Shown here in pieces: positions 1-64,000 of a stretch of 64,000 nucleotides of DNA; within the stretch, counting starts at the first letter, position 1, and each line of letters begins with the position of its first letter. The translations under genes were made by a program, and so were the position numbers. Source of the DNA: a virus; the IMG/VR virus record IMGVR_UViG_3300043775_001610, positions 1 through 64,000 of that record, one strand, 5' to 3'. The notes below the pieces were generated by a model. That model did no database searches and had not been told where the DNA came from. It saw only the letters and a list, made by a program, of their open reading frames with translations.

Positions 1-116
1 TTGTTTTTATTGTAGTGGTGACCGCAAAAAGCTAACTCACCATCTACTAGTTTAACTAGATACATTGCATCTGCTGATCCACATGCATCACATGGAATGA
101 ACTCTCTGTCTCTCAT
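1..116 (-). CDS. small actinobacterial-type Zn-finger protein (DUF7455-like), runs off window
   Basis: Manual translation from ATG 116: MRDREFIPCDACGSADAMYLVKLVDGELAFCGHHYNKN; CxxC...GEL.FCxHH resembles a conserved small actinobacterial protein. Confidence 0.65.
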   Translation of the reverse strand, partial: MRDREFIPCDACGSADAMYLVKLVDGELAFCGHHYNKN

Positions 117-259
117 AGAGAACCGCCCTCAATCATCTCAGAAAGACGGTCAAGAATCCAAGAATCAATATCGTTGATATCAATTTCTGATAACTTCTCC
201 ATTATTTCTTCACGGGCAAACTTATACCCGTCATCCCAGCCATCCTTATAGTCTGACAT
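113..259 (-). CDS. hypothetical protein (48 aa)
   Basis: Manual translation MSDYKDGWDDGYKFAREE...GGSL; AAGGAG RBS; ATGA overlap with next gene. Confidence 0.7.
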   Translation of the reverse strand: MSDYKDGWDDGYKFAREEIMEKLSEIDINDIDSWILDRLSEMIEGGSL

Positions 260-268
260 AATATCTCC

Positions 269-472
269 TTAGTAACCTGTAGTTTCGTAGTCTGATATGT
301 AAGACTCAGTTAAGTTGTACTTATCACGAATCCTACTTACCTTCTCAATACTACCAGTTCCAATGTTGAATGTCAACGGAGACATTACCTGTGGGTCGAG
401 CCCTGTGATTTGTGCATCCCAATAGGCCATCTCCATGGATAGCCTATTAGGAGCAGTTAACTCAAAGTACAT
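269..472 (-). CDS. hypothetical protein
   Basis: ORF track; TAATG-coupled to upstream gene. Confidence 0.7.
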   Translation of the reverse strand: MYFELTAPNRLSMEMAYWDAQITGLDPQVMSPLTFNIGTGSIEKVSRIRDKYNLTESYISDYETTGY

Positions 473-1089
473 TAGTTAACCTCAACTGAATCTACAGATG
501 ATGACATATATGTAATAGGTTCATCATATGATACTGTGTCAAAGTCTGTTTCATGAATTGCATTGATAGCAGACTCCTCGTCACGAGCATTAACTGTAAC
601 TGAGTATTGAACTGTAACTTCTAACTCAAATTCTTGTGTTAGTTCAAAGCCACAGATGCTTGCAATCTCTTCTGCTTGAAACTCAGTCAATGAGTCATCA
701 TCAAGGCCCTCTAATGTAAAGACCTTCATGTTATCACGCAACTGATTTAGAACGCTTGCAGTATTGTAATCTCGTTGGGTTACACGCTGGATGTGCTCTT
801 CTAACTGTGTAATGCGGGCCTTGTTGTCAACTAACTGTGACTCAAGGAATTCTCGTGTCATATAGTGATTATCTGTTGTTGTTTCCATTTTATCCTCTTT
901 CGTTGTTGTTGGTGTAATTGTAGCATGCTCCACTGACAATAATGTGGTCTTGCGTCCGCATGGGCATGTGAGTTCTGTCACACCTGAAGGAAAGCCAAAT
1001 CCATCAGATGATGTTAGTTCTATTAATGAATCGCATTCATCTGGGTCACAGACAAATGTATACTTGCTTGATACTAGTTCGTTGGTCAT
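472..1089 (-). CDS. hypothetical protein with N-terminal Cys-rich segment and coiled coil; second in-frame start at 888
   Basis: ATG 1089 lies 7 nt after TATAAT (leaderless); internal ATG 888 has its own promoter (917-938) and AAAGAGG RBS. Confidence 0.65.
   Translation of the reverse strand: MTNELVSSKYTFVCDPDECDSLIELTSSDGFGFPSGVTELTCPCGRKTTLLSVEHATITPTTTKEDKMETTTDNHYMTREFLESQLVDNKARITQLEEHIQRVTQRDYNTASVLNQLRDNMKVFTLEGLDDDSLTEFQAEEIASICGFELTQEFELEVTVQYSVTVNARDEESAINAIHETDFDTVSYDEPITYMSSSVDSVEVN
917..938 (-). promoter_or_regulatory. TGTCAG-N10-TACAAT promoter (PafBC/RecA-NDp-like)
   Basis: Minus strand TGTCAG TGGAGCATGC TACAAT. Confidence 0.75.
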
Positions 1090-1096
1090 GAAGAGA

Positions 1097-1118
1097 ATTA
1101 TACAGGATCCGACTGACA
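1097..1118 (-). promoter_or_regulatory. TGTCAG-N10-TATAAT promoter, leaderless
   Basis: TGTCAG TCGGATCCTG TATAAT TCTCTTC ATG; near-CRP site TGTGA-N6-ACACA at 1146-1161. Confidence 0.75.
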
Positions 1119-1190
1119 TTATCAAGGATTTCCAGGGAATATTTATGTGAGTCGTAACACACTTTTTGCCCCCTTAGCTTTGAGGGCGCT

Positions 1191-1267
1191 TGGCGATCCA
1201 TAACGGACTTGAACCGTCGACCTCTACCGTGACAGGGTAGCGCTCTAACCAACTGAGCTAATGGACC
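1191..1267 (-). tRNA. tRNA-Asp(GTC)
   Basis: GGTCCATTAGCTCAGTTGGTTAGAGCGCTACCCTGTCACGGTAGAGGTCGACGGTTCAAGTCCGTTATGGATCGCCA: cloverleaf, GTC anticodon, encoded CCA. Confidence 0.95.
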
Positions 1268-1315
1268 TAGAAAAAATTGTGAGCAGTTTTTATTCATGCT
1301 CAGGAATTTATTTAT

Positions 1316-2323
1316 TTAGAACGCAGAAATTAATTTCTTAATTTTATTTTTTTCTGCGGTTAGAATTGGGTCAAACCCTGATGCACCCGCCATGAGTGTT
1401 TCAGAATTTCCACGACCTGAACGATAGTAATCAAGGCGTTCAGTAAGTGCATTGAATGCACCCCACTTTGTTCCCTTGATGTTAGCGTTAGTTGGTGAGT
1501 TGTGATACAACTCGTCAAGCAACACGACTTTGTTTTCCCACTTAGTCAATGCAACTTTAGCAGCATCCTTATCAGGCTTAGGATAAATTGTCTGAATTAA
1601 CTTTGAGAATTCAGCATCAGTGATTGATTGAGAATAAAGAGCCTGAGCCTCTTTCTCGAATTCATCAAAGTACCCAAGAGCAAGCCCAAGAGTTTCACGA
1701 GCAACTTGGATGCGACCTTCAACAGATTGCGTGTGGCGAATCTTGAAAGATTGCTTAGCATTCTTCATTGCAAGGTTAAGAGTGTTTTGGCATACAACAC
1801 GAACAGGAGTAACAGCAGCCTGAACAGCAACTGAGCCATCGTGTGAAGTCCAAACAATTAGATACAACTTTGTTGCATCGTTTGCGCCTTGTGGGTCAAG
1901 CACCATTGTGCGAGGAATATCCACTGTACCGAATACAACCTTACCGCTACGAAGTGAGCCAGCAGATTCCCAACGGCAATCTGCATTCGCATCGTGAATT
2001 GCATCGGCGAATGCGAATAGTTCCTCATTCTGCACAGGCTTGTAACGCTTTCCAACAGTTGCAAGAACATCAGTTCCATTGTTGAATGGGTTGTCACGAA
2101 TAACTAATTGAGCATTAGATACATCGTTCCATGTTTCGGAGATATGGTCAGTTAGTGGAGACAAGCGAACATTCCAGTTGGAAAGTTTTGCCTCATCTAA
2201 CATCATTTGAGTTGTAACATCTTCATCTTGTGTAAAGATGCGATTTGCAAGGTTGTGCCATGCAGGTGCGCCACGAAGTGCGAATGCAACTTCGCCATTT
2301 TCCATTTCTAGATTATGAGCCAT
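1316..2323 (-). CDS. DUF932 domain protein (phage/plasmid-like TIGR03299 family)
   Basis: MAH..E, PAWH, Y.PVQN.E.F.F, ESAGSL..G..VF, TSHDGS, TPVRVVCQNTL, RHT motifs. Confidence 0.9.
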   Translation of the reverse strand: MAHNLEMENGEVAFALRGAPAWHNLANRIFTQDEDVTTQMMLDEAKLSNWNVRLSPLTDHISETWNDVSNAQLVIRDNPFNNGTDVLATVGKRYKPVQNEELFAFADAIHDANADCRWESAGSLRSGKVVFGTVDIPRTMVLDPQGANDATKLYLIVWTSHDGSVAVQAAVTPVRVVCQNTLNLAMKNAKQSFKIRHTQSVEGRIQVARETLGLALGYFDEFEKEAQALYSQSITDAEFSKLIQTIYPKPDKDAAKVALTKWENKVVLLDELYHNSPTNANIKGTKWGAFNALTERLDYYRSGRGNSETLMAGASGFDPILTAEKNKIKKLISAF

Positions 2324-2354
2324 TTTTTACCTTTCGTTTGTTTGATTAGTTGTA

Positions 2355-2376
2355 AGTATAACAGACCCCACTGACA
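2355..2376 (-). promoter_or_regulatory. TGTCAG-N10-TATACT promoter
   Basis: TGTCAG TGGGGTCTGT TATACT upstream of the DUF932 gene. Confidence 0.75.
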
Positions 2377-2414
2377 TTGTCTACGATTAATTACAATATG
2401 TCCGAATTGATCCA

Positions 2415-2510
2415 TGTGATTAATCTCACAAAATTCCAGGGTTATCCACAAGTGGTCGTAACCCTGTGGATAACCCCTTAGCTTTGCGGGCCAGCTGCAT
2501 ATGCAGCTGG
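2415..2510. promoter_or_regulatory. cassette: CRP-type site, two DnaA boxes, palindrome
   Basis: TGTGA-TTAATC-TCACA 2415-2430; TTATCCACA 2442-2450; TGTGGATAA 2465-2473; CCAGCTGCATATGCAGCTGG 2491-2510. Confidence 0.75.
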
Positions 2511-2520
2511 TGTTGGATCT

Positions 2521-2775
2521 TTACAGACCTAACTCATCCCTGGTTAGTTTTGGATTGCGATTGAAGTTAATAACTTCGGACGGGAGGTAAAGAGCAGTAG
2601 TCTTAGTCTTCTTCAATGTATCATACACATAAGCACGAACATCACCAAAGAAGTTACGGCGATTAGAAAATGCTAACTCAGTTAAGTATTCCTTATCAAC
2701 GCCTTGCTCTGAATAAATTGTTACATCATTTGCTTTGTTTGCATCATAGATTTCTACTCTGAAACGATTTTTCAT
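2521..2775 (-). CDS. hypothetical protein
   Basis: ORF track; AAAGG RBS. Confidence 0.7.
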   Translation of the reverse strand: MKNRFRVEIYDANKANDVTIYSEQGVDKEYLTELAFSNRRNFFGDVRAYVYDTLKKTKTTALYLPSEVINFNRNPKLTRDELGL

Positions 2776-2846
2776 TTTGTTGCCTTTGTTAGTAGTTGTC
2801 CCAAAAGGGAGAGCAGTTTGGCGACATACTCAGGTCGTTGGATTAT

Positions 2847-3269
2847 TTAGAGATAACGAGCAATAGCATTGTAAGTGCTTGTGCTTACTGTTTCCTCATC
2901 TGTCATCTTTAGAATACGAATTGCGTTTTCCAATTCCTCTTTCATCTCATTGTATGAGTGGCGGTGGAGAACTTCGTAGTCCTTCTCAGGCTCTTTAGGA
3001 AAGTCTGACTCATTAACTGTTAAATCAAAATCAACATTAAGTGTCTTGTTCCATGAGCGATAGTTTGTGCGTAGGTTTTCTGCCTTAGCAAAATTAGCCA
3101 TAGCAAACTTTGCTACTTCTTTGCGCCACTTTTCTAAAGCCTTTTCGTGCTTTGCTTCGTTGGCTTCTTGTGATGCGTAATCGGCATTTAACTTTGTCAA
3201 GCGAGTTTCTAGTGCCTTGATTACCTTTGGTGTTGCGATTTTTACGCTAATTGCTTTCTGTCGTGCCAT
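2847..3269 (-). CDS. hypothetical coiled-coil protein
   Basis: ORF track; AAGGAA RBS; own promoter. Confidence 0.8.
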   Translation of the reverse strand: MARQKAISVKIATPKVIKALETRLTKLNADYASQEANEAKHEKALEKWRKEVAKFAMANFAKAENLRTNYRSWNKTLNVDFDLTVNESDFPKEPEKDYEVLHRHSYNEMKEELENAIRILKMTDEETVSTSTYNAIARYL

Positions 3270-3308
3270 TTGTTTCCTTCTTTCGTTGTGGGTTGGGTTG
3301 ATGAAGTA

Positions 3309-3330
3309 ATTATAGCAGGGGGGTCTGACA
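3309..3330 (-). promoter_or_regulatory. TGTCAG-N10-TATAAT promoter
   Basis: TGTCAG ACCCCCCTGC TATAAT. Confidence 0.75.
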
Positions 3331-3355
3331 TTTCTGCGACCCCCCTCCCATTAAA

Positions 3356-3538
3356 TTAAACGCCTAGTAGTGTTTGAGCGGATACGGAAGTCCAACGAGT
3401 TTCCTTGTTGGGCATTTCCAATAGCACACGCACCGAGCCAGATGTTTGTGGGTGGATTTCTTTAATCACACCTGTTTTCTTTGACTTAAGGGTAGTGAAT
3501 AAATCGCCTACCTGATACAACTTGTCGTTGATTGTCAT
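3356..3538 (-). CDS. hypothetical protein (SH3/KOW-like small beta protein)
   Basis: YQVGD...K.TGVIKEI pattern; AGAGG RBS. Confidence 0.65.
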   Translation of the reverse strand: MTINDKLYQVGDLFTTLKSKKTGVIKEIHPQTSGSVRVLLEMPNKETRWTSVSAQTLLGV

Positions 3539-3567
3539 TTATTGCCTCTTTTCTTTGTTAGGGTTGT

Positions 3568-3589
3568 AGTATAGCATTGGGGTCTGACA
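3568..3589 (-). promoter_or_regulatory. TGTCAG-N10-TATACT promoter
   Basis: TGTCAG ACCCCAATGC TATACT; near-CRP site TGTGA-N6-TCACT at 3628-3643. Confidence 0.75.
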
Positions 3590-3634
3590 TTAGTCTAGCC
3601 CTGTCTCAGTATTTGAGAAAGTTATTGTGTGACC

Positions 3635-3898
3635 TTAGTCACTTTCAGGTAGCCAAGCGTGGAGATGGTGCTGCTCGATGATCGCCCACACTGGCGCACA
3701 TGTCTGCCCCTTGTAAGTAATTCCATCAGGCATTTCGATGGTTTCATCCCACATGTCATCATGAGCAAAATCTATTGCTTCGATACACACTGGAACCATA
3801 GAAAGTGGAACGGGTGGGTAATGATTACCCTGTAAGTGATAACCTAGTGCTACCTCTAAATCTAATTCAGTTAAATCTAATGCTGTATTGTATCCCAT
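3635..3898 (-). CDS. hypothetical protein
   Basis: ORF track; HLQGNHYPPVP...EQHHL; coupled to upstream gene. Confidence 0.75.
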   Translation of the reverse strand: MGYNTALDLTELDLEVALGYHLQGNHYPPVPLSMVPVCIEAIDFAHDDMWDETIEMPDGITYKGQTCAPVWAIIEQHHLHAWLPESD

Positions 3899-4101
3899 TA
3901 TTCTGCCACCTTTAGTATTGCGTAAGAGCCGTTAGCATTTATTTCATCAAGAATTGGTTGTAGGCGTGGTGCTACTAAATCTTTTAGCATAGACTCTAGC
4001 ATAAAGATACGAGTGGTTTCATCAAGTGCCATAACCTGTTGAGTTACTGGATGATTGTCTGCAAACTCTGTTACAAACTTTAGATTGTGTTCTACTATCA
4101 T
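3898..4101 (-). CDS. hypothetical protein
   Basis: ORF track; AACGAAAGG leader. Confidence 0.75.
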   Translation of the reverse strand: MIVEHNLKFVTEFADNHPVTQQVMALDETTRIFMLESMLKDLVAPRLQPILDEINANGSYAILKVAE

Positions 4102-4130
4102 TTTTTGCCTTTCGTTGTTGGTATAAGAGT

Positions 4131-4152
4131 ATTATAGCCTATGCCACTGACA
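4131..4152 (-). promoter_or_regulatory. TGTCAG-N10-TATAAT promoter
   Basis: TGTCAG TGGCATAGGC TATAAT. Confidence 0.75.
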
Positions 4153-4189
4153 AATTGTGCAACACGCCCAAGCTTTATCTAATTTATTT

Positions 4190-4265
4190 TGTGATTAATC
4201 TCACAAATTCCAGGGGGTTGTGGATAACCCCCGTAACCCTGTGGATAACCCCGCAGTATTGCGGG
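4190..4265. promoter_or_regulatory. cassette: CRP-type site, two DnaA boxes, CCCGC/GCGGG hairpin
   Basis: TGTGA-TTAATC-TCACA 4190-4205; TGTGGATAA 4219-4227 and 4240-4248. Confidence 0.75.
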
Positions 4266-4387
4266 CCTGCATAGCTATGCATCACTCTGTATATTTATTT
4301 TTATGTTTGATCTTTCGAAAATATTTTTTCTTATTACGAACAGGTTGCGCCGCATTACTGCGGCGCAATTCCTGAATTCGTTTTACT

Positions 4388-4579
4388 TTATCTCGAAGTG
4401 AATTTTGGGACATGATACCCACTCGCTTCGTGAAATCTATTTACATCAAATCGTTCATTATCTTTTGCGAACATTTCCGCAAAATCATTTACCATTTTAG
4501 AAAATAACGCTGGGTGTGCTTTATCGCTTGCGAACTTTAAAATTTCTGCTACTGCGACATAATCTTTTCGTGTCATCAT
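4388..4579 (-). CDS. hypothetical phage protein (MTRKDY..A/DN.RF..F..A type)
   Basis: ORF track; pattern typical of small phage early proteins. Confidence 0.75.
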   Translation of the reverse strand: MMTRKDYVAVAEILKFASDKAHPALFSKMVNDFAEMFAKDNERFDVNRFHEASGYHVPKFTSR

Positions 4580-4779
4580 TTAACTGATACCATTCCTGTT
4601 CTATAAAAAACTTTTGTATAGCATTTGCCTGTTGGCGTGTAAATATTTACAGTTGAGTATTCGTTAGCAAATCCCCAATCGGTGAATAAGAAAAAGTTTT
4701 CCCAAGCACCCAATTCGCTTTCGTATTCTGCTGACCAATGAGGAGCGTGTCCGTCATAAGCACAAGTTAATTTATACAT
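4576..4779 (-). CDS. hypothetical protein
   Basis: ORF track; overlapping stop/start coupling. Confidence 0.7.
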   Translation of the reverse strand: MYKLTCAYDGHAPHWSAEYESELGAWENFFLFTDWGFANEYSTVNIYTPTGKCYTKVFYRTGMVSVK

Positions 4780-4922
4780 TAGTCATTTTCTCCGTTCCAA
4801 AATAGTGAGCCATCATCTACGCAATCGCAAGGTTCGCAATCAAAATCATTATCATCACCAAAAAAGATTACTCCGTGTCCGTGGCAATCTTGGCAATCTA
4901 TTGTTAATACTGAGTTAATCAT
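4779..4922 (-). CDS. small CxxCxGxG/CxxC Zn-binding protein (47 aa)
   Basis: Manual translation MINSVLTIDCQDCHGHGVIFFGDDNDFDCEPCDC...; TAATG coupling at both ends. Confidence 0.65.
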   Translation of the reverse strand: MINSVLTIDCQDCHGHGVIFFGDDNDFDCEPCDCVDDGSLFWNGEND

Positions 4923-5086
4923 TAGTGTTGTTCCTCGCAATCTTTGTCATAGTCAAATCCGCAAAAGTAGCAACCCATAAATTCTAGGTGTTCGATACAG
5001 TAATACTTAAATTGACTTTCATCACAACAAAAATGTTGCTCGTCTGCGATTTCATAGAAATCGGTTTTGTCGATTATGTTTAACAT
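4922..5086 (-). CDS. small Cys-rich protein (54 aa)
   Basis: Manual translation MLNIIDK...HFCCDE...YCIEH...CYFCGF...; AACGAAAGG leader. Confidence 0.65.
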   Translation of the reverse strand: MLNIIDKTDFYEIADEQHFCCDESQFKYYCIEHLEFMGCYFCGFDYDKDCEEQH

Positions 5087-5114
5087 AGTTTTCCTTTCGT
5101 TTGTTTATTTAGTT

Positions 5115-5136
5115 ATTGTATCAGTTAGCACTGACA
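5115..5136 (-). promoter_or_regulatory. TGTCAG-N10-TACAAT promoter
   Basis: TGTCAG TGCTAACTGA TACAAT. Confidence 0.75.
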
Positions 5137-5207
5137 AATTTTGTGAGGGTTCTTACTTACGACATTGGGCGAGGACTCCCTCTAAACTGCCCCTGTTTCG
5201 ATTTTAT

Positions 5208-5420
5208 TTAATCGGAAGTTTTTACGGCTAAATAGCGATAAGTATCTTTTAAATTTAGCGGTGCTGAGTAATGAGGTCTAACCTGAACCTTATAAGTTTC
5301 GCAATCCGCATACCATACGGAATTATCTTTTTCCGCTGAGATGATTTCACCCTTTAATGATTTTGAGTGATAGGTTTTTCCTACAAGTAGGCTTTCGATT
5401 GTATAGACATTTGCTGACAT
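5208..5420 (-). CDS. hypothetical protein
   Basis: Likely start MSANVY at 5420 after AACGAAAGG. Confidence 0.7.
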   Translation of the reverse strand: MSANVYTIESLLVGKTYHSKSLKGEIISAEKDNSVWYADCETYKVQVRPHYSAPLNLKDTYRYLAVKTSD

Positions 5421-5452
5421 TTGAGTCCGCCTTTCGTTTGTTGATAGTAGCA

Positions 5453-5474
5453 ATTATAGCCTATGGCACTGACA
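5453..5474 (-). promoter_or_regulatory. TGTCAG-N10-TATAAT promoter
   Basis: TGTCAG TGCCATAGGC TATAAT. Confidence 0.75.
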
Positions 5475-5522
5475 TTTTCTAATTACTAGCCAGTAATTCC
5501 AAATAATGAGACGCTCAAGCCG

Positions 5523-5648
5523 TGTGATAAAAATCACAAAATCTCGGGCGTGTCGGAAAATTCCAGGGGGTTGTGGATAACCCCCGTAACCCTGTGGATA
5601 ACCCCGCTCTTTTGCGGGCGCATCAACTTTTGTCAAGTCGACACGCCG
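5523..5648. promoter_or_regulatory. cassette: CRP-type site, GACAC motifs, two DnaA boxes
   Basis: TGTGA-TAAAAA-TCACA 5523-5538; GGCGTGTC ~5547; TGTGGATAA 5572-5580 and 5593-5601; GACACGCC ~5640. Confidence 0.75.
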
Positions 5649-5747
5649 TTACTTATTCGAAATCTTTAAAAATTTCTTCAAGCTTTAAGATTTGCTCATC
5701 TGTTAAATGATCAATTTGAATTGATTTTTCAAATCCAAAAAAATCTG

Positions 5748-5963
5748 TCATTCGCTCATCAACCTTTCTAAATCGTCTGCGTTATCTTTCATGTAATTAT
5801 CTTGAAAATCTAAAAGTGCCTCATTGTAAGCAATCGGGTCACAATCTTTTAGAATTTGGGAGGGATAAAAAACAGCGTTACCCATTTCATAGACGGGATA
5901 ACAATCATCAAGCATTTCATCAAATAATTGTTTAATCGCAAAAGTAATTTCGAAATCTAGCAT
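5748..5963 (-). CDS. hypothetical phage protein (FDEMLD..Y...PS.IL..CDPIAY type)
   Basis: ORF track; acidic small early protein. Confidence 0.75.
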   Translation of the reverse strand: MLDFEITFAIKQLFDEMLDDCYPVYEMGNAVFYPSQILKDCDPIAYNEALLDFQDNYMKDNADDLERLMSE

Positions 5964-6124
5964 TATGCGTTTTCCTTATCTTTTAGTATTCCTAGAATAA
6001 TCTCTAATTGTTTAGTAGAAAGAAGTGCTTGAGCACAACCCCACTTAAAGGCTAAATCCATTTCGCCATAGTGTTTTTTAGCAAGGTCGGTTATTTCTTG
6101 CGTTACCTCAAAATTACTTTTCAT
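5963..6124 (-). CDS. hypothetical protein (53 aa)
   Basis: Manual translation MKSNFEVTQE...KENA; coupled to both neighbours. Confidence 0.6.
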   Translation of the reverse strand: MKSNFEVTQEITDLAKKHYGEMDLAFKWGCAQALLSTKQLEIILGILKDKENA

Positions 6125-6294
6125 TTAGTTAAACTCCAATCTGTCCAAAATGGTAAGCGGTCATAGTCATCATAGATGTAAAATCTATCTATGTTCATTT
6201 CGCAAGTTTCGCAAAATGTGTATTGGAAATCTCCGACATTAGAAATGGACTCCATGTGTGGAGTATGTGTATGTGTATTTGTTAGTGTAGTCAT
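6121..6294 (-). CDS. small His/CxxC protein
   Basis: HTHTPH...FCETCE; AAAGGTGG RBS. Confidence 0.65.
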   Translation of the reverse strand: MTTLTNTHTHTPHMESISNVGDFQYTFCETCEMNIDRFYIYDDYDRLPFWTDWSLTK

Positions 6295-6325
6295 TTTGAC
6301 CACCTTTCTTTTTCGTTATAGTGGA

Positions 6326-6347
6326 ATTGTAGCATGGGGGTCTGACA
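6326..6347 (-). promoter_or_regulatory. TGTCAG-N10-TACAAT promoter
   Basis: TGTCAG ACCCCCATGC TACAAT. Confidence 0.75.
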
Positions 6348-6396
6348 TTTCTCTACTTACTAGCCAGTAATTCCAAGATGTGAGACGCTCAGCCTA

Positions 6397-6529
6397 TGTG
6401 ATAAATATCACAAAAATTCTGGGGTTTTCCACAGATGCCCGTAACCCTGTGGATAACTCCCGCAAGATTGCGGGCCAGCTCGACATTGTCAAGCCGACAC
6501 GCCGTTAGGCTAGTGTGACTCTTGCCACA
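6397..6529. promoter_or_regulatory. cassette: CRP-type site, DnaA boxes, GACAC
   Basis: TGTGA-TAAATA-TCACA 6397-6412; TTTTCCACA 6425-6433 (1 mismatch); TGTGGATAA 6448-6456; GACACGCC 6496-6503; near-CRP 6514-6529. Confidence 0.7.
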
Positions 6530-6632
6530 TCTCTCTCATCTCTGCTTTAAAGTCATGCCACACGATCCTCGCCATGTATAGGGCGGGGAGGGCAAGGGAT
6601 AACTGCACTAGTGTAGTAAGTAGTCTATTCAT
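6510..6632 (-). CDS. small membrane peptide (40 aa)
   Basis: Manual translation MNRLLTTLVQLSLALPALYMARIVWHDF... Confidence 0.5.
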   Translation of the reverse strand: MNRLLTTLVQLSLALPALYMARIVWHDFKAEMREMWQESH

Positions 6633-6801
6633 TACGCATTAACCTTATCTCTTAGTGATTGCATAGCGCTATCTATTTGATTATACGCATTAGCGCATGA
6701 GTAGCAATAGGTTTCGGTAATGATACCGCCTAATAGCATGGCATCTATTCCGCTATAAACTAAATCGGTATTGTTGCAGTTAATTACTTTACATTCTTTC
6801 A

Positions 6802-6969
6802 TTATGCGGTCACCTTTATGTCCATTACATTAGCGGTAAACTTTTTACCCTTGCCTAGTTCGCTATCATTAAGCGCATTTATTAGATTGTCGATTGCTTT
6901 TACATCTGTTGCGACATTGTCAATAGAGATTAGTTTAGAGCCTTGCCAAATTGAGTAAGTGATAGTCAT
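6802..6969 (-). CDS. hypothetical protein
   Basis: Likely start MTITYSIWQG after GGGAG. Confidence 0.65.
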   Translation of the reverse strand: MTITYSIWQGSKLISIDNVATDVKAIDNLINALNDSELGKGKKFTANVMDIKVTA

Positions 6970-6971
6970 TA

Positions 6972-7154
6972 TTAGTTCTCCCATGTTAGTTCGTATAGTT
7001 TTGCTAGTGCCTCATCATCTGAGTCATCAAATTCATCTAGTGGAGGTTGTTCCTCATCTACCTCATCAAGGTATGCGTATGCGTCTGCGACATCTGATTG
7101 GATAGTGTCCCACTTAGACACGCTGTTAGTTTCGTATGAGTATGCGTATGACAT
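6972..7154 (-). CDS. small acidic protein
   Basis: ORF track; very D/E-rich. Confidence 0.7.
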   Translation of the reverse strand: MSYAYSYETNSVSKWDTIQSDVADAYAYLDEVDEEQPPLDEFDDSDDEALAKLYELTWEN

Positions 7155-7267
7155 TATTTATTCATCTCCTCTGAGATAGCCTTAGACTTAGTTAGTGCCT
7201 CTAGGGCGATTGCTAGGGAGGCAAGGCGTTGAGCCTCTACCATTTGCTTGTATTCATCTAGTGTCAT
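7154..7267 (-). CDS. small helical protein (37 aa)
   Basis: Manual translation MTLDEYKQMVEAQRLASLAIALEALTKS...; AACGAAAGG leader; own promoter. Confidence 0.6.
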   Translation of the reverse strand: MTLDEYKQMVEAQRLASLAIALEALTKSKAISEEMNK

Positions 7268-7299
7268 TTATTCTGACCTTTCGTTGTTGTTATGTTGTA

Positions 7300-7321
7300 A
7301 GTGTAGCATGGGGGTCTGACA
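7300..7321 (-). promoter_or_regulatory. TGTCAG-N10-TACACT promoter
   Basis: TGTCAG ACCCCCATGC TACACT; perfect CRP-type site at 7350-7365. Confidence 0.75.
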
Positions 7322-7356
7322 AATTGGGGAGGTTAGCCTATCGTGTCGGTGTGATA

Positions 7357-7572
7357 CTAGTCACACTCTCCACAAGGGCATTGAGGAAACTCTCGCTCTT
7401 GCTTGATACGATTAGCAAGAGTCATGACCTTGTTATAGGTCTCGGCACTAGCACCACGGAAGGAAACTAGTTCGCCATTGGCAACCATTTCAGCACCTAA
7501 GCGAATTCGTTGCTCTAGGTCAAGATGACCAAAGCGAGAGTGTTTAATTGTATTTTTATCTAGTGTAGTCAT
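7357..7572 (-). CDS. hypothetical protein with C-terminal CPCxxC
   Basis: Likely start MTTLDKN after AAAGGTGG. Confidence 0.65.
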   Translation of the reverse strand: MTTLDKNTIKHSRFGHLDLEQRIRLGAEMVANGELVSFRGASAETYNKVMTLANRIKQEREFPQCPCGECD

Positions 7573-7613
7573 TTGAGACCACCTTTCTTTAATTTGTTTT
7601 TCTTTATACCTTA

Positions 7614-7710
7614 AGCATAACATGGGGGTCTGACAAATTGCAACTTATAAATGCGTACAATTCGGACATTGTGAGGTAAGTCACAAAAAAATCGTGTGAG
7701 ATAGGTCACA
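7614..7710 (-). promoter_or_regulatory. TGTCAG-N10-TATGCT promoter plus two CRP-type sites at the divergence point
   Basis: TGTCAG ACCCCCATGT TATGCT 7614-7635; TGTGA-N6-TCACA at 7670-7685 and 7695-7710. Confidence 0.7.
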
Positions 7711-7816
7711 AATGACCATTCATTATGGGCGCACTATCCGAAATGTCCGTTTTGCCCAAATCGTGTATCATACATGTAAAAAATATATTAACATTTTCTT
7801 AAATCTGAAAAAGCAG

Positions 7817-7844
7817 TTGACTAGAATATATGGCGGTGTATAAT
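7817..7844 (+). promoter_or_regulatory. sigma70-type promoter, leaderless
   Basis: TTGACT-N16-TATAAT, ATG 6 nt downstream at 7851. Confidence 0.65.
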
Positions 7845-7850
7845 AAGAGC

Positions 7851-8579
7851 ATGGAACCATATGCATCTATAGTTAAAAATCAGATTGATCAAATTCTAGA
7901 AAAAGAACCTAATGCGGTTCTAATTGAAGATAACATAGTTGTATTAAAAAACTGGCTATCAGATGATCTTTGCGACAAACTAGTAAGCCATGTAGAATCA
8001 TTTGGAGAAGATATCTGGTGGGACAGAAATAAAAGAGAATGGTGGCATGGCAAGTTCTTTTTTATAGAAGATCCAGAACTTGATGAAGAGCTAAAACATA
8101 TGCGTATAAGGCTACAGGAGCTCTTTAGACAGGAGCTTTGGGTCGAAAGCATGAACTCTGTTCATAGAATGACCAAGGGGCAGTCTATGTTCTTACATGC
8201 TGATAATTTGTCGGAATCACTAGGTATGGATAATAAATGCGTATTTGGTGTAACACACTATCTAAGCAATTTTGACGGTGGTGAAATATCCTATCCAAAT
8301 GTTAAGTTTATGTATAAACCTGAAAAGGGAGATTTGCTGCTACATCCTGGATTTGAAAAATATGCACACTATACAGAAGAAGTAAAAGGTGATAGGGTTA
8401 GATATATTGTAGCTGGATTTGCTTCACTTCCAGAAGCGCAAGCATTAAGAGAAAATGACCAGCTATATGAGGGTATTAATGCAATTAAAATGTCTAGTGC
8501 TATAACTGGAGAATATGGCGAAAATGATTTGCCAAAGAATTTCTACACTTTGCCATTTGAACATTCGGAAAAAAAATAA
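7851..8579 (+). CDS. 2OG-Fe(II) oxygenase (prolyl 4-hydroxylase-like)
   Basis: HAD...FDGGEI.YP...KPEKGDLLLHPG...H...V.G..RY. Confidence 0.85.
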   Translation: MEPYASIVKNQIDQILEKEPNAVLIEDNIVVLKNWLSDDLCDKLVSHVESFGEDIWWDRNKREWWHGKFFFIEDPELDEELKHMRIRLQELFRQELWVESMNSVHRMTKGQSMFLHADNLSESLGMDNKCVFGVTHYLSNFDGGEISYPNVKFMYKPEKGDLLLHPGFEKYAHYTEEVKGDRVRYIVAGFASLPEAQALRENDQLYEGINAIKMSSAITGEYGENDLPKNFYTLPFEHSEKK

Positions 8580-8812
8580 ATTTAAGTATTGACTTCAATA
8601 AAAGTTAAATGCTACACTTAGTTTGCTTTGTGGGGGCTTACCCTGAAACTCAATATGTACCAGATATAATCTGTGGGTATTTCAGGACTGCTTCTCTATC
8701 TTTCCAAAAAGTTAAAATTTGGGGGGTAGGGGGGCTTTCCTAAAATCTAATATCCCCAGATAAATCATTAAAAAACATAAAGAAAATACATAAGAAAAGG
8801 CGGGATAGAAAG

Positions 8813-8890
8813 ATGAAGAATCTTATTGCAGTAGCCATAATAACTGTCATTACTTTTATCCTTGGCATACTCATACAGATAATAGGCTAA
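8813..8890 (+). CDS. 25-aa hydrophobic peptide
   Basis: MKNLIAVAIITVITFILGILIQIIG; ends just before the tRNA. Confidence 0.4.
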   Translation: MKNLIAVAIITVITFILGILIQIIG

Positions 8891-8895
8891 TATAA

Positions 8896-8970
8896 GGGCC
8901 TATAGCTTAATCTGGTTAAAGCAATTGTCTTATATGCAATCGACTTTGGGTTCAAATCCCAATAGGCCTA
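8896..8970 (+). tRNA. tRNA-Ile(TAT)
   Basis: GGGCCTA/TAGGCCT acceptor stem, TAGCTTAATCTGGTTAAAGC D arm, ATTGT-CTTATAT-GCAAT anticodon arm, GGGTTCAAATCCC T arm; no encoded CCA. Confidence 0.85.
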
Positions 8971-9006
8971 CTTGGTTTCTCATTTAATAAGGAGTATAAT
9001 ACTTAT

Positions 9007-9159
9007 ATGCTAGCTTATGATGTCCCTCTTTCCGCCCTCCTTTTTGTGATATGGGCTGGGTTACCAGCAGAATACACAGATCAGCCTACTGAGGAAGAAA
9101 TCCTGGCATATATCCAGATGTTGAAGAATATCATAGATAATGAAAATAATGGTCTCTAA
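9007..9159 (+). CDS. small leaderless protein (50 aa)
   Basis: TATAAT 6 nt before ATG; MLAYDVPLSALLFVIWAG...NNGL. Confidence 0.55.
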   Translation: MLAYDVPLSALLFVIWAGLPAEYTDQPTEEEILAYIQMLKNIIDNENNGL

Positions 9160-9210
9160 TTTTCGGCTCACTTTTCGCCGCACTTTCTGAAATCAATAAG
9201 GAGATATGTT

Positions 9211-9963
9211 ATGTCTATAGAAGTTGAAATATACAACGATAAAATTTTTTATTTTAAAAATGCAATACCTAATTCTAAAGAAATTCTAAAGTATATAGAA
9301 TCTACGTCAAATGATATTATTACCGATTGGCTACCATGGGGAAATAAATATGCGTTTTCATTAGAGCAAAAAAAAGATTGGGAAGAATTAGGAATTACTC
9401 CAGAAGACTTTGGGTTAGCTAAATGTATATATGACCCAAACTGGTTTGACCCACATAAAAAAGATACTGAAAGTCATTGGGTATTTGAATCTATTAATAA
9501 AGCTGTTATAGATTGCTCAGATAAGTATGCAAATTATTTAGGGATAGACACTACCTTGAATCCTAGAATCCCATCGCCTGGGTATGTTATTGGTAAATAC
9601 AACTCTATGCAATCTAGAGGACTGCACACAGACTGCCCCTATGATGACCTAGAGCACTCCTTTGTCATATATTACAATGATGATTATTCTGATGGATATT
9701 TATATTTTCCAAACTATAATTTACAAATAAAACCAGAATCTGGAAGCATCATCATGTTTAAATCTTCGGATCTAGATAATGAACATGAAGCTGTTCCTAA
9801 TATAGGTTTTAAGTACATAACCCCACATTTTTGGAGAATGGGTCCATCACAAGGGTTTGTACCTTGGGGATTCAAAGATGTTAAATTACCAGAAGACATA
9901 ACTAATGATTTTTATAACTTAGAAACAGTAGAAAGAAATAAAAAACGGATATTTGGTGAATGA
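9211..9963 (+). CDS. 2OG-Fe(II) oxygenase
   Basis: HTD...YYNDDYSDG.LYFP...KPESGSIIMF...HEA...KY. Confidence 0.85.
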   Translation: MSIEVEIYNDKIFYFKNAIPNSKEILKYIESTSNDIITDWLPWGNKYAFSLEQKKDWEELGITPEDFGLAKCIYDPNWFDPHKKDTESHWVFESINKAVIDCSDKYANYLGIDTTLNPRIPSPGYVIGKYNSMQSRGLHTDCPYDDLEHSFVIYYNDDYSDGYLYFPNYNLQIKPESGSIIMFKSSDLDNEHEAVPNIGFKYITPHFWRMGPSQGFVPWGFKDVKLPEDITNDFYNLETVERNKKRIFGE

Positions 9964-10556
9964 TGGATAAAGTATACTTAGATGAAAACATATTTTATAT
10001 AGAAGATTTTATATCTAAAGAAGATATTGCCAAAATTCAAAAATCTATAAAGTCTAATTCTTACATTGAAGATTATGGACATTTAGCTCACACATCTTTA
10101 ATTTTAACAGAAAAAAGTTTAGTTGAAACTTGGAATTTTTATTTATCTAAATTAGAGGATATTTTTAATAACTCAACCGAATGGTTAGTACGTCCATATA
10201 CAGACTTTATCTCATTAATTAAATATAGAAATATTGATTTTTTATCAAAAGACACTCCTATAGAGTTTTTAAACTCGGAATATATAATGCCACCGCATGC
10301 AGATGACGTTTCATACGATCTATCTGAAAAAGATTTAAATGAAAGAAAGTCTTTTGTATCAAAAGGTTTAGTTATATTTATTAATGATGATTTTGATGAC
10401 GGTGAAATTGTTTATGTTAATAAAGGCATATCTGTAAAGCCAAAATCTGGAACTCTAATTTGTCACCCTGGCACAAAAGAATACTCCCATGCAGTAAATA
10501 GATTTTATAATGGAGATAGAGTCATAGCGTCAATGTTTGTTCACAAAAAAATTTAA
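9960..10556 (+). CDS. 2OG-Fe(II) oxygenase
   Basis: PHAD...INDDFDDGEI...KPKSGTLI.HPG..YSHAV...R. Confidence 0.85.
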   Translation: MMDKVYLDENIFYIEDFISKEDIAKIQKSIKSNSYIEDYGHLAHTSLILTEKSLVETWNFYLSKLEDIFNNSTEWLVRPYTDFISLIKYRNIDFLSKDTPIEFLNSEYIMPPHADDVSYDLSEKDLNERKSFVSKGLVIFINDDFDDGEIVYVNKGISVKPKSGTLICHPGTKEYSHAVNRFYNGDRVIASMFVHKKI

Positions 10557-10573
10557 TTATATAGATAAAAATA

Positions 10574-10607
10574 AAACCCCAATCAGAGGCGGATCCGATT
10601 GGGGTTT
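10574..10607. terminator. intrinsic terminator between convergent blocks
   Basis: AAACCCCAATC...GATTGGGGTTT hairpin with flanking A/T runs. Confidence 0.65.
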
Positions 10608-10819
10608 AGCACTTACGTGCATACGTAAGGAGTATTATCTCAACTTACGTAATTTTATTTTTTTCTTCTTATGCTAAAAAATCTAATAAAAAGATTTTCT
10701 ATTCTACATTCAAAACATTTACAAAGTGACAAAACCTGGTTATCCATTCTAAAGTATGGAGTTTTCATGACTTGGCTAAAATGTTTAGGTGACATAAACT
10801 AATTATATCACTTTTATAA

Positions 10820-11017
10820 TTATTGCTGAGCTAGTATATCATTTTCATCAAGCTTATTGTATATTTCAGACATAAAATAAACCATAGCTGGACGTGCTTC
10901 ATTTGTTTTTGATTCTACTTCTTCTTCAGTCATTCCAGACATCAAAGCCATTTTTGTATTTATAGTCTCATATACTGCAACCATAAGCTCTACTACTGAT
11001 TCTTTATCCTTATTCAT
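10820..11017 (-). CDS. hypothetical protein
   Basis: Likely start MNKDKES; part of a coupled minus-strand block. Confidence 0.65.
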   Translation of the reverse strand: MNKDKESVVELMVAVYETINTKMALMSGMTEEEVESKTNEARPAMVYFMSEIYNKLDENDILAQQ

Positions 11018-11213
11018 TCTTTTCATCTTCCGCTCTAAATGCTGGGGAAGGTCCCAGCAAAAATCCATCTTCATGATATTTTACCATTTTTTCAATCTCA
11101 TTACTACCCCCATTTAATTTAGCTATTAGGCATAATACATCATATATCCTATGGAGCATTATGTAGTTAACCATAGGGAGATTGTCTTCTAAATTATTAC
11201 TCGGATTTTCCAT
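11010..11213 (-). CDS. hypothetical protein
   Basis: LEDNLPMVNYIMLHRIYD...H..G.LLGP.P; overlaps neighbours. Confidence 0.7.
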   Translation of the reverse strand: MENPSNNLEDNLPMVNYIMLHRIYDVLCLIAKLNGGSNEIEKMVKYHEDGFLLGPSPAFRAEDEKNE

Positions 11214-11400
11214 CTTTTACTTTCATATCTTCAAGCAATTCATCTATAGTTGTTAAGCCTCTAGATTTAGCTTCTTCAGCATATTCTTTAACTACAATAA
11301 GTGCTTTTTCTGCAAGAAGCAAACCAGGCATATGCATACATGGTATATTCCTTGCTACCTTAGCTCTTAAAGCCTCATCAAATTCGTTATTTAGCGGCAT
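11197..11400 (-). CDS. hypothetical protein
   Basis: ORF track; overlapping coupling. Confidence 0.65.
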   Translation of the reverse strand: MPLNNEFDEALRAKVARNIPCMHMPGLLLAEKALIVVKEYAEEAKSRGLTTIDELLEDMKVKDGKSE

Positions 11401-11584
11401 TACTTACACTCTCCAGCATTTTTGAATAAACAGCACTTCCAATATAATTTTTATATTGGCAAGAAATACAGTATACAAATATTTTTTCTTTTTCGTCTTG
11501 ATTAGAAAAGAGAAGACCTTGGTCTAATGGACAAACCATCTCTGACACAAGGCCTTCCCTTGACAGAGCTAAATACTTAGACAC
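11387..11584 (-). CDS. small Zn-ribbon protein
   Basis: CPxD...YCISC; true start may lie slightly upstream. Confidence 0.65.
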   Translation of the reverse strand: MSKYLALSREGLVSEMVCPLDQGLLFSNQDEKEKIFVYCISCQYKNYIGSAVYSKMLESVSNAAK

Positions 11585-11608
11585 TACTTGTATCTTAATA
11601 TTAACCCC

Positions 11609-12187
11609 TTACTCTTTTTTAGATGGAAACTTGTCTAACCACTCTTTTGTTCGAGGAGTTAAACCTTTCCATGACGACCAATCTTGACCGCCATTGGTCA
11701 TATAATACGTTATCTCTGCGTTGATTGCTGGATCGAATAACGAGTAGTTACTATCCAGTTTGAATTTTTCTTTACGATCATCACCTAGGTTTCCCAACAT
11801 GTTGATCTGAAAAATTCCATAGGAACTGTCTCCAGTTTTCCTGTTGCCGTTATAAGCCATTGGGCGTCCATTAGACTCCTTTTTAGCTACAGCCCACGCC
11901 ATTTTAAGGGCGCTACCCTCAAAGCCTACAGCCTTGAGAAGTTCAACCAATTCTTTGTCTGTTAAAGACTCTGATGGTTTCCACACAGTATTGCTGAATT
12001 GCTCCAGCTTTTCCTTGTTAAGTTGTGCTTCGGTTTTTACTTCTGGTTTTACAACCAGTGCAGATGCTGATTGAATTATTTCTGGTTGACCAGTAAATAA
12101 AAACAGTACAGCTACTGCTATTGCAACATAGTGATGTAAAACATCGCTAAGTTTTTGTTTTATATTCTCCATAGGCATTTCCTCCAA
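11609..12187 (-). CDS. lytic transglycosylase (lysozyme-like fold) with N-terminal hydrophobic anchor
   Basis: A.KESNG.P.A.N...GDSSYGIFQIN...LFDP.INA...Y......W..W; TM/signal segment YVAIAVAVLFLF. Confidence 0.85.
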   Translation of the reverse strand: MEEMPMENIKQKLSDVLHHYVAIAVAVLFLFTGQPEIIQSASALVVKPEVKTEAQLNKEKLEQFSNTVWKPSESLTDKELVELLKAVGFEGSALKMAWAVAKKESNGRPMAYNGNRKTGDSSYGIFQINMLGNLGDDRKEKFKLDSNYSLFDPAINAEITYYMTNGGQDWSSWKGLTPRTKEWLDKFPSKKE

Positions 12188-12380
12188 TAGAGATAACGAA
12201 CTATAAGAATACCATTAAACTTTACAATATGTCAACCTAAAAATATGATTTTATTTATTCTAGTTAACTAATAATAGTGATTGTTTTAAAATTATTTTTT
12301 ACCCTTCCTTTCTATAAAGAACTTTGGTAGAATAGGACTCTTACTAAATTTTATGTGCCATATGGCGGAAAAGAGACAAA

Positions 12381-14471
12381 ATGACAAAAATAAAAAACTT
12401 TAATCAATCCTCAGACTACTTTGAGGAAAAGCCAATGGTAATGCTTCAGCCAAATTCTGATAGTGCATTGATAAATAACCCATATGAAAACTTTATAGCT
12501 ATTTCTAGATATGCAAGATGGATACCAGATCTTAATAGAAGAGAAACATGGAAAGAAACTGTAGATAGATACTTTGACTTTATGCTTAATAACTTGAAAG
12601 AAAATTTTAACTATACTCCAGATGATATATTGCTTTCTAATCTTAAGGATGCTGTATATAAGAGAAATGTAATGCCTTCTATGAGAGCTGTCATGACTTC
12701 TGGTCCCGCCTTAGAAAGAGATAATGTTGCTGGCTATAACTGTTCTTATTTGCCAGTAGATCACCCAAGAGCATTTGACGAAACCATGTATATCTTGATG
12801 TGTGGTTCTGGAGTTGGTTTCTCGGTAGAATATAAATATATTAATAAGCTCCCGTCTATTCCACAATCTTTAGAAAAAGTCTCTGATGTTATTGTTGTAG
12901 AAGATTCTAAAACTGGATGGGCAACAGCATATAAGCTACTATTGAAGAATTTGTGGGATGGAAAGATTCCATCTTTTGATGTTACAAAAGTTAGACCAGC
13001 AGGAGCCAGACTTAAAACTATGGGTGGAAGATCTTCTGGACCTCAACCGCTAGTTAACCTTTTTGATTTTACAATTGCAAAATTTAAGACTGCAGCTGGA
13101 AGACAGCTTAAGCCAATTGAAGCCCATGACATAATGTGTAAGATTGGCGAGGTTGTTGTTGTTGGAGGAGTTCGTAGATCAGCTATGATCTCCTTGTCTA
13201 ATATCAATGACATAGAGATGGCGCAAGCAAAGTCTGGAAACTGGTGGGAAAACAATCCTCAACGTGCTCTTTCAAACAACTCAGTAGCGTATTCTAGAAA
13301 ACCAGACATGGAGCAGTTTATATCTGAATGGAAGTCTTTGTATGATTCAAAGTCTGGAGAAAGAGGAATCTATAACGTTGCTGCAGCACAAAAACAAGCT
13401 GCATTAAGTGGAAGAGATCCAGAAATACATTATGGCACTAACCCATGCTCAGAAATCATATTGAGACCTAATCAGTTCTGTAATTTGTCAGAAGTTGTTA
13501 TTCGTGAAGATGATAATGAAGAGTCAGTTTCTTTAAAAGTTGAGCTTGCTTCAGTTCTTGGAACATGGCAATCAACATTGACAAACTTTAAGTACATCAG
13601 AGAGGTTTGGAAAAAGAATACAGAAGAAGAAAGACTTCTTGGTGTATCTCTAACTGGACAGTTTGGAAATTCTTATTTTTCTGGTAAGTATCAGGCACAC
13701 AAGCCAGAAGGCTACACATGCAGATATAGCTGTGAAGGAAATTGCAAAAATAAAGATCATATTAAAGAAGATGATCACCTACGTCTTGAGCATGCTCTAC
13801 AAAGACTTAAGGTCAGAGCCAAAGAAGCAAATGTTAAGGAAGCGTCAAATATAGGAATTAACCCATCAGCTTCAGTTACATGTGTAAAGCCTTCTGGAAC
13901 AGTTTCTCAACTTACTGGAGTTTCTTCTGGCATGCACCCTTGGCATTCTGAGTATTACATTAGAACTGTTCGTGGGTCTAAGGGAGATCCTATTTCAATT
14001 TTTCTTAAAGAGATTGGAATTCCAGTAGAAGACGATGTAATGAAGCCTAACGAAACTTATGTTTTTTCTTTCCCAGTAAAAGCACCAAATGGAGCAACAT
14101 TAAGAAAAGATCTCACTGCCATAGAGCACCTAGAGCTTTGGATGATTTATCAGAAGGCTTGGTGTGACCATAAGCCATCTATTACAGTTTCTGTTAAAGA
14201 TGATGAATGGATGGAGGTTGGTGCTTGGGTTTACAAAAACTTTGATGATCTTTCTGGAATCTCTTTCCTTCCATATTCTGATCATTCTTACAAGCAAGCT
14301 CCATATCAAGAAGTTGGTAAGGAAGAGTATGACGAGCTGGTGTCAAGAATGCCTAAAAGCATTAGATGGGAAGATTTATCTTTTTATGAAACAGAAGATG
14401 GTACCTCTATAAATGCTACACTTGCCTGTAGCTCTGATGGTAATTGTGAATTGGTAGATATTAGCGCATAG
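12381..14471 (+). CDS. nrdJ: class II (adenosylcobalamin-dependent) ribonucleoside-triphosphate reductase
   Basis: SRYARW...RETW, MPSMRA, YNCSY, G.GVGFSVE, GGVRRSA, TNPCSEI, CVKPSGTVSQL, HKPSITV; C-terminal CxxxxxC. Confidence 0.93.
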   Translation: MTKIKNFNQSSDYFEEKPMVMLQPNSDSALINNPYENFIAISRYARWIPDLNRRETWKETVDRYFDFMLNNLKENFNYTPDDILLSNLKDAVYKRNVMPSMRAVMTSGPALERDNVAGYNCSYLPVDHPRAFDETMYILMCGSGVGFSVEYKYINKLPSIPQSLEKVSDVIVVEDSKTGWATAYKLLLKNLWDGKIPSFDVTKVRPAGARLKTMGGRSSGPQPLVNLFDFTIAKFKTAAGRQLKPIEAHDIMCKIGEVVVVGGVRRSAMISLSNINDIEMAQAKSGNWWENNPQRALSNNSVAYSRKPDMEQFISEWKSLYDSKSGERGIYNVAAAQKQAALSGRDPEIHYGTNPCSEIILRPNQFCNLSEVVIREDDNEESVSLKVELASVLGTWQSTLTNFKYIREVWKKNTEEERLLGVSLTGQFGNSYFSGKYQAHKPEGYTCRYSCEGNCKNKDHIKEDDHLRLEHALQRLKVRAKEANVKEASNIGINPSASVTCVKPSGTVSQLTGVSSGMHPWHSEYYIRTVRGSKGDPISIFLKEIGIPVEDDVMKPNETYVFSFPVKAPNGATLRKDLTAIEHLELWMIYQKAWCDHKPSITVSVKDDEWMEVGAWVYKNFDDLSGISFLPYSDHSYKQAPYQEVGKEEYDELVSRMPKSIRWEDLSFYETEDGTSINATLACSSDGNCELVDISA

Positions 14472-14542
14472 TGGTACAATTATATAATTGGGCTTAGGCT
14501 CAAAATTCCTGGGCACACCGCCTAGAAATAAGGAGGATCAAA

Positions 14543-14776
14543 ATGGCAAAAGCTAAAGAAGATCTTAATGGAGATGGAAAGGTTACAATGCAAGAGAAGA
14601 TTCTAGCAGCACTAGCAAGTTATGGACGTCATTTTCTAGGAGCGGCAATCGCCCTATATATGACAGGCAACACCAGCCCAAGAGACCTACTACTTGGCGG
14701 ATTCGCTGCCACAGCACCCGTAATTTTGAAAGCACTAAACCCTAATGAACCATCATTTGGGTTTACCAACAAGTAA
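14543..14776 (+). CDS. holin-like small membrane protein
   Basis: ASYGR.FL.A.IALY..G...L....A...PVILKALNP.E..FG; two hydrophobic segments. Confidence 0.6.
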   Translation: MAKAKEDLNGDGKVTMQEKILAALASYGRHFLGAAIALYMTGNTSPRDLLLGGFAATAPVILKALNPNEPSFGFTNK

Positions 14777-14796
14777 ACAAAAAATAGTCGATTAGA

Positions 14797-14830
14797 AATA
14801 CTCCTGTGCTAAAATTAGTACAGGAGTATT
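14797..14830 (+). terminator. hairpin, probable terminator
   Basis: AATACTCCTGTGCTAA-AA-TTAGTACAGGAGTATT. Confidence 0.5.
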
Positions 14831-14852
14831 CCTATTTAGGAGACTATGGCAA

Positions 14853-15200
14853 ATGGCAGGACAAAAGAATTTCGAAGTAGATCAAAATGCAACATTTAGT
14901 TTTATAGTAGAATATAAAGACGAAAATGACGATGCGATTGATCTTACTGGTGCATCTGCAAAGATGCAGGTGCGTGATACAAAAGGCGGCAGCAAGTTAG
15001 CTGTTACATTAACATCACCATCTGGCGGAATTACAATTGATGGACCTAATGGTAAATTAACTGTAAAAATGACACCAACACAAACAAGCAAAATCTTTTA
15101 TCCTAAATCATCTTATGATGTTATGGTTGTAGATTCTAATGGGAATAAGATAAAGCTCCTTGAAGGGTTTATGACCCTAAATAGATCGGTAACTATTTAA
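14853..15200 (+). CDS. virion beta-sandwich adaptor protein
   Basis: DQNATF...IDLTG.SAKMQVR...YD......LLEG pattern common in fibre-attachment proteins. Confidence 0.7.
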   Translation: MAGQKNFEVDQNATFSFIVEYKDENDDAIDLTGASAKMQVRDTKGGSKLAVTLTSPSGGITIDGPNGKLTVKMTPTQTSKIFYPKSSYDVMVVDSNGNKIKLLEGFMTLNRSVTI

Positions 15201-15640
15201 TGACTGAATCCGTAGTTGTTCGAGAGCAAATAAATAAAGTAGTAATTTCTTCTCCAGGTCCACAAGGACCAAGAGGAAGAACCATTCTAAATGGAAATGG
15301 AGACCCAGCAGCAAATTTGGGTCTTACTGGAGATTTTTACTTTGATATGCTTTCAGCTGCATTTCACGGACCAAAGCTTTCTGATTTAAATTGGTCAGGA
15401 GCAAGCAAAATATTTTTAACAAATAATACACTAGCGTATCCTTGGGAATTAACCCAAGTTACTGGTCCTTTATCTGGAGTGTATTCTGTTGTTATTAATC
15501 ATGGACTAGGATATCAACCAAACGTAACAGTTAAGTCTAGTGCAGGGGATATTTTGGAAACTGGAATAGACTACAATAGTACTAATCAAATAACACTGAC
15601 TATGGCTCAACCATTTTCAGGGACAGCATACCTGTCATAA
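15200..15640 (+). CDS. minor virion protein with short collagen-like stretch
   Basis: PGPQGPRG..ILNG.G.P...G..GDFY.D; NHGLGY.PNVTV. Confidence 0.75.
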   Translation: MTESVVVREQINKVVISSPGPQGPRGRTILNGNGDPAANLGLTGDFYFDMLSAAFHGPKLSDLNWSGASKIFLTNNTLAYPWELTQVTGPLSGVYSVVINHGLGYQPNVTVKSSAGDILETGIDYNSTNQITLTMAQPFSGTAYLS

Positions 15641-15651
15641 GGAGATAGCAA

Positions 15652-16932
15652 ATGGCAAGAAAATTTTTAGTTAGCGTTGATCTCAACAAGAATGAGTTGC
15701 TCAATGCTAGAATCCAAAACTTAGGCTCAGCGCCTTCAAATCCAGTATCTGGTCAAATATACTACAATACTGGCACAAATATTCTTTACTTCTACAATGG
15801 AACAGAGTGGACACCCGCATCTGGTTCTACAGAAGTAATTCAAGACATTATTGGTTCGTCCGTATTAGCAGGAACAGCTTTAACCGCAACATACGACGAT
15901 ACCGCAGGCACAACAACATTAAAACTTAATGATACAGCAGTAACTGCTGGATCTTATGGGTCAGCAACAGCAATTCCGACATTTACAGTTGACTCCCAAG
16001 GTCGTTTGACTGCAGCAGGAACAGTAAACGTAGCAACCAATCTTTCAGTTGCTGGAGACACTGGAACAGACACAGTTGACCTTCTTACAGACACACTCAC
16101 AGTTGCTGGCGGAGAAGGAATTGATGTAGCCGTAACGAATAACACAATTACAGTATCTGCAGAAGATGCAACATACACAAATAAAGGTGTTGCTTCATTT
16201 AGCTCAACAGACTTTACAGTCACAGCAGGAGCAGTATCTCTTAATAAAGATCCAGTAATTACACTTTCAGGAGATGTAACTGGTTCTGCAACAATGACCA
16301 ATTTGGGTGATGTAACAATATCAACAACAATTGAGCCAAACTCAGTTGTTCTTGGAACAGACACAACTGGAAGTTACATTTCAACAATTGCTGGAACATC
16401 TGGAGAAATTACAGTTTCAGGATCTGGATCAGAATCAGCAGCAGTAACTATTGGATTGCCAGATGATGTAACAGTTACTGGTAACTTAACCATTGGTGGA
16501 AACCTTGATGTTCAAGGATCTATTAACTCTATAAGCACAACAGAAGTTAATATTGTTGATAATAAAGTTGTTCTTAATACAAATGTTACTGGAGCCCCAT
16601 CAGCAGATGCTGGTCTTAAGGTAAACCGTGGAACCTCTGCAGATGTAGAAGTTTTATGGAATGAGGCGGCAGACCAATGGACATTAACAAATGACGGTAC
16701 AAATTATCATGAGATAACAAGAAAGTATAAGACAACTCTCAATACATCAGCAACATCTTATACAGTAACTCACAATTTAGCAACAAAAGATGTTGTAGTT
16801 TCTATATATGAAGTTGCAGCACCATATGCAGAGATTCTTACAGATATTGAGCATACATCAGACTCAGCAGTAACTATTAAGTTTGCAGTTGCACCAGCAT
16901 CTGGAGAATATAGAGTAGTTGTAATAGGCTAA
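15652..16932 (+). CDS. tail fibre-like virion protein
   Basis: APSNPVSGQIYYNT, AGSYGSATAIPTFTVD..GRLTAA, THNL.TKDVVV; Thr/Gly-rich. Confidence 0.75.
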   Translation: MARKFLVSVDLNKNELLNARIQNLGSAPSNPVSGQIYYNTGTNILYFYNGTEWTPASGSTEVIQDIIGSSVLAGTALTATYDDTAGTTTLKLNDTAVTAGSYGSATAIPTFTVDSQGRLTAAGTVNVATNLSVAGDTGTDTVDLLTDTLTVAGGEGIDVAVTNNTITVSAEDATYTNKGVASFSSTDFTVTAGAVSLNKDPVITLSGDVTGSATMTNLGDVTISTTIEPNSVVLGTDTTGSYISTIAGTSGEITVSGSGSESAAVTIGLPDDVTVTGNLTIGGNLDVQGSINSISTTEVNIVDNKVVLNTNVTGAPSADAGLKVNRGTSADVEVLWNEAADQWTLTNDGTNYHEITRKYKTTLNTSATSYTVTHNLATKDVVVSIYEVAAPYAEILTDIEHTSDSAVTIKFAVAPASGEYRVVVIG

Positions 16933-16939
16933 GTCAAAA

Positions 16940-17404
16940 ATGAAACTTAAGTCTTCGTTAAACCTTCTAACGCTTGCAGAGAATCCATCTGCAGCTTTAG
17001 AAGGTGACGTATACTTTAACATTTTAACAAAAAATATTAGAATATACAATGGAGCAGTTTGGGTAGACATTACTCCTAAAAGCGATGACCCTACTCCATT
17101 TTATATGCACACTCACGCATATGATGGTTCAGTACATACAGTTAATACACAAAATCCTATTAATTTTAAAAATACTAATACAGCACAAAGCGTTTTAGAG
17201 ACTACCCCGCTTGTTTTAGGATTTGACGGTGGTGGACCAGGTGATGAAGTAGATTTTCCTAGGTTTGAAAATCTATCATTACTTTCAGGAGGAGCACCAG
17301 ATTCTTTATACTATCCCGAATCTGATAGTATTGTAATTAATGGTGGGGACTCTTCTGATCAATATTCACCAGTAATAAATGGAGGGGATTCAAGTGGCAA
17401 CTAG
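16940..17404 (+). CDS. minor virion protein
   Basis: P....EGDVYFN......IYNG..W; repeated (D/N)GG motifs. Confidence 0.65.
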   Translation: MKLKSSLNLLTLAENPSAALEGDVYFNILTKNIRIYNGAVWVDITPKSDDPTPFYMHTHAYDGSVHTVNTQNPINFKNTNTAQSVLETTPLVLGFDGGGPGDEVDFPRFENLSLLSGGAPDSLYYPESDSIVINGGDSSDQYSPVINGGDSSGN

Positions 17405-19148
17405 AATTCAATTAAGAAGAGATGTAGAAGATGATTGGTTTAGAGATAACCCAATATTAAGATCTGGAGAAATTGGAATATCTTTAGATTTAAATACATT
17501 TAAAATTGGAGACGGACAAACTCCTTGGAGAGATCTTGATTACGCCTTGGCTGGCACAATTGATGAATATATTCCGTTAAATCAAAAATCAGTTCCTGGT
17601 GGAGTTGCAGCACTAGATTCTGCTGGCAAAGTACCAGATTCTCAAATTCCAGCAGGAATTGCAAGAGATTCAGAAGTATCTTTAGCAATTTCTACAGAGG
17701 TTGAAAATAGAAATTCAGCTATTACAAATGCTATATCAAACCTTATAGATACAGCACCTGATGCATTAAATACTTTAAATGAAATTGCCGCTGCAATTAA
17801 TGATGATGCTTCATACGCTGCAACTATAACAACAGCACTAGGAACAAAAGCTAATTTATCTGATGTTACAGCAGCAACTGCAGCAGCAGCAGCAGATGCT
17901 ACAACAAAGGCTAACGCAGCGCAAGCAGCCGCCGCATCAGATGCTACATCTAAAGCTAGCGCAGCGCAAGCCGCAGCAACTGCTGCAGCCGCATCAGATG
18001 CTACATCTAAAGCTAGCGCAGCTCAAGCAGCAGCTATCTCAGCAGCAGAAACAGATGCTACAACAAAAGCCAACGCAGCTCAAGCAGCAGCTATCTCAGC
18101 AGCAGCAACAGATGCTACAACAAAATCCAGCGCAGCTCAAGCAGCAGCAATATCTGCAGCAGCAACAGATGCTACAACAAAGGCTAACGCAGCACAAGCA
18201 GCAGCAATAACTGCAGCAGGAACAGACGCTACAACTAAGGTAGAAGCAGAAGCAGCACTAAGAGTATCAGGAGATGCAGCTTCAGTATCTACAGCAGCAG
18301 CAGATGCTACAACAAAGGCCAACGCCGCTCAAGCAGCAGCTATCTCAGCAGCAGCAGCAGATGCTACAACAAAGGCTAACGCCGCTCAAGCAGCAGCAAG
18401 CTCTGCGGCAGACACAAAGGTATCATCTGCAATAGCAGCACTTACAAAATCTTCAGTTGGGCTTGCAAATGTTGATAATACAGCAGATGCTTCAAAGCCA
18501 GTGTCTGCAGCACAAGCTACTGCAATCGCAACTGCTAAGTCAGAAGCAATTGCAGATGCAACAGCTCAGGTAAATGCAGTAATCGCATCAGCGCCAGCAG
18601 CACTTAATACTCTAGACGAGCTTGCAGCAGCACTTGGAGACGACGCAAGTTTTGCCGCTACAGTAACAGCTAATCTTTCATCTAAAGCCCCAATTGCCTC
18701 ACCAACATTTACTGGTACAGTATCAGGAATTACAAAGACTATGGTTGGGCTTGGTAATGTTGACAATACTTCTGATACCAACAAACCAATTTCTTCATTA
18801 ACTCAAACTGCTTTAAATGCAAAATCTGATAACTTAATATCTACAGCTGGAACAACAAGTACAAGCTATTCAATAACATCTTCTGATCTTTATAAAAGAA
18901 TAGAGTTTAATTCGGCATCACCAATTACGGTTACTATACCAGCAGATATTACTTTAAACCTACCAATTGGCTCTAGTATTGAATTGCTTCAAGCAAATAC
19001 TGGAAAGATAACTGTTCAGGGAGAGAGTGTATCTGTTTTAATTTATGGACCAGACAATCAATTTAAATCCAGAGTACAGTGGTCATCAATATTTATTGAA
19101 AAAAGAGCAGCAAACAGCTGGTTGGTAACTGGCGATACGGAAGCCTAA
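17394..19148 (+). CDS. tail fibre protein with Mtd-N-like N-terminus and Ala-rich repeats
   Basis: GTG start after GGAGG; TRIQLRR....W...NPIL..GEIG...D...FKIGDG..W; ADATTKANAAQAAA repeats; AP..LNTL.E.A..L.DD. Confidence 0.8.
   Translation: MATRIQLRRDVEDDWFRDNPILRSGEIGISLDLNTFKIGDGQTPWRDLDYALAGTIDEYIPLNQKSVPGGVAALDSAGKVPDSQIPAGIARDSEVSLAISTEVENRNSAITNAISNLIDTAPDALNTLNEIAAAINDDASYAATITTALGTKANLSDVTAATAAAAADATTKANAAQAAAASDATSKASAAQAAATAAAASDATSKASAAQAAAISAAETDATTKANAAQAAAISAAATDATTKSSAAQAAAISAAATDATTKANAAQAAAITAAGTDATTKVEAEAALRVSGDAASVSTAAADATTKANAAQAAAISAAAADATTKANAAQAAASSAADTKVSSAIAALTKSSVGLANVDNTADASKPVSAAQATAIATAKSEAIADATAQVNAVIASAPAALNTLDELAAALGDDASFAATVTANLSSKAPIASPTFTGTVSGITKTMVGLGNVDNTSDTNKPISSLTQTALNAKSDNLISTAGTTSTSYSITSSDLYKRIEFNSASPITVTIPADITLNLPIGSSIELLQANTGKITVQGESVSVLIYGPDNQFKSRVQWSSIFIEKRAANSWLVTGDTEA
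17870..18420 (+). repeat. degenerate tandem repeat encoding (A)DATTKANAAQAAAISAA
   Basis: GATGCTACAACAAA(A/G)GC(T/C)AACGC units; also present in 23040-23900. Confidence 0.85.
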
Positions 19149-20731
19149 TGAGAAGTGCTAAAAAGAAAAGGGTTGTTAACTCTAAGCTTAAAGCATATCA
19201 GCAGTTTTTAGATAGTTTTGGCGGTGTAACATTAAAAGCTGGATGGAAGTCTTACAGGGGATCCTGGGTTCTAGGTACTGGAGTTGCTATAAGTAGCTCA
19301 GACCCATCTACATATGCAATATCTGGAGTTAAGCTTTCGCTTCCAAATCTTACTGCATCTGCTGGAGTTACTGGTGGAACGGGATTAACATATTGGGTAT
19401 CAGATGCTAATAGCTGGGTTGCTTCTGTTTCTTACAATACTACATCTACAAGCTATCCATGCAATACTGGTTTAGTAACTAATGGAAGTAATCCACCATC
19501 TGCAAATTGTTGTGGAGGCGTTTCAACAATAGCTGGATCTGCTCCATATCAGTATGCAGCACAATTAAACCCTGCTTATTCTTTTTCATATTCAGCGGAA
19601 TTAAATCCTGCTTATTCATTTTCATATTCAGCGCAATTAAATCCCGCTTATTCATTTTCATATTCAGCGCAACTTAGCCCTTCTTATTCTTTTTCTTACG
19701 GTGCTGCATACCAGAATCCTTCTTCATCTAGCTACGCAGCATACAATCAGCCAGCATCAAGTTTTACATATAGCGCAAGCAGTTCTTACACAGCCGAAAC
19801 AAGGTGTTGTGGAGTTTTTAATATTTCTAAGGATTTTTATCAAAGAACAAATGGAATACCTTTATGTTCTCAATGCAGCGGGCCATGTGAAGAAACATAT
19901 TCTTTTAGCCAATGTTGTCCTTCAGGTACAACAAAATCAGGTGCAACATGTTATTACCCAGCCTCAGTTACACTGTCTTGCCCTTCTGGAGGAACCTTGT
20001 CTGGAAGTACTTGTACTGTAAGTACGCCAGCATCAACCACCTGTCCTTCAGGAGGAACTTTATCTGGAAATAATTGCATAGTTGATGTGCCTGGATACTA
20101 CTATTGCCCTTCAGGTGGAAACCTAAGTGGGTCTACTTGCACTGTTTCTGTAGCTGCTAGCTACAGCTGCCCTTCAGGCGGTAGCCTAAGTGGGTCTACT
20201 TGCACTGTTTCTGTACCTGCTAGCTACAGCTGCCCTTCAGGTGGTAGCCTAAGTGGGTCTACTTGCACTGTTTCTGTACCTGCTAGCTACAGCTGCCCTT
20301 CAGGTGGTAGCCTAAGTGGGTCTACTTGCACTGTTTCTGTACCTGCTAGCTACAGCTGCCCTTCAGGTGGCTCTTTGTCTGGCACAACATGCTATGTTGG
20401 CCCTGGACCAACTCAGTACAGCTGTTACACTCAAACAACAACGCAAACAAATTATAATTATTATTTAAATGTAATAAAATCAATCGGAGGAGTAGTAAGC
20501 TCAGTCGGTACAGATGTTGCATTGCCTTCACAGCCACTAGCAATAAAAGTTATTATTTCAGGAACAAATGTAAGATCTATTGCATATTCTACAATAGGAA
20601 TGACTAATTCTATAGGAGAAAGATCAGACACAATTACTTCACCGAATAGGACAGGCGTGGTTGGAATAATAAAATCTCCGTCTCCATATAATCAAGGCTC
20701 GACAGTTTCTAACTTTTCTGCTACAATATAA
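19148..20731 (+). CDS. Cys-rich repeat virion/adhesin-like protein
   Basis: 36-bp YxAQLNPAYSFS repeats, central Cys cluster, eight CPSG..LSG.TC units, beta-rich flanks. Confidence 0.75.
   Translation: MRSAKKKRVVNSKLKAYQQFLDSFGGVTLKAGWKSYRGSWVLGTGVAISSSDPSTYAISGVKLSLPNLTASAGVTGGTGLTYWVSDANSWVASVSYNTTSTSYPCNTGLVTNGSNPPSANCCGGVSTIAGSAPYQYAAQLNPAYSFSYSAELNPAYSFSYSAQLNPAYSFSYSAQLSPSYSFSYGAAYQNPSSSSYAAYNQPASSFTYSASSSYTAETRCCGVFNISKDFYQRTNGIPLCSQCSGPCEETYSFSQCCPSGTTKSGATCYYPASVTLSCPSGGTLSGSTCTVSTPASTTCPSGGTLSGNNCIVDVPGYYYCPSGGNLSGSTCTVSVAASYSCPSGGSLSGSTCTVSVPASYSCPSGGSLSGSTCTVSVPASYSCPSGGSLSGSTCTVSVPASYSCPSGGSLSGTTCYVGPGPTQYSCYTQTTTQTNYNYYLNVIKSIGGVVSSVGTDVALPSQPLAIKVIISGTNVRSIAYSTIGMTNSIGERSDTITSPNRTGVVGIIKSPSPYNQGSTVSNFSATI
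19553..19696 (+). repeat. 4 x 36-bp tandem repeat
   Basis: TATTCAGCGCAATTAAATCCCGCTTATTCATTTTCA-like units. Confidence 0.9.
19977..20395 (+). repeat. 63-bp tandem repeat (CPSGGSLSGSTCTVSVPASYS)
   Basis: Seven units, last ones near-identical (CTACAGCTGC at 20161, 20224, 20287, 20350). Confidence 0.9.
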
Positions 20732-20753
20732 ATATAAACAGAAAGAGATAATA

Positions 20754-21002
20754 ATGAAAAATCCATACATGAGGGGTGCCAGACCCTGGGATCTTTTTAA
20801 TAAAGAGCTTGGAAGGGTAGATGAAGATTTAGCCCAAGAGCGACTTGAGATATGTAAAGTTTGTCCAGAGCTTATTAAAGCAACATCTCAGTGTAAAAAG
20901 TGTGGATGTATCATGAATCTAAAAACAAAATTACCAAACGCCAGTTGCCCCCTAGGTAAGTGGTCTGCAGTTAATCCAGATGAAAATGAGGAAATTATAT
21001 AA
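20754..21002 (+). CDS. small Cys-rich protein (DUF6171-like)
   Basis: RPWD...R..IC..CP......QCKKCGC.M..KTKL....CP..KW. Confidence 0.75.
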   Translation: MKNPYMRGARPWDLFNKELGRVDEDLAQERLEICKVCPELIKATSQCKKCGCIMNLKTKLPNASCPLGKWSAVNPDENEEII

Positions 21003-21280
21003 TGGAAAATCCACCAATTAAAGTTGCTTTTGTTATTGATGGCAAAGTTGTAGACGTTTTACACACAGATGAAAGACTCGCTTCAATATTTTTGAGTGAC
21101 CCAGTAGTTATAGATGTAACTGAAATTTATGCCAACGGAGGAGTTGGTATTAATATGACAAACTGGGATTGGGATGGAGAGAATTTTTCATACCCAGCAT
21201 CATCATCAATTGGCTCACCAACAGAAGAAGAGCTCTTAGCAGAAGATTTAGCAATAGAAGAAGCAGACAAGCAACTTTAA
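21002..21280 (+). CDS. small acidic protein (IDG.V...W.WDG..F..P)
   Basis: ORF track; resembles 28521-28967. Confidence 0.7.
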   Translation: MENPPIKVAFVIDGKVVDVLHTDERLASIFLSDPVVIDVTEIYANGGVGINMTNWDWDGENFSYPASSSIGSPTEEELLAEDLAIEEADKQL

Positions 21281-21299
21281 TTATTTAGAAGGGTCGGAT

Positions 21300-21983
21300 A
21301 TGAAGAAAAAAATTCTTAAGTTTGCTATGTACGATGAAGTCTTTAGTCCGATAGTTCCAATAAAATCTTTAGTTCCTGACTGGTATAAGTCTATAGATAA
21401 GTTTAAAGATGGAGCAAAGCAGTATAGCCTTAACCCACCAAATGTAACGGTAAAAGTTTGTGGTCCATATATGGATTCAATGCTTACTGGTTATGCTTTA
21501 ACTGCACCTATAGATTTTTTAGTTGAAATAGAAGATGGAAAGCCAAAGATTAGACATAGGCTAGATGGACGTTTTTTTGGAGAAAGATCTGCAAACCAAG
21601 AAGTTCCAGCTCCTCCAGGATTTTATAGTCAGCAGTTTGCTTGGGAGTCAAAAGTTGCAATCAGCATACCAGAAGGTTATAGTTTTTTGTTTACCCATCC
21701 TTTAAATAGGGTTGACCTTCCATTCTATACCCTTTCTGGAATAGTAGATGGGCCGTATGACATGCAGCCAGGAAACTTCCCATTCTACATAAGAAAAGGA
21801 TTCTCTGGGGTAATTGAGGCTGGCACACCAATAGCTCAAATTATACCAATTAAAAGAGAGCCCTGGAAAGCTATTTCAGATTTAGATATCATTAAGGATG
21901 CAGAAAGAAACCATAAGCTTTCCAATAAGTCTATGATTGGCTGGTACAAGCAGAATATATGGCAAAGAAAGAGCTACGAGTAA
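21300..21983 (+). CDS. DUF6065-related / dUTPase-like beta protein
   Basis: PDWYK...TVK.C.P..D.M.TGY...P.D...P.GYS.LFTHP.NR...G.VD...GTPIAQIIP.KRE.W; paralog of 30611-31330. Confidence 0.7.
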   Translation: MKKKILKFAMYDEVFSPIVPIKSLVPDWYKSIDKFKDGAKQYSLNPPNVTVKVCGPYMDSMLTGYALTAPIDFLVEIEDGKPKIRHRLDGRFFGERSANQEVPAPPGFYSQQFAWESKVAISIPEGYSFLFTHPLNRVDLPFYTLSGIVDGPYDMQPGNFPFYIRKGFSGVIEAGTPIAQIIPIKREPWKAISDLDIIKDAERNHKLSNKSMIGWYKQNIWQRKSYE

Positions 21984-22083
21984 TACAAGCTTTTATAAGC
22001 CCCTTCTTAAAAATAAAAAATATTTAAATTATAATTTTTTATAATGTATAATTAAACCATAAGCAACACTGCCTGGAGGCAAA

Positions 22084-22635
22084 ATGGCAACAAGTTACCC
22101 AACATCAAAAGACAATTTTACTAATCCTGCCGCAACTGAATCAATGGAAGGCCATGCAACGTTGCACGGCAACGTCAATGATGCAATTGAGGCAATTGAA
22201 AACAAGCTTGGCGTAAACGGATCAACAGATGTAAACTCGATAGACTACAAGGTTTCTCAGCTAGAAACAAGCTTAGCTACTCTTGATGCAGAAAACGCTT
22301 CAGAACTTTTGGGGCTAGATGGAAACAACGATCTAACTATAGACGGAATAGAAAACAAAACAGCTATAGATTCATTCTCAAAGACGGTATATAAGACAGT
22401 TAGATACTCCCTGCAGATTGATAAGTCTGTTGGAAACTTAACACACACTTCAACTATTGTACTGCTTAACGATGGAACCAATGTTTACATTTCAGAATCA
22501 GACATAGTGTCAAACACAGATTTATCTTTAGCTACAGTTACTTTTGAAGAAAATAGCGGTATAATAAGTTTGTGCGTAACTCCTGTTTCAGGATCAGTAA
22601 AAGTAAGATATTTTAGAACAGCATTAAAAGCATAA
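22084..22635 (+). CDS. minor virion protein
   Basis: MAT.YP.S.D.F.NP......HA..H.N.NDAIEAIE.KLG; C-terminal IDSF....Y....Y..Q domain. Confidence 0.7.
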   Translation: MATSYPTSKDNFTNPAATESMEGHATLHGNVNDAIEAIENKLGVNGSTDVNSIDYKVSQLETSLATLDAENASELLGLDGNNDLTIDGIENKTAIDSFSKTVYKTVRYSLQIDKSVGNLTHTSTIVLLNDGTNVYISESDIVSNTDLSLATVTFEENSGIISLCVTPVSGSVKVRYFRTALKA

Positions 22636-22661
22636 AAAAGCAGTAAAAGGGAGTCATATCA

Positions 22662-24260
22662 ATGGCAACAGTAAATAAAAACTTTAGAATTAAAAATGGG
22701 CTTATCGTTGAGGGTGGCACAGCTACCGTTAACGGTTTTGGTGTATTAACCAAGGCCCAAGCAGACCAAGACTACATTGTTGGTATTATTGGTGGTACAG
22801 CAACTTCAGCCAATACAGCAAATACAGTAGTAAAACGCGATGCCAATGGCAATTTTGCCGCAGGAACAATTACTGCTACATTTGTTGGTAACCTTACTGG
22901 TGATGTAACAGGTACAGTTTCAAGTCTTTCAAATCATGACACAGCAGACCTTGCAGAAAATCCAGCAAACAAATATTTTACAGATGCTCGTGCATTGTCA
23001 GCAACAGCCGCAGCATACGATGCAGCAGGCTCAGCAGCAGCAGCACAGTCAGCAGCAATTACTGCAGCAGCAACAGATGCTACAACTAAGGTAGCAGCAG
23101 AAGCAGCACTTAGAGTATCAGGCGACGCAGCTTCAGTATCAACTGCAGCAGCAGATGCAACATCTAAGGCTAACGCAGCTCAAGCAGCAGCAGAAGCAAC
23201 CGCAGCAGCAGATGCAACATCTAAGGCTAACGCAGCTCAAGCAGCAGCTATCTCAGCAGCAGCAGCAGATGCTACTACAAAAGCCAACGCAGCACAGTCT
23301 GCAGCAGCAACAGATGCTACTACAAAAGCCAACGCCGCTCAAGCAGCAGCCGAAGCAACAGCAGCAGCAGCGCTTTCATCTGCAATCTCAACAGAGGTTT
23401 CAAACCGTAACTCAGCAATTTCAACTGCAGTAGATTCATTAGTGGATGGCGCACCATCACTTCTTAACACATTAAATGAATTAGCAGCAGCAATCAATGA
23501 TGATGCTAATTACACAACAACTATAACAACAGCCCTTGGAACAAAGGCTAACTCAGCTCAAGTAACAACAGATATCGCGGCAGCAGTTTCAACAGCCGCA
23601 TCAGATGCTACTACAAAAGCTAACGCAGCTCAAGCAGCAGCAGAAGCAACCGCAGCAGCAGATGCAACATCTAAGGCTAACGCAGCTCAAGCAGCAGCAG
23701 AAGCAACAGCAGCAGCAGCGCTTTCAACACACAGCGCAGATACAACAAACATTCACGGAATTGCAGATACTTCACTTCTAGCAACTACAGCAAATGTAGC
23801 AACAGCAGTCTCAACAGCCGCATCAGATGCTACTACAAAAGCTAACGCAGCTCAAGCAGCAGCAGAAGCAACAGCAGCAGCAGCTAATGCAGCTCAGCAA
23901 AATGGAACTACATCATTTACAGCAATTAATTACAATGATGTTGCTAAGCAGGTTGCAGCAACAACTGGAAATATTGCGGTGGCAGCAGAAACAACAGCTA
24001 TCTCATGGGTAGCAGCAGACTACAGAAGCGCTAAGTTTGTAGTAAAAGTAAAAAATGGTGTACATACTCAGGTTTCAGACCTAGTAGTAACCCTTGATAC
24101 TGCAAATAACGTAGCAGTTTCTGAATATGGAATTACATATTCAAACGGAACAGAATTGGCTGCAGTTTCAGCAGATTATTCTGGATCAGATGTAAGAATT
24201 AGAGTAACACCAGCAAACGCTAACACAGAAGTTGTGGTTGTTGGAACGCTAATTAAATAA
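22662..24260 (+). CDS. tail fibre protein with Ala-rich repeats
   Basis: KNF.IKNGL.V, ATSANTA..VV.RD..GNF.AGTITA, ADATTKANAAQAAA repeats, YRSAKF C-terminal domain. Confidence 0.8.
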   Translation: MATVNKNFRIKNGLIVEGGTATVNGFGVLTKAQADQDYIVGIIGGTATSANTANTVVKRDANGNFAAGTITATFVGNLTGDVTGTVSSLSNHDTADLAENPANKYFTDARALSATAAAYDAAGSAAAAQSAAITAAATDATTKVAAEAALRVSGDAASVSTAAADATSKANAAQAAAEATAAADATSKANAAQAAAISAAAADATTKANAAQSAAATDATTKANAAQAAAEATAAAALSSAISTEVSNRNSAISTAVDSLVDGAPSLLNTLNELAAAINDDANYTTTITTALGTKANSAQVTTDIAAAVSTAASDATTKANAAQAAAEATAAADATSKANAAQAAAEATAAAALSTHSADTTNIHGIADTSLLATTANVATAVSTAASDATTKANAAQAAAEATAAAANAAQQNGTTSFTAINYNDVAKQVAATTGNIAVAAETTAISWVAADYRSAKFVVKVKNGVHTQVSDLVVTLDTANNVAVSEYGITYSNGTELAAVSADYSGSDVRIRVTPANANTEVVVVGTLIK

Positions 24261-24274
24261 TTAAATAAAGGTTT

Positions 24275-24299
24275 TGGGGGATTCCTTAAAAATCCCCCA
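24275..24299 (+). terminator. GC hairpin
   Basis: TGGGGGATT...AATCCCCCA after the fibre gene. Confidence 0.5.
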
Positions 24300-24329
24300 C
24301 AAAAACAATTAGGGGATATGTGAACTTAA

Positions 24330-24695
24330 ATGGCAACAGTAGATAAAAATTTTAAAGTAAAAAATGGACTCAATGTAGCAGGCACTGCCACATTTGGGTC
24401 TAACGTCGTTTTAGGCGAAACACCCCTTAGATTTGATACAGCAACAAGCAAGCTACAAATACAGCTAAATGGAACATGGGTTCCAATAGCTTTCAATTCA
24501 GATATTCCAGATACAAGTACAACAATTAGTTTTATGGATATTGGATTAGCCATTGATTATAATGGTCAGCCAATATATACAGTACAGGCAAATGGAGTTA
24601 CTCCTGAAGCAACAAGCAAGTTTGTAGATGGCGGATCGCCATCATCTACAGATGCCGATGTTTCTATGGTTTTTGACTCTGGATCTATATCTTAA
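24330..24695 (+). CDS. minor virion protein
   Basis: MATVDKNFKVKNGL.V N-terminus shared with 22662. Confidence 0.7.
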   Translation: MATVDKNFKVKNGLNVAGTATFGSNVVLGETPLRFDTATSKLQIQLNGTWVPIAFNSDIPDTSTTISFMDIGLAIDYNGQPIYTVQANGVTPEATSKFVDGGSPSSTDADVSMVFDSGSIS

Positions 24696-24748
24696 AGCAA
24701 TAAATGATACAATAAGCAGTATAAATAAAATATATAAGGGGTAACAAA

Positions 24749-27361
24749 ATGGCAACAGTAAGATTACAGTTAAGAAGAGGTACAGAAGCTCAATGGGTGG
24801 CAGCAAACCCAACCCTAGCAGCTGGAGAAATTGGTATTGAAACAGATACTAATACATTTAAATTTGGAGATGGAAGCACTGCTTGGAACTCACTAAGTTA
24901 TGCTCTCTCACAAACAGTAGACGATTATATTCTTCTAAGCACTAAGGGGGTTGCCAATGGAGTTGCTTCATTAGACTCATCAGGATTTATCCCATCATCT
25001 CAACTTCCACCGCTTGCTAAAGTAACCGTAAGCGCTGTTGCAAACCAAGCAGCAAGACTAGCATTGACAGCAGAAGCTGGAGATATTGCTATTCAGTCAG
25101 ATAACGGACAGTCATATGTTCTTTCTGCATCACCTGCATCAACAGATGCAAACTGGAAAGCACTAGTTGGTTCAGAAGCTGTAGTCGATACCGTAGAAAC
25201 AGCATTAGTAGCTGGAACAGGATTAGACAAGACATATAATGATGAAGCAGGAACAATTACAATTGATATTGATTCAACAGTTGCAACACTAACTGGTACA
25301 CAAACACTTACAAATAAAACTTTAACATCTCCAGTTATTAATACACCAACTGGAATTACTAAGTCAGACGTTGGTCTTGCAAATGTTGATAATACAGCAG
25401 ACTCAGCAAAACCAGTATCAACAGCACAAGCATCAGCAATTGCAACTGCCAAGTCAGAAGCTCAAGGATATGCTGATGAGCAAATTGGATTAGTACTTGG
25501 TGCTGCACCAGCAGCGCTAAATACTCTTAACGAGTTAGCAACAGCACTTGGTAATGACGCAAACTTTTCAGGAACTATTACATCAAGCCTTGCAACAAAA
25601 GCTCCAATAAATGCACCAACATTTACTGGTTCTGTAACACTTCCTTCTACAACAACCATTGGCGATGTAAGCAATGTAGAGCTAGGTTATGTAAACGGAG
25701 TAACTTCTGGTATTCAGGTTCAGCTCGATGCAAAAGCACCACTAGCCTCACCAACACTTACTGGTACAGTAACTCTACCAGAATCAACTTCAATCGGTGA
25801 CGTTAGCAATCTAGAAATTGGTTATCTCAACGGCGTTACATCTTCAGTTCAAGGACAAATTGATGCTAAGTTAGCATCAGCAACTGCCGCAACAACTTAC
25901 GCACCACTAGCCTCACCAACACTTACTGGTACAGTAACTCTTCCAGCATCAACTTCAATCGGTGACGTTAGCAATCTAGAAATTGGTTATCTCAACGGCG
26001 TTACATCTTCAGTTCAAGGACAAATTGATGCTAAGTTAGCATCAGCAACTGCCGCAACAACTTACGCAACACTTGTAGCACCAACATTTACTGGAAATGT
26101 AACTCTTCCAGAATCAACTTCAATCGGTGATGTTAGCAACCTAGAAATAGGTTACCTAAACGGAGTAACATCTGGTATTCAAATACAACTAGATGCCAAG
26201 CAGGCAGTTGTTGCTAACGTTTCAGATGTTGAAATTGGCTACCTTGATGGAGTAACATCAGCAATTCAAACTCAATTAAATACCAAGCAGCCAGTTGTTG
26301 CCAACGTTTCAGATGTTGAAATCGGTTACCTTGATGGAGTAACATCATCTATTCAGACTCAAATTGATACTAAAGCACCACTTGCTTCCCCAACATTTAC
26401 AGGAACAGTAACACTTCCTGCAAATACAATTACTCAATCAATGATGTCAGATGATTCAGTTGGAACTGCAGAAATTATTGCAGCATCGGTAACTAGCTCA
26501 GAACTTGCAGTTGATTCAGTAACTGAATCAAAGATTGCAGATGGCGCAGTAACTTCAGCTAAAATTGCAAACGGAACAATCGTAGATGCAGACATTAATG
26601 CTTCTGCAGCAATTGCAACATCTAAGATTTCAGGACTCGATACAGCTCTTGGACTAAAAGCACCACTTGCCTCACCAACATTTACAGGCACAGTATCAGG
26701 AATTACAAAGACTATGGTTGGGCTTGGATCTGTTGATAATACAGCAGACTTAGCAAAGCCAGTATCAACAGCACAGGCTACTGCAATCGCAACTGCTAAG
26801 TCAGAAGCAATTGCAGATGCAACAGCACAGGTAAATGCAGTAATTGCATCTGCTCCAGCAGCACTCAACACACTTGATGAACTTGCTGCAGCACTTGGTG
26901 ATGACGCAAACTTTGCATCGACAGTTACAACTAATTTAGCAGCAAAAGCACCACTTGCTTCCCCAACATTTACTGGTACAGTAACAGTTGCAGCAGCAGG
27001 AGTAGCATTTACAGATGGCACTCAAACAAAAGCTGGTGTCCCATCACTTACAACAATTGGAACTGAAATCTCAGCAGCATATAACCTGTCAACAGGTGGC
27101 CTTGCCCTAAGAGATCAACTTATCCCAGTTGCAGGAACACAGGCAATTACAATACCAACAAATGCAACAACAGCTTTTCCGATTGGTACATCAATTGATT
27201 TTTACCAAGCATCAGGAACTGGCGCAAACTTTGTAGCAGCAGATGGTACAGTTACAATTCTTCGTACACCAGGATTAAAACTAAGAACAACACATTCATC
27301 AGCAACACTTACCAAGGTAGCAGTAAACACTTGGTTGCTAGCTGGAGACTTGACAGCATAA
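24749..27361 (+). CDS. tail fibre protein with Mtd-N-like N-terminus
   Basis: RLQLRRGT.AQW...NP.LA.GEIG.ETDT..FK.GDG.TAW; repeated EIGYL.GVTS.IQ.Q and KAPLASPTFTG; ends W...GDL. Confidence 0.8.
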   Translation: MATVRLQLRRGTEAQWVAANPTLAAGEIGIETDTNTFKFGDGSTAWNSLSYALSQTVDDYILLSTKGVANGVASLDSSGFIPSSQLPPLAKVTVSAVANQAARLALTAEAGDIAIQSDNGQSYVLSASPASTDANWKALVGSEAVVDTVETALVAGTGLDKTYNDEAGTITIDIDSTVATLTGTQTLTNKTLTSPVINTPTGITKSDVGLANVDNTADSAKPVSTAQASAIATAKSEAQGYADEQIGLVLGAAPAALNTLNELATALGNDANFSGTITSSLATKAPINAPTFTGSVTLPSTTTIGDVSNVELGYVNGVTSGIQVQLDAKAPLASPTLTGTVTLPESTSIGDVSNLEIGYLNGVTSSVQGQIDAKLASATAATTYAPLASPTLTGTVTLPASTSIGDVSNLEIGYLNGVTSSVQGQIDAKLASATAATTYATLVAPTFTGNVTLPESTSIGDVSNLEIGYLNGVTSGIQIQLDAKQAVVANVSDVEIGYLDGVTSAIQTQLNTKQPVVANVSDVEIGYLDGVTSSIQTQIDTKAPLASPTFTGTVTLPANTITQSMMSDDSVGTAEIIAASVTSSELAVDSVTESKIADGAVTSAKIANGTIVDADINASAAIATSKISGLDTALGLKAPLASPTFTGTVSGITKTMVGLGSVDNTADLAKPVSTAQATAIATAKSEAIADATAQVNAVIASAPAALNTLDELAAALGDDANFASTVTTNLAAKAPLASPTFTGTVTVAAAGVAFTDGTQTKAGVPSLTTIGTEISAAYNLSTGGLALRDQLIPVAGTQAITIPTNATTAFPIGTSIDFYQASGTGANFVAADGTVTILRTPGLKLRTTHSSATLTKVAVNTWLLAGDLTA

Positions 27362-27390
27362 TTAAAAAAATAAAGATAGGGGCTAAATAA

Positions 27391-28434
27391 ATGGCAAATA
27401 AGAGAATAGGTAGAAAATCCTCAGCGCAGGATAACTTCTTAGAACCAAGTGCAGTTACTTCCTTAACTGCAACAAATGTGGGTACTGGGCGGGCATATAA
27501 TAATGGCGCAGCATCTCTTACATGGTCTTTGCCAGCCGCATCACCCCCAGCAACACTTTATACCATTACATCAACCCCAGCAACAACAACACAAACTACT
27601 TCTAGCACTAGTTATACATTTACTGGATTAGCAAGTGCCACGGCTTATACTTTTACAGTTGTTGCTTCAAACGCTGCGGGATCATCTCAGCCAACAACAT
27701 CAGGATCAATAACTGCTACAACAGTTCCGCAAGCTCCAAACGCATCTGTTTCAACAAGTGCCGCTGGGCCAACCCCAGTCCCAGCTTCTGGCTTTGACAG
27801 AATTACTTTTTCTGCAAACGCTACAGGTGGAAGCGCAATAACTACTTTTCAAATTACTTCTAGCATTCGTGGATCTTTGTCTGCTTCTGCAACATCTCCA
27901 TTTGATACAGCATCTCCAAACTCTGAAACTTATACTGTTTACGCAACGAATGCAAATGGACAGTCTGCTGGCACGACAACTGGAACTGTAGAAACTTTTA
28001 CGCCACCACACTTCCCACCGTTCTTCCCACCGTTCTTCCCACCACATTTCCCACCATTCTTCCCACCTTTCTTCCCACCACACTTCCCACCGTTCTTCCC
28101 ACCACACTTCCCACCGTTCTTCCCACCGTTCTTCCCACCACATTTCCCACCATTCTTCCCACCACACTTCCCACCATTCTTCCCACCATTCTTCCCACCG
28201 TTCTTCCCACCGTTCTTCCCACCACACTTCCCACCGTTCTTCCCACCACACTTCCCACCGTTCTTCCCACCGTTCTTCCCACCGTTCTTCCCACCGTTCT
28301 TCCCACCTTACTTCCCACCGTTCTTCCCACCACACTTCCCACCGTTCTTCCCACCGTTCTTCCCGCCACACTTTGTAGGAGGATCCTACTTCTGCCCATG
28401 GTGTGATTGCGCAGGGTCTAACTGGTACTGCTAA
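27391..28434 (+). CDS. FN3-domain virion protein with (PPxF)31 tract and C-terminal Cys cluster
   Basis: LTW..P......Y......FTGL...T.YTFTV.A.N..G.S FN3 signature; PPHF/PPFF repeats; [13 protein letters not shown]. Confidence 0.8.
28003..28374 (+). repeat. 31 x 12-bp tandem repeat CCACC(A/G)(TTC/CAC)TTC
   Basis: 372 nt encoding 20 PPFF, 10 PPHF and 1 PPYF. Confidence 0.95.
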
Positions 28435-28444
28435 TTAATACTAA

Positions 28445-28470
28445 CTGGGGCAATAGAAATATTGCCCCAG
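28445..28470 (+). terminator. perfect hairpin after the PPxF gene
   Basis: CTGGGGCAATA-GAAA-TATTGCCCCAG. Confidence 0.6.
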
Positions 28471-28520
28471 GGTATTGATAAAAAATAAAAAATATTGTAC
28501 AATTATTAAAAGGAGATATA

Positions 28521-28967
28521 ATGCCATACTTTGGATATGTAAGAGACGGAATAGTCAAATACGTTCAGCTTGTAACAAGCTCTACCCCCGCACAGTCAAA
28601 ATGGATAGCGCTAAATAGATCAGGAGTTATCTTAAAAGACTCAAGTAATTACGATGTAATGCCAGGAGACTTGTTTACTGATGGTAAATTTTATAAAAAA
28701 GACGCCGAAACTAATAATACAACTTTACTAGAAGATGGTGCATTTACTCTCCCAAACGCAATAAGAGTTGCTGGAATTGTTGATGGCGAAATAGTCGGAC
28801 AATGGGGAATGGGAACAGAACTCTTTGAAAACATAGAAGAAGCTCATCAGTTTATTGATGATATAGTTAACTCTCAAATAGTTGAAATAGAACAAGAGCA
28901 GCAGTTTTTAGTTGAAAAAGGTTGGCTTTATGATGGAGTCAATTTTACTAACCCAGACAATGCTTGA
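28521..28967 (+). CDS. hypothetical protein (two V.DG.V...G...DG..F units)
   Basis: ORF track; resembles 21002-21280. Confidence 0.7.
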   Translation: MPYFGYVRDGIVKYVQLVTSSTPAQSKWIALNRSGVILKDSSNYDVMPGDLFTDGKFYKKDAETNNTTLLEDGAFTLPNAIRVAGIVDGEIVGQWGMGTELFENIEEAHQFIDDIVNSQIVEIEQEQQFLVEKGWLYDGVNFTNPDNA

Positions 28968-29221
28968 TGAGCAGCGATAGCAAAAAAAGTGCTTGGGAAA
29001 AGTATAAAGAAAGTCTAGGAGACTCCAGACCTTGGGATTTTTTAGATCCAAATACAAAATATGTAGATAAATCTGTATCTGAAAAAAGATACAGTATTTG
29101 TCTATCTTGTCCAGAATTTATAAAAACAACAAAACAGTGTAAAAAATGTGGCTGTGTAATGACTTTAAAAACTAAACTTAGTAACGCTGAGTGTCCAATA
29201 GAAAAATGGGGAAAAGAATGA
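28964..29221 (+). CDS. small Cys-rich protein (DUF6171-like)
   Basis: RPWD...ICLSCP......QCKKCGCVM..KTKL....CP..KW; paralog of 20754. Confidence 0.75.
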   Translation: MMSSDSKKSAWEKYKESLGDSRPWDFLDPNTKYVDKSVSEKRYSICLSCPEFIKTTKQCKKCGCVMTLKTKLSNAECPIEKWGKE

Positions 29222-29880
29222 TGTATGAAAAAGAAGAGCTATTTCCAGGACTTTGGGTATATAGAAACGTAATTACTCCAGAGATGGATATAATTAATAG
29301 GCTAGAAAACGCTATAAGTAATTCCAAAGGTATGCATACTTGGAAAGAAGCAACAGTCGGATACAGAGAAAAAATGCCTGACTATAGAGATTGCGTAGAC
29401 TTTAAATGGAAAAAGTTCGATGATGATTTTGGAAACAAATACAATACCGAAGTGAATTCAGTATGGCAAGATGTATATGATGTTCAGGCTGTTGCACTAA
29501 ATGATTACTCTTCTTTTTACAATATTGAGTTAAAGTATTGGGAAGCAATGAATTTTATTAAATATGGAGAAGGTCAACATTTTTCTTACCATTCAGATCA
29601 TGGTTGGTCATATATATCAACAGTATCAATGGTTGCATATATTAACGATGATTATGAAGAGGGCGGACTAAGATTTGATAAGCTTGATTTAACAATAAAA
29701 CCAAAAGCTGGAGACCTATACATATTCCCATCTACATATTTATTTTCACACGCTGCTCTTCCAGTAAAATCTGGTATTAAATATTCAATTGTTACAATGA
29801 CAGATTATAATGATGCTACACATACAGAATCTTTTTATAGACAATTTATGTCTGAAAAGTCAATGAAAGATGGGTACTGA
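29218..29880 (+). CDS. 2OG-Fe(II) oxygenase (prolyl 4-hydroxylase-like)
   Basis: KYGEGQHF..HSD...YINDDYEEGGL.F...KPKAGD..IFPS..LFSHA..PVKSG.KYSIV. Confidence 0.9.
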   Translation: MMYEKEELFPGLWVYRNVITPEMDIINRLENAISNSKGMHTWKEATVGYREKMPDYRDCVDFKWKKFDDDFGNKYNTEVNSVWQDVYDVQAVALNDYSSFYNIELKYWEAMNFIKYGEGQHFSYHSDHGWSYISTVSMVAYINDDYEEGGLRFDKLDLTIKPKAGDLYIFPSTYLFSHAALPVKSGIKYSIVTMTDYNDATHTESFYRQFMSEKSMKDGY

Positions 29881-30614
29881 TGAACTTTGATGTTTATAAA
29901 GTTTATCCAAATCAATCAGCAAATATCCAGCCTTTAGGTGTAAAAAGAGAATGGATGGATGAGACATCTGATAAGCATGCTTATCATTGTTTTCCAGTAA
30001 GCTTATCAAATACTTTAGGTTGGGGAATTTCTTTTCCAGTTGATATTGAATTTATTTGGGACGGTATATCAGATTCAACGGATACTCATGTTAAGGTTTT
30101 AAAGGGTCACGAGTATGTTTCAACCTCAAGGGCTAATGCAACCATTAGCTTTAATACAAATTTGGTAATAAGAAGCGAAGAAAATGTAAGTATGCTGGCT
30201 ATGCCGACACCAAACTGGCCAATAGATGGCGTTTGGCCTTTTACAACGTTAATAAGCACTTCATTTTTTAAAGGAACATTTCCTGTTGCATGGAGAATAA
30301 CAAAGGCTAACGAAGTTATTACTATACCAGCTAACACGCCAGTAGCATCAGTAATTCCTATATCTTTATCTAACTTAAACAATTCAGTAGCAACAATAAA
30401 AGGATACAAAGACTTGCCTATAGACTTTTTCCCAAAAGAAGACTACGGTAAAATTGTTAGCGATATTAATAAATCTGGAAAATGGACTGACTTCTATAGA
30501 AATGCTGTAGACCATAAGAATAATAAAATTGGATCTCATGAGGTAAAATCTTTAAGATTAAAAAATGATGAAACTTTCATAGATGGTCCAGAAGGCTGCG
30601 GTATACCAAAATGA
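29880..30614 (+). CDS. DUF6065 family protein
   Basis: I.P....R.WMD.T...HAY.C.P....N..GW.I..P.D....WDG. Confidence 0.75.
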   Translation: MNFDVYKVYPNQSANIQPLGVKREWMDETSDKHAYHCFPVSLSNTLGWGISFPVDIEFIWDGISDSTDTHVKVLKGHEYVSTSRANATISFNTNLVIRSEENVSMLAMPTPNWPIDGVWPFTTLISTSFFKGTFPVAWRITKANEVITIPANTPVASVIPISLSNLNNSVATIKGYKDLPIDFFPKEDYGKIVSDINKSGKWTDFYRNAVDHKNNKIGSHEVKSLRLKNDETFIDGPEGCGIPK

Positions 30615-31330
30615 ACAAGATAACATTTCATTCTAACAAGCATTATAATGATACAGAAACAGCACCCTGCCCAACTGCAAAAGTTATACCAAAATGGTGG
30701 CATGATGCTGATATTTATATAAAAGATTTTTATGGCAATCCAGTTTCTAATGCAAATAAAGACGGCGGTAAGATGCTAAACTTTAAAGCATGTCCAGCTA
30801 TGCTTGATACATTTACAACAGGATACACACTTGTTACACCTTGTGATATAGAATTTTATGAAAAAAATAATAGAATCAAAGCAAAAGTTCCATTAAAGTT
30901 TGATGATTTTGTTGGAGAGAGGCCAGCATCTGATGGATTCCAAGTTCCTTTTGGCTATGATAAGAATCATTTTCATTGGTATGCTAATTGGGCTCCACAG
31001 CTACCAGAAGGGTACAGCTCTTTGTATGTTCAGCCTATAAATCATTTTGATTTACCATGGCTTACTGTTGGTGGTATAATAGATAGTGATAAGGTTACAA
31101 CCTCTGGGCTGATACCGTTTTTTATACAAAATGGATTTACTGGCGTTGTTCCAGCAGGGACACCATATTTACAAATAATACCATTTAAAAGAGAAGATTG
31201 GGAATCAGATTTTATTTTTCATAAGCCAATTGATATTATGCAAAAAGCTATGAAGACGTCAGAGACTTTTAGAACACCAGAGGGTGGAGTCTATAAGAAG
31301 AAATTTTGGACTAGAAGGAGATATAAGTAA
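30611..31330 (+). CDS. DUF6065-related protein
   Basis: IP.WW...FKACPA.LD...TGY...TPCD...P.GYS.L...P.N...G.IDSD...GTP..QIIPFKRE.W; paralog of 21300. Confidence 0.7.
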   Translation: MNKITFHSNKHYNDTETAPCPTAKVIPKWWHDADIYIKDFYGNPVSNANKDGGKMLNFKACPAMLDTFTTGYTLVTPCDIEFYEKNNRIKAKVPLKFDDFVGERPASDGFQVPFGYDKNHFHWYANWAPQLPEGYSSLYVQPINHFDLPWLTVGGIIDSDKVTTSGLIPFFIQNGFTGVVPAGTPYLQIIPFKREDWESDFIFHKPIDIMQKAMKTSETFRTPEGGVYKKKFWTRRRYK

Positions 31331-32020
31331 ATGGAAAAAAGATTAAATACCAATAAAACTCACGACTACAGGTCTTTGGGATCTATAACTCCATCTGGAT
31401 TCTTTGGCGCAGGACCTGAAAATATTGTAGAGTTAAAAAACTTTTTAACAGATGAAGAAAGAGTAAGACTCACCCACTTTGCTAAAAACAATACAACTTG
31501 GGATATTACAGATTCTCACGTAAATGAAAATGGAACTGTGATATATGATGCTAACGCTTGGCACGACAGAGTTTGCACTCGTAGATCTATGGAAATTTCT
31601 GCTGACCCACATATTGTAGATGTTGTAGACAACCTAATATCCAGACTGCAGGTAGAGGTAGAAAAATTTTTTAACGTTAAGGTACAAGCAACAGGCCCAG
31701 CTATTGTTAGATGGCCAATAGGGTCAAGACAGGATCCACACGCAGACAAAGAGCTTCACGAAGGTCCAGATGCAGGAACTCCAAACGATTTTCCACATTA
31801 CGATATAGCTTCATTATTTTATTTTAACGATGACTACGAAGGCGGAGAATTGTTTTTCCCTGTTCAAGGAATAGAATTTAAACCTGTTGGGGGATCAGCA
31901 TATTTTTTCCCAGGAGATAAAAATTATATTCATGGAGTAAGACCAATTATCGCAGGAGGAAGATACACCTCACCATTCTTTTGGCAGATACTTGAGCACA
32001 CTGGTGACATAAAGCCATGA
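31331..32020 (+). CDS. 2OG-Fe(II) oxygenase
   Basis: RWP.G..Q.PHAD...YFNDDYEGGELFFP...FFPGD..YIHGV....GGRYT. Confidence 0.9.
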   Translation: MEKRLNTNKTHDYRSLGSITPSGFFGAGPENIVELKNFLTDEERVRLTHFAKNNTTWDITDSHVNENGTVIYDANAWHDRVCTRRSMEISADPHIVDVVDNLISRLQVEVEKFFNVKVQATGPAIVRWPIGSRQDPHADKELHEGPDAGTPNDFPHYDIASLFYFNDDYEGGELFFPVQGIEFKPVGGSAYFFPGDKNYIHGVRPIIAGGRYTSPFFWQILEHTGDIKP

Positions 32021-32871
32021 CCCTTGAATATAAAGAGATATATCCAAAGATATGGGTATTTAAAAATCCATGGAAAGACATAGACCTATTAACAAAAACA
32101 ATAATTGATTCGGAACAAAACCCAGAAGGCTCTGCTTTAAATTGGCATGGCTGGTACACCTTTGGAAAAGAAGCTGATCAGTTTAACCATTCAATTGAAT
32201 CATCTGAAAGAACTGAATTAGAAAAACGTTTCTGGGATGAAATAATTGAGGTTTTTAATAAAACAACAAGTCAGTATGCGGATACTTTTAGCGTACCACT
32301 TGATAGAGACGCAATAGTTTTTAACGAAGAAACTGGAAACGATGATCCTATGTGGAAAAGAATGGGACCTTCAATATGTAAGTATGAAGTCGATGGAGGA
32401 ATTGAAGATTCCGACCTTGCAATGCATGTACATACAGACTACCAAAGAGACTATCATGATTTTAGAGGATATAAGTTTACGTTTACCTGCACCATGTATT
32501 TAAATGGAGACTATGAAGGCGGAGGACTTACTTTTTTGGTAGACAATAAAACTCTTTATTACAAACCAGAAAAGGGCGACATTTTGTTATTCCCAGCAGG
32601 AGACCCAGATTTTCTTTCCGATGCTGGACAATTTTATATGCATGGAGTTGAAAAAGTTAAGGGCACCCCTAAGTATTTTGTAAGAAACCATTGGGTTAGA
32701 TTTTATCCTGGATCGCCAGAATGGCTAGAAAACGAAAAACTTTATGGAAAAGAAATATGGAAAGAAATGGAAATTGCCAGAACTAAAGAAGAAAGAAAGT
32801 CTGGAGCTTATCAAACAATAAACTATGATGAACTTAAAAAGCTAGAAAGGATTAATTTAAATGACATTTAA
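32017..32871 (+). CDS. 2OG-Fe(II) oxygenase
   Basis: HTD...YLNGDYEGGGL.F...YKPEKGD...FP...HGV......KY. Confidence 0.88.
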   Translation: MTLEYKEIYPKIWVFKNPWKDIDLLTKTIIDSEQNPEGSALNWHGWYTFGKEADQFNHSIESSERTELEKRFWDEIIEVFNKTTSQYADTFSVPLDRDAIVFNEETGNDDPMWKRMGPSICKYEVDGGIEDSDLAMHVHTDYQRDYHDFRGYKFTFTCTMYLNGDYEGGGLTFLVDNKTLYYKPEKGDILLFPAGDPDFLSDAGQFYMHGVEKVKGTPKYFVRNHWVRFYPGSPEWLENEKLYGKEIWKEMEIARTKEERKSGAYQTINYDELKKLERINLNDI

Positions 32872-33613
32872 TTTAGAAAATCAGAATAGAGTTAAAGAAG
32901 ACATAGTGTTTTTTGAAAATTTTCTTAGTCCAGAAGATTGCGAAAAAGTTATTAAATATTGGGAGCATTCTGTAGAAAAAGGAACTCTTCCATGGGCACC
33001 AATATCATTCTACGATTCCTTTGCTTCAAATTTACCAGACGATGAAGACAAGGAAAAGTTTGGCCTTCCTTCTGATTTTTTTACTAAGCTTCAAGATAAA
33101 ATACAAGAGGCTACAGAAATATGTAGAGGCGATAAGGTTAGACTAGTTAGCTATCACGCACAGAAATGGGTAGAGGGAGCTTATGCAGGTTACCATTCAG
33201 ACAATACCCCAATAGATTCTCCAGAATACAACTCTTTTGAAAGAAGCAAGTGGGCAGCATTCCTTTACTTAAATGATGATTTTGAAGGTGGCGTTTTAAA
33301 CTTTAGGGATCATGATATTTCTTTGCAGCCAAAAACTGGAATGCTAGCAGCATTTGCTGGAGGTCATCACAATATACATGAAGTACAAATGATTACTAAG
33401 GGAACAAGAATAACTATAGGATCATTTTGGGATAATGAAGAGGCTGTTTATAGCGAAGAAAAGCAGGCTATGTGGGAAACCGATATAGCAGATCAAAGAA
33501 AAAGACAGGCAGAGGACGCAGAGCTTTGGGCAGAACTTAAAGCAAGAGGTGAAAGACTAAAGCCTGGACCAGATCAAACTGCTAAAAAAGAAGTAGCATT
33601 GGAGATAGAATGA
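32861..33613 (+). CDS. 2OG-Fe(II) oxygenase
   Basis: HSDN...LYLNDDFEGG.L.F...PK.G....F.G...N.HEV..I..G.R. Confidence 0.88.
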   Translation: MTFNLENQNRVKEDIVFFENFLSPEDCEKVIKYWEHSVEKGTLPWAPISFYDSFASNLPDDEDKEKFGLPSDFFTKLQDKIQEATEICRGDKVRLVSYHAQKWVEGAYAGYHSDNTPIDSPEYNSFERSKWAAFLYLNDDFEGGVLNFRDHDISLQPKTGMLAAFAGGHHNIHEVQMITKGTRITIGSFWDNEEAVYSEEKQAMWETDIADQRKRQAEDAELWAELKARGERLKPGPDQTAKKEVALEIE

Positions 33614-34419
33614 TAAAAACGACTGTATTAGAAAACGGAATGATTAGAGAAGAGCTTCACCCGCAAGTTTATTATTATAGAAATGCTATCCCTAATGTAA
33701 AAGAATGGCTAGATCTTGTAAATGATTCTGAAAATCATGAAGACCTTTATTCGATTATCACACCATGGAACACATGGGATGTAGATGAAAACAGAGCTTT
33801 TGGAAACCCTTATGTTTACGGATATAAAAAATTATGTTTGTTAAATAGTGTTTTTAATATAGATAAAGACGTCACAGAAGAAACAAAAGAGTTCTTTATT
33901 AAAATTAGAGATCCACTTTTTAATGCAATTAAGGCAGTTTGTGAAGATTATAAAGAGTCTCAAGGAATTAAAGAAGATATTATATTGCTAGAGCAATTTG
34001 GAGTTCATAGATATAGGTCTGGTAACTTTATGGGAGTTCATCATGATTCACAAGAAGGTGACACTAGACTTCTTTATTCCATGGTAGTTTGGCCTAATGA
34101 TGACTATGAAGGTGGAGAACTATCTTTTTCTATAAAAGACGGAGTTCTTACTAGCACAGAGCTTTCTTTGCAGGGCGATCTTTTTGATCCTAAAAATGAA
34201 GGCTTGTATGATTTTTATATTAAGCCAGAAGCGGGGAGCATAGTAATATTCCCTTCACCTTCTCCATTTAGCCATACAGCACATGTTGTTAAATCTGGAT
34301 GGAAGTATATGTTACCAATGTTTTGGATAGACCCTAATGGAGAAGATGCATTGTTTAAGCAAGATCCAGAGTGGCGGCCAGAGTTTGTTTACCCAGATAA
34401 AGAAGATTTATTTAAGTAA
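33610..34419 (+). CDS. 2OG-Fe(II) oxygenase
   Basis: MG.HHD...NDDYEGGELSF...KP.AGS.VIFPS..P..HTAH.V..G.KY. Confidence 0.88.
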   Translation: MIKTTVLENGMIREELHPQVYYYRNAIPNVKEWLDLVNDSENHEDLYSIITPWNTWDVDENRAFGNPYVYGYKKLCLLNSVFNIDKDVTEETKEFFIKIRDPLFNAIKAVCEDYKESQGIKEDIILLEQFGVHRYRSGNFMGVHHDSQEGDTRLLYSMVVWPNDDYEGGELSFSIKDGVLTSTELSLQGDLFDPKNEGLYDFYIKPEAGSIVIFPSPSPFSHTAHVVKSGWKYMLPMFWIDPNGEDALFKQDPEWRPEFVYPDKEDLFK

Positions 34420-34464
34420 AAATATCTGGTACAATTATTACAAAAGTTATAAATAGGAGGAAGT

Positions 34465-35181
34465 ATGAAAAGCGAAGAATTATTTGATAAGGTGTATTAC
34501 TACACGGATGTTATAAAGGAGCCTAAAAAGCTTGTTGATTTAATCGAATCAACAGAATCTGATAAATACTCAAGCTTCATCACCCCCTGGGAAGAGTGGG
34601 GTGCATGTAGTGGACAAATGTACATTTATGGATCACACAAAAGAATAAAGTGTTTGTCTTCTGAAGATATAGAAAAAAATATATCCGAAGATGTTATAGA
34701 TGATTGCAACTATATTTTCAATGAGATATTTGATGGTATGAAAAATGTCTGTGAAGATTATGCTTCAAAAATCGGTGATGATGCTGAGATAATTTTAATG
34801 ACAGATACAGCAATTAAGAAATACATGCCTGGAACTTTTATGGGATCCCACTTTGATCAGCAGGAGGGGGATAGAAGACTTAGGTATTCTATGGTAATGT
34901 ATTTAAATGATGATTACGAAGGCGGAGAAATATCTTTTAATGTAAAAGATGGAGTATTGACTTCTACAGATGATGCCGCTGCAGAAGATTTTGATAGCCC
35001 ACTTAATCATGATAGAATTATGTTTCACGTTAAGCCGAAGGCTGGAAGCGTAATAATCTTTCCTTCAACAGATCCATATAGTCATACAGCACACCTTATA
35101 AAAGGCGGATCTAAGTATATGGTCCCTTCGTTTTGGCTTAACACTGGTAAATTCGTAGATGGCGTTTTTATTCCAAACTAG
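34465..35181 (+). CDS. 2OG-Fe(II) oxygenase
   Basis: MG.HFD...YLNDDYEGGEISF...KPKAGS.IIFPS..PY.HTAH...G.KY; close paralog of 33610. Confidence 0.88.
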   Translation: MKSEELFDKVYYYTDVIKEPKKLVDLIESTESDKYSSFITPWEEWGACSGQMYIYGSHKRIKCLSSEDIEKNISEDVIDDCNYIFNEIFDGMKNVCEDYASKIGDDAEIILMTDTAIKKYMPGTFMGSHFDQQEGDRRLRYSMVMYLNDDYEGGEISFNVKDGVLTSTDDAAAEDFDSPLNHDRIMFHVKPKAGSVIIFPSTDPYSHTAHLIKGGSKYMVPSFWLNTGKFVDGVFIPN

Positions 35182-35193
35182 AAAGAGTTAATT

Positions 35194-35739
35194 ATGGCAA
35201 TGTACGTTTTTCAAGAAATTGCACCAAAGACATTTTATTTTACATATTGTCTTCAAGAGATTGGGAACTATATAAGCTTCCTTGAAGAAAGCGAAAAGAA
35301 TCCAAGTAATTTAATTAGTCAGTGGCAAGACACAGAGTATGGATATGAGAAGAAGGTATCTTCTGATTTTTCTAACGAGTCTGGTCCAGTAGACACTCGT
35401 AGCCTTTTTATTATTAATAACTTGAAGGCGACATTCCATCACTGTTTTAGTCAGTATAAGATATTTAACAATATAGAAGAAGAAGTTAATCTAAGCACCG
35501 ACTATTTTGTAAGAAAACATAATGAAGGACAAGTAAAAAATAATTGTGGAGCAAAGGGCAAGTATACTGCTAGACTATATATTAACGATTCTTTTTCTGG
35601 TGGAGAAATTTCAATACCTGGAAAGCCTAAGTTTAAGCCAGAGGCAGGCAGCATAATTATCTCTCCATCAGATGTACAGGTGACAGCAGAACCAGCAAAT
35701 GGTAATTCAAGATACATTGCAATAGGTCATTGGGTTTAA
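35194..35739 (+). CDS. degenerate 2OG-Fe(II) oxygenase-fold protein lacking metal ligands
   Basis: LYINDSFSGGEI...FKPEAGSIII.PS...RY retained; no HxD or distal His. Confidence 0.7.
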   Translation: MAMYVFQEIAPKTFYFTYCLQEIGNYISFLEESEKNPSNLISQWQDTEYGYEKKVSSDFSNESGPVDTRSLFIINNLKATFHHCFSQYKIFNNIEEEVNLSTDYFVRKHNEGQVKNNCGAKGKYTARLYINDSFSGGEISIPGKPKFKPEAGSIIISPSDVQVTAEPANGNSRYIAIGHWV

Positions 35740-35765
35740 TTCCCACCCTCTGATATAATTAAAAG

Positions 35766-37526
35766 ATGTCATACTACCTAGATGTAATAAAAGATTCTCC
35801 GATTGGCTTGTGGAAGTTAGATGAGCTTTCTGGGTCTATTGCTTATGATATTTCTGGTTGCGACAATCATGCATCTTACGTAGGTCAGATAGTTAAATTT
35901 GGAATGCCAATCGTATCGGGTGGAAACCATTCAAATAAAATTGATAGTTCTAATTATATACAGTTTACTATATCAAAAGACTTTTCTGGGACAAATGGAA
36001 CTGGAGGATTTGCAACATCGGATACTTACGATAATGATTTCTCCCTTGAAGCATGGATTCATCCCAAAACATTAACATCTCTTACGCCAATTTTAGCAGA
36101 TTCTTCTGGGATTGGATTATATTGGGATAACGGAAATGTTGTATTTAAATTAGAATCCGAAAGAATTGATTATTCTGTGCCTAATCCAAATAGAGTTATT
36201 CATGTCGTTGGAGTTTACTCTATAAGATCAATGAGTCTTTATGTAGATGGGCTACTTGTAGCAACGCAAAGTGTATCTAATAAATTTACAAATACCAGCG
36301 TTACTCTTTTATCTGGACCGACTACTGCTGGTCAATATTTCTTAATCGACAGTCCAGCTGTGTACAGGTACGCCTTGTCTAACAAATCTATATCTTCACA
36401 CTATAATAATTTGTTTTTAGACAAAGATGAGCAAATTGTTGTCCCAGATTTTGGTCAGCTACTTGTTGTTTCAGAAAAACATTACAATCCAGAAACAGAA
36501 TATCTTTATCCAGAAAGAGAAAGTTGGAGGTCCCTATCTTTTGATAGTACCAACCTTTCTTACAATGAAAAAAATAATAGTTTATGCTTAAGCTCTGGAT
36601 CTTCTGGAGAAATGATAAAAGTTTTAGGTTTAAATATTATAAAGCCTTATGTGTCTTCAAAGATTGATTGGGTTGCCTCTACTGGAGTTTCTATTTATGT
36701 TTCAGATGTTTCTGAGGCTGGGCCATGGAGCATATGTACAAATGGATCCTCTATACCAGGATTTACACAAGGGTCTAACTTTTCTACAAAAAAAATTCTA
36801 TATTTTAAAATTCAATTTGCTTCTTCAAATTTAAATATTTATATGCCAGAGTTATACTCCTTAAAAATTTCTTTTTACAATGAGAAAAAGGTGTTTGCAC
36901 ATAATGGGGGCAATATCCTATCGGTGCCACAGCCAACATCTGGATCCACTTGGGATGTAGATTTGTCAAGCAATAGCTATCCAGTAAGAACTAAAAATTA
37001 TTATAATGGAGTTAGGCCTAAATCCTCAGTGTTTTGCGTAAGCTTATCAGAAGAAGCAAAAAGCTTAGAGATGATATTTACCCCCAAGTCCCTGTCTAGC
37101 GGATTTCTTTTATTTAATAAAACTGGTCTAGTTGAAACCTACCTATCCTGGTCGGCTAACGGCGACATAACAAAATCAAATATTAGTAGCATATATATAA
37201 ATGGGCAAGATATATCCTCAGCAACTAACATTTCTTCTTATCTATATTTAGATGATCCAAACTATATATTTATTAAGGCCTCCTCTTTGTTTTCTGGAGA
37301 ATTATGGTTAAACGGCAAACAATTATTAGGGGTAAGGTCTGGAGTTCTAGACGACAACTTATACCAAAATATTGCCACCTATCTGTCAGACACGATCAAC
37401 CCATCTGAGCATTATAATCTTTATATTGGAAAATCAGCAGCAATTGGCCAGGGTTCGTCTATATCGATGACAGAAGAGTCTGTTTCTACGTACTCTAGAG
37501 ACAGGGTTGTGTTCCAAATCATATAA
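35766..37526 (+). CDS. LamG/concanavalin-A-like domain virion protein
   Basis: D.P.GLW.LDE.SG..A.D.SG..N; FSLEAWI; HVVGVY.....LYVDG; D..AVY..AL; leaderless start. Confidence 0.75.
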   Translation: MSYYLDVIKDSPIGLWKLDELSGSIAYDISGCDNHASYVGQIVKFGMPIVSGGNHSNKIDSSNYIQFTISKDFSGTNGTGGFATSDTYDNDFSLEAWIHPKTLTSLTPILADSSGIGLYWDNGNVVFKLESERIDYSVPNPNRVIHVVGVYSIRSMSLYVDGLLVATQSVSNKFTNTSVTLLSGPTTAGQYFLIDSPAVYRYALSNKSISSHYNNLFLDKDEQIVVPDFGQLLVVSEKHYNPETEYLYPERESWRSLSFDSTNLSYNEKNNSLCLSSGSSGEMIKVLGLNIIKPYVSSKIDWVASTGVSIYVSDVSEAGPWSICTNGSSIPGFTQGSNFSTKKILYFKIQFASSNLNIYMPELYSLKISFYNEKKVFAHNGGNILSVPQPTSGSTWDVDLSSNSYPVRTKNYYNGVRPKSSVFCVSLSEEAKSLEMIFTPKSLSSGFLLFNKTGLVETYLSWSANGDITKSNISSIYINGQDISSATNISSYLYLDDPNYIFIKASSLFSGELWLNGKQLLGVRSGVLDDNLYQNIATYLSDTINPSEHYNLYIGKSAAIGQGSSISMTEESVSTYSRDRVVFQII

Positions 37527-37589
37527 TTTTGTCAGGCTAGATGACAAAAAGCTGGACTTATGTCTACAAAGATGGTAAAATAATTAACT

Positions 37590-37934
37590 ATGGATATAAA
37601 AAGAATTAATGCTCAAATGAAGTCTGGTGAAACCAGGCTTGGGGTTTATGTATGGGAAATGCCTGACGGACGTTGGGTTGGCGACGAAGACAATAACTTT
37701 TTATCCATACAATCAATGATAGGTAATAAAGAGAGAATTGCCCTTTTAGCTTCAGCTGTAGCACACTATGGAATTGATGTTGGTCAGCCTAAGTTTATTG
37801 AAGGAAGCCGACAAATTGATGAAGAAGAATTCGAGTACCAAAAGCAAAGATTAAGATGGGGATTGACTCCAGATCCATTAGACATTGGTGTTCATAAAGA
37901 AGAGATGGCTAGACTGAATGGTGGTAAAAAATGA
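37590..37934 (+). CDS. phage protein upstream of portal
   Basis: G.YVWEMPDG.W.GD...FL.I...Q..R..WGL.PDP.D; leaderless start. Confidence 0.75.
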   Translation: MDIKRINAQMKSGETRLGVYVWEMPDGRWVGDEDNNFLSIQSMIGNKERIALLASAVAHYGIDVGQPKFIEGSRQIDEEEFEYQKQRLRWGLTPDPLDIGVHKEEMARLNGGKK

Positions 37935-39511
37935 AAGAATATGAAGAGAATTTAGTTTCTAACAATGTAGAGATATCTAATGTTGCGGATTGGATGAGAT
38001 TTAGCAATCCTACAACACAAAAATCTGACGACTTGTTTGATATAGATGCCGAAGAAGTTTTAAAGCTATCGGGCCTTGGGGCATCATTTAGAAGAAAAGT
38101 ATCTAGAGATATTCAGAAAGCATTTACTGGTAAAGATGGATCTGTAAGCCAGCAACTTCAGCACCAACAAGCAGTTAGCGGATACGCGACCTTTGACTTA
38201 ATTCAGCCAGAATACAACCTTGACTATTTGTCAACAATTTATGAAATTTCTCCATATAACTATGCAGCCATAAATGCAAAAGTTGCAAATATTGTCGGAC
38301 TAGGATTTGATTTTATCGAGTCAAAAAAGACAACAGATGCACTAGACGAAATTACCGATGAGAAGCAATTAGAAAGAGCACGTAAAAAGCTAAATAGAAT
38401 TAAGCAAGACTTGCACAGATGGCTTGAAGATTGCAATGAAGATGAAACTTTCAAGGAAACTCTTATCAAGTTCTACACCGACATAGAGGCTACTGGTAAT
38501 GGCTATCTGGAGGTCGGTAGAACGACAACTGGTAAGATTGGGTACATCGGCCATATCCCTTCAAAGACAATGCGTGTAAGACGCCTTAGAGACGGTTTTA
38601 TACAGCTTCTTTATGGCAAGGCGGTATACTTTAGAAACTTCGGGGACACAGAAACAATAAACCCTATAGCAGGTCAAGAAGATAGACCTAATGAAATTAT
38701 TCACTTGAAGAAGTACACCCCAAAGAATAACTATTACGGAATCCCAGATATTATTGCTGCACAAAATGCAATGGCTGGAAATGAATTTGCTGGTAAATAT
38801 AACCTAGACTATTTTGAAAATAAGGCAGTCCCACGATATATCATTACAGTTAAGGGAGCAAAGCTTTCTACAGAATCTGAAAGAAAACTACTTGAATTTT
38901 TCCAGGTTGGGCTAAAGGGCAAAAACCACAGATCTTTGTATATCCCTCTGCCACCAGACTCTCCAGACTCAAAAACTGAATTTAAAATGGAGCCAATTGA
39001 GGCAGGAGCGCAAGAAGGCTCATTTGAAAAATATAGAAATTCAAATAGAGATGAAATCCTAATGGCTCATAGAGTTCCAATTAATAAAATTGGAACTCCA
39101 GCTGGAATAAACTTAGCCGCAGCTAGAGATGCAGACAAGACATTTAAGGAGCAGGTTTGCCTTCCAGCACAACAAAATCTAGAAAAGAAATTAAATAAAA
39201 TAATTCAAGAAATGACTGATGCCTTGGAGCTTAAGTTCAACGAGCTTTCCTTGACCGATGCAGATACTCAGTCTAAGATCGATGAAAGATATCTTAGATT
39301 CCAGGTAATTACTCCAAATGAAATTAGGGTAAGAATGGGAATGGTTCCAAGAGAAGGCGGGGATGTCCCAGTAGATCTTGCAGCCCAAGCAGCCGAAGTT
39401 AAGGCTCAGGCAAATCAAAGCAGAGCTCGTGACCAAGAAAGGTCAGCAAATTCTCCAGATAAATCGGGTGAAGGCAGAAATGCTAAGGGAGATGGAAGAC
39501 AAGTCAACTAG
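37931..39511 (+). CDS. portal protein (PBSX-like)
   Basis: D.E.TGNGYLE.GR; NEIIH.K......YYG.PD; YF.N.AVP; EIL.AH.VP..K; TPNE.R. Confidence 0.92.
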   Translation: MKEYEENLVSNNVEISNVADWMRFSNPTTQKSDDLFDIDAEEVLKLSGLGASFRRKVSRDIQKAFTGKDGSVSQQLQHQQAVSGYATFDLIQPEYNLDYLSTIYEISPYNYAAINAKVANIVGLGFDFIESKKTTDALDEITDEKQLERARKKLNRIKQDLHRWLEDCNEDETFKETLIKFYTDIEATGNGYLEVGRTTTGKIGYIGHIPSKTMRVRRLRDGFIQLLYGKAVYFRNFGDTETINPIAGQEDRPNEIIHLKKYTPKNNYYGIPDIIAAQNAMAGNEFAGKYNLDYFENKAVPRYIITVKGAKLSTESERKLLEFFQVGLKGKNHRSLYIPLPPDSPDSKTEFKMEPIEAGAQEGSFEKYRNSNRDEILMAHRVPINKIGTPAGINLAAARDADKTFKEQVCLPAQQNLEKKLNKIIQEMTDALELKFNELSLTDADTQSKIDERYLRFQVITPNEIRVRMGMVPREGGDVPVDLAAQAAEVKAQANQSRARDQERSANSPDKSGEGRNAKGDGRQVN

Positions 39512-39567
39512 TCCTACTCAACTAGTTATTTGCCTTTTGATACAACAATCTCTATAATATATAACAT

Positions 39568-40881
39568 ATGATCATAGAAAAGTCACATTGGTCTTCTAAT
39601 GGAAATGCTATTAATTTATCAGTTCCTTTTACGAAGGTCAACAGAGAAAAAAGAACAGTCTCAGGTTTTGCAACATTAGATAACCTGGATCAGACTGGTG
39701 ATGTCGTTACCCAAGAAGCTAGCATGAAAGCGTTTGAAAGCTTTAGAGGTAATCTAAGAGAGATGCATCAACCTCTTGCAGTTGGTAAGGTTGCATCATT
39801 CAGACCAGAAACCTTTTATGATCCAACAACAAAAGAGTTTTACAATGGAGTTTATGTAGACGCTTATATCTCAAAAGGCGCACAAGACACATGGGAAAAA
39901 GTTTTGGACGGGACCTTAACAGGATTTTCAATCGGCGGAAAGATTCTTGATTCAGAAAACGAAGTAAACAAATCAACAGGAGCATCAGTAAGATTTATTA
40001 AAGATTACGCACTAGTTGAATTATCAATCGTTGATTCACCAGCAAATGAACTATGTAACATTCTATCTATTGAAAAAGTAAACGGACAAATGATTTTTAA
40101 AGGCATCGCAGCAGATGTTAAAATGGAAAATATTTTTTATTGTGCAGATAGTGATTCTGTTTTTATGTCAACAGAATCAGAATACCTTTCTCCAGTTACT
40201 GGTAAAAAAACAGAACTAATTGGATGGGTAGAATCAAACGACGTAAACAAAGCAAAAGAAATAGAGAAGATTCTTGATTCACGTAGATCAAGATTGCAAA
40301 CATTGCCTGACAACACAAACATAAATATGGCAATTGCAGAAGGAGGAAATGAAGTGGAAAAGCTTAATGTAACAGAAGCAACTCCAGTAGTAGAAGAAGC
40401 AGTTGTAGAAACACCTGCAGAAATTATTGAAGAAGTTGCACCAGTAGAACAAGAGTCTGCTGAAGTTGTAGCTGAAGTAACTTCTGCCGAAGTTCTGGAA
40501 AAATCAGCAGAACTAACAGAACAGGAATCACCTGACTTTGTTAAGATGCTAGGCGACCTTAAGGGTTTCTTCTCAGAGACTTTGGAAAAGGCCTCTGAGG
40601 CAAACGCTGCTCAGGTTTCAACAATCAAGGAGACAGTCGAAGCTTTTAGCAAGAATGTTGATTTGAGAATTTCAGAATTAGCAGAGAAGCACACAGAACT
40701 CTCAACAGCAGTTGATTCAATTAAGTCCATCATGGACACAGTTGAAAAAAGAGTAGACGCAGTAGAATCAGACACTGCAATTAAGAAGTCCTCTGACCTT
40801 GGCGGGTCAACAGGAGTAACAATCAAAAAATCAAAATGGAACGGCACTTTCCTCGGTTCCGTTAGCGAATTAACAAAATAA
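39568..40881 (+). CDS. prohead protease with C-terminal scaffold region
   Basis: R.VSGFAT.D..D..GD; REMH; G.LTGFSIGG; ELS.VD.PAN; acidic coiled-coil tail. Confidence 0.88.
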   Translation: MIIEKSHWSSNGNAINLSVPFTKVNREKRTVSGFATLDNLDQTGDVVTQEASMKAFESFRGNLREMHQPLAVGKVASFRPETFYDPTTKEFYNGVYVDAYISKGAQDTWEKVLDGTLTGFSIGGKILDSENEVNKSTGASVRFIKDYALVELSIVDSPANELCNILSIEKVNGQMIFKGIAADVKMENIFYCADSDSVFMSTESEYLSPVTGKKTELIGWVESNDVNKAKEIEKILDSRRSRLQTLPDNTNINMAIAEGGNEVEKLNVTEATPVVEEAVVETPAEIIEEVAPVEQESAEVVAEVTSAEVLEKSAELTEQESPDFVKMLGDLKGFFSETLEKASEANAAQVSTIKETVEAFSKNVDLRISELAEKHTELSTAVDSIKSIMDTVEKRVDAVESDTAIKKSSDLGGSTGVTIKKSKWNGTFLGSVSELTK

Positions 40882-40899
40882 GGGTATGGTGAAAAACTA

Positions 40900-41949
40900 A
40901 TGAGTAATGAACTATTAGCAAAAGCAGCTGAAGCAGGCACAACACTAACAGGTGGAATGACTGGCGCAGCAAACCCTACCGACGGAATTCACGTAGGTTC
41001 CGAGGGTAAGGGAGGCTTGCTCAATCCTGAGCAATCCGCAAGATTCCTAGATTACATGTTCGATGCAACAGTAATCGGTAAGGTAGCACGTACAGTTCGA
41101 ATGAGAGCTGACACTACAGAGATTGATCGTATCGGCGTCGGAGAGAAGCTTATGAAGCTTGCATCCGAAGCAGAGAACACTGGCTCAAACGCAGCAGTAC
41201 AGTTCTCAAAGATTTCTCTCACAACAAAGAAGCTTCGCCTAGATTGGGAACTTTCAACTGAGTCTCTAGAAGACAACATTGAAGGTGCAGATCTAGAAGA
41301 TCACATTGCAAGACTGATGGCAACACAGGCTGGTAATGACCTAGAGGACGTAGTCCTTAACGGTAACACAGCTCTATCTTCAGATAACCTATACAAGGCA
41401 TTTGATGGTATTGTCAAGATTGCAAAGACAAATGGTCGTGTAGTAGCTGGAGCGGGCGCAAACGTGTCTCGTGACATCTTCAACAAGGCACTAAAGGCTA
41501 TGCCACGTAAGTACAAGCAGCGTCGTCCAGACCTACGCTTCCTTGCAGGCTCAAACCTAATTCAAGACTACTTGTACTCAACATCACAGAACATCCAGAA
41601 CGTTAACCCACAAGATATTGCTTCAAGCATTATCCGTGGAGACCAGGGTGGTCTAGGTGGTCCAGCAGGATATGTGGCACCATTCGCATTTGGTATTCCA
41701 ATTGTTGAAGTTCCACTACTTAAGGAAACACAGACAGGTTCATATGCAACACCAACAGGAGAGCACGGAGACGTCCACTTGACATTCCCAAATAACGTTG
41801 TTATTGGTATCAAGCGTGATGTAACTGTTTACCGCTTCTTCTGGCCAAAGAAGGACTCAATCGAATATACAATGTATACTCGTGTGGGTACCCAAATTGA
41901 GCAGGCAGATGCATGGGTAGTCGTAAAAGACGTTAAGGTTGCTTCTTAA
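40900..41949 (+). CDS. major capsid protein (HK97 fold)
   Basis: GGLL.PEQ..RF.D; L.TKK.RL.WE.S.E.LEDNIEG; D.ED...NG; position after protease. Confidence 0.92.
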   Translation: MSNELLAKAAEAGTTLTGGMTGAANPTDGIHVGSEGKGGLLNPEQSARFLDYMFDATVIGKVARTVRMRADTTEIDRIGVGEKLMKLASEAENTGSNAAVQFSKISLTTKKLRLDWELSTESLEDNIEGADLEDHIARLMATQAGNDLEDVVLNGNTALSSDNLYKAFDGIVKIAKTNGRVVAGAGANVSRDIFNKALKAMPRKYKQRRPDLRFLAGSNLIQDYLYSTSQNIQNVNPQDIASSIIRGDQGGLGGPAGYVAPFAFGIPIVEVPLLKETQTGSYATPTGEHGDVHLTFPNNVVIGIKRDVTVYRFFWPKKDSIEYTMYTRVGTQIEQADAWVVVKDVKVAS

Positions 41950-41971
41950 TTAAATAAGAAATAACTACCGA

Positions 41972-42000
41972 AAGGCCCCCAATTAATTTTGGGGGCTTTT
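41972..42000 (+). terminator. rho-independent terminator after capsid gene
   Basis: GCCCCCAA-TTAATT-TTGGGGGC-TTTT. Confidence 0.8.
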
Positions 42001-42052
42001 CATTTTAATTTTATAGTGCTATAATTTATATACATACCAAAGGAGTATACAC

Positions 42053-42451
42053 ATGTCATTTGACACACTTAAGGTCAAAGATCTAAAGACATTAGCAGCG
42101 GACTTCGCAGTTGATGTTGATGGACTAAAAAATAAAGCAGATGTTATTGCAGCCCTAACAGAAGAAGGAGTAACTTGGTCAGTTTATCAAGGTACACTCA
42201 AAAACATAGAGAACGCAAAAGAAGATGCAGATGAAATTCTTCCTAGACTTGATCCAAATCAAAAGCTTGATGAAGATATGGTTCTTGTAAAGATGGATCG
42301 ACCAAACTACAGATATGATGCACTTGGATTTACATTCACGATTGAGCACCCATTTGTAGCAATGAAGCCAGATTTGGCTCAAGAAATTTTTGATAAGGAG
42401 GAAGGGTTTAGATTGGCTACACCTAGAGAAGTACAGGAGTACTACAACTAA
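42053..42451 (+). CDS. head-region protein with N-terminal HeH/Rho-N-like motif
   Basis: LKVKDLK.LA....V.....K.DVI.AL; F.LATP.EV.EYY. Confidence 0.65.
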   Translation: MSFDTLKVKDLKTLAADFAVDVDGLKNKADVIAALTEEGVTWSVYQGTLKNIENAKEDADEILPRLDPNQKLDEDMVLVKMDRPNYRYDALGFTFTIEHPFVAMKPDLAQEIFDKEEGFRLATPREVQEYYN

Positions 42452-42460
42452 GCCTAATAC

Positions 42461-43444
42461 ATGGCAGAGATATACATAAACACAAGCACGGCAGCAACAA
42501 CAAAACTTTACGTAAAAGGTGAAGCTGTAACGCCAACATCATCAGTAGTTGTAAAATTCTATGACATAACTGGAGATCCGCTTGTTTCACCACAAATTAG
42601 CCCCTCATCGATTGTTGCAACTGTAACAGCAGAAGCAAGCGAAGTTGATCAAGGATCCTTTAGTGCTTATCTGCCAGTGCAGCATGCAACAAGAAATAGA
42701 AAGTTTAAGTTAGTATGGGATTGGCAGTTCAACTCAGTTGAATACTCCACTACAACTTACCTAGATGTTGTTACTCCATACGTTGATATTCAAGAGGCAG
42801 CTCAAGAGATGGGTCTTGGTTCAGATGCAAATGATCCAAGTCATAAAACATACCAGGAATTAAAGCTAGCGGAAAGATATGCTAGAAACATAATTGATGG
42901 ACATACTGGGCAAAAGTTTTATTTGCATGATGATAGCTTTTTTACGATAGGAAGTGATTCAGATACACTTTCAATGCCTAAAAAAATAAATCGGCTACAT
43001 ACGCTACATGCCAATGATGAATTGCTTATAGACAATATCAATAACATTAATAATGTTGGAATATCTGTTGAAAATACAGTAAGCGGTTTTGGAATAAGAG
43101 CAAGCCATACATCATTATTAGACAATGATGTATATATTGCAAATGGAATGGTTCCGCCATCTATCAATGATTTATCTCCAAATATTTTTAGAAGATCAAA
43201 GTCGTACAAGGTTTATGCAAGATTTGGTTGGGACTATGTACCAAATGAAATTAGAGATGCAGCAGTTGAACTAATGAAGATGTACTTTGCAAAAGATCGT
43301 ATATGGAGAGAAAGATATGTTAAAAAGATATCTACAACAGACTGGGATTTTGAATATTCTTCAGAGGCGTTTGGCGGAACTGGATCTTCTTACGCAGATA
43401 AACTTCTAGCAGATTATGTTATAACACAAATGGTATTGGTATAA
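42461..43444 (+). CDS. head-to-tail adaptor
   Basis: AE.YAR..I..HTGQ.F; FGWD.VP..I..AA..L; position. Confidence 0.75.
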   Translation: MAEIYINTSTAATTKLYVKGEAVTPTSSVVVKFYDITGDPLVSPQISPSSIVATVTAEASEVDQGSFSAYLPVQHATRNRKFKLVWDWQFNSVEYSTTTYLDVVTPYVDIQEAAQEMGLGSDANDPSHKTYQELKLAERYARNIIDGHTGQKFYLHDDSFFTIGSDSDTLSMPKKINRLHTLHANDELLIDNINNINNVGISVENTVSGFGIRASHTSLLDNDVYIANGMVPPSINDLSPNIFRRSKSYKVYARFGWDYVPNEIRDAAVELMKMYFAKDRIWRERYVKKISTTDWDFEYSSEAFGGTGSSYADKLLADYVITQMVLV

Positions 43445-43869
43445 TGTTTGAAATAGTTGATGGTTTAATGACCATGAAAATGGATGTCTATCGTCAATCT
43501 GAACGGCAAGATCCAAATACTGGTGCAATGGTTAGAGAGTTTTCTTATATAAAAACAATAGACTGCTATGCTAGAGGAGTAATTACAGAAAGCCGAAATA
43601 GATCTAACGATAGCCAAAAGTTTTCAAACAAGTATTCAAATAACCAATATATAGAGGTCAGAACATCTGAAAGGCTAACTGCCAGAGATAAGGTTAAAAA
43701 TATTGTTGATGTTAATGGTAAACCAATTTGGTATGAGTTAAACTATCCAAACGATACCGACACAGTGTTTGATGTTATAGGAACAACTCCAATAGCAGAA
43801 CCATTTGGAAATGTCGTTGGGTATAACTCATCACTACAAAGAGCGGAGAATCAGCAAATTGGCATCTGA
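43444..43869 (+). CDS. head-to-tail stopper/closure protein
   Basis: Size, position, QD..TGA..R....KTI.C. Confidence 0.65.
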   Translation: MFEIVDGLMTMKMDVYRQSERQDPNTGAMVREFSYIKTIDCYARGVITESRNRSNDSQKFSNKYSNNQYIEVRTSERLTARDKVKNIVDVNGKPIWYELNYPNDTDTVFDVIGTTPIAEPFGNVVGYNSSLQRAENQQIGI

Positions 43870-44650
43870 AATTTTAGCTATTAAAGCAGCAAGCGGTCTA
43901 GTTAGCTTAATGTCTAACAAGCCCGCAAGCGGTGCTATAAAAGATAGCACAGTAGCTCAGATATCTGCAGCATTATTTTATAAAACAAATGTTATGGCAA
44001 AGCTAGCATCAAATCCTCAATTTCAATCTGCATTTAGAAATATAATTTTTGATCAGTTGCAAGTTGATTTTGGAGACTACATTGATGCAAAATCAAGAAC
44101 TTCACCAAAGTCTTTTCACCACGTTTATGAGTGGGGTAGAATTGGCGAAGATGAAGCAAGACTATTTAAACTAAAAAAGCTACCAGCAGATGGACTATCT
44201 CTAAAAGTTAATTATGAATTGACTGACTCTAAATCTTTTGTACCATCTGAAAATTCTAATAATAAACATGTCTTTGTAAAAAAGGCTGAAATAATGGAGC
44301 AGGGAAAGACTGTAGTTATTGCTCCAAGATTTTCAGAAAGACTTGTTTTTGATATAGATGGATATACTGTATTCATGCCAAAGGGACAATCGGTTACTGT
44401 TAGAAAGCCAGGCGGAGCGGCAACTAAAAATGCATTTTTTGCACAGTATAGGTATTTCTTTACTGGACAGCTAGTCAACATGTCAATAAAAAAATCGGGA
44501 TTTCAAAGATTATTTAACTCATCATTATCTAGAGCATTAGGTGTTCCAGCACAAGTTAGAACAGTTAAATATAGCTTCTCGCCAAATCAGCTGGCAAATG
44601 AAGCAGAAGCTGCCACATCAGCAGCATTTGCGAGGTTCGTAAATGGCTAA
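43859..44650 (+). CDS. neck/tail completion protein
   Basis: Likely TTG start 43859; HHVYEW...G...ARLF; F..KA..ME.G. Confidence 0.65.
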   Translation: MASEILAIKAASGLVSLMSNKPASGAIKDSTVAQISAALFYKTNVMAKLASNPQFQSAFRNIIFDQLQVDFGDYIDAKSRTSPKSFHHVYEWGRIGEDEARLFKLKKLPADGLSLKVNYELTDSKSFVPSENSNNKHVFVKKAEIMEQGKTVVIAPRFSERLVFDIDGYTVFMPKGQSVTVRKPGGAATKNAFFAQYRYFFTGQLVNMSIKKSGFQRLFNSSLSRALGVPAQVRTVKYSFSPNQLANEAEAATSAAFARFVNG

Positions 44651-45152
44651 TTATAAATTAGATTCAATGTTTGAAATAAGAAAGTTTTTATGGAACAGAC
44701 TAACTTGGCTTGGCATATTTGACGAGAATGATTATTATTCAGACAACCTAGGCGAAGCCCTTATCCCAATAGTACCAGTTCAACAACAGCCAGAAATGAA
44801 TCAATTCTTAAGCGGCAAGAAGCACATAGTCTACGACAAGGTAGGAATGTCCTATGAGAATAACTGGATGATATGTTGCGAGCAAATCCTATTAACCCTA
44901 TATTCACCAGACATCTTGGATATTGTTGAAATAAGAAACTTCCTAACTGATGAATTTAGAAGAATGGATGAGTCTGCCAGAGATGTCAATAAATGGACGG
45001 GATTATCAGATAAGTTCAAGTTTCATAGCATCCAGGTAGCAGACATATCATCTACATCACCATCAGAAGAGATCCAAGGATTCTATGCAGCAGATGTAGT
45101 ATTGGAGATAAAATACTCCAGAATACTGGATGGCAAAGGCAGGTTTGCCTAG
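44643..45152 (+). CDS. tail terminator
   Basis: Position before tail tube; PI.PVQQ.PE. Confidence 0.65.
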   Translation: MANYKLDSMFEIRKFLWNRLTWLGIFDENDYYSDNLGEALIPIVPVQQQPEMNQFLSGKKHIVYDKVGMSYENNWMICCEQILLTLYSPDILDIVEIRNFLTDEFRRMDESARDVNKWTGLSDKFKFHSIQVADISSTSPSEEIQGFYAADVVLEIKYSRILDGKGRFA

Positions 45153-45255
45153 TTTGCCTTTTATAAGCTAGTAGAGTAAAATTAGAACAGAGGAAAGGGC
45201 CTAGCCAGCCAAATATATATATTAATTTCATATGAAATCAGGAGGAAATACAATT

Positions 45256-46038
45256 ATGGCATATCAAAATACAGGTGACGCTAAGAATATTCTTGTTGGC
45301 GCATCACCACTATTTTTGTCAGTAGAAGACTCAACAACATCAGGTTACAACACAAACATGGAAGCGGGACTAGCGAAAGCTTTCGTTGCAGATAAAAACC
45401 GTCTTGTACCAGCATTTGTAGAAGCAGAGTCTTATACTACAACACTAAACAAAGTTTTACCAGTTACAGCAGCTACACAACAGACAACACCAACAGAGGC
45501 AAACCCTCTAAAGGGTGCAGCATACCGTAACGTTGGTTACACAAATAACGGTCTTCAGATCAGTTACCAACCAACATACGATTCTGTAACAGTTGATCAG
45601 CTTCTAGATACAGCTAAGCTATTTAAATCTGCAATGCAGGTTCAAATTTCAACTGAAATGGCAGAAGGAACCCTAGAAAATATTCTTGCAGTATTTGGAC
45701 AGAAGTCAGATACACTAAAGCCAAAGAAGGGTGGAACTCCAGAAGCAGTCCTAACAGGACTAGCAGCAGAAGATCACCTTGGCCTAGAAGCAGGTGCACT
45801 TGGTTCAGCTCCAACAGAGCGTCAACTAATTGCAATTGGACAGGCTCCAACATCAGAAGCAGCAGAAACTGAGCGTGTATACTATGCACGTCGTGTTTTG
45901 TCTGTTGAGCAGTCACAGTTCTCTTTGGCTCGTACAGCAGCAACAACATTCCCAGTAACATTCCGTCTTCTACCAGACGGTAATTATGCTGGTTCAGAAT
46001 ACGGTAAGATTATTGACCGTGTACTAAGACTAAACTAA
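45256..46038 (+). CDS. major tail (tube) protein
   Basis: NILVGA; VGYT.NGL...Y.P....V.VDQLLD; AE.TLEN; PVTFRLLP; start after GGAGG. Confidence 0.85.
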   Translation: MAYQNTGDAKNILVGASPLFLSVEDSTTSGYNTNMEAGLAKAFVADKNRLVPAFVEAESYTTTLNKVLPVTAATQQTTPTEANPLKGAAYRNVGYTNNGLQISYQPTYDSVTVDQLLDTAKLFKSAMQVQISTEMAEGTLENILAVFGQKSDTLKPKKGGTPEAVLTGLAAEDHLGLEAGALGSAPTERQLIAIGQAPTSEAAETERVYYARRVLSVEQSQFSLARTAATTFPVTFRLLPDGNYAGSEYGKIIDRVLRLN

Positions 46039-46055
46039 TTATATAAATAATTATA

Positions 46056-46087
46056 AGTAAAGCCTCCAAGAAATTGGGGGCTTTACT
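46056..46087 (+). terminator. terminator hairpin after tail tube gene
   Basis: AGTAAAGCCTCCAA-GAAA-TTGGGGGCTTTACT. Confidence 0.7.
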
Positions 46088-46145
46088 GTTGTATCCGTAT
46101 AATGGTTATGCTATAATAATTTAGACGATCCTTAAGGAGGATAAA

Positions 46146-46478
46146 TTGGCAACAACAGTATATGATGTAGAAGAGATTGAACTACAAAGCGGAGCTAAAG
46201 TAAAGCTCAAGCCATTATCAATCAAGCAACTGCGTAAGTTTATGGAAGTAATCAAGAAGGTTCAAGATGCGGAAGATGAAGCTGCTACTCTTGGAATTTT
46301 AGTTGAAGCATGCGGAGTTGCACTAGAAGTTCAGCTGCCAGATCTTGTTCAAGATATCGATAAGCTTGAAGAAGCATTAGATGTTCCAACAATTAATCGC
46401 ATCCTTGAAGTTTGCGGAGGAATTAAGATGGACGACCCAAACCTAATAGCGGCAGCGGTACTGGCTGGTCAGAACTAG
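46146..46478 (+). CDS. tail assembly chaperone (G)
   Basis: TTG start after AGGAGG; between tail tube and TMP. Confidence 0.85.
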   Translation: MATTVYDVEEIELQSGAKVKLKPLSIKQLRKFMEVIKKVQDAEDEAATLGILVEACGVALEVQLPDLVQDIDKLEEALDVPTINRILEVCGGIKMDDPNLIAAAVLAGQN

Positions 46479-46813
46479 ATTTAGCCGCTTTAGAAGGCCA
46501 AGTTTTTCTTTTAGGTCACTGGAAGAATTACGAAGAGCTAGAAGAAAATTTATCGATGCCAGAATTGGTTCAAACCATAACAGCGATAAATGAAAAAGAG
46601 CATAACCAAAGAAGATTCGCAGCATCTCTAAAAGGAATACAATTAGATGATGATGTAGAAGAAAAAGAAAAAGGTTCTACCTTTGAGGATATCCAAAGAA
46701 GAGCTCTTGGAATTAAAGCATCAGCAGATGATGTTGTTGGTTTACAAGGTCCCTTCGCAGCGCAAGCTGGATTTGGAATTGGCGCAGGGTTAGGATACTC
46801 TAGGAGTAATTAG
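46146..46813 (+). CDS. tail assembly chaperone G-T product via -1 frameshift
   Basis: Slippery C CCA AAC at 46436-46442; -1 frame open for 38 codons into ORF 46556-46813. Confidence 0.8.
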
Positions 46814-49800
46814 TGGCTGACGAACAAATCGTAACCAGTATAGTCGCCAAAGCCGACTTGTCTAGCCTTGTGTCTGAAGTACACAGGGCTAGCGCTAGTC
46901 TACAACAATTACAAAGAGAGCTTCTTTCTTCAAACAGAGCAATAGCTGCTTCAACAAAGTTAGCAAATAACTTATTTAGAGATACACTGACTGGTAGTGG
47001 ACAATACTCCAGCCACTTTGTAAACCTTAATTCTGATGTAGATAAGTTTGGTAAAAACTTAGACGCTGGTAGATTAAAACTTAAAAACTATTTTTCAACA
47101 TTTAGAGAGCATGCTACAACACAAAAGGGCATGATCAGGGAGCTTGCCAAAGAGCAGGTAATGCTTCAGAATGCAGTACTTCAACCATTGGGTAGAAATG
47201 CTCAAGGTTTAATGCAGTACAATGTTATGATTCCTAGAGGTTTAGATGCTGTAAGAAATAGCGCACAACTAGCTCGAATGGAAATGCAGATAATGAATCG
47301 TGCATTGTCTGAAGGAGCAGGATCTTTAATTAACTGGGGTAAGAATACTCAGTGGGCAGGTAGACAGCTAACAGTTGGATTAACCGTTCCACTTACAATG
47401 TTTGGAGCGGCAGCTGGTAAAGCATTTAGAGAAGCAGATGCTGAATTAGTAAGATTAACAAAGGTTTACGGAGGACTAGCATCAACATCTGCACAAGATC
47501 TCAAAGCAATTAGAGAAGAAGTTGTGCAAACAGCAAAGTCTTTATCCCAAACAATGGGAGCCTCATTTAAAGATACAATTGCATTGGGTGCTGATATTGC
47601 AGCGACTGGAAAGATGGGCAACGATCTTTTAGAGTCAATTTCAGAAACTACTAGACTTTCTATTTTGGGTGAAGTTGACAGACAAGATGCTATGAAAGCA
47701 ACTCTATCAATTCAAACAGCATTTAAACAGAATACAGAAGAGCTTACAGAATCAATTAACTTTTTAAACGCAGTTGAAAACCAGACATCAACTACACTTG
47801 CGGATTTAGTAGAAGCAATTCCAAAAGCAGGTCCAGTAATTCAGCAACTAGGCGGAGATGTCAAAGACTTAGCTCTTTATTTGACAGCAATGCGAGAAGG
47901 TGGAATTAATGCATCAGAAGGTGCTAACGCATTAAAGTCTGGACTTGCATCTCTTATAAACCCAACAAAACAAACTGTCGGTATGATGTCAGACTTTGGC
48001 ATAGATGTTATGGGTATGGTTGCAAAAAATACTGGAGACACAACAGGCTTATTAACAGACTTACAAAAAGCTTTAGACAGCCTTGACCCGTTAAGCAAAG
48101 CAAGGGCAATGGAGCAAATGTTTGGAAAGTTTCAGTTTGCAAGAATGAGCGCCTTGCTTAATAACCTAGGCAAAGAAGGTAGCCAGACACTTCAGGTTAT
48201 GGAATTGATGAAAGCAAGCACTTCAGATTTAGCAGGAATTGCTGAGCGAGAATTAGGAATGATAACGGAATCCGCTTCTGGAAAATATAGAAGAGCTATG
48301 GAATCCCTAAAAGCATCTCTGGCAGATATTGGAGAAGATTTCCTACCAGTTGCAACAAAGCTTGTAAATGCAGCAGCAAAGATATTAGACTTCTTTAGTA
48401 ATTTACCATCCCCAATTAAAAAAGCAGTTACTTTCTTAGCAGGATTTACCGCATTAGTTGGACCACTTATTATGTTAACTGGTGTTCTTGCTAACTTCTT
48501 TGGATACATAACTAAGGGTATTGTTCAACTAAGAGCATTCTTTATGAAAGCTAATGGATGGAAGATGCTTACTCCAGAAATTATTGCCGCTCAAAAAGCA
48601 GCAGAAATGGTGGAGAACGCATTTTATTCAGATGCAGCAGCAGCTCAAGTTCTTCACAATGCATTACAAAAACTTGTTTTAGATTATCAAAATTTGCAAG
48701 CAGCTTCGATGAAAAATGCTGTTCCTGTAAACCCAGGAGTAAGTACAGTTGGCGGTGCACCAGTAATGGTTGCTGGAAGAAGAGTTGTTGACCCTAATGA
48801 TCCTTATGTAGGAGATGTTAACACTAGAGCAATGTCTCACATTAACCCTAGAGATCCTAATAATCCTGCAACAATATTTGGTGGTGTTCCTGGCGCAGTT
48901 CCAGTTAACAGAGGAATATCAAGAACCCCTCAAGTATACATGCATGATAGACTTCCAAATATTGAAGGACTAACAAGTATAAAAGGAATATCGACAGGAA
49001 TTGTTCCAGGAGAAGCAGCTAAATTTCACGCATTGATGGCAACACTTGGTATGCAAACCAAGCAAGAGGTTGCGGAATTAAAGAAAACAATTGCTATGGG
49101 TGGAACAGTAAGCAGAGAGCTACTAGACACATTTGATGACATATTGCCAATAACTCAAAGATTTGCAGATAGTGCAGCAACACAAGCAGCAGTAATTGTG
49201 CAGCAAATGAGAAATGCAGAAATAACAGTTGAGCAGGCAAAGGCAAGAATCTTAGCACTCAATGCACAAATAGAGGCAGACATGGGTACAGCGGTAAGCA
49301 TGTATGCTGCAGGCCGAGGAAGAACGCTAGATTTAACAAGAGCTCCGATGATGGATCAACCAGTTGTTGATGCAAATGGTCAGTTTACACTAAGAGATCT
49401 TTATAAGAAAAAAGCAAATGCTTCTGTGATGGAAGAGTTTGGAAGACTTCGTGGAGTAAGAACATTCGGCGCACCATATAGTATTCAAACAACAAGAATG
49501 CCTAGATTTAATACTGGAGGAGACGTAGAGTCGTTTGGCCCAAATAAAACTATGGTGTCTGGTCCATCTTCAATTAACTATGACGATAGGTTGGGAGAGG
49601 TCCCTCTCGGTGGATATGTTTTAAATCAGCAGGCTTCCATGGATCCAGCAAATGCTGATTTGGTTGCTATGGCTCCATCTACTTATTTGAATAATGGTGG
49701 AAGCATTACCGCAGCTCTTACCCCACGGGAGGTTGTCTTTGGTCCACAAATTCAAAGAATGCCTGAGCTTTATGCAGCCGTAGATGCAGCAAATAGTGGA

Positions 49801-52800
49801 TATAATTTCGGCGGGCAGATTATGGCTGGTATTACTGGATATGGAAAGAAAACATCTAATACTCCAGGAAGCAAAATGGATGAAAGACTGTTTAAAAAAC
49901 AGTACAAGGAATATTTAAGATTTATTAATAACCCACGATATGAAGATGACATGAGAGTAAGAATGATCATGTTGGACGCAGCAGAACTATCTTATACAGC
50001 AAAGATGCCTATGGATCAAGCTATAAAGACAGCAACATCTAATTTTGATTCTGCTAAAATACAATCTGGTGGATCTGATGAGAAATTTGTAAAGATAAGA
50101 ATTAAACAGGTACAAGATTTAGAAAAAAAGCATAAAGAGCTAAAAGTTAAAAATGCTAGAACTGCCGACACAAGCAGTAGCAAGGCTCTTAACTATAATT
50201 TAAACAAGGTCAGAGATGCAATGCTGGCTGACAAAAGCTTTGCTGCCGTCCATGATTTAATAAAAGATGTTTCCCCAACAACATTTAAAAATCGTAAAGG
50301 AATGCCAATCATCCAAGGATTGCATGATAGAGCACACTTTAGGCGTCGAGGTACACTTGGTTATATGACCAGCGGATACATGGGTCTTGCTGCAGTTATG
50401 CCTTCAGGAATAAATAATATAATGAGCAGGCTTGAAACTCTAGGACTATCAAGAGATGTTTTAAATTTAAATGCAGCAGATGCAAGAGAAAATTTTGCAT
50501 TAGCTTTAAAGAAAACAGGTATGGATAAGTTTGCAACAGTAGACGATCTTTATGCAGCAGTTATGGACGACGGTAAGTTTAAGACCAAGGCGCAAATAGA
50601 GTCTGGTAATGTTGTAAGAGCAAATAGAAAGCAGAGAGATTCTTGGAGCATGTTCTTACGAGCTGCAGCAACAAGACAGAAATGGATTCCAGGAAGACCA
50701 CCTAGACTTGTACCAGCTGGATACAACCTTGGCGGAATGATTCCAGGAGGGGCTATATCTAGAAATAGATTAAACTACGGCAACATCGCTCCGCTGCTTA
50801 GGTTATTAACACCAAGTCAACAGCTAAAGGTTTTAGGTCATGCCCGTGCAATGTCTTTTACAGGACGTTCTCCATACCCAAATACATCATATAGCCACAT
50901 AATATCGCCAAGCACAGGTCGTAGTTTCCCTGTACCTGGAGTTGGTGGAGTTTATGATGATGATCAAAAGAACAGAGTGTTTTTTAAAGCGGTTCCAAAT
51001 GAAAAAAGTTTAGTTGCAGAAACTCATGGAACAGCGATAGGAAGAATACTAAAAGTAATTACTCCAGTTCAAACTAGAAAAACAATTCCTAACCCACTAG
51101 ATCCAACTGGAAAATCAAAGTTCCTTGGTGCAGAATCACCTTATGATGAAGGATTTATTAATCCTAATACATCTATACCTGGAAAATTTAGTCAAGATGA
51201 AGTTTTAGATCAGCTTATTACATCTCTTATTTTTGGAAATAAAGATTTATCAAGAGCAAATGTTCATGGAAGACGACTAGCCGATGTTGGAAATGGAGGA
51301 GTATTAGCTAAGGCATCTATGAATGATGACTATGCAAAAACAATGCCTTCTATGGAAGAGATGGCAATGATCAATTTGCTGCAAGTTCGTGGAGGGGCTA
51401 GAAAAGATTTTGCTCATGACACCGCTCCTATTATTGCACAAATGACTCCAAAGCAGTATGGGGATGCCATAAGAGAAAAAATGAAAGCGGCTTATCCAGA
51501 ACTAAAGAAATATATACTTGCTATTCCTAAAAAAGAAAGAAAGCCTTACTTAGCTATGCTTGAAAGGTTTGAAACTGGCATGGATGTCGATTGGGCCAAA
51601 TATCATTCTATGCATGCTAATCCTAAATTTAATGCTGGAGGACCAGTTGGTGGAGGTCCAGTTCAAAGAAACAGATATGCTTATGGACGCAAAAAAGATG
51701 GATCAAGAAGACTAGGTAACCCAGCTGCAAGAGCAGCGCAAGAAAGAGCAAGAGCAGAGAGATCTGCAGCTTATAACCCAAGCAGCGGATCTTCATATAC
51801 AGCGACTGGAAATCCTCAGATGCAGGTAGCACGTGTTCCGTTTGTTGGAGGAACTGGAGTTCGTGGTAATGCTTACACTGGAGTTCCTACTGAATCTATG
51901 GCCAGAACAGTTGGTGTGATGAGACTTGCACAATTCCCTCATATGAATATGCCAACAATGCCAATGAATATTCCAGGAATAGGTAACACGTCAGCAATAA
52001 CAGCAGCATTTGCATCAATGGGAAATTCAATTAAAAGAGATTCAATGCAATTAGCAAAAGCTATAAAATTTAATGCACAATATATCTCTATGTCAACTAA
52101 AGAAAGTGCAATGTCTATTGTTAATAGAACAAAGTCTGCAGCAAATACAGTAATGACTTATACAAAAGCTATATCAAGTCAAGTTCTGGCTTCATCAAAA
52201 GCACAAGTTTCAAGACTTAAATCAGCTGGTTCAAGGTTTTATAATTCAATTGTAGCTGAGCAAAATGCTTACGCAGCAACAAGATATCCAGTTGGACAAG
52301 CCCCACCACAAGGATTTTTTGGCCCAGGCTATGTTGGTAAATATAAAGATTTAGGTGAGGGGCTACAGTCTAGAAAAGTAGGAAGCCTAGGTTTTAGAAG
52401 AACAGAGTATCTAGTTAATGGCGTAAGCATGACTGCAAAGCAGGCAAAAGCAGAGGGAGTTAGAATACCTCAAAGAGCCAATGGAATGAGCGTGGGTGCT
52501 CAAATGGGAATTGGTATGGCTGGATCAATGGGTGGCATGGCATTGATGCAACAAGAAAAGGTAAAGGTTTTTGGAACAGAGATGTCTGGAATGACTGCTG
52601 GAATGGGATTAATGGCTGCTACATCAATAATTCCAATGCTCCCTTTGGCAAAAATGCTTGCTGGAATTAAAGCTGGTGCAGCTTCAGCTAAAGCTGCAAT
52701 ACAGGGATTCTCAATGACAATGAAAGGCCTAAGAGCAGGAATTGCTTTACTAGCCAGATTTGCAAAAGGCTTTGGCCCAATTGGAATAGCTATAACAATA

Positions 52801-55800
52801 GCAACAGCAGGATTTAAAATTTATAAGGCAATTCAAGATGACTGGCAAGATGCCAGAATGGGTCTTTCAATGACTGCAAAAGCTGCAGAACAGGCAGGAG
52901 TGAAATACTTTAACTTGCAAGAAACAATGCAAGGCTATCTAGATAAGCAAAAAGCTGTAGCAGTTGCAGCTAAAGCATCACAATTTAATTCAATAGGAAT
53001 GCCTGGACTTCCTAAATCTGTAGAAGATGTAAAAAAGGCTAAAGAAGAAGGAAAGGCCTTAAAAGAAGTTATTGAGTCTATTAATAGATCAACTAGTACA
53101 GAAGAAACAAAGAGACTTCTATCAACTCAAAAGGCTCAATATATTGCAGGCGGAATGAGTGTTGAAGAAGCAAACAGAAAGCTATATGGGGCATTGCTTA
53201 ATAGTAATAAGGCTATGCAGGCATATGACATTCTAGGAAACAGTGCATTTGGAAAAATTGTAGACAAAGCAACGGCTGCAGAGTATGCTGTTGGAAACTT
53301 GATAAACACATTAAACAAAGGCTCAGGAACAGCTGATTGGTATAAAGAGGTTGCTGTAGGATTTGAAGGATTGATAAATACTTTCCAGGCAGCAACATCA
53401 AGCTTAATTGGAACAAAAGATGCAATGGGAAATGTTATAGATGATTATAAGGCTTATGACATGGTCATGTCTAGTTCAGAAAAAATGTATCCAGGGTTTA
53501 CTGCCCCAATTGGTGAAGAGGCATATGATAACCTTAGCAAGACAAACAAGCTGTTGGCTGGAATTGTAACTAAATCAGATAGCGTAAAAAGTATATTAGC
53601 AAAATGGAGTTTATTTACATCTGGAGTTAGTTATGATTTAAGTAAGATTGGTCCAGAGTTGGCAATTCAGTTAGCTGGATTTTCTGAAGCAGTTGGATCA
53701 GGAATTACTCAATTAACTAAGGCAGGTGGAGACGCTACTACTTTTGGAAAAGTTGGGTCTGCTTTAGAAAAATTGAAAAAGCAAGTAAATGCTGTTAGCG
53801 CCGCTTCTCAAAGGGCTGCAGCTGCAGCTCAAAGAAGCGCACAAGAAGAATTAAAGCTGCTTGATAAAAAACTTAAAGCTATTGATGATGAAAAAAATAA
53901 AAAACTAGAATCTTTAAGAGCAACTCAAGAGGCATCAAATTACGCATTAGAGTTACAGAAACTTCAGATTGAGTATGCTGATGCTGTTTCTCGTGGAGAT
54001 ATGGCAGCAGCAAATCGTGCCCAATTAGAAATAGACCAGCTTACTTTAAACAGACAGTCAGAACTTGCTCAAAAAGCAATTGAAGATGCAGCAAATAGGG
54101 CAAAAGCTCCTATAGAAAAATCTAAAAATGCTATACAAGATAAAGCTGACAGAGATAATAACGCTAATCAAAATGCTACAGATAATGCAGCACAAGCGGC
54201 AGAAGTTTCTGAAAAGCTAGTTGGCTTCCAGCAATCATATAATGAGTTAATTGAGCGTGGAATAAAGGCAAAGCTTATGCCAGACCCAGAAAGAATAAGA
54301 GAAGAAAAGAAAGTGCAGGAAGGTCTCCTTGCACTAGCCAAAGAACTTCAGACAGCTGGAACTGGAAACACAGCACTTGCTAAAGCAGTTCGTGAAGGAT
54401 TCCAAAAATTAAAACTATTTGATAAAGATGGAAATCCTGTAAGCCTTACAACAAAAGCGCCAGCAACAACTGGATCTGGAATGCCAAAAATTGGTCCAGA
54501 TGGAAAAGTTGTAACTCCATCTCCAATAATAAACCCAGATCTTCTTAAGCAATTTAGTAAAGATATGTTGGCAGTATCTGATATTGCAGAAAAAATAACT
54601 GGTGGTAAAACTAACTTAGATAGACTTAGAGTAGATTTGCTTCAAGCTTTAGGAGTTAATCCAGACAAATTATCAAAGACTGGTGTTGCTGGAAAAACTA
54701 CTGGAACAGGTTTGCCAGGAGATCCTAAAAAATATTTTGATTCATCTGGCAGAGAGATATCAGAAAAAGAATATAAGAGTCTACCAGTAGGAGCACCTAA
54801 AGGCGCAAATGGTGTATCTGGAGAAACTTATATAGTCCCTATAAAAGGTCTAAGCAATAGAGAGTTTACAGGATATCCCGATGTTAGCTTAAAATTTGCT
54901 AAAGCAAATGGTGGCAAACTTACTTTCCAGGATACAAACGGATACATTTACTATTCAAATGGTAAAGTTACGAAGGATGGAAAAACAGTTGGCGCATGGC
55001 TTGCTGCTCTACCAGGTGGAAACGGAAGATTAAAGTCTTACCATGAAGGCGGAAAAGTATTTGGCGAAGGAACTGCAACATCAGATTCTATTCCAGCAAT
55101 GCTTTCGGATGGAGAATATGTATTTAGTGCAAAGGCTGTAGACGCTGCTGGCGGACCAGATGTTGTTGACAACTGGCACAAAGCACTTAGAAGAGCAGAT
55201 GGCGGACCAATTTATCCTTTAGGTAAAAAACCAAAGTCTGCATACAACTCTAAGAATCAACCTACTGGAAGTCCTTACGGAAGATACTGGGGAGAATTAG
55301 AAAGACTATATCAAAGCTCACCAATCGGTTTTGATAAAAATGGAAAGCCTATATTTAATAATGCTGGAAAAGATCCATGGGGCGGAGTAGAGATACCAGG
55401 ACTTCCATTTAGTGGCAAGGTAGGACAATTCTCAGATTACTGGCATCAGCTAGCAGAGCAACCAAGAAAGTATAGCGGTCCTGGAATGGGTCTTGACAAG
55501 GATCCAATGCGTTACGCAGGCTCTGGAGCTTCTATGGGAGGCATTGGAAACGGTGCTTACGGAGTTGGTCCACTTATGTTCCACGCAGGTGGGGCAGTCG
55601 GTCATAAGCATGATGTAAATCCAATTACAAAGGCATTTAGGTTCTTTAAGAATGCAATGAATAATGGAACAAATCCAGCATCATCAATGATTATGGATAT
55701 TATAAATCAGGCAGGGTACTTAGGGCAAACTGGCCTAAGCAGCCTGACAAAGGGCATAGTTCCTAAGCCTACTAAAGTCCAAGATAAGGATTTCCAAGAG

Positions 55801-57357
55801 TTTACAGGAATACCTTCAATATATAGATCTGTCACTAATAAAACAGATGAGGGCCCAGTTGGACAAGTTGATCCTACTGCTGGAAAGATTGTAGATTACG
55901 CTGGGGCATTAACATTTTTAACTCCGTGGCGTTCATCTAGTCGTATGGCTGCAAATGCCGCAGCTTCTGCAGCACTACCAGCAGCTCCACCATTATCACC
56001 AATCGAAATGTTCAGAGGACAGTTTGATAGTTTTGATGTAAGTGGGTTACCAAAAGGCACTATGAGCACAGGACCAAGAGTAAAACCTTGGGAATATGAA
56101 ACATACAAAAAAATACTTGCAAGACATTATTTAGCGAAAAAACCAGACCCAAGAACATTGACTCAACACGAAGTCGCAGTTCTTGCACACCAGAAGGTTC
56201 CTGGCTTTGAAGGGTTAAGGGTTCATGACGAATACACTGCAGAGTCAATTGCCGACAGCTTAAAGTTAAGAGCTACCTTTAATTACACTTCTCCATTGAC
56301 GAAATCGGTATCCACAGTAGAAGAGCTTTTAAGCAAGTCTTTATTTCATGGTGGAAACCTACCAACGGTAGATGGAAAAATTGATTTAAAAAATAGAACT
56401 GGATTAAACAGCTGGTACGGCGGTCAGATGTTTGCCGCAGAAGATTACAAGCAGGCCTTAGCATACCTTATGAGATCTCCAGAGAATACAGTCTATTCTG
56501 TTACATCTGCATTAAAGAAAGAAGATGTAATAGACCTTAGACATAATGCAAACACGCTAGCTTCACAGCAGCCTTATGTATTTGCAAAATTACTAAGAGA
56601 CATAGAGTCTGGTAAAATTGCACTTCAAGACCATCAGTCAAAGGACTATGTTATACAAATGTTGATAGGTCAAGAGGGTGGAAGATATCCACGTGCTGCA
56701 GGCTCTGGAGCACTTAGAGATAGAATTTTCCAAAGATACTTCCAAGACATTTCTCCATGGTTAGCAGAAAACGGAATAAAGGCAATTATTCATAGAAATG
56801 GAACAAGAGTTGCTATCCCAGAAATAGGAAAATCCGTAGCAGATAACCCAACTAAGGTGCAAGATTTTAGCGAGCTAGGTACCGATGCAATAGCCTACAC
56901 CACGGTAGAAAATTCAATTGCACAAATACAAAAGCATACTATAACTGGCCAAATGGTTAAGGATCTTATTGAAAAAATGGGCAAGGGACAACTACCCTCC
57001 TCACTTGAGTCACAAATACTTGCAATGCTTAGAAATCCTACATTAGTACCTCATAAAGCATTAGGTGGATTAATTAAATCAACAGGAATGAGACTACCTA
57101 AATTTGAGGCGGGAATCAATATGGTTCCACAAGACATGCTAGCGTTAATTCATAAAAATGAAGCTGTGATCCCAGCCAATATGAATCCATTTAATCCAAA
57201 TGCTAAATCTTCAGCAGTAGCATCAGGATCAGTATATAATATTAATGTAGAGCTAAATGGAACTACAGTAACAGCAAAAGACGTTGCAATGGAAATACAT
57301 AGAGAAATGAGAATTAAAGAAATGGCATCTGGAGTAAATAGAAAGGTTGGTGGGTGA
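46813..57357 (+). CDS. tape measure protein (TP901-type core) with inserted accessory domains
   Basis: NWGKNTQWAGRQL.VG.T.P; RLTKVYG; FLNAVENQT...L.DL..AIP; GANALKSGL; 3514 aa; position after chaperones. Confidence 0.92.
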   Translation: MADEQIVTSIVAKADLSSLVSEVHRASASLQQLQRELLSSNRAIAASTKLANNLFRDTLTGSGQYSSHFVNLNSDVDKFGKNLDAGRLKLKNYFSTFREHATTQKGMIRELAKEQVMLQNAVLQPLGRNAQGLMQYNVMIPRGLDAVRNSAQLARMEMQIMNRALSEGAGSLINWGKNTQWAGRQLTVGLTVPLTMFGAAAGKAFREADAELVRLTKVYGGLASTSAQDLKAIREEVVQTAKSLSQTMGASFKDTIALGADIAATGKMGNDLLESISETTRLSILGEVDRQDAMKATLSIQTAFKQNTEELTESINFLNAVENQTSTTLADLVEAIPKAGPVIQQLGGDVKDLALYLTAMREGGINASEGANALKSGLASLINPTKQTVGMMSDFGIDVMGMVAKNTGDTTGLLTDLQKALDSLDPLSKARAMEQMFGKFQFARMSALLNNLGKEGSQTLQVMELMKASTSDLAGIAERELGMITESASGKYRRAMESLKASLADIGEDFLPVATKLVNAAAKILDFFSNLPSPIKKAVTFLAGFTALVGPLIMLTGVLANFFGYITKGIVQLRAFFMKANGWKMLTPEIIAAQKAAEMVENAFYSDAAAAQVLHNALQKLVLDYQNLQAASMKNAVPVNPGVSTVGGAPVMVAGRRVVDPNDPYVGDVNTRAMSHINPRDPNNPATIFGGVPGAVPVNRGISRTPQVYMHDRLPNIEGLTSIKGISTGIVPGEAAKFHALMATLGMQTKQEVAELKKTIAMGGTVSRELLDTFDDILPITQRFADSAATQAAVIVQQMRNAEITVEQAKARILALNAQIEADMGTAVSMYAAGRGRTLDLTRAPMMDQPVVDANGQFTLRDLYKKKANASVMEEFGRLRGVRTFGAPYSIQTTRMPRFNTGGDVESFGPNKTMVSGPSSINYDDRLGEVPLGGYVLNQQASMDPANADLVAMAPSTYLNNGGSITAALTPREVVFGPQIQRMPELYAAVDAANSGYNFGGQIMAGITGYGKKTSNTPGSKMDERLFKKQYKEYLRFINNPRYEDDMRVRMIMLDAAELSYTAKMPMDQAIKTATSNFDSAKIQSGGSDEKFVKIRIKQVQDLEKKHKELKVKNARTADTSSSKALNYNLNKVRDAMLADKSFAAVHDLIKDVSPTTFKNRKGMPIIQGLHDRAHFRRRGTLGYMTSGYMGLAAVMPSGINNIMSRLETLGLSRDVLNLNAADARENFALALKKTGMDKFATVDDLYAAVMDDGKFKTKAQIESGNVVRANRKQRDSWSMFLRAAATRQKWIPGRPPRLVPAGYNLGGMIPGGAISRNRLNYGNIAPLLRLLTPSQQLKVLGHARAMSFTGRSPYPNTSYSHIISPSTGRSFPVPGVGGVYDDDQKNRVFFKAVPNEKSLVAETHGTAIGRILKVITPVQTRKTIPNPLDPTGKSKFLGAESPYDEGFINPNTSIPGKFSQDEVLDQLITSLIFGNKDLSRANVHGRRLADVGNGGVLAKASMNDDYAKTMPSMEEMAMINLLQVRGGARKDFAHDTAPIIAQMTPKQYGDAIREKMKAAYPELKKYILAIPKKERKPYLAMLERFETGMDVDWAKYHSMHANPKFNAGGPVGGGPVQRNRYAYGRKKDGSRRLGNPAARAAQERARAERSAAYNPSSGSSYTATGNPQMQVARVPFVGGTGVRGNAYTGVPTESMARTVGVMRLAQFPHMNMPTMPMNIPGIGNTSAITAAFASMGNSIKRDSMQLAKAIKFNAQYISMSTKESAMSIVNRTKSAANTVMTYTKAISSQVLASSKAQVSRLKSAGSRFYNSIVAEQNAYAATRYPVGQAPPQGFFGPGYVGKYKDLGEGLQSRKVGSLGFRRTEYLVNGVSMTAKQAKAEGVRIPQRANGMSVGAQMGIGMAGSMGGMALMQQEKVKVFGTEMSGMTAGMGLMAATSIIPMLPLAKMLAGIKAGAASAKAAIQGFSMTMKGLRAGIALLARFAKGFGPIGIAITIATAGFKIYKAIQDDWQDARMGLSMTAKAAEQAGVKYFNLQETMQGYLDKQKAVAVAAKASQFNSIGMPGLPKSVEDVKKAKEEGKALKEVIESINRSTSTEETKRLLSTQKAQYIAGGMSVEEANRKLYGALLNSNKAMQAYDILGNSAFGKIVDKATAAEYAVGNLINTLNKGSGTADWYKEVAVGFEGLINTFQAATSSLIGTKDAMGNVIDDYKAYDMVMSSSEKMYPGFTAPIGEEAYDNLSKTNKLLAGIVTKSDSVKSILAKWSLFTSGVSYDLSKIGPELAIQLAGFSEAVGSGITQLTKAGGDATTFGKVGSALEKLKKQVNAVSAASQRAAAAAQRSAQEELKLLDKKLKAIDDEKNKKLESLRATQEASNYALELQKLQIEYADAVSRGDMAAANRAQLEIDQLTLNRQSELAQKAIEDAANRAKAPIEKSKNAIQDKADRDNNANQNATDNAAQAAEVSEKLVGFQQSYNELIERGIKAKLMPDPERIREEKKVQEGLLALAKELQTAGTGNTALAKAVREGFQKLKLFDKDGNPVSLTTKAPATTGSGMPKIGPDGKVVTPSPIINPDLLKQFSKDMLAVSDIAEKITGGKTNLDRLRVDLLQALGVNPDKLSKTGVAGKTTGTGLPGDPKKYFDSSGREISEKEYKSLPVGAPKGANGVSGETYIVPIKGLSNREFTGYPDVSLKFAKANGGKLTFQDTNGYIYYSNGKVTKDGKTVGAWLAALPGGNGRLKSYHEGGKVFGEGTATSDSIPAMLSDGEYVFSAKAVDAAGGPDVVDNWHKALRRADGGPIYPLGKKPKSAYNSKNQPTGSPYGRYWGELERLYQSSPIGFDKNGKPIFNNAGKDPWGGVEIPGLPFSGKVGQFSDYWHQLAEQPRKYSGPGMGLDKDPMRYAGSGASMGGIGNGAYGVGPLMFHAGGAVGHKHDVNPITKAFRFFKNAMNNGTNPASSMIMDIINQAGYLGQTGLSSLTKGIVPKPTKVQDKDFQEFTGIPSIYRSVTNKTDEGPVGQVDPTAGKIVDYAGALTFLTPWRSSSRMAANAAASAALPAAPPLSPIEMFRGQFDSFDVSGLPKGTMSTGPRVKPWEYETYKKILARHYLAKKPDPRTLTQHEVAVLAHQKVPGFEGLRVHDEYTAESIADSLKLRATFNYTSPLTKSVSTVEELLSKSLFHGGNLPTVDGKIDLKNRTGLNSWYGGQMFAAEDYKQALAYLMRSPENTVYSVTSALKKEDVIDLRHNANTLASQQPYVFAKLLRDIESGKIALQDHQSKDYVIQMLIGQEGGRYPRAAGSGALRDRIFQRYFQDISPWLAENGIKAIIHRNGTRVAIPEIGKSVADNPTKVQDFSELGTDAIAYTTVENSIAQIQKHTITGQMVKDLIEKMGKGQLPSSLESQILAMLRNPTLVPHKALGGLIKSTGMRLPKFEAGINMVPQDMLALIHKNEAVIPANMNPFNPNAKSSAVASGSVYNINVELNGTTVTAKDVAMEIHREMRIKEMASGVNRKVGG

Positions 57358-57950
57358 TGAGTTTTCAAAATCTATCTAAAGGGTCAATATTATACATAGA
57401 AGCACCAGACCCATTTGCAATTGATTCAGCTACTAACACATTTGACTACAAAGGAGCAACAGTAACTGCTCCAGGAAACACATATGATGCTACAACTGCA
57501 ACTAGAAACGGCCTTGCATATGCTAATAAAACAACTACGACAAAGTTTAGGAGAGTTACTGAGCACAATAGAGGCCCACTGACATTAGATAACACTAGAA
57601 TTGAGCAGTCAGCCAGAATGTCAAATGGAACTATGAGAAAGTATTTTATTGCAGACAAGATAAGTGTTAGCGCTTCTTGGGACATGCTTCCTTCTTTTAG
57701 AAACGAAACAGTTGATGGTGGCTGGGGAGCGGAAGATATAAAGAATTTTTATGAAAGCGCAGCTGGTAGAGGAGCATTTAAAATAAAGCTTAACCCAACC
57801 GTTTTTTCAACAGATCTTATAGAGCAATCAGACGGAGCTCTTGCAGATGACTACACTTATACCGTAATGTTTACATCTGCTGATTTTACAGTTGCAAAAA
57901 GAGGACTTCAGACTTATTGGGATGTAAGTATAACTTTGGAGCAGGTATGA
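57354..57950 (+). CDS. distal tail (Dit-like) protein
   Basis: EHNR..L......IE...RM.NGT.R...IA.K.....W..LP; ends LEQV; follows TMP. Confidence 0.7.
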   Translation: MMSFQNLSKGSILYIEAPDPFAIDSATNTFDYKGATVTAPGNTYDATTATRNGLAYANKTTTTKFRRVTEHNRGPLTLDNTRIEQSARMSNGTMRKYFIADKISVSASWDMLPSFRNETVDGGWGAEDIKNFYESAAGRGAFKIKLNPTVFSTDLIEQSDGALADDYTYTVMFTSADFTVAKRGLQTYWDVSITLEQV

Positions 57951-60900
57951 TATCCGTAACAACCGCTACAAGCGATTTGCTTAAAAAGGGATATTCAGTT
58001 TCAACATCAGCTGGTGCTACAATTGAGTATAATTTAAACACAATGGTGGAATATATAACTGCAACATCTGATGCAATGGAAAACAACTATACAGTTGCTT
58101 TCCAAAAGTTGTTTCCAATAGACACAATATATAAACCATTCAGGCCTTTATCTGCAGGCATTAAATATTTAGTTCATACAACTGGATACACAGATACTCC
58201 AGTAGATTCTTTTGAAAATCCTAGAGATATACAAATGGGAACAAAACCAAGACTCTACTATCCTGGCCCAGACATGGTATACAAATATTGGCTTGCCCCT
58301 AAGAATGAAGACATTAATATATCATTGCAATATTTTTCCGATGAGGCAAAAACTACAGCCAAGCTAATACCTACAAATAAAATTATTGCTAGGTTTGAAA
58401 TTAATCACGATACCCCAACTTCTTGGACCATAACTGGAGTAAAGGAAGATAATACAGCTATACCTTTAGCAACTGGTCCTGGCTCTGCGATTAACATAAT
58501 AACTGGTGAAGTAGCAATATATTATAATGGATCAACATGGTCAACTGACTCATCAACAATAAATTATACTAGTTCTCAAAAATTAAAAAAGATATCTTTG
58601 TCTGCAGTAAATTCTAATAATGACAAGCTAATTGGTGTTATTGAGCTTAGCCCTAGGTGGGTACTTTCCCTTGATTCAGACGTTGTTTCATTTTTAGTTA
58701 ATAAAGAAACTACGTCAGATGATACATCTGTTGTTCCAGTAGGAGTAATAACAGCAAACTATTTAAACTTATCTATAATAAAACCACACTCTACATCTAA
58801 ATCAATTATTGAGTATGATAGGTTTTCTACTACAATAGATGACACTAAAATTTACTTGTTTAAAAATGCTATTATCAGACCTTATGTAAATATAGGCGAA
58901 GGCTCTTCAAGTCAAAAGGTTTACCAAGGCCTATTTTATATAAACTCTTGGAGCCTTTCAGAATTTGGAGAAGCTTCAATAGATGCTACAGACTCAGCAA
59001 AAATATTACAAGATACTTTATGCCCACAATTGCTAGTTGAAGACTCACCAGTAACTTCAATTATTAAAAGAATACTAGACTCAGTTGGATTTTCTACTTA
59101 TAAAATTAATTTAAAAAGAGGGCTTTTGAATAAAGTTGATGATAACTCAATACCATCACTAGCATATTGGTGGTCAGATGGAGATAAAACAGTTTGGGAC
59201 GTGCTGCAAGAATTATGCAGAGATATTCAAATGAACGCTGTAGTTGATGAGAATAACATTTTAAACTTCTATAGTAGAGATTTTATGTATGATAAGAATA
59301 GATCTTCTGTTTGGACATTTACTAGTGAAGATATAAAATCTGGAACAAATTTATTATACGCACCAAACATACAGTCTTTATCAACAAAAGAACTTTTTTC
59401 TGCAAATCAAGTTAGAGTAAGGTATGCAACAGCATTTACATCTACAAATAATGAATCATCTTCACCATTATGGAAATCAGATACATCGTTTCTAGGAGCT
59501 GGGGCGCTTGCAAAACCAATAACACTTTCTAGTACAGACTTCGAGCTTAATCCAAATACGGTAATTGGCGCCAGAACAGATAGAATCATGGATCAGTTCA
59601 ACGGATATGTTTTAATTAATGGAGAAATTATTGAATATGATGGAGTATATTATCAATATGTGCCAAAGGGAGAAGATGAATTTGCACCTCCAGTTCTAAT
59701 TAAAACTCAGTCAGATATATGGAAATATTCATCATTAGCAAAACCAGGATATGAATTTTTTAAGCCAATAAATAAATACAATATTAAAACAAGAGGAGCA
59801 TTGAAAACTTCTCCAGATACACATGATCCAGCGCCAGATTCATATATAAATGAAAAACCACCTGCCACGCAATATCCAAACAAGTTTAACATGTTGGGTA
59901 TAACTTTGGCCACACCAGATACCGCTAAGTCTAAAAAAGAATCAGGAAATTATTATATTCCATCTGCACAAGAAGGAAGAAAGATTAAAAAGGGATTTTT
60001 GTCAATTCCTAATTTAGATAAAGACAAAAAAAGTTTTAGTATTGCTGTTAAAGAATTTAACTCAATTGACACATCTAAAAACTATTTTGCATTTGGAACA
60101 AGAATGTTTTTTGAAAGCCAGCTTAACACTATAGAGCAAGTAGGAGGAATAGGATTTTGTTTAAACTCTACTGGAACTAATGGATACTTTTTACTAGTAA
60201 GAACAACAGCATTTGCAGGATTACAGAAAAACATAATGATTGTAAGAGTTAATCAAAATGGAAAACTTACAGTTTTAAAAGATAGTCAGCAAATTTCTAC
60301 AAAAACAATGGGAGCAGTAGATCCTGGAGTAGAGTACGGAATCGACGTGTTTGTTAAAAAAACTAGCCCACTTAAAAATGAAATAACAGTTTTTATTAAT
60401 GGGTTTAAGATAACAGCAACCGATAGCGGATCAGATTCCCCAAGTACTTATATACCTCCAATAGCAATTACTAAAAATGTAGGACTTCACTGTGGTCAAG
60501 GAACTGCTTATTTTGAGTATGTTTATGCAGATGACATTACTGAAGAGGTATATGAAAAGAATAAAAGCCGTTCTGCTTATGAGCATAATGGTGTTTATTC
60601 AGACGATACCCTTTCAATGCTTTATGGAGATATCATTTATAATGATGGAGATACTAATTCGGATAATGCTGGACCAGTCTTTGAGTTTGGAACAACAGCT
60701 AGAGAAATTAAAAAAACAAAAATTTCATATGATGACAGGCCAGCAAAGCCTATTATGTTTAGAACATCTTTAAATAAATATGTAACTCTTTTAGACCAAA
60801 AATTGCAGCCATTTGGAGCAGAAGGATATGTTCTAAATAATAGCTCTGTAACAGTACCACTAGACGATAGCAACAACACAAGCTTTTACGTACTTGGAAA

Positions 60901-61231
60901 TTCAATTACTAGGTCTGGTTTTATAGATTACGATACAGATCAGTCAGAAGATTCTTCAAATAAAGAGCCAGTAATATTTCAATCAACCTGGATTCAATCA
61001 GAAGCAGACGCTAAAGCGCTAGCAGAATGGATAAAGGCAAGCGTATTGAACAAAGGAAGAGTTGTTGAGATGAGCGTGTTTGGCAATCCTTTAATATCTG
61101 CTGGAGATATGGTTAGCATAAGCTACCCAATATTGGGCATGACAGAATTAAACAATAAATATATAGTCACAAAATGCACACTAGAATATAGGGAAGGATT
61201 AACTACCTCAATTTCGTGTAGAGCAATCTAA
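57947..61231 (+). CDS. tail tip/baseplate hub protein
   Basis: TVW.VLQ.L..D.Q.....DE.N.L.F; WIQS...A..LA.W; FGNP.I..GD.V...Y. Confidence 0.75.
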   Translation: MISVTTATSDLLKKGYSVSTSAGATIEYNLNTMVEYITATSDAMENNYTVAFQKLFPIDTIYKPFRPLSAGIKYLVHTTGYTDTPVDSFENPRDIQMGTKPRLYYPGPDMVYKYWLAPKNEDINISLQYFSDEAKTTAKLIPTNKIIARFEINHDTPTSWTITGVKEDNTAIPLATGPGSAINIITGEVAIYYNGSTWSTDSSTINYTSSQKLKKISLSAVNSNNDKLIGVIELSPRWVLSLDSDVVSFLVNKETTSDDTSVVPVGVITANYLNLSIIKPHSTSKSIIEYDRFSTTIDDTKIYLFKNAIIRPYVNIGEGSSSQKVYQGLFYINSWSLSEFGEASIDATDSAKILQDTLCPQLLVEDSPVTSIIKRILDSVGFSTYKINLKRGLLNKVDDNSIPSLAYWWSDGDKTVWDVLQELCRDIQMNAVVDENNILNFYSRDFMYDKNRSSVWTFTSEDIKSGTNLLYAPNIQSLSTKELFSANQVRVRYATAFTSTNNESSSPLWKSDTSFLGAGALAKPITLSSTDFELNPNTVIGARTDRIMDQFNGYVLINGEIIEYDGVYYQYVPKGEDEFAPPVLIKTQSDIWKYSSLAKPGYEFFKPINKYNIKTRGALKTSPDTHDPAPDSYINEKPPATQYPNKFNMLGITLATPDTAKSKKESGNYYIPSAQEGRKIKKGFLSIPNLDKDKKSFSIAVKEFNSIDTSKNYFAFGTRMFFESQLNTIEQVGGIGFCLNSTGTNGYFLLVRTTAFAGLQKNIMIVRVNQNGKLTVLKDSQQISTKTMGAVDPGVEYGIDVFVKKTSPLKNEITVFINGFKITATDSGSDSPSTYIPPIAITKNVGLHCGQGTAYFEYVYADDITEEVYEKNKSRSAYEHNGVYSDDTLSMLYGDIIYNDGDTNSDNAGPVFEFGTTAREIKKTKISYDDRPAKPIMFRTSLNKYVTLLDQKLQPFGAEGYVLNNSSVTVPLDDSNNTSFYVLGNSITRSGFIDYDTDQSEDSSNKEPVIFQSTWIQSEADAKALAEWIKASVLNKGRVVEMSVFGNPLISAGDMVSISYPILGMTELNNKYIVTKCTLEYREGLTTSISCRAI

Positions 61232-61254
61232 TAGCGTAATGGTATAATAAATAA

Positions 61255-61578
61255 ATGGGAATTCAATCAGGAAAGATATCCGTAATATATGACGATGATC
61301 CACGCCTAGCCGATGTTTGGAAGGGTAATATTGGAGACACTAAATCTGTTGGAGAGTCAGATGGCTTTGGCGGAGGCGGGGGCGGAGATGATGGCCCAGG
61401 AGGCCCAGAAAGACCACAACTCAGCGATATAATTTTTAAAGGGTTTCTTCCTTATAGCGACTCTTCTAATGTACAAAGAATAAAAGCAAAATTTAGAATT
61501 TACAATTCAAGCAAAGAAGAGATAGATGGGTTCGCTCTTGCACTAACTAAGCCAGACACACAGGGAGGAAGACCGTGA
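61255..61578 (+). CDS. small tail protein
   Basis: ORF track; leaderless after TATAAT; Gly-rich linker. Confidence 0.6.
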   Translation: MGIQSGKISVIYDDDPRLADVWKGNIGDTKSVGESDGFGGGGGGDDGPGGPERPQLSDIIFKGFLPYSDSSNVQRIKAKFRIYNSSKEEIDGFALALTKPDTQGGRP

Positions 61579-62435
61579 TAACAAAATTTGGAAAAAGATT
61601 TTTAACTAGCTATATTGCAGGAACCTCCTCTCTGGATTCAAAAGAGATGGCTTTGGGTATTGCAACAAATTCTGAGTATCCAATATCTGATACAAACTCA
61701 AGATTAGGGTTTGAATTCTATAGGGTTCCAATTAGGCAAGGCGGAATTAATATTGATACAACAACATCTCCAACAACTTATACCGTAATTTTTTCTGCTA
61801 CTCTTCCTACAAACATATCTGGAAAAATTAATGAGATTGGTATATATTCTGGACAATCATATGCTAGACATCTTTATAGCAGCAAGTTTATTTCAAATTT
61901 CGAATTGCCTTATGAATGGACTCCAGAGCCAGCGCTAGATCAAGTTAACAGTAGAGTTTTAGATAGCTCTTTAACGTTTACTTCAAACTCTACATCCCCA
62001 CAAGAGTATACTTATCCACTGTCAAATTTAGATATTTCTGGGTATAACCCACTTGATACAATGTGCCTTTGCTATAAAGCAAATGATGCAAACCTGTCTT
62101 CTATAAAAGTTAGACTCTACAGTTCTGATTCAGACTATATACAGTTTACTTTTTCTGGTCATTCGGTAGGAGATAACATTAAGTCTGTATTTATGTCTAG
62201 CGGAGTAACAACAGGAACATTTAATCCAGAGAGCGTTAGTAAGGTTGGAGTAATAATTACACCAACATCAGCTCAAACATCTGTATCTATGGATGGCCTT
62301 AGAATAAATGACGAGGACACCTTTGACCCAGAATACGGATTAATTGCCAGATCGATACTTGACTCAACAATGATCAAGGTCCTTGGAAGAGAATCTAAGA
62401 TAGAGTTTAAACTAGATCTGTCGTTTGGAGTCTAG
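61575..62435 (+). CDS. minor tail protein
   Basis: MIT..GKR....Y.AG......A.G......D..L.FEF.R.P...I.E.G.Y. Confidence 0.7.
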   Translation: MITKFGKRFLTSYIAGTSSLDSKEMALGIATNSEYPISDTNSRLGFEFYRVPIRQGGINIDTTTSPTTYTVIFSATLPTNISGKINEIGIYSGQSYARHLYSSKFISNFELPYEWTPEPALDQVNSRVLDSSLTFTSNSTSPQEYTYPLSNLDISGYNPLDTMCLCYKANDANLSSIKVRLYSSDSDYIQFTFSGHSVGDNIKSVFMSSGVTTGTFNPESVSKVGVIITPTSAQTSVSMDGLRINDEDTFDPEYGLIARSILDSTMIKVLGRESKIEFKLDLSFGV

Positions 62436-62436
62436 T

Positions 62437-64000
62437 GTGACTGAACAGTATAAAGATTTAGGAAGAATTACCCAGAGTAAAGACGGAGACTACTGGGAGG
62501 TAGAGATATCCGATTTAGATTTTGATACTCAATACTCTCTAGAAGCAGCCTGGGTATTTTCAGATAAGACCAAAGGCACAAGCCCTTTTTCAGATCCATA
62601 TAATTTTACAACACCTGAACAAGAAGGCCTTCTGGCCCCACAGTTTAGAGAACAAGACTTAGATGCAATAAGCTCAATACTATACATCAACTGGAGCGGA
62701 TTAAACTCTAGCCTTGTTCCGTATGATTCTTCAATATTTAAACAAGTTAATGTCTGGATTAAAGGCGGAGATTTTGGAGAACAGTATGTACGCTATGCAT
62801 CATTTTTTACAAAGGCGGGAACGATACAGATCAATGCAACAAAAGTATCTACATACTGCGTAAAACTTCAGGCAGAAACTAAAGATGGAAAATTTTCACC
62901 ATTTTCAAATGAATTTTGTGTGACCCTATTAGAGCAGCCAGATCCAGTTTATGAAGTTAGACATGAATGGGTTAAAAGAGATTTGGTTTTATTTTGGAAA
63001 TTCCCTGTAAATTTGCCTAAAAACAGCATGGCTGACTCGTTTGCAGTTCAACTAATTGCGGATGGCAAAGACATTACTTTGTATACAAGTGTTGATAAAA
63101 CTAAAATTCCTCCATTAGAGCATAAAATTGTATTTACCGAAGGACGACTGGCAGCTATATTTGGTCAAGTAACTGCATTTCAAACAGACTATGACGCATT
63201 TATTTTTGTAAGAGATAAAAATCTGCAAACAAGCACAGTAGTTGGATACAATGTGACTGCATATGTAGATCCACTAACACCACCAGTTATTTCAGCAATA
63301 AAAGGTCCCATGTCCTATAGTGTTTCATTTACAAATAACTCTGAGTTTGATAGAATATATATAGAAGATAGCACAGACAACGGAGTTACTTGGGTAGATC
63401 AGGGCTCGTCTACTTCAAATCCAGTTTATGTTCAACCTACAAACTCTCTTACACGTCAAGTAAGAGCAAGATTTTCTAGAGTGCGTGGAGGGCTTACTGG
63501 GTATAGCAATATAGTTTCTGTCACTCCAGATAAAATTGATCCAACAGATGAAACTCCGCCAGCAGTACCCACAGTCAACTTCGTATCTTCAACATCATCA
63601 ACTATAACTGTTAATATTGTTAACTCAGATACAAGTACTAAAGCTCATAGATTAAGATTTAGAGAGAGTGGCGCTACCCTTTACCAAACAGACATTGTTC
63701 CGTATACAGCAGCAACTACCCCATATACTTTTGGCGGGCTAAAGCCAAATACAACCTACAATATATCAGCAGCATCATATGATAGCTTAAATAATTTGAG
63801 CGCATTTTCTTCAGATATAAATAGCGTAACGCAATCATTAGCGGCAAATCCTCCAAGTTCAGTTTCTTTAACTGCTGCAGCATCTGGAGTTCTAGGCTCA
63901 TGGACAGCGCCATCAGTTCAGCCAGCAAGAGTTGACAGGTATAAGATAGAGCTGTGGCAAGATTTATCAACTGATGTTTTAATTACTACACAATTTGCCT
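62437..64000 (+). CDS. FN3-repeat tail protein, truncated by window end
   Basis: GTG at 62437 (MTEQYKDLGRITQSKDGDYWEV...); DETPPAVP and GLKPNTTYNISAASYD FN3 signatures; absent from ORF track because no stop is seen in the window. Confidence 0.75.
   Translation, partial: MTEQYKDLGRITQSKDGDYWEVEISDLDFDTQYSLEAAWVFSDKTKGTSPFSDPYNFTTPEQEGLLAPQFREQDLDAISSILYINWSGLNSSLVPYDSSIFKQVNVWIKGGDFGEQYVRYASFFTKAGTIQINATKVSTYCVKLQAETKDGKFSPFSNEFCVTLLEQPDPVYEVRHEWVKRDLVLFWKFPVNLPKNSMADSFAVQLIADGKDITLYTSVDKTKIPPLEHKIVFTEGRLAAIFGQVTAFQTDYDAFIFVRDKNLQTSTVVGYNVTAYVDPLTPPVISAIKGPMSYSVSFTNNSEFDRIYIEDSTDNGVTWVDQGSSTSNPVYVQPTNSLTRQVRARFSRVRGGLTGYSNIVSVTPDKIDPTDETPPAVPTVNFVSSTSSTITVNIVNSDTSTKAHRLRFRESGATLYQTDIVPYTAATTPYTFGGLKPNTTYNISAASYDSLNNLSAFSSDINSVTQSLAANPPSSVSLTAAASGVLGSWTAPSVQPARVDRYKIELWQDLSTDVLITTQFA

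What the first reader, a model, noticed from the sequence alone, without database searches (positions are those of the whole stretch)
917..7635. Early region driven by 11 PafBC/RecA-NDp-type promoters (TGTCAG-N10-TANNNT)
Seen: eleven co-oriented minus-strand copies of TGTCAG, exactly 10 nt, then TA-N3-T, at 917, 1097, 2355, 3309, 3568, 4131, 5115, 5453, 6326, 7300 and 7614. Each sits just upstream of a gene or mini-operon; five continue TGTCAGTG and five TGTCAGACCCC. Known: this is the architecture of the actinobacterial LexA-independent DNA-damage promoter (RecA-NDp, tTGTCRgtg-N8-TAnnnT). It is read through a -26 element by the WYL-domain activator PafBC, which responds to single-stranded nucleic acid. 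Inference: the phage wires its takeover genes to the host DNA-damage activator or a phage WYL mimic, so infection-generated ssDNA would switch on early expression.
Basis: partly seen in the sequence, partly recalled or inferred. Interest (0 to 1): 0.9.

Follow-up and report, generated by a model that had tools for sequence, protein, structure and literature searches.

The report
Lake phage promoters shaped like PafBC promoters
An uncultured 110-kb lake phage of actinobacteria drives its one block of small genes from eleven promoters with the sequence and spacing of the host promoters that PafBC, the single-stranded-DNA alarm activator, switches on, so it probably borrows the host's DNA-damage switch, but neither host nor binding has been shown.

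Summary
TGTCAG-N10-TANNNT occurs 12 times in the window against 0.7 expected, always on the minus strand at 917-7635. Eleven sites are intergenic or gene-proximal; the twelfth (5398) lies in an ORF start. The rest of the 110-kb genome has only one exact TGTCAG form (85739, + strand, no gene context), about the chance rate.

The phage is an actinophage. It encodes WhiB, and its portal is 58% identical to Streptomyces cluster BE phages, which have the same left-arm layout but ordinary -35/-10 promoters.

The motif matches the published PafBC consensus tGTCgg(N10)tA(N3)T, a -26 element plus a -10. It is kept in more than 100 related lake-phage contigs, as one block of 8-16 sites in every genome scanned whole, while the flanks diverge.

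New here: a metagenome scan found the same motif upstream of actinobacterial recA genes. It includes both phage subtypes (TGTCAGTGG, TGTCAGACCC). It also occurs on two low-GC (44-47%) contigs that carry a LexA SOS box as well. The motif is about 300 times rarer in that host DNA than in the phage block.

No WYL, sigma, MotA/AsiA or integrase gene was found in five or six family genomes, so a phage WYL mimic is unsupported.

PafBC dependence, early timing and the host remain inferred. The scan noted this motif before in at least 41 other genomes.

The parts
7614..7635 (-). Promoter P7614, TGTCAGACCCCCATGTTATGCT. It precedes the 71-aa ORF 7357-7572. Two TGTGA-N6-TCACA palindromes lie upstream.
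7300..7321 (-). Promoter P7300, TGTCAGACCCCCATGCTACACT. It heads an operon of five small ORFs (7267 down to 6510).
6326..6347 (-). Promoter P6326, TGTCAGACCCCCATGCTACAAT. It heads four small ORFs (6294 down to 5653). Its first 20 bases (TGTCAGACCCCCATGCTACA) recur exactly in 67 IMG/VR contigs.
5453..5474 (-). Promoter P5453, TGTCAGTGCCATAGGCTATAAT, with no TGn. It precedes the 70-aa ORF 5208-5420.
5115..5136 (-). Promoter P5115, TGTCAGTGCTAACTGATACAAT. It heads about five small ORFs (5086 down to 4282).
4131..4152 (-). Promoter P4131, TGTCAGTGGCATAGGCTATAAT. It precedes ORFs 3898-4101 and 3635-3898.
3568..3589 (-). Promoter P3568, TGTCAGACCCCAATGCTATACT. It precedes the 60-aa ORF 3356-3538.
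3309..3330 (-). Promoter P3309, TGTCAGACCCCCCTGCTATAAT. It precedes ORFs 2847-3269 and 2521-2775. It overlaps a GGGGGGTC/GACCCCCC hairpin.
2355..2376 (-). Promoter P2355, TGTCAGTGGGGTCTGTTATACT. It precedes the 335-aa DUF932 gene (1316-2323). The site is kept at the same place in relatives whose DUF932 protein is only 44-52% identical.
1097..1118 (-). Promoter P1097, TGTCAGTCGGATCCTGTATAAT. An ATG follows the -10 after 7 nt (leaderless ORF 472-1089), and this arrangement is conserved in relatives. It is the only site that also has a -35-like TTGATA at 17 nt.
917..938 (-). Promoter P917, TGTCAGTGGAGCATGCTACAAT. It lies inside ORF 472-1089, ahead of an RBS and an in-frame ATG at 888, which would give a nested 138-aa product.
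1..7572 (-). The only minus-strand gene block of the genome: about 30 small, mostly orphan ORFs, one DUF932 gene and tRNA-Asp (1191-1267). It runs off the left end of the contig. Relatives show about four more promoters beyond this end.
967..7710 (.). Eight perfect TGTGA-N6-TCACA palindromes, at 967, 2415, 4190, 5523, 6397, 7350, 7670 and 7695. Each lies 64.5-95.5 bp upstream of the putative start of a TGTCAG promoter. There are none elsewhere in the genome.
2442..6456 (.). Seven perfect TTATCCACA (DnaA-box-like) sites in four intergenic modules of about 120 bp that also carry hairpins.

Best explanation
The eleven sites are real promoters of one class. Each combines a -26 element (A-W-W-TGTCAG, then TGG or ACC) with a -10 box that usually carries an extended TGn; there is no -35 box. 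They head every transcription unit of the phage's single minus-strand block of small genes.

Their sequence and geometry are those of the actinobacterial PafBC-dependent (RecA-NDp, recA P1-type) hybrid promoters. The most likely mechanism is therefore that the host SigA RNA polymerase reads them with host PafBC wedged between the DNA and sigma region 4 ('sigma adaptation').

On this reading the block is switched on, or boosted, when PafBC is loaded with single-stranded DNA. That signal could come from pre-existing damage such as UV, from resection of the incoming linear phage DNA, or from phage replication.

Shown: the motif, its enrichment, its position before genes, its conservation across a divergent phage family, and its identity with host recA promoters.

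Inferred: PafBC binding, dependence on ssDNA, early timing, and the identity of the host (a low-GC freshwater actinobacterium).
For: (1) Enrichment and confinement: 12 sites against 0.71 expected, all on one strand within 6.7 kb; the other 103 kb hold one exact TGTCAG form (85739, + strand), about the chance rate.

(2) Placement: each intergenic site precedes an RBS and ATG or a leaderless ATG.

(3) Match to the published motif: the consensus is tGTCgg(N10)tA(N3)T, with the hexamer at -23 to -28, a GTC triplet read by PafB R46/R50, and no -35 (PMC8635444). All 11 sites here, and 280 unique sites in relatives, keep TGTC.G with exactly 10 nt. The logo shows no -35.

(4) Actinobacterial host: a WhiB gene at G000:96349-96660 (ORF L069:1453-1764), syntenic with the WhiB of Streptomyces BE phages; portal 58.5% identical to those phages; a leaderless transcript.

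(5) Conservation: at least 140 related IMG/VR stretches carry strand-biased clusters. Each of the 12 family genomes or fragments scanned whole (41-116 kb) has one block of 8-16 sites. Upstream of orthologous DUF932 genes at 44-52% identity, only the motif survives. Some relatives use TGTCGG, the M. smegmatis form.

Of the 80 loci returned, 65 are actinobacterial-type recA. Their subtypes are the same: TGG, AGG, TGC and ACC(C) after TGTCAG, with an A-rich triplet before it. None of 45 unique sites lies in the lower 30% of the allowed distance window. 35 of 65 also have a LexA SOS box nearby.

(7) Low-GC examples: L143 (44% GC) and L150 (47% GC) have an SOS box, then 50-51 nt, then TGTCAG-N10-TAnnnT, then 32-33 nt to the ATG, with otherwise divergent sequence. 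The L143 RecA scores about 600 bits against 1g18/4po1 and 1ubc (mycobacterial RecA entries by my recollection; the tool lists them only as RecA), against about 485 bits for E. coli-type entries. Its nearest Atlas clusters are mostly Actinomycetota.

(8) The motif is not a housekeeping promoter: only 2 extra sites in 388 kb of that host DNA, against 1.64 per kb in the phage block.

(9) No phage alternative found: no WYL, Sigma70_r2, MotA or AsiA, and only sub-threshold hits on a 50-aa HTH ORF.

(10) The phage has a second, canonical promoter class (TTGACA-N17-TATAAT-like) on the plus strand, so the -26 class is a deliberate distinction.
Against: - No host is identified, and pafBC could not be looked for in candidate hosts.
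- The host recA hits were selected for the motif, so they show that it exists there, not how common it is.
- 8 of 11 phage sites have an extended -10 and a near-consensus TAtAAT, which host recA promoters lack. Such promoters can be activator-independent.
- Position +7 after TGTCAG is C in about half of the phage sites but G in 80% of the host recA sites.
- The Streptomyces relatives run the equivalent block from ordinary -35/-10 promoters, so a host-activator requirement is not ancestral.
- Tying first genes to a factor that is inactive until ssDNA appears is a risky design.
Confidence: 0.55

Rival explanations
1. The -26 element is read by an unrecognised phage protein, either carried in the virion or made first from a canonical promoter. 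This protein would redirect host RNA polymerase as T4 MotA/AsiA do at middle promoters. The likeness to PafBC promoters would then be convergence or mimicry of the site, not use of PafBC.
For: Most genes of the block and of the genome are orphans. The phage has canonical promoters that could express such a factor first. Each lineage is uniform in using A or G at position 5 (G000 all TGTCAG; G013 nearly all TGTCGG), which would fit co-evolution with a phage-encoded reader.
Against: No WYL, sigma, MotA or AsiA gene was found. There was only a sub-threshold hit on a 50-aa HTH ORF, and it appears in just 2 of 6 genomes. The sequence, the spacing and even the two subtypes coincide with cellular recA promoters, which convergence would not demand.
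Confidence: 0.15
2. These are self-sufficient extended -10 promoters read by host SigA polymerase alone. TGTCAG would then be an operator or architectural site for another protein, such as a phage repressor that shuts the block off, or another host factor.
For: 8 of 11 sites have TGnTAnnnT with a near-consensus -10. P1097 also has TTGATA at 17 nt. The block is crowded with other protein-binding-like sites: eight CRP-type palindromes and seven DnaA-box-like sites.
Against: Three sites lack TGn yet keep TGTCAG at exactly N10. A strict 10-nt register to the -10 and strict strand polarity are expected of a polymerase-coupled element, not of a free operator. The hexamer is not palindromic.
Confidence: 0.15
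3. The sites work mainly as a sink. Ten to sixteen strong PafBC sites per genome, multiplied by replication, would draw PafBC-polymerase away from the host DNA-damage and defence regulon; transcription of the block would be secondary. This reading does not exclude the best explanation.
For: Site density is about 300 times that of host DNA. DnaA-box-like and CRP-like sites co-cluster in the same 7 kb. PafBC has been reported to regulate phage resistance in mycobacteria, as cited in PMC12848934.
Against: Every site is placed and oriented to drive a gene with an RBS, which a pure decoy would not need. There are no quantitative data.
Confidence: 0.1
4. The motif is a chance product or a by-product of a dispersed repeat, with no function.
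For: Four intergenic modules of about 120 bp are repeated, and the 20-mer of P6326 recurs widely.
Against: 0 of 100 shuffles reached the count. Spacers and flanks differ among sites. The motif survives where the flanks have diverged beyond alignment. Only 4 of the 11 sites adjoin the repeat modules.
Confidence: 0.02

Closest known systems
PafBC-dependent (RecA-NDp, recA P1-type) promoters of Mycobacterium and other Actinobacteria, read by 'sigma adaptation' (PMC8635444; PMC6789036; PMC11804915)
   Same: A 22-nt bipartite motif, tGTCgg-N10-tAnnnT. The hexamer sits at -28 to -23 and the GTC triplet is invariant. There is no -35. Downstream subtypes (TGG, ACC) and an A-rich triplet upstream are shared with actinobacterial recA promoters found here.
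   Different: The sites are on a virulent phage, 8-16 per genome in one block, driving orphan small genes rather than repair genes. Most add an extended -10 and a near-consensus TAtAAT. Position 5 is A in this phage. CRP-type palindromes lie upstream. PafBC dependence is untested.
T4 middle promoters (MotA box at -30 plus -10; MotA/AsiA sigma appropriation)
   Same: A phage promoter class in which an upstream element replaces the -35 and is combined with a host-type -10, marking one temporal or conditional gene class.
   Different: T4 encodes its own activator and co-activator, whereas no homologue was found here (these searches had no positive control). The element sits at -30 with variable spacing, against -26 with fixed spacing here.
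Left-arm promoter/terminator array of Streptomyces cluster BE phages (e.g. Yaboi, Stanwilliamsviridae)
   Same: The architecture is the same: a block of small leftward genes, many with their own terminator hairpin, promoter and ACGAAAGG-type leader, next to RNR, portal and tail genes. Portal and WhiB are homologous.
   Different: Yaboi uses TTGCAT-N17/18-TAGACT (-35/-10) and has only one chance match to the TGTCRG motif in 131 kb.
SOS/LexA-controlled phage genes (DNA-damage-coupled phage regulation in general)
   Same: Phage transcription is coupled to the host's DNA-damage sensing.
   Different: That coupling works by repressor release in temperate phages. Here an activator-type promoter sits in a phage without integrase or resolvase and without LexA boxes.

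Membership tests
PafBC-dependent (RecA-NDp) promoter class | A -26 element tGTCgg with an invariant GTC triplet | tested here: met
   11 of 11 sites read TGTCAG. In 280 unique sites of relatives, TGTC.G is fixed, with A or G at position 5. The consensus comes from PMC8635444.
PafBC-dependent (RecA-NDp) promoter class | Exactly 10 nt between the hexamer and a SigA-type -10 (TAnnnT) | tested here: met
   All sites have N10. No N9 or N11 variants occur in the block.
PafBC-dependent (RecA-NDp) promoter class | No -35 element | tested here: met
   The logo of 280 sites shows no conservation at the -35 position. Sigma-70-type sites are not enriched, 51 against 45 expected. The exception is P1097, with TTGATA at 17 nt.
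PafBC-dependent (RecA-NDp) promoter class | The same motif heads DNA-damage genes (recA) in the host lineage | tested here: inconclusive
   The motif was found upstream of 65 actinobacterial-type recA genes, including two on low-GC contigs with SOS boxes. However, the scan was conditioned on the motif, and the phage's own host is not identified.
PafBC-dependent (RecA-NDp) promoter class | The host encodes PafB/PafC | not testable with these tools
The actinobacterial host is inferred from WhiB and phage kinship.
PafBC-dependent (RecA-NDp) promoter class | PafBC binding, ssDNA or DNA-damage inducibility, and loss of activity in a pafBC deletion | not testable with these tools
   These need reporters, pulldown or in vitro transcription.
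PafBC-dependent (RecA-NDp) promoter class | Transcription start 6-8 nt after the -10 | tested here: inconclusive
   There is only indirect evidence: a conserved ATG exactly 7 nt after the -10 of P1097 in this phage and its relatives, implying a leaderless mRNA. No RNA data were available.
T4-type sigma appropriation (MotA/AsiA) | A phage-encoded activator and anti-sigma co-activator | tested here: not met
   PF09114 and PF09010 gave no match in 5 genomes. The controls rang nowhere, so this negative result is weak.
Phage-encoded WYL/PafBC mimic | A WYL domain protein in the phage | tested here: not met
   PF13280 gave no match in G000-G005, three of them rated 100% complete; the controls rang in 7 of 14 genomes.

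The most novel reading that the evidence does not exclude
A whole, abundant family of virulent lake actinophages carries no activator of its own. Instead it uses the host's ssDNA-loaded PafBC as the switch for its first gene block. This would be the first natural case of a virus exploiting sigma adaptation. The same 7-kb block, packed with PafBC-, CRP- and DnaA-type sites, would both read the host's physiological state and soak up these regulators.
Probability: 0.35. Interest if true: 0.85.

Novelty: new variant of a known kind. Interest (0 to 1): 0.72.

Why it matters
PafBC-type 'sigma adaptation' promoters are known only from cellular DNA-damage regulons. I found no paper in the held library that describes them on a phage.

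If a phage family that is abundant in lakes runs 8-16 promoters per genome through the host's ssDNA sensor, several things follow:
- It links phage gene timing to host DNA damage, for example daily UV exposure, or to the entry and resection of phage DNA.
- It gives natural, strong, compact PafBC-responsive promoters for actinobacterial genetics.
- It offers a sequence-based host marker for uncultured actinophages.

The idea can be tested directly in M. smegmatis with existing pafBC deletion strains.

Tried and rejected
- Megablast of 1-9000 against cultured phages: no match.
- Reading the 3514-aa ORF as an N4-type virion RNA polymerase: rejected; it is a tape measure protein.
- Low GC as a sign of a Firmicutes, Bacteroidetes or gammaproteobacterial host: rejected on WhiB and kinship to BE phages.
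- Host search via genome contigs. The WhiB query found nothing. The phage RecA query found only phage contigs mis-binned in MAGs labelled Bacteroidia and cyanobacterium.
- The WhiB homologue search returned only phage-type WhiB from metagenomes, without names.
- The G2 actinophage KU886271 is not in the phage collection.
The metagenome records behind L143 and L150 are not held.
- A second IMG/VR scan for unrelated phages with the motif: every locus with a cluster belongs, by size and completeness estimate or by shared genes, to the same family of about 105-116 kb. There is therefore no independent phage lineage to argue for a host-encoded reader.
- A temperate lifestyle or prophage-induction switch: no integrase or resolvase.
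- A LexA box in the phage: none.

Full report
OBSERVATION. TGTCAG-N10-TANNNT occurs 12 times in the 64-kb window. All copies are on the minus strand between 917 and 7635. Dinucleotide-preserving shuffles gave a mean of 0.71 and never more than 4. The extra copy at 5398 overlaps the ATG of an ORF and is best taken as chance. Five sites continue TGTCAGTG, five continue TGTCAGACCCC and one continues TGTCAGTC.

The window is the first 64 kb of a 110,252-bp IMG/VR virus record with 37.8% GC, rated 92% complete. Elsewhere in that record there is one further exact TGTCAG form (85739, + strand) and one TGTCGG form (37792), neither with promoter context. Spacings of 9 or 11 nt are absent from the block.

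Nine sites lie 28-41 nt before an ATG with a GAAAGG-type ribosome-binding site. At P1097 the ATG follows the -10 after 7 nt, and that arrangement is conserved in relatives, which implies a leaderless mRNA. P917 lies inside that ORF, ahead of an in-frame internal start.

WHAT THE PHAGE IS. It is a siphovirus with a 3514-aa tape measure protein, a portal, a protease and a ribonucleotide reductase. It also encodes DnaB, primase, DnaE and RecA.

Its portal is 58.5% identical to those of Streptomyces cluster BE phages (Stanwilliamsviridae). It encodes a WhiB protein, a family confined to actinobacteria and their phages. That WhiB is syntenic with the WhiB of the BE phages; every cultured-phage hit is a Streptomyces, Mycobacterium or Rhodococcus phage, apart from one record named only 'Bacteriophage'.

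Streptomyces phage Yaboi has the same layout. It has a leftward block of small genes, many with a terminator hairpin, a promoter and an ACGAAAGG-type leader, followed by rightward RNR, portal and tail genes. Yaboi's promoters, however, are ordinary TTGCAT-N17/18-TAGACT, and its 131 kb hold a single chance match to the TGTCRG motif.

Everything in our genome from 7830 to the right end is on the plus strand. Some intergenic regions there have canonical TTGACA-N17-TATAAT-like promoters, for instance before whiB. The phage therefore has two promoter classes, and the TGTCAG class is reserved for the minus-strand block.

The genes of that block are nearly all orphans. The only family hit is a 335-aa DUF932 protein. 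No integrase or resolvase was found in five genomes of the family, so the phage is probably virulent.

THE MOTIF IN RELATIVES. The first 20 bases of P6326 (TGTCAGACCCCCATGCTACA) occur exactly in 67 IMG/VR contigs with 34-40% GC. Together these hold 454 strongly strand-biased matches to the general motif. All of them share early-gene homologues with our phage. A second scan with a different variant added about 60 further loci with clusters.

In each of the 12 family genomes or fragments scanned whole (41-116 kb), the sites form one co-oriented block of 8-16 sites. By comparison with G001, our contig lacks about four sites beyond its left end.

The logo of 280 unique sites reads A-W-W-TGTCAG-(T/A)(C/G)(C/G)-N4-TG-n-TAnAAT-T and shows no -35. 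Upstream of orthologous DUF932 genes that are only 44-52% identical, the flanks cannot be aligned, yet TGTCAG-N10-TAtAnT sits at the same place. Some lineages (G013, part of G012) use TGTCGG instead.

COMPARISON WITH PafBC PROMOTERS. ChIP-seq in M. smegmatis gave the 22-nt consensus tGTCgg(N10)tA(N3)T. Cryo-EM placed the 5' part at -23 to -28, the '-26 element'. There, PafB R46 and R50 read the two guanines of a GTC triplet that is almost invariant across actinobacteria. PafBC inserts between the DNA and SigA domain 4 at promoters that lack a -35, and a 12-nt ssDNA increases PafBC retention (PMC8635444). The RecA-NDp motif extends beyond mycobacteria (PMC8223512). The phage sites meet every sequence criterion of this class.

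HOST SIDE (new here).

Sixty-five of the 80 loci encode actinobacterial-type RecA (…DREKALExALAQIxxQFGKGSVMRLG…) on DNA of 44-74% GC. Their promoters show the same continuations after TGTCAG as the phage: TGG, AGG, TGC and ACC(C), for example TGTCAGACCCCCGCCCTAGCGT. They also share an A-rich triplet before the hexamer, even in genomes of about 65% GC.

None of the 45 unique sites falls in the lower 30% of the allowed distance window, so their position is constrained. Thirty-five of the 65 loci have a LexA box (TCGAAC-N4-GTTCG) nearby. That is the known dual control of recA.

Two loci are low-GC: L143 at 44% and L150 at 47%. Both have TCGAACACTTGTTCGA, then 50-51 nt, then TGTCAG-N10-TAnnnT, then 32-33 nt to the ATG, with otherwise divergent sequence. 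The L143 RecA scores about 600 bits against PDB entries 1g18/4po1 and 1ubc, which by my recollection are mycobacterial RecA (the tool lists them only as RecA). It scores about 485 bits against E. coli-type entries. Its nearest Atlas clusters are mostly Actinomycetota.

In the 388 kb of these 65 loci there are only two further matches, or 0.005 per kb, against 1.64 per kb in the phage block. The motif is thus a special promoter class in actinobacteria, not a housekeeping one.

One caveat applies to all of this. The scan was conditioned on the motif, so it shows presence, position and subtype, not frequency.

IS THERE A PHAGE-ENCODED READER? None was recognised.
- No WYL domain in six genomes of the family.
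- No Sigma70_r2.
- No MotA or AsiA, though these searches had no positive control.
- For HTH_11 and Sigma70_r4, only sub-threshold hits on a 50-aa ORF at G000:84626-84721, seen in 2 of 6 genomes.

An unrecognisable factor cannot be excluded, because most genes are orphans.

MECHANISM AND ITS WEAK POINTS. The best-supported reading (0.55) is that host SigA polymerase reads these promoters with host PafBC, so that the block responds to ssDNA-activated PafBC. The following points are inferred and not shown:
- that the host has pafBC;
- that PafBC binds these sites;
- that the block is early, which rests only on analogy with the BE left arm and on the small orphan genes;
- what supplies the ssDNA.

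Several points count against strict dependence. Eight of the 11 sites add an extended -10 (TGn) and a near-consensus -10, which host recA promoters lack. About half of the phage sites have C where 80% of host recA sites have G. The Streptomyces relatives manage with ordinary promoters.

The rivals are a phage-encoded reader (0.15), self-sufficient extended -10 promoters with TGTCAG as an operator (0.15), and a regulator sink, which is not exclusive of the best explanation (0.1). Chance is excluded.

PRIOR WORK. Searches of the held library for PafBC with phage, RecA-NDp, and pafBC with mycobacteriophage found no report of such promoters on a phage. One paper cites work saying that PafBC regulates phage resistance in mycobacteria.

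This scan has noted the same motif before in at least 41 other genomes, and follow-up reports reached similar readings. Those are unchecked AI notes and are not counted here as evidence.

VERDICT. This is a new variant of a known promoter class, in an unexpected place, and it can be tested with existing mycobacterial tools.

Noticed in passing
window 967-7710: Eight perfect TGTGA-N6-TCACA (CRP/GlxR-type) palindromes against 0.08 expected. All lie in the promoter block, each 64.5-95.5 bp upstream of the putative start of a TGTCAG promoter, at steps of roughly 10 bp. There are none elsewhere in the 110-kb genome.
   Followed up: partly
window 2442-6456: Seven perfect TTATCCACA (DnaA-box-like) sites against 0.85 expected. 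Six form pairs 21-23 bp apart (the seventh, 6448, has no perfect partner), inside four repeated intergenic modules of about 120 bp (about 2400-2520, 4180-4270, 5520-5640, 6370-6500) that also carry G+C hairpins.
   Followed up: partly
window 472-1125: P1097 gives a leaderless ORF (472-1089), with the ATG 7 nt after the -10; this is conserved in relatives. P917, with its own RBS and an ATG at 888, lies inside that ORF in the same frame. Two nested products of 205 and 138 aa are therefore predicted.
   Followed up: partly
window 7817-7844; G000:71275-71362, 96063-96134, 106373-106641: Canonical TTGACA-N16/17-TATAAT-like promoters on the plus strand, one of them directly before whiB. This is a second promoter class, distinct from the TGTCAG class.
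   Followed up: partly
G013 (IMGVR_UViG_3300042448_000816) and G012: Related phages use TGTCGG (TGTCGGTGG, TGTCGGTAGG), the published M. smegmatis form, at nearly all sites, whereas this phage uses only TGTCAG. The choice is uniform within a lineage.
   Followed up: no
L073, L074, L075: Contigs of this phage family, including one of 109,918 bp, are binned in public MAGs labelled 'Bacteroidia bacterium' and 'uncultured cyanobacterium'. This is probably mis-binning and should not be read as host evidence.
   Followed up: partly
L143:5548-5700 and L150:700-860 (minus strand): recA genes of low-GC (44-47%) actinobacteria from metagenomes carry a perfect LexA box, TCGAACACTTGTTCGA, 50-51 nt upstream of a TGTCAG-N10-TAnnnT promoter. 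This is the mycobacterial dual recA control, found in streamlined lake-type genomes.
   Followed up: partly
G000:84626-84721 (+): A 50-aa ORF with sub-threshold HTH_11 and Sigma70_r4 hits, seen in 2 of 6 family genomes. It is the only hint of a small phage DNA-binding protein.
   Followed up: no
window 1191-1267 and 8896-8971; G000:87.6-89.5 kb: tRNA-Asp(GTC) sits inside the promoter block, between the DUF932 gene and P1097. tRNA-Ile(TAT) lies just beyond the block. What look like further tRNA genes (not scanned with ARAGORN) cluster near 88-89 kb.
   Followed up: no
window 3309-3352: GGGGGGTC and GACCCCCC form an 8-bp inverted repeat that spans the TGTCAG of P3309. A terminator-like hairpin of the upstream gene therefore overlaps the -26 element.
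   Followed up: no

Follow-up and report, generated by a model that had tools for sequence, protein, structure and literature searches.

The chlorovirus PBCV-1 reportedly encodes a prolyl 4-hydroxylase (P4H), said to have been described by Eriksson and colleagues in 1999, and Pro-rich repeat open reading frames (ORFs) are said to occur in PBCV-1 itself. In bacteria, P4H enzymes occur with collagen-like proteins. Among phages, arrays of 2OG oxygenases have been without a substrate since their first description. A dUTPase-fold companion of such a dioxygenase array was already noted in Syn9, and secondary-metabolite chemistry was proposed for the array (Iyer et al. 2010; PMC2938197). A further point of reference is provided by the pairs of fibre and chaperone (Mu S/TfaMu, lambda stf-tfa, and cyanophage Pam3 gp24-gp25; PMC9608196), in which a small gene directly downstream of the fibre gene varies together with the distal end of the client protein. 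The chaperone Pam3 gp25 binds its fibre through an N-terminal beta-sandwich, which is the part that varies (PMC9608196).

The window analysed here, 64,000 nucleotides of IMG/VR record IMGVR_UViG_3300043775_001610, comes from an uncultured 110-kb siphovirus-like lake phage and contains two variants of a fibre-associated module, which we compared with ~130 related viral contigs. In the ORF listing of the window, the genes of both cassettes are plus-strand ORFs located where a previous sequence-only reading had placed them (Table 1). The order in cassette A is tip, DUF6171, WDG, and dUTPase-fold protein; in cassette B it is tip, WDG, DUF6171, oxygenase, DUF6065, and dUTPase-fold protein. The sequence-only reading had described a helper set that recurs behind Mtd-N fibres and wholly different first proteins, and this description was upheld: the DUF6171, WDG, and dUTPase-fold pairs are each homologous, both fibres match Mtd_N, and direct comparison of the two tip proteins found no relatedness. 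Comparison within the window gave DNA-level matches between the cassettes in the fibre genes only; thus, a recent in-genome duplication was rejected as the origin of the cassettes. In a tree of low resolution, the DUF6171 proteins of cassettes A and B did not group as sisters. Cassette B belongs to the core of the lineage: it was conserved in 55 close contigs and in the 69 loci analysed among more distant relatives (out of 80 loci kept). Cassette A is an optional insertion, an indel between positions 16940 and 22084; 7 contigs have it, and many others that are collinear elsewhere lack it.

Table 1. Features of the two cassettes, with positions in the window.
Feature	Position	Strand	Match or property
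Cassette A fibre, 589 aa	17379..19148	+	Mtd_N PF18454 7.5e-9; tail-fibre PHROGs
Cassette A tip protein, 527 aa, 26 Cys	19148..20731	+	tandem repeats of 36 and 63 nt
DUF6171 copy A, 82 aa	20754..21002	+	PF19668 1.5e-8, 35.3 bits
WDG protein A, 92 aa, single unit	21002..21280	+	WDG HMM built without this protein: E 4.8e-6
dUTPase-fold protein A, 227 aa	21300..21983	+	phrog_7084 ~1e-30
Cassette B fibre, 870 aa	24749..27361	+	Mtd_N PF18454 8.2e-16
Cassette B tip protein, 347 aa	27391..28434	+	FN3 PF00041 2e-9; 12-nt repeat x29.5
Hairpin with 11-bp stem, then promoter-like site and strong RBS	28445..28503	+	consensus matches only; just 5' of the helper genes
WDG protein B, 148 aa, two units	28521..28967	+	AF2 model pLDDT 91
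DUF6171 copy B, 84-85 aa	28964..29221	+	PF19668 4e-6, 27.5 bits
First P4H-like 2OG-Fe(II) oxygenase	29191..29880	+	PF13640 3.6e-12, 47.5 bits
DUF6065 protein, 244 aa	29880..30614	+	PF19541 1e-32, 114 bits
dUTPase-fold protein B, 239 aa	30611..31330	+	phrog_7084 ~1e-30; AF2 model pLDDT 95
Six more 2OG-Fe(II) oxygenase paralogues	31331..35739	+	PF13640 on the gene at 31331; phrog_61 on the gene at 35194

The two fibres have N- and C-terminal parts in common (57% and 48% identity). In the cassette A fibre, the Mtd_N N-terminus is followed by Ala/Gln-rich 57-nt repeats; the cassette B fibre carries 165/87-nt repeats and is kept in all relatives. The cassette A tip protein, for which Pfam, PHROG, and NCBIfam gave no match, has beta-rich ends enclosing 12-aa Y/S repeats, a Cys-rich core, and eight 21-aa CPSGG..C units. 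Its homologues (461-494 aa) occur in 7 contigs and are always followed by homologues of the three cassette A helpers. In the cassette B tip protein, a basic N-terminus and an FN3 domain precede 31 PP(F/H/Y)F units (76 Pro), and the protein ends in a 19-aa tail that contains 4 Cys. Its reading frame is confirmed by relatives, in which the tail is conserved beyond a repeat of variable copy number.

The sequence-only reading had proposed a single dedicated kit for each tip protein. Instead, the helpers fall into two layers, one swappable (WDG and DUF6171) and one constant (oxygenases, DUF6065, and dUTPase-fold proteins), and several members occur away from fibres. A third dUTPase-fold copy in this phage has other oxygenases as neighbours and is far from all fibres; haloarchaeal viruses hold lone dUTPase-fold genes, one of which adjoins a ribonucleotide reductase gene; a further member heads the Syn9 array; and DUF6171 is found among early or small genes without a fibre in Stenotrophomonas and other phages. 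Our preferred reading, held with moderate confidence, is a two-layer fibre module in which WDG and DUF6171 would mature a Cys knob and the oxygenase block would serve a Pro-rich stalk, with binding and chemical steps that we infer from homology, folds, synteny, module exchange, and statistical association. Each Mtd_N fibre gene is followed by a gene for a putative tip or accessory virion protein, which combines an attachment domain with a low-complexity stalk and a Cys-rich element.

The two WDG proteins gave a weak BLAST match (E 0.001). Their homology is nevertheless secure, because the alignment of 19 relatives shows a ~65-aa unit, ending in G..WDG..F..P, in tandem duplicate and the cassette A protein is matched by the family HMM. 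Of 48,161 PDB chains compared with the model of WDG protein B, the best two were tail-fibre chaperones, both at low Z: Pam3 gp25 (Z 5.3, rmsd 3.2, 58 residues aligned, 21% identity) and TfaMu (Z 3.4). Foldseek gave no match for this model. A weak feature-based lead also pointed to Caudo_TAP, for which no Pfam match was seen in the 19 WDG members at E up to 1. The WDG protein may be pictured as a tandem beta-sandwich closest to the fibre-binding domain of Tfa-type chaperones, and both systems have a small gene directly downstream of a fibre or tip gene whose distal end varies with it. Unlike Tfa, however, WDG lacks the conserved C-terminal helical trimerisation domain: its model closes with a second beta/alpha unit rather than a helical bundle, and its unit is tandemly duplicated. 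The clients also differ, with a trimeric fibre tip for Tfa and, presumably, a 12- to 30-aa Cys knob ending a Pro-rich stalk for WDG, and an additional six-Cys helper (DUF6171) is present here.

Both DUF6171 proteins exceed the PF19668 gathering cutoff of 27 bits, and the assignments were upheld by a genome search; the two copies share 55% identity over 62 aa (E 4e-27). An alignment of 23 sequences revealed six invariant Cys in a CxxC...CxxCxC...CP pattern. Judging from this pattern, DUF6171 is probably a small Zn-binding or thiol-active protein; the earlier label of "metal/thiol chaperone" draws on the same Cys residues and may apply. No mention of DUF6171 or DUF6065 was found in papers of the literature searched.

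Across backbone clades, we observed about six tail classes, each with its own WDG class and DUF6171 variant. The exchanged block runs from the tail through the WDG gene into the 5' end of DUF6171: relative to loci L018 and L023, DNA homology ends at the repeat end (28382) and restarts within DUF6171 (28994 and 29079). We then compared 77 distinct tails, counting a helper if it occurred within the next 3 genes downstream. DUF6171 lay near 12/18 tails with at least 4 Cys and near 2/54 Cys-poor or long (intein-like) tails (Fisher p 9e-8, kinship ignored), and the former count rises to 14/18 with six-frame matches in L036 and L037. Either helper was present at 17/18 of the tails with at least 4 Cys versus 2/54 of the others (p 2e-13, kinship ignored). 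DUF6171 is absent at some Cys-rich-tail loci (L032, L102, L142, L145, and L112), and WDG is present beside one Cys-free tail class too. Identical Cys-tail types also occur on other Pro-rich stalks, (APSPV)n and (PVT)n, again with DUF6171 and an oxygenase downstream. An independent case is the T4-like cyanomyovirus S-IOM18, where a Cys-rich protein lies downstream of a fibre and is followed by a CPQC protein that resembles thioredoxin, by DUF6171, and by an oxygenase.

Such synteny could also arise without function, if unrelated morons or auxiliary helpers hitch-hike in a recombination-prone accessory island beside the fibres, with repeat DNA and a conserved oxygenase gene as anchors. Break points do fall within the 12-nt repeat and within downstream genes that are conserved, helpers are also seen in other contexts, and gene order is unlike between the two cassettes. 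We consider this explanation rather unlikely, since hitch-hiking alone would hardly produce the skew toward Cys-rich tails, the pairing is seen again with unrelated stalks and in a T4-like cyanophage, and the ORF layout shows the helpers to be translationally coupled. In the two-layer reading, WDG and DUF6171 would bind and mature the Cys-rich knob (by folding, disulfide formation, or metal loading) as Tfa does for the fibre tip, which would account for their joint exchange with the knob. Because the two helpers are almost confined to Cys-rich-tail loci, they probably help to fold or load it. The proposed pairing of helpers with a variable tip stands for WDG and DUF6171, which co-vary with the Cys-rich tail, but not for the second layer, whose DUF6065 and dUTPase-fold proteins stay with the oxygenases whatever the tail. 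Likewise, the neighbourhood analysis suggested at the time bears out the link of WDG and DUF6171 to Cys-rich tails, although DUF6171 and dUTPase-fold genes also occur elsewhere.

The constant layer accompanies nearly every FN3-(Phe-Pro-Pro-x)n protein and lies directly 3' of Pro-rich stalk proteins in nearly all 69 distant loci. Cassette B has an array of seven oxygenases (nine in the genome), and cassette A has none. The six paralogues are contiguous with cassette B, with stops and starts mostly touching or overlapping, and are kept in relatives. In the translation of the first oxygenase, H-S-D and a distal His are readable, i.e., an HxD...H iron triad, and its closest solved chains are Bacillus anthracis prolyl 4-hydroxylase (E 1.4e-4) and LH3. 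These P4H-like oxygenases would hydroxylate the Pro-rich stalk. As in PBCV-1, a virus encodes P4H-type oxygenases together with long Pro-rich repeat proteins; here, however, the putative oxygenases form an array that adjoins a (Phe-Pro-Pro-x)n protein among the fibre genes of a phage.

The two dUTPase-fold proteins share 31% identity over their full length (E 2e-39), and protein A belongs to the family alignment that was folded for protein B. For the model of protein B, the top 22 VIA-align chains are all dUTPases or dCTP deaminases (Z 9.8-5.5), the next unrelated chain has a Z of 4.5, and Foldseek agrees on the dUTPase fold. Pfam and NCBIfam scans gave no dUTPase family, and a profile search of PDB sequences gave no match. 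The resemblance to trimeric dUTPases and dCTP deaminases extends over ~120 residues, but the phage proteins are ~100 residues longer and their context is not nucleotide metabolism. Of the five dUTPase motifs, the family consensus has motif-1-, motif-3-, and motif-4-like stretches only, with no Gly-rich C-terminal motif 5; by inspection, the motif-3-like Asp and motif-4-like Gln positions are kept. A role as nucleotide-binding enzyme or as trimeric oxygenase partner is possible. Assignment of these two proteins to DUF6065 was rejected, as neither has a Pfam match and their relation to the DUF6065 protein is remote (phrog_7084 2.5e-4; hhalign probability 53%, E 1.3e-4, 126 columns). The DUF6065 protein is without the IID.D motif of the dUTPase-fold family.

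Conservation of these Asp and Gln positions is compatible with a second layer that acts on small molecules or nucleotides (secondary-metabolite, DNA, or nucleotide-pool chemistry) rather than on virion proteins. So are the halovirus copy next to ribonucleotide reductase, the third copy away from fibres, and Syn9 gp43, which matches the dUTPase-fold HMM (E 1.4e-15), has the invariant Cys, and heads a dioxygenase/halogenase array. We judge this alternative unlikely: the block directly follows Pro-rich stalks, peptidyl Pro or Lys is the substrate of the closest oxygenases with solved structures, and the Syn9 array too is downstream of fibre genes and a Gly/Cys-rich protein. Unlike our locus, Syn9 has halogenases and members of the JmjC type, and the stretch of it that was examined contains no DUF6171, WDG, or FPPx protein.

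On the two-layer reading, the FN3-(FPPx)n protein and Cys knob offer a concrete candidate client for phage oxygenase arrays, and this locus and its relatives allow the helpers that go with the knob to be told apart from the enzymes that go with the stalk. Should this reading hold, phages would chemically tailor their own host-binding proteins, and exchangeable knob-plus-helper modules would be a likely route of host-range change. More tentatively, we propose a modular post-translational maturation system for virion adhesins in lake phages. P4H-like oxygenases, with dUTPase-fold proteins as partners, would hydroxylate the extended Pro-rich stalk, and the exchangeable C-terminal end would be a Cys knob needing its own Tfa-like binder and DUF6171, a self-cleaving Hint domain, or nothing. 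Such a system would give a defined substrate and role to many unexplained phage "P4H" genes and to two DUF families.

The sequence-only reading had also likened the cassettes to RiPP clusters. Its substrate-plus-enzyme logic is echoed by the oxygenase block that follows Pro-rich stalks in distant relatives, but Pfam, PHROGs, and NCBIfam revealed no RiPP maturase (radical SAM, LanM/LanB, YcaO, etc.), leader, or leader protease in the ten cassette proteins. A true RiPP-like system, in which the Cys-rich tail would serve as core peptide and be modified, cut off, and released as a product, would suit tails that are short, hypervariable, Cys-rich, and adjacent to small genes, and self-cleaving Hint domains occupy the tail position in some relatives. 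Such a system is nonetheless highly improbable, given the missing enzyme families, the fusion of the tail to FN3 and stalk domains within a fibre gene block, and the many tail-less members of the family.

We note some details of gene layout in cassette B. The tail and the WDG gene are less than 100 nt apart, a distance at which co-transfer is expected even without a functional link. The first oxygenase probably starts near 29218, judging from the ~220-aa ORF of relatives. DUF6171 copy B, recorded in the Atlas from residue 2 onward, likely starts at the ATG at 28967, which overlaps the WDG stop.

The source of the window is a single viral contig of 110,252 bp (CheckV completeness, 92%), of which the window covers the first 64 kb. 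When the region was compared with isolate phages by megablast, no DNA-level match emerged, and the relatives retrieved were IMG/VR contigs and lake MAG contigs (Mendota and Erken). Thus, the phage is an uncultured, freshwater, siphovirus-like phage. In the following, bare numbers denote gene starts in the window. Protein 35766 was considered as a terminase and rejected, as it is a Laminin_G_3 protein; its identity across relatives is widely spread (31 to 97%).

Coordinates of the main features of the source contig and of related stalk proteins (prefix L, related loci)
Feature	Position	Remark
Ribonucleotide reductase	12381	
Fibre block	14853-27361	
Helper genes and seven consecutive 2OG-Fe(II) oxygenases	28521-35739	
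Laminin_G_3 (ConA-like lectin) protein, 586 aa	35766-37526	Between oxygenase array and portal gene
Portal	37931	
Protease	39568	
Major capsid protein	40900	
3,514-aa ORF, putative tape measure		After major capsid protein, before 57917
Minor tail protein	57917	
Third dUTPase-fold paralogue	106642-107418	Outside window, far from fibres
FN3-(FPPx)n proteins with Hint/intein-like end	L091:3481-4818, L114:1963-3342, L088:3253-4590, L056:2-1768	

The region was compared with 55 close contigs and 69 further loci that share 41 to 60% identity in the dUTPase-fold protein 30611. One order is kept across this set: fibre, FN3-(FPPx)n protein, optional small genes, one or more P4H-like oxygenases, DUF6065, dUTPase-fold protein, and more oxygenases. 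Thus, cassette B (24749 to 30611) is the core. Cassette A (17379 to 21300) is optional: this insertion, located between 16940 and 22084, is intact in seven contigs and missing from many collinear ones. In some relatives, its slot is taken by a 792-aa protein with terminal FPPx repeats, accompanied by DUF6171 alone.

The genes named in the sequence-only reading were all present at the positions given, and the pairs that it drew between the cassettes are homologous. The DUF6171 copies (20754 and 28964) share 55% identity (E 4e-27) and both exceed the Pfam cut-off, while 21300 and 30611 align over their full length at 31% identity (E 2e-39). Protein 29880 is DUF6065 (1e-32) and distantly related to the latter pair. 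Both fibres (17379 and 24749) carry Mtd_N and have their ends in common. For the WDG proteins (21002 and 28521), the pairwise match is weak and homology is secured via the family: proteins at the same position in 19 relatives align, with a unit of ~65 aa in tandem duplication that ends G..WDG..F..P, and 21002, a single unit, matches an HMM built without it (E 4.8e-6). The tip proteins 19148 and 27391 are unrelated to each other. At their starts (window 19148-19240 and 27391-27480), both open with basic residues and continue with similar (Q/N)FL(D/E) motifs, which could be a common docking peptide.

The cassettes differ in gene order and match at the DNA level in the fibres only. A recent in-genome duplication was rejected because of this confinement; cassette A was either acquired from another phage or arose by an old duplication. 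Ala/Gln-rich repeats of 57 nt are common to fibre 17379 and protein 22662, which has 532 aa (window 17826-18430 and 23009-23900; ≤86% identity between loci); they are likely recombination substrates inside the fibre block.

Tip protein 27391 consists of a basic N terminus, an FN3 domain, a stalk of 31 PP(F/H/Y)F units, and a tail of 19 aa, four of them Cys. The underlying 12-nt repeat (window 27998-28374) occurs in 22 to 38 copies among relatives with ~90% identical flanks; because the tail stays in frame despite this variation, the reading frame is fixed. Across the family, the end that follows the repeat takes three forms. It may be absent or a short peptide without Cys; a Hint/intein-like domain of 165 to 200 aa with an N-terminal Cys and, in some cases (L091, L114, and L056), a C-terminal HN; or a tail of 12 to 50 aa with 4 to 9 Cys. 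The Hint/intein-like ends match Intein_splicing, PT-HINT, and Hint_2, all below threshold, and would imply self-cleavage at the stalk end. Many FN3-(FPPx)n proteins end thus in place of a Cys tail; at four such loci (L091, L114, L088, and L056), WDG is absent, as is DUF6171 except in L056.

Cys tails of these types also cap other stalks rich in Pro, namely (APSPV)n and (PVT)n, and the knob module is common to different stalk chemistries. Two lake MAG contigs (L150:3-620 and L151:3-242) encode an (APSPV)n or (PVT)n stalk with an FPPx-type Cys tail, followed by DUF6171 and an oxygenase. In the gap between tip and WDG genes (window 28445-28503), a perfect hairpin with an 11-bp stem precedes a promoter-like TTGATA-17-TACAAT and an AAGGAG ribosome-binding site; the helpers may form a separate transcription unit.

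The helper genes had been proposed to form one kit per tip protein, with a logic like that of a RiPP cluster. The genes are real, but they fall into two layers with different partners, WDG and DUF6171 in the first and the P4H-like oxygenases, DUF6065, and dUTPase-fold proteins in the second. A true RiPP is disfavored as a rival explanation, as known maturase or protease families were not found on the cassette proteins in Pfam, PHROG, and NCBIfam searches.

The first layer tracks the Cys tails. The association was scored for 77 distinct tails, with a helper sought within the next three genes and with counts that ignore shared descent. DUF6171 lay near 12/18 tails with ≥4 Cys versus 2/54 Cys-poor or long ones (Fisher p 9e-8, kinship uncorrected), and near 14/18 with six-frame matches added. 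Either helper accompanied 17/18 Cys tails versus 2/54 (p 2e-13, again uncorrected for kinship). Every tail class is matched by a particular WDG class and DUF6171 variant, and there are several such classes within each backbone clade. Relative to L018 and L023, DNA homology (87 to 97%) stops at 28382-28383, in the last repeat, and restarts at 28994 and 29079 inside DUF6171; thus, the exchanged block runs from the tail through the WDG gene into the 5' end of DUF6171. On its left side, this exchange breaks at the 12-nt repeat. A rival explanation is that such linkage reflects nothing more than hitch-hiking in a hot spot of recombination.

Independent support for a link between DUF6171 and Cys-rich proteins comes from Synechococcus phage S-IOM18, a cyanomyovirus, in which consecutive genes downstream of the fibre (L001:5480-7853) encode a Cys-rich protein of 315 aa, a thioredoxin-like protein with the motif CPQC, DUF6171, and a 2OG-oxygenase-like protein, and from L155, where a 51-Cys protein is upstream of DUF6171. 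There are counter-examples: DUF6171 of Stenotrophomonas phage Marzo is among small early genes, further non-fibre contexts exist, several Cys-rich tails are accompanied by WDG alone, and a WDG gene is retained beside one Cys-free tail class. A DUF6171 scan of genome contigs retrieved lake MAG contigs only, which resemble mis-binned phage fragments and so provide no cellular setting for the gene. The DUF6171 tree was poorly resolved, the protein being too short.

The predicted model of WDG 28521 is confident (pLDDT 91). Foldseek found no match in the PDB and only uncharacterised family members in BFVD. With an exhaustive structural aligner (48,161 chains), the top two matches were the tail-fibre chaperones Pam3 gp25 (N-terminal beta-sandwich; Z 5.3, rmsd 3.2, 58 residues, 21% identity) and TfaMu (Z 3.4). 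In Pam3 gp25, this beta-sandwich is the chaperone's variable region, which wraps around the tip of the fibre (PMC9608196). Tfa proteins have a conserved helical trimerisation domain, whereas WDG lacks one; WDG has no Caudo_TAP match, and its family is limited to this phage lineage (64 clusters). WDG is read as a protein that may work like a Tfa-type chaperone, not as a member of that family. DUF6171 has six invariant Cys (CxxC...CxxCxC...CP), a pattern that suggests a Zn-binding or thiol-active protein. An NCBIfam scan added nothing save, for DUF6171, a match at chance level to a metal-binding selenoprotein, profile searches against PDB sequences gave chance-level matches only (e.g., a RING-like NSE1 stretch for DUF6171, E 0.33), and a literature search by DUF names found no papers. 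Our main reading, at about even odds, is that the first layer consists of knob-specific assembly factors, one fibre-chaperone-like and the other a Cys-specific accessory.

The second layer keeps different company, as the dUTPase-fold family stays with the oxygenases irrespective of the tail. Oxygenase 29191 belongs to the PF13640 type, with a bacterial prolyl 4-hydroxylase and lysyl hydroxylase LH3 as closest solved relatives. For the predicted model of 30611 (pLDDT 95), only dUTPases and dCTP deaminases rank among the best 22 structural matches (Z 9.8 to 5.5), and the next unrelated chain scores Z 4.5. DUF6065-like proteins were also considered as cupin-type oxygenases, which was rejected given the dUTPase-like predicted fold. 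The family (1,429 clusters at 50% identity) has an invariant Cys and stretches resembling dUTPase motifs 1, 3, and 4; the Gly-rich motif 5 is absent. In haloarchaeal viruses, lone dUTPase-fold copies adjoin ribonucleotide reductase. A rival reading has this layer act on small molecules or nucleotides. We favor, with less confidence than for the first layer, a putative role in modifying the Pro-rich stalk.

A tblastn search with DUF6065 found no match in isolate phages. Syn9 gp43 matches the dUTPase-fold HMM (E 1.4e-15), and the Syn9 dioxygenase array headed by gp43 was published with its dUTPase-fold companion already noted (Iyer et al. 2010, PMC2938197); the association of this family with oxygenases was therefore already known. 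Similarly to the present locus, the Syn9 array (L169:7932-17000) closely follows three fibre genes and gp36 (Gly-rich, 8 Cys). On the source contig, the third dUTPase-fold copy adjoins two more 2OG oxygenases (103728 and 104913; region 103728-107418), and gene 105888 beside it is GroES-like by eye.

Follow-up and report, generated by a model that had tools for sequence, protein, structure and literature searches.

A phage aromatic-proline repeat protein encoded upstream of a prolyl-hydroxylase-like oxygenase array: a candidate enzyme-substrate pairing

Two described viral systems come closest to the locus reported here. PBCV-1 encodes a prolyl 4-hydroxylase, vCPH (PDB 5c5t), whose activity has been shown, together with proline-rich repeat proteins of its own (Eriksson et al. 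1999, as cited in PMC9301287). In Syn9, gp41-gp54 form a tandem dioxygenase array, to which its describers, without naming any protein as substrate, gave a proposed role in secondary-metabolite synthesis (Iyer, Abhiman, de Souza and Aravind 2010, PMC2938197); an array of several oxygenases with a DUF6065-family gene, placed after fibre genes, has been known since that report. The locus described here comes from an uncultured lake phage and lies in a 64-kb window (the whole stretch of DNA that was analysed) at the start of a 110,252-bp IMG/VR virus record that is 92% complete. An initial annotation had reported a PPxF-repeat gene with oxygenase-fold genes downstream, and our ORF, Pfam and motif checks confirm this arrangement (Table 1). 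Of the interpretation attached to it, the prolyl-hydroxylase branch and the linkage of repeat and array stand, while glycosylation and an analogy to extensins do not. Because the pairing of repeat and enzymes recurs in many phages, the PPxF repeat is a testable candidate substrate of the neighbouring hydroxylase-like enzymes, which we put forward as a good hypothesis but hold tentatively. New here is the observation that the presence of a DUF6171 gene after the tail gene varies with the type of tail end.

Table 1. Features of the locus and its surroundings in the window
Feature	Coordinates	Strand	Basis or remark
Two weak PF13640-like genes (7830-8579 and 9960-10556)	7830..10556	+	away from repeat gene
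Cassette A, paralogous set: Mtd_N fibre 17379, Cys-rich low-complexity 19148, DUF6171 20754, small protein 21002, DUF6065-like 21300	17379..21983	+	blastp
Mtd_N-type fibre protein, 870 aa	24749..27361	+	Pfam Mtd_N E 8.2e-16
FN3-(PPxF)31-Cys-rich tail protein, 347 aa, candidate substrate	27391..28434	+	ORF, Pfam
31 PPxF units, aa 205-328, 12-nt DNA repeat	28003..28374	+	sequence count
Perfect hairpin, 11-bp stem, terminator-like, + strand without T tract	28445..28470		just 3' of stop
Promoter-like TTGATA-17-TACAAT ahead of enzyme operon	28475..28503	+	consensus match only
148-aa protein, no known family	28521..28967	+	no Pfam/PHROG match
DUF6171 small Cys-rich protein	28964..29221	+	Pfam E 4.2e-6; PHROG 13558 E 1.2e-17
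ox1, P4H-like 2OG-Fe(II) oxygenase, start GTG 29191 or ATG 29218	29191..29880	+	PF13640 E 3.6e-12
DUF6065 protein	29880..30614	+	Pfam E 9.9e-33
DUF6065-like (phrog_7084) protein, invariant Cys61	30611..31330	+	PHROG E 2.2e-29
ox2, most conserved paralogue among relatives (56-94% identity)	31331..32020	+	PF13640, alignment
ox3	32017..32871	+	PF13640, alignment
ox4, 38% identical to distant copy 103728	32861..33613	+	PF13640; best PDB sequence match P3H1 E 6.4e-6
ox5, 44% identical to ox6	33610..34419	+	PF13640, alignment
ox6	34465..35181	+	PF13640, alignment
ox7, degenerate oxygenase-fold paralogue	35194..35739	+	no Pfam match; PHROG 61 E 5.4e-6; alignment
Laminin_G_3 protein, downstream border of block	35766..37526	+	Pfam; just before portal, conserved

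The product of 27391-28434 was recovered as first described, an FN3 protein with 31 PP(F/H/Y)F tetrapeptides and a Cys-containing tail. Its fn3 domain covers residues 38-103 (Pfam, E 2.1e-9), the uninterrupted repeat consists of 20 PPFF, 10 PPHF and 1 PPYF units and supplies 62 of the 76 Pro in the whole protein, and its tail holds 4 Cys. At the DNA level the unit is present in 29.5 copies; the reading frame is real, since it runs on from the FN3 domain and PPFF is encoded by different codons in relatives. Repeat number and tail differ among 1714 homologues of this protein. Two features, its FN3 domains and its place after the fibre gene, suggest that it is a virion protein. The repeat is not collagen-like, as its 124 residues contain no Gly and therefore no Gly at every third residue, nor does it contain Ser-Pro(3-5), the repeat being devoid of Ser, so that the extensin analogy fails on sequence. 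Priming of glycosylation, cited at the outset as frequent for eukaryotic P4Hs, finds no counterpart in the block, where Pfam scans of the proteins revealed no glycosyltransferase. The tail protein has no signal peptide-like N terminus. A second Pro-rich protein, with PA14 and a PT repeat, is encoded at 91326-93527 of the genome.

Downstream, seven 2OG-Fe(II) oxygenase genes had been counted. Six of these (29191, 31331, 32017, 32861, 33610 and 34465) score 29.5-47.5 bits with PF13640, above its gathering cut-off of 27 bits, and all six align with HxD...H and, about 10 residues past the distal His, with a K/R; among ox1 orthologues H134, D136 and H187 never vary, and conservation of K197 is at least 90%. 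The seventh, 35194, has neither HxD nor the distal His in the alignment and is thus a degenerate copy, leaving six intact genes, and its orthologues are conserved in close relatives. The start originally given for ox1, 29218, is possible but ambiguous in view of the upstream GTG. The array packs seven oxygenase-fold genes into 6.5 kb with pairwise identities of 21-44%, and each paralogue has conserved orthologues in a fixed order; judged from their sequences, the paralogues are old and divergent. An AF2 model of ox1 (pLDDT 88.9) was searched with Foldseek, and among the matches listed (ranks 1-50) all were protein prolyl hydroxylases, with TM about 0.5-0.68; they include PHD2, CrP4H, PPHD, BaP4H and, as the best match, the chlorovirus PBCV-1 vCPH (5c5t, E 9.3e-11), an enzyme whose substrates are Pro-rich repeats of the virus. 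Sequence matches of the oxygenases in the PDB were BaP4H, LH3 and P3H1. The model and the motifs agree with the P4H-like assignment made at the outset and support placing the array enzymes in the protein prolyl-hydroxylase branch, with hydroxylase activity as the predicted function. The genome encodes four further PF13640-like genes far from the repeat gene (7830, 9960, 103728 and 104913), which count against an exclusive link to the repeat.

Two DUF6065-family genes, 29880 and 30611, are interleaved among the oxygenase genes, and a DUF6065 gene also adjoins an oxygenase gene in three phages whose portal is unrelated. Across all proteins of the block, Pfam recovered only PF13640, DUF6065 and DUF6171. 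The AF2 model of the 30611 product (pLDDT 93.2) aligns with dUTPase at a VIA-align Z of 10.1, its best 22 rows all being dUTPase or dCTP deaminase; neither 30611 nor 29880 has a sequence match to any dUTPase family in Pfam or PHROG. As a whole the block forms a lineage-specific insertion, placed between RNR and the portal module and missing from Streptomyces relatives. In relatives a homologue of the 35766 product sits just before a homologue of the 37590 product and the portal; in the Streptomyces phage Genie2, gp47 (578 aa) and gp48 (111 aa) occupy the corresponding pre-portal places, a correspondence of position and size only.

The array had been said to follow the repeat gene directly. It does lie downstream, but ox1 is preceded by two small genes (28521 and 28964) and, before these, by a hairpin and a promoter-like site; the overlapping or abutting stop and start codons are as described, from 28964 to 34419. 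Tail gene and enzyme genes appear to belong to separate transcription units, which counts against the substrate link. The 28521 product has GWLYDGxNFxxP towards its C terminus, which resembles a motif of the 21002 product at the motif level only, with no blastp match. By blastp, cassette A is paired with the present locus through 17379 and 24749, 20754 and 28964 (55% identity), and 21300 and 30611 (31% identity). Across tail genes of different types, a DUF6171 gene follows 29 of 31 with Cys-rich tails, none of 20 with Hint tails and 1 of 12 with Cys-free tails: the DUF6171 protein is a partner of Cys-rich tails.

The order of Mtd_N fibre, aromatic-Pro tail protein, and oxygenases with DUF6065 is found again in about 100 IMG/VR contigs, some with an unrelated portal, and the order from tail gene to portal is fixed in about 60 loci at identities down to 30-60%. 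When PPxF genes were identified by DNA pattern alone, at least one oxygenase lay within 8 kb downstream in 19 of 23 (mean 4.8), compared with 1 of 18 upstream. In phages with unrelated portals, 7/7, 7/10 and 5/7 of the PF13640 matches lie downstream of the PPxF gene at a distance of no more than 16 kb, and in five relatives (portal 75-77% identical, 35-78 kb each) oxygenase and PPxF are both absent. The co-occurrence that the initial annotation offered as a check is thus strong and directional, reaches portal-unrelated phages, and leaves relatives with both or neither, a pattern that may reflect one insertion or deletion of adjacent genes; the contigs are also related by phylogeny. The oxygenases track the repeat and not the tail end, as they are present with Cys-rich, Hint or no tail end and with PPxF or FFxPPG. 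Against the link, five PPxF proteins are encoded with no oxygenase in the nearest 10 kb or so, and one phage has a single oxygenase in 88 kb despite PPxF. Arrays in phages without Pro-rich substrates had been named as evidence against the proposal, and this evidence is there in part: PP[FYHL]FPP is found nowhere in the Syn9 genome, where several oxygenases and a DUF6065-family gene lie downstream of the fibre genes, and in S-MbCM7 5 oxygenases occur without any Pro-rich ORF. The oxygenase family as a whole therefore needs no PPxF substrate.

The reading that we tentatively prefer, short of outright endorsement, is that the block is a phage module tailoring a fibre-associated protein. The C-terminal aromatic-proline polymer on the FN3 protein, 124 residues that are half Pro and half Phe/His/Tyr, would form a tail that is stiff, polyproline-II-like and very hydrophobic. 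In the infected cell, the next transcription unit would supply the six intact prolyl-hydroxylase-type enzymes that hydroxylate this tail with Fe(II), 2-oxoglutarate and O2, and under a presumed division of labour the old, divergent paralogues may serve different positions (Pro1 or Pro2, C3 or C4, possibly Phe or His at the beta-carbon). Once hydroxylated, the tail would gain solubility and rigidity, or else become adhesive. The tail end may be matured by a separate, tail-specific route, here a Cys-rich knot with its DUF6171 partner, and in relatives a Hint domain that would cleave itself off. The tetrapeptide seems too simple for 6-11 enzymes, a point against the substrate link. A bolder version, which we consider doubtful, is a virion polymer made by ribosomes and processed on a dedicated assembly line, in which 6-11 position-specific hydroxylases would produce a polyproline-II rod dense in hydroxyls (Hyp, dihydroxy-Pro, perhaps beta-hydroxy Phe/His), to some degree resembling mussel adhesive proteins, and interchangeable modules would finish the end, either a Cys knot with DUF6171 or a Hint domain leaving a reactive C terminus for covalent attachment. 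If true, it would be the first case of a phage structural protein tailored post-translationally by a multi-enzyme pathway, and it would account for the abundance of 'P4H' genes in aquatic phages.

The array and the dUTPase-fold proteins could instead be an auxiliary metabolic or secondary-metabolite set that modifies a small molecule, a free peptide or proteins of the host, or that consumes 2-oxoglutarate, with an accessory-gene region explaining their place. Secondary-metabolite synthesis is what Iyer et al. 2010 proposed for the Syn9 array (PMC2938197), and control of host 2OG and nitrogen metabolism has been put forward, as a proposal only, in the cyanophage literature (PMC9602691); oxygenases of the same family away from repeat genes, in this genome and in cyanophages, and the lineage-specific character of the insert fit it as well. 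However, the structural neighbours of ox1 include no small-molecule or nucleic-acid oxygenase among the matches listed, Pfam detected no NRPS, halogenase, transferase or transporter in the block, and the PPxF linkage, strong and directional, holds in two phage backbones. We judge a metabolic role unlikely.

Slightly less probable again is that the oxygenases target other proteins of the fibre block (Mtd_N fibres, Laminin_G, Cys-rich low-complexity or Gly-rich adhesin-like proteins) and that PPxF is a mere neighbour in a hypervariable fibre region. An Mtd_N homologue is directly 5' of PPxF genes in most loci and precedes the tail gene in nearly all relatives, and in T4-like cyanophages without PPxF the oxygenases come directly after fibre genes (Syn9 gp34-gp39 then gp41-gp54; S-MbCM7 genes 029-032); tail-collar and collagen-like substrates were also predicted for co-encoded bacterial hydroxylases (Iyer et al. 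2010, PMC2938197). Yet Mtd_N-type fibre genes are kept in all five of the relatives that have neither PPxF nor oxygenases (by Pfam in 3, by blastp to 24749 in 2), in cassette A a fibre and a Cys-rich protein occur with neither PPxF nor an adjacent oxygenase, and it is the PPxF gene, not fibre genes generally, that has the array downstream.

Modification of nucleotides or DNA is very improbable: the dUTPase fold of the 30611 model, its GGIIDSD and AGTP..QIIP (read by eye as resembling dUTPase motifs III and IV, with the Gly-rich motif V not evident) and a halovirus homologue adjoining thymidylate synthase and DNA polymerase speak for it, but the oxygenases are not of AlkB or TET/JBP type (Foldseek, ox1 model), the Asp residues are lost in 29880 (DUF6065 proper), the operon sits among fibre genes rather than replication genes, and no oxygenase lies closer than 1.5 kb to bacterial DUF6065 genes.

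Returning to known systems with the tailoring proposal in mind, the bacterial enzymes are the nearest in sequence. The Bacillus anthracis P4H (PDB 3itq, 5hv0) is the best sequence-level PDB match (E 1.4e-4) and also a structural match, and Pseudomonas PPHD, which acts on EF-Tu (PDB 4iw3), matches at both levels; these are single enzymes for a collagen-like peptide or one Pro of a folded host protein, with no array beside a repeat gene. Algal and plant P4Hs have the enzyme fold in common with ox1 (CrP4H, PDB 2jig and 3gze, ranks 4 and 9) and offer the concept of a polyproline-II substrate turned into a rod by hydroxylation, but in contrast to extensin-type glycoproteins Ser-Pro(n), a block glycosyltransferase and a secretion signal are all absent here and the repeat is half aromatic. 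Syn9 resembles this locus in its many divergent tandem 2OG oxygenases, in a dUTPase-fold protein with a conserved Cys (C61, invariant here), in the match of profile A2 to its DUF6065-family gp43 (E 9e-15) and in the position of its array downstream of fibre genes; it differs in having two Trp halogenases and a JmjC/MINA member, none of which Pfam found in the block proteins here, and Gly-rich fibre-associated proteins in place of Pro-Phe ones. The eukaryotic virus PBCV-1 has a single enzyme, of shown hydroxylase activity, whereas this bacteriophage has six intact divergent paralogues of predicted activity with dUTPase-fold partners and a PPxF repeat. The PBCV-1 substrates are of the (PAPK)n type, a repeat that has no aromatic residues. 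What the two have in common is a viral genome that codes for a P4H-type enzyme as well as for Pro-rich repeat proteins.

The initial annotation described an FN3 protein ending in a 31-unit Pro-Pro-x-Phe (PPxF) repeat and a Cys-containing segment, and the ORF bears this out: its FN3-type domains are recognized by Pfam (E 2.1e-9), residues 205-328 consist of 31 PPxF tetrapeptides without interruption (20 PPFF, 10 PPHF and 1 PPYF), and a 19-residue C-terminal tail with four Cys follows. The repeat frame is genuine, because it is continuous with the FN3 domain and because PPFF is encoded by other codons in distant relatives; two minus-strand ORFs across the repeat (27751-28371 and 27998-28399) were rejected as its by-products. 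Membership among the collagens or the extensins was also rejected on sequence, and no result of the analysis supports the proposed glycosylation, metal binding or virion location. The repeat (28003-28374) recalls parts of mammalian proline-rich antimicrobial peptides such as PR-39, which contains PPFFPP and PPRFPP stretches. As the phage repeat is not cationic, we take this resemblance as coincidence.

Features of the repeat-tail gene and the enzyme operon
Feature	Position	Description
Repeat-tail protein	27391-28434	347 residues: conserved N-terminal peptide, FN3-type domains, PPxF repeat, Cys tail
148-aa protein	28521	first operon gene
DUF6171	28964-29221	operon
ox1	start 29191 or 29218	operon
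DUF6065	29880-30614	operon
DUF6065-like	30611-31330	operon
ox2	start 31331	operon
ox3	start 32017	operon
ox4	start 32861	operon
ox5	start 33610	operon
ox6	start 34465	operon
ox7	35194	last operon gene

Downstream of the tail gene's stop codon lie a hairpin with a perfect 11-bp stem and a promoter-like site, and then a tightly packed operon. The oxygenase array had been placed directly after the repeat gene; it does lie downstream, but not immediately so, with the hairpin, the promoter-like site, the gene at 28521 and DUF6171 intervening. Seven oxygenase-fold genes had been counted, and six of them (ox1-ox6) are intact, scoring above the Pfam PF13640 cut-off with HxD...H plus K/R present, whereas ox7 has lost its metal ligands and is a degenerate copy. 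The paralogues share merely 21-44% mutual identity, which argues that they are old and not products of recent tandem duplication. An AF2 model of ox1, built from 44 orthologues, reached a pLDDT of 88.9, and Foldseek returned only protein prolyl hydroxylases among the matches listed (ranks 1-50), in the order chlorovirus PBCV-1 (5c5t), PHD2, algal CrP4H, Pseudomonas PPHD and B. anthracis P4H. PDB sequence searches with the phage oxygenases concur with this fold (BaP4H, LH3, P3H1). On our best, though tentative, reading, the enzymes would act as hydroxylases on the fibre-associated protein, with its aromatic-proline tail as their substrate.

The tail protein belongs to a large family. Its 1714 homologues have alignable FN3 parts and variable C-terminal parts, with 4-38 repeat units even at about 90% identity of the FN3 part; four homologues with FN3 parts 84-94% identical to that of the tail protein carry about 4-12 PPxF units against its 31, and their Cys tails differ. 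Repeat length and tail end therefore turn over very fast, in the manner of a contingency locus. The repeat itself may be PPxF, FFxPPG or PFGFT, and it ends in a Cys-rich knot, in a few residues (RGY, GFRY, PPSFK) or, in many orthologues, in a Hint/intein-like domain that replaces the Cys tail. This domain has a Cys directly after the repeat (Ser at loci L138 and L139) and HN at its end, features from which self-cleavage is predicted, leaving the repeat as the C terminus and possibly as a reactive thioester. In a DNA-pattern scan, the same PPxF tail also appeared behind unrelated N-terminal domains of 80-1100 residues, nearly always in the gene next to, and downstream of, an Mtd_N-type fibre gene; it thus behaves as a portable module at the C terminus of fibre-associated proteins. 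The pattern is almost absent from prokaryote genomes (24 matches in 596 Gb), where the multi-match loci turn out to be this phage module again, in MAG bins from several phyla; seven loci with the module lie in bins labelled Verrucomicrobiales, Gammaproteobacteria, Acidibacter, Cyclobacteriaceae or Chitinophagaceae. Mis-binning of phage contigs is the probable cause, and the loci are thus no independent cellular evidence. Against cultured phages, neither the tail protein (tblastn) nor the block (blastn) found a match.

Linkage between the repeat and the array is what chiefly bears on the proposed substrate. Among the loci retrieved by the tail protein, the gene order ox1-DUF6065-30611-ox2-ox3-ox4-(ox5)-ox6-(ox7)-LamG-portal is maintained down to 30-60% identity. 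Oxygenases number 5-8 per locus with PPxF and FFxPPG repeats alike, and 2 only in the single PFGFT lineage (L139), which lends weak support to a dependence of enzyme number on proline content. Because the oxygenases are present whatever the tail end, they follow the repeat. The check for co-occurrence across phages gave a divided answer. For PPxF genes found by pattern only, oxygenases lie within 8 kb downstream in 19 of 23 (mean 4.8) and upstream in 1 of 18, and five relatives (portal identity 75-77%) lack both PPxF and, over 35-78 kb, any oxygenase; on the other side, the array of cyanophage Syn9 occurs without PPxF and the five oxygenases of cyanophage S-MbCM7 without a Pro-rich ORF. Three large records without a portal recognizably related to that of the window place 7/7, 7/10 and 5/7 of their PF13640 matches within 16 kb downstream of a PPxF gene, and a DUF6065 gene stands beside one of those matches. 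The T4 portal profile (PF07230) matched nowhere, controls included, and is hence uninformative. Because tail and array sit together in a single block of related contigs, the counts may go back to few independent events.

Other roles for the oxygenases have to be weighed. A metabolic, secondary-metabolite or host-directed function is somewhat unlikely. Against the link with the repeat stand also four further oxygenases elsewhere in the source genome, several large PPxF proteins without an oxygenase in the vicinity and a record of 88 kb with just one. That the substrates are other fibre-region proteins is rather unlikely. Mtd_N-type fibre genes are retained in the five oxygenase-free relatives (recognized by Pfam in three and, in the remaining two, as blastp matches of 24749), and cassette A (17379-21983), a paralogous set upstream with fibre, Cys-rich protein, DUF6171 and DUF6065-like genes, has no PPxF and no adjoining oxygenase; Syn9, discussed below, has Gly-rich fibre-associated proteins ahead of its array. 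Nucleotide chemistry with dUTPase-fold proteins, suggested only by that fold and by a halovirus homologue beside thymidylate synthase, is highly improbable.

The fold in question is that of the DUF6065 / phrog_7084 family (30611-31330, 29880-30614 and 21300-21983), which has an invariant Cys. The model of 30611 (pLDDT 93) gave a Z of 10.1 in VIA-align, the 22 best rows all being dUTPase or dCTP deaminase, and the protein retains GGIIDSD and AGTP..QIIP, which resemble dUTPase motifs. Its family profile matches Syn9 gp43 (E 9e-15), and haloarchaeal tailed viruses encode homologues of it (HSTV-2 gene 40) beside thymidylate synthase and DNA polymerase. Bacterial DUF6065 genes scored above the cut-off in 23 of 401 Pseudomonadota sampled (~6%), none with an oxygenase within 1.5 kb, and are therefore uninformative on the pairing in phages. 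An Atlas search returned DUF6065 clusters alone, and 29880 had no match in cultured phages (tblastn).

The small, five-Cys protein DUF6171 is encoded after the tail gene at 29 of the 31 loci whose tail is Cys-rich, but at 0 of the 20 with a Hint tail and at 1 of the 12 whose tail has no Cys (loci L089-L168). This co-variation suggests that maturation of the tail end has its own partner apart from the oxygenases, and makes DUF6171 a candidate for a dedicated partner of Cys-rich tails (metal, disulfide or thioether). The DUF6171 gene of cassette A (20754-21002) likewise comes after a Cys-rich protein. Cassette A and 24749-31330 represent a duplicated accessory cassette with five members, namely an Mtd_N fibre, a Cys protein of low complexity, DUF6171, a small protein with W.(W/Y)DG and a DUF6065-like gene, and blastp confirms the pairing for three of them; protein 19148 of cassette A carries NPAYSFSYSAQL and CPSGG..C repeats.

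The uncultured virus record from which the window comes has 110,252 bp and is 92% complete; the window makes up its first 64 kb. The HK97-type portal shares 58.5% identity with its counterparts in Streptomyces BE-cluster phages, and closer relatives number in the hundreds among IMG/VR contigs. The G+C content is ~38%; we infer a host among low-G+C freshwater actinobacteria. In Streptomyces phage Genie2, the RNR gene is separated from the portal by three genes only (LysM endolysin, gp47 and gp48), so the fibre/tail/oxygenase block, at about 14500-35740 between RNR (12381) and the pre-portal genes, looks like a lineage-specific insert. Outside the window, the source genome encodes a second Pro-rich protein of 733 aa at 91326-93527 (L295:1326-3527), which combines a PA14 domain with a PT repeat (PTPTPKPTPTPKP...), and two further PF13640 oxygenases (103728 and 104913) lie ~10 kb downstream of it.

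The module supplies a concrete candidate substrate encoded beside a phage oxygenase array, and the DUF6171/Cys-tail pairing a second candidate partnership. If the link is true, bacteriophages would modify the machinery of their own adsorption through hydroxylation of the collagen type, the aromatic-proline tail would be a new protein material, and the oxygenase genes could be assigned to structural maturation instead of 'auxiliary metabolic' functions, altering their counting in viral ecology.

No account of the aromatic-proline tails as a family, of their linkage with the arrays or of the DUF6171/Cys-tail pairing was found in the literature searched. A viral P4H with viral Pro-rich substrates is already known (PBCV-1). 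Reports of tandem 2OG-Fe(II) oxygenase sets in aquatic phages, with as many as 24 per genome, go back to 2010, their function being called untested (PMC2938197, PMC9602691), as was that of the many cyanophage oxygenase genes (PMC9602691). S-MbCM7 has five oxygenases, two of them directly after short-tail-fibre genes, and no Pro-rich ORF. In Syn9, a tandem dioxygenase array containing a dUTPase-fold protein with a conserved Cys was described in 2010 (PMC2938197). Like the window, Syn9 has several oxygenases and a DUF6065-family gene just downstream of fibre genes; unlike the window, the neighbours are Gly-rich, and PP[FYHL]FPP is absent from the whole genome. Its 24000-46000 region runs from a fibre gene through three Gly-rich fibre-associated proteins (gp36, gp38 and gp39) to a dioxygenase/halogenase array, and a low-complexity fibre-associated protein followed by an oxygenase array may thus be a theme common to phage groups.
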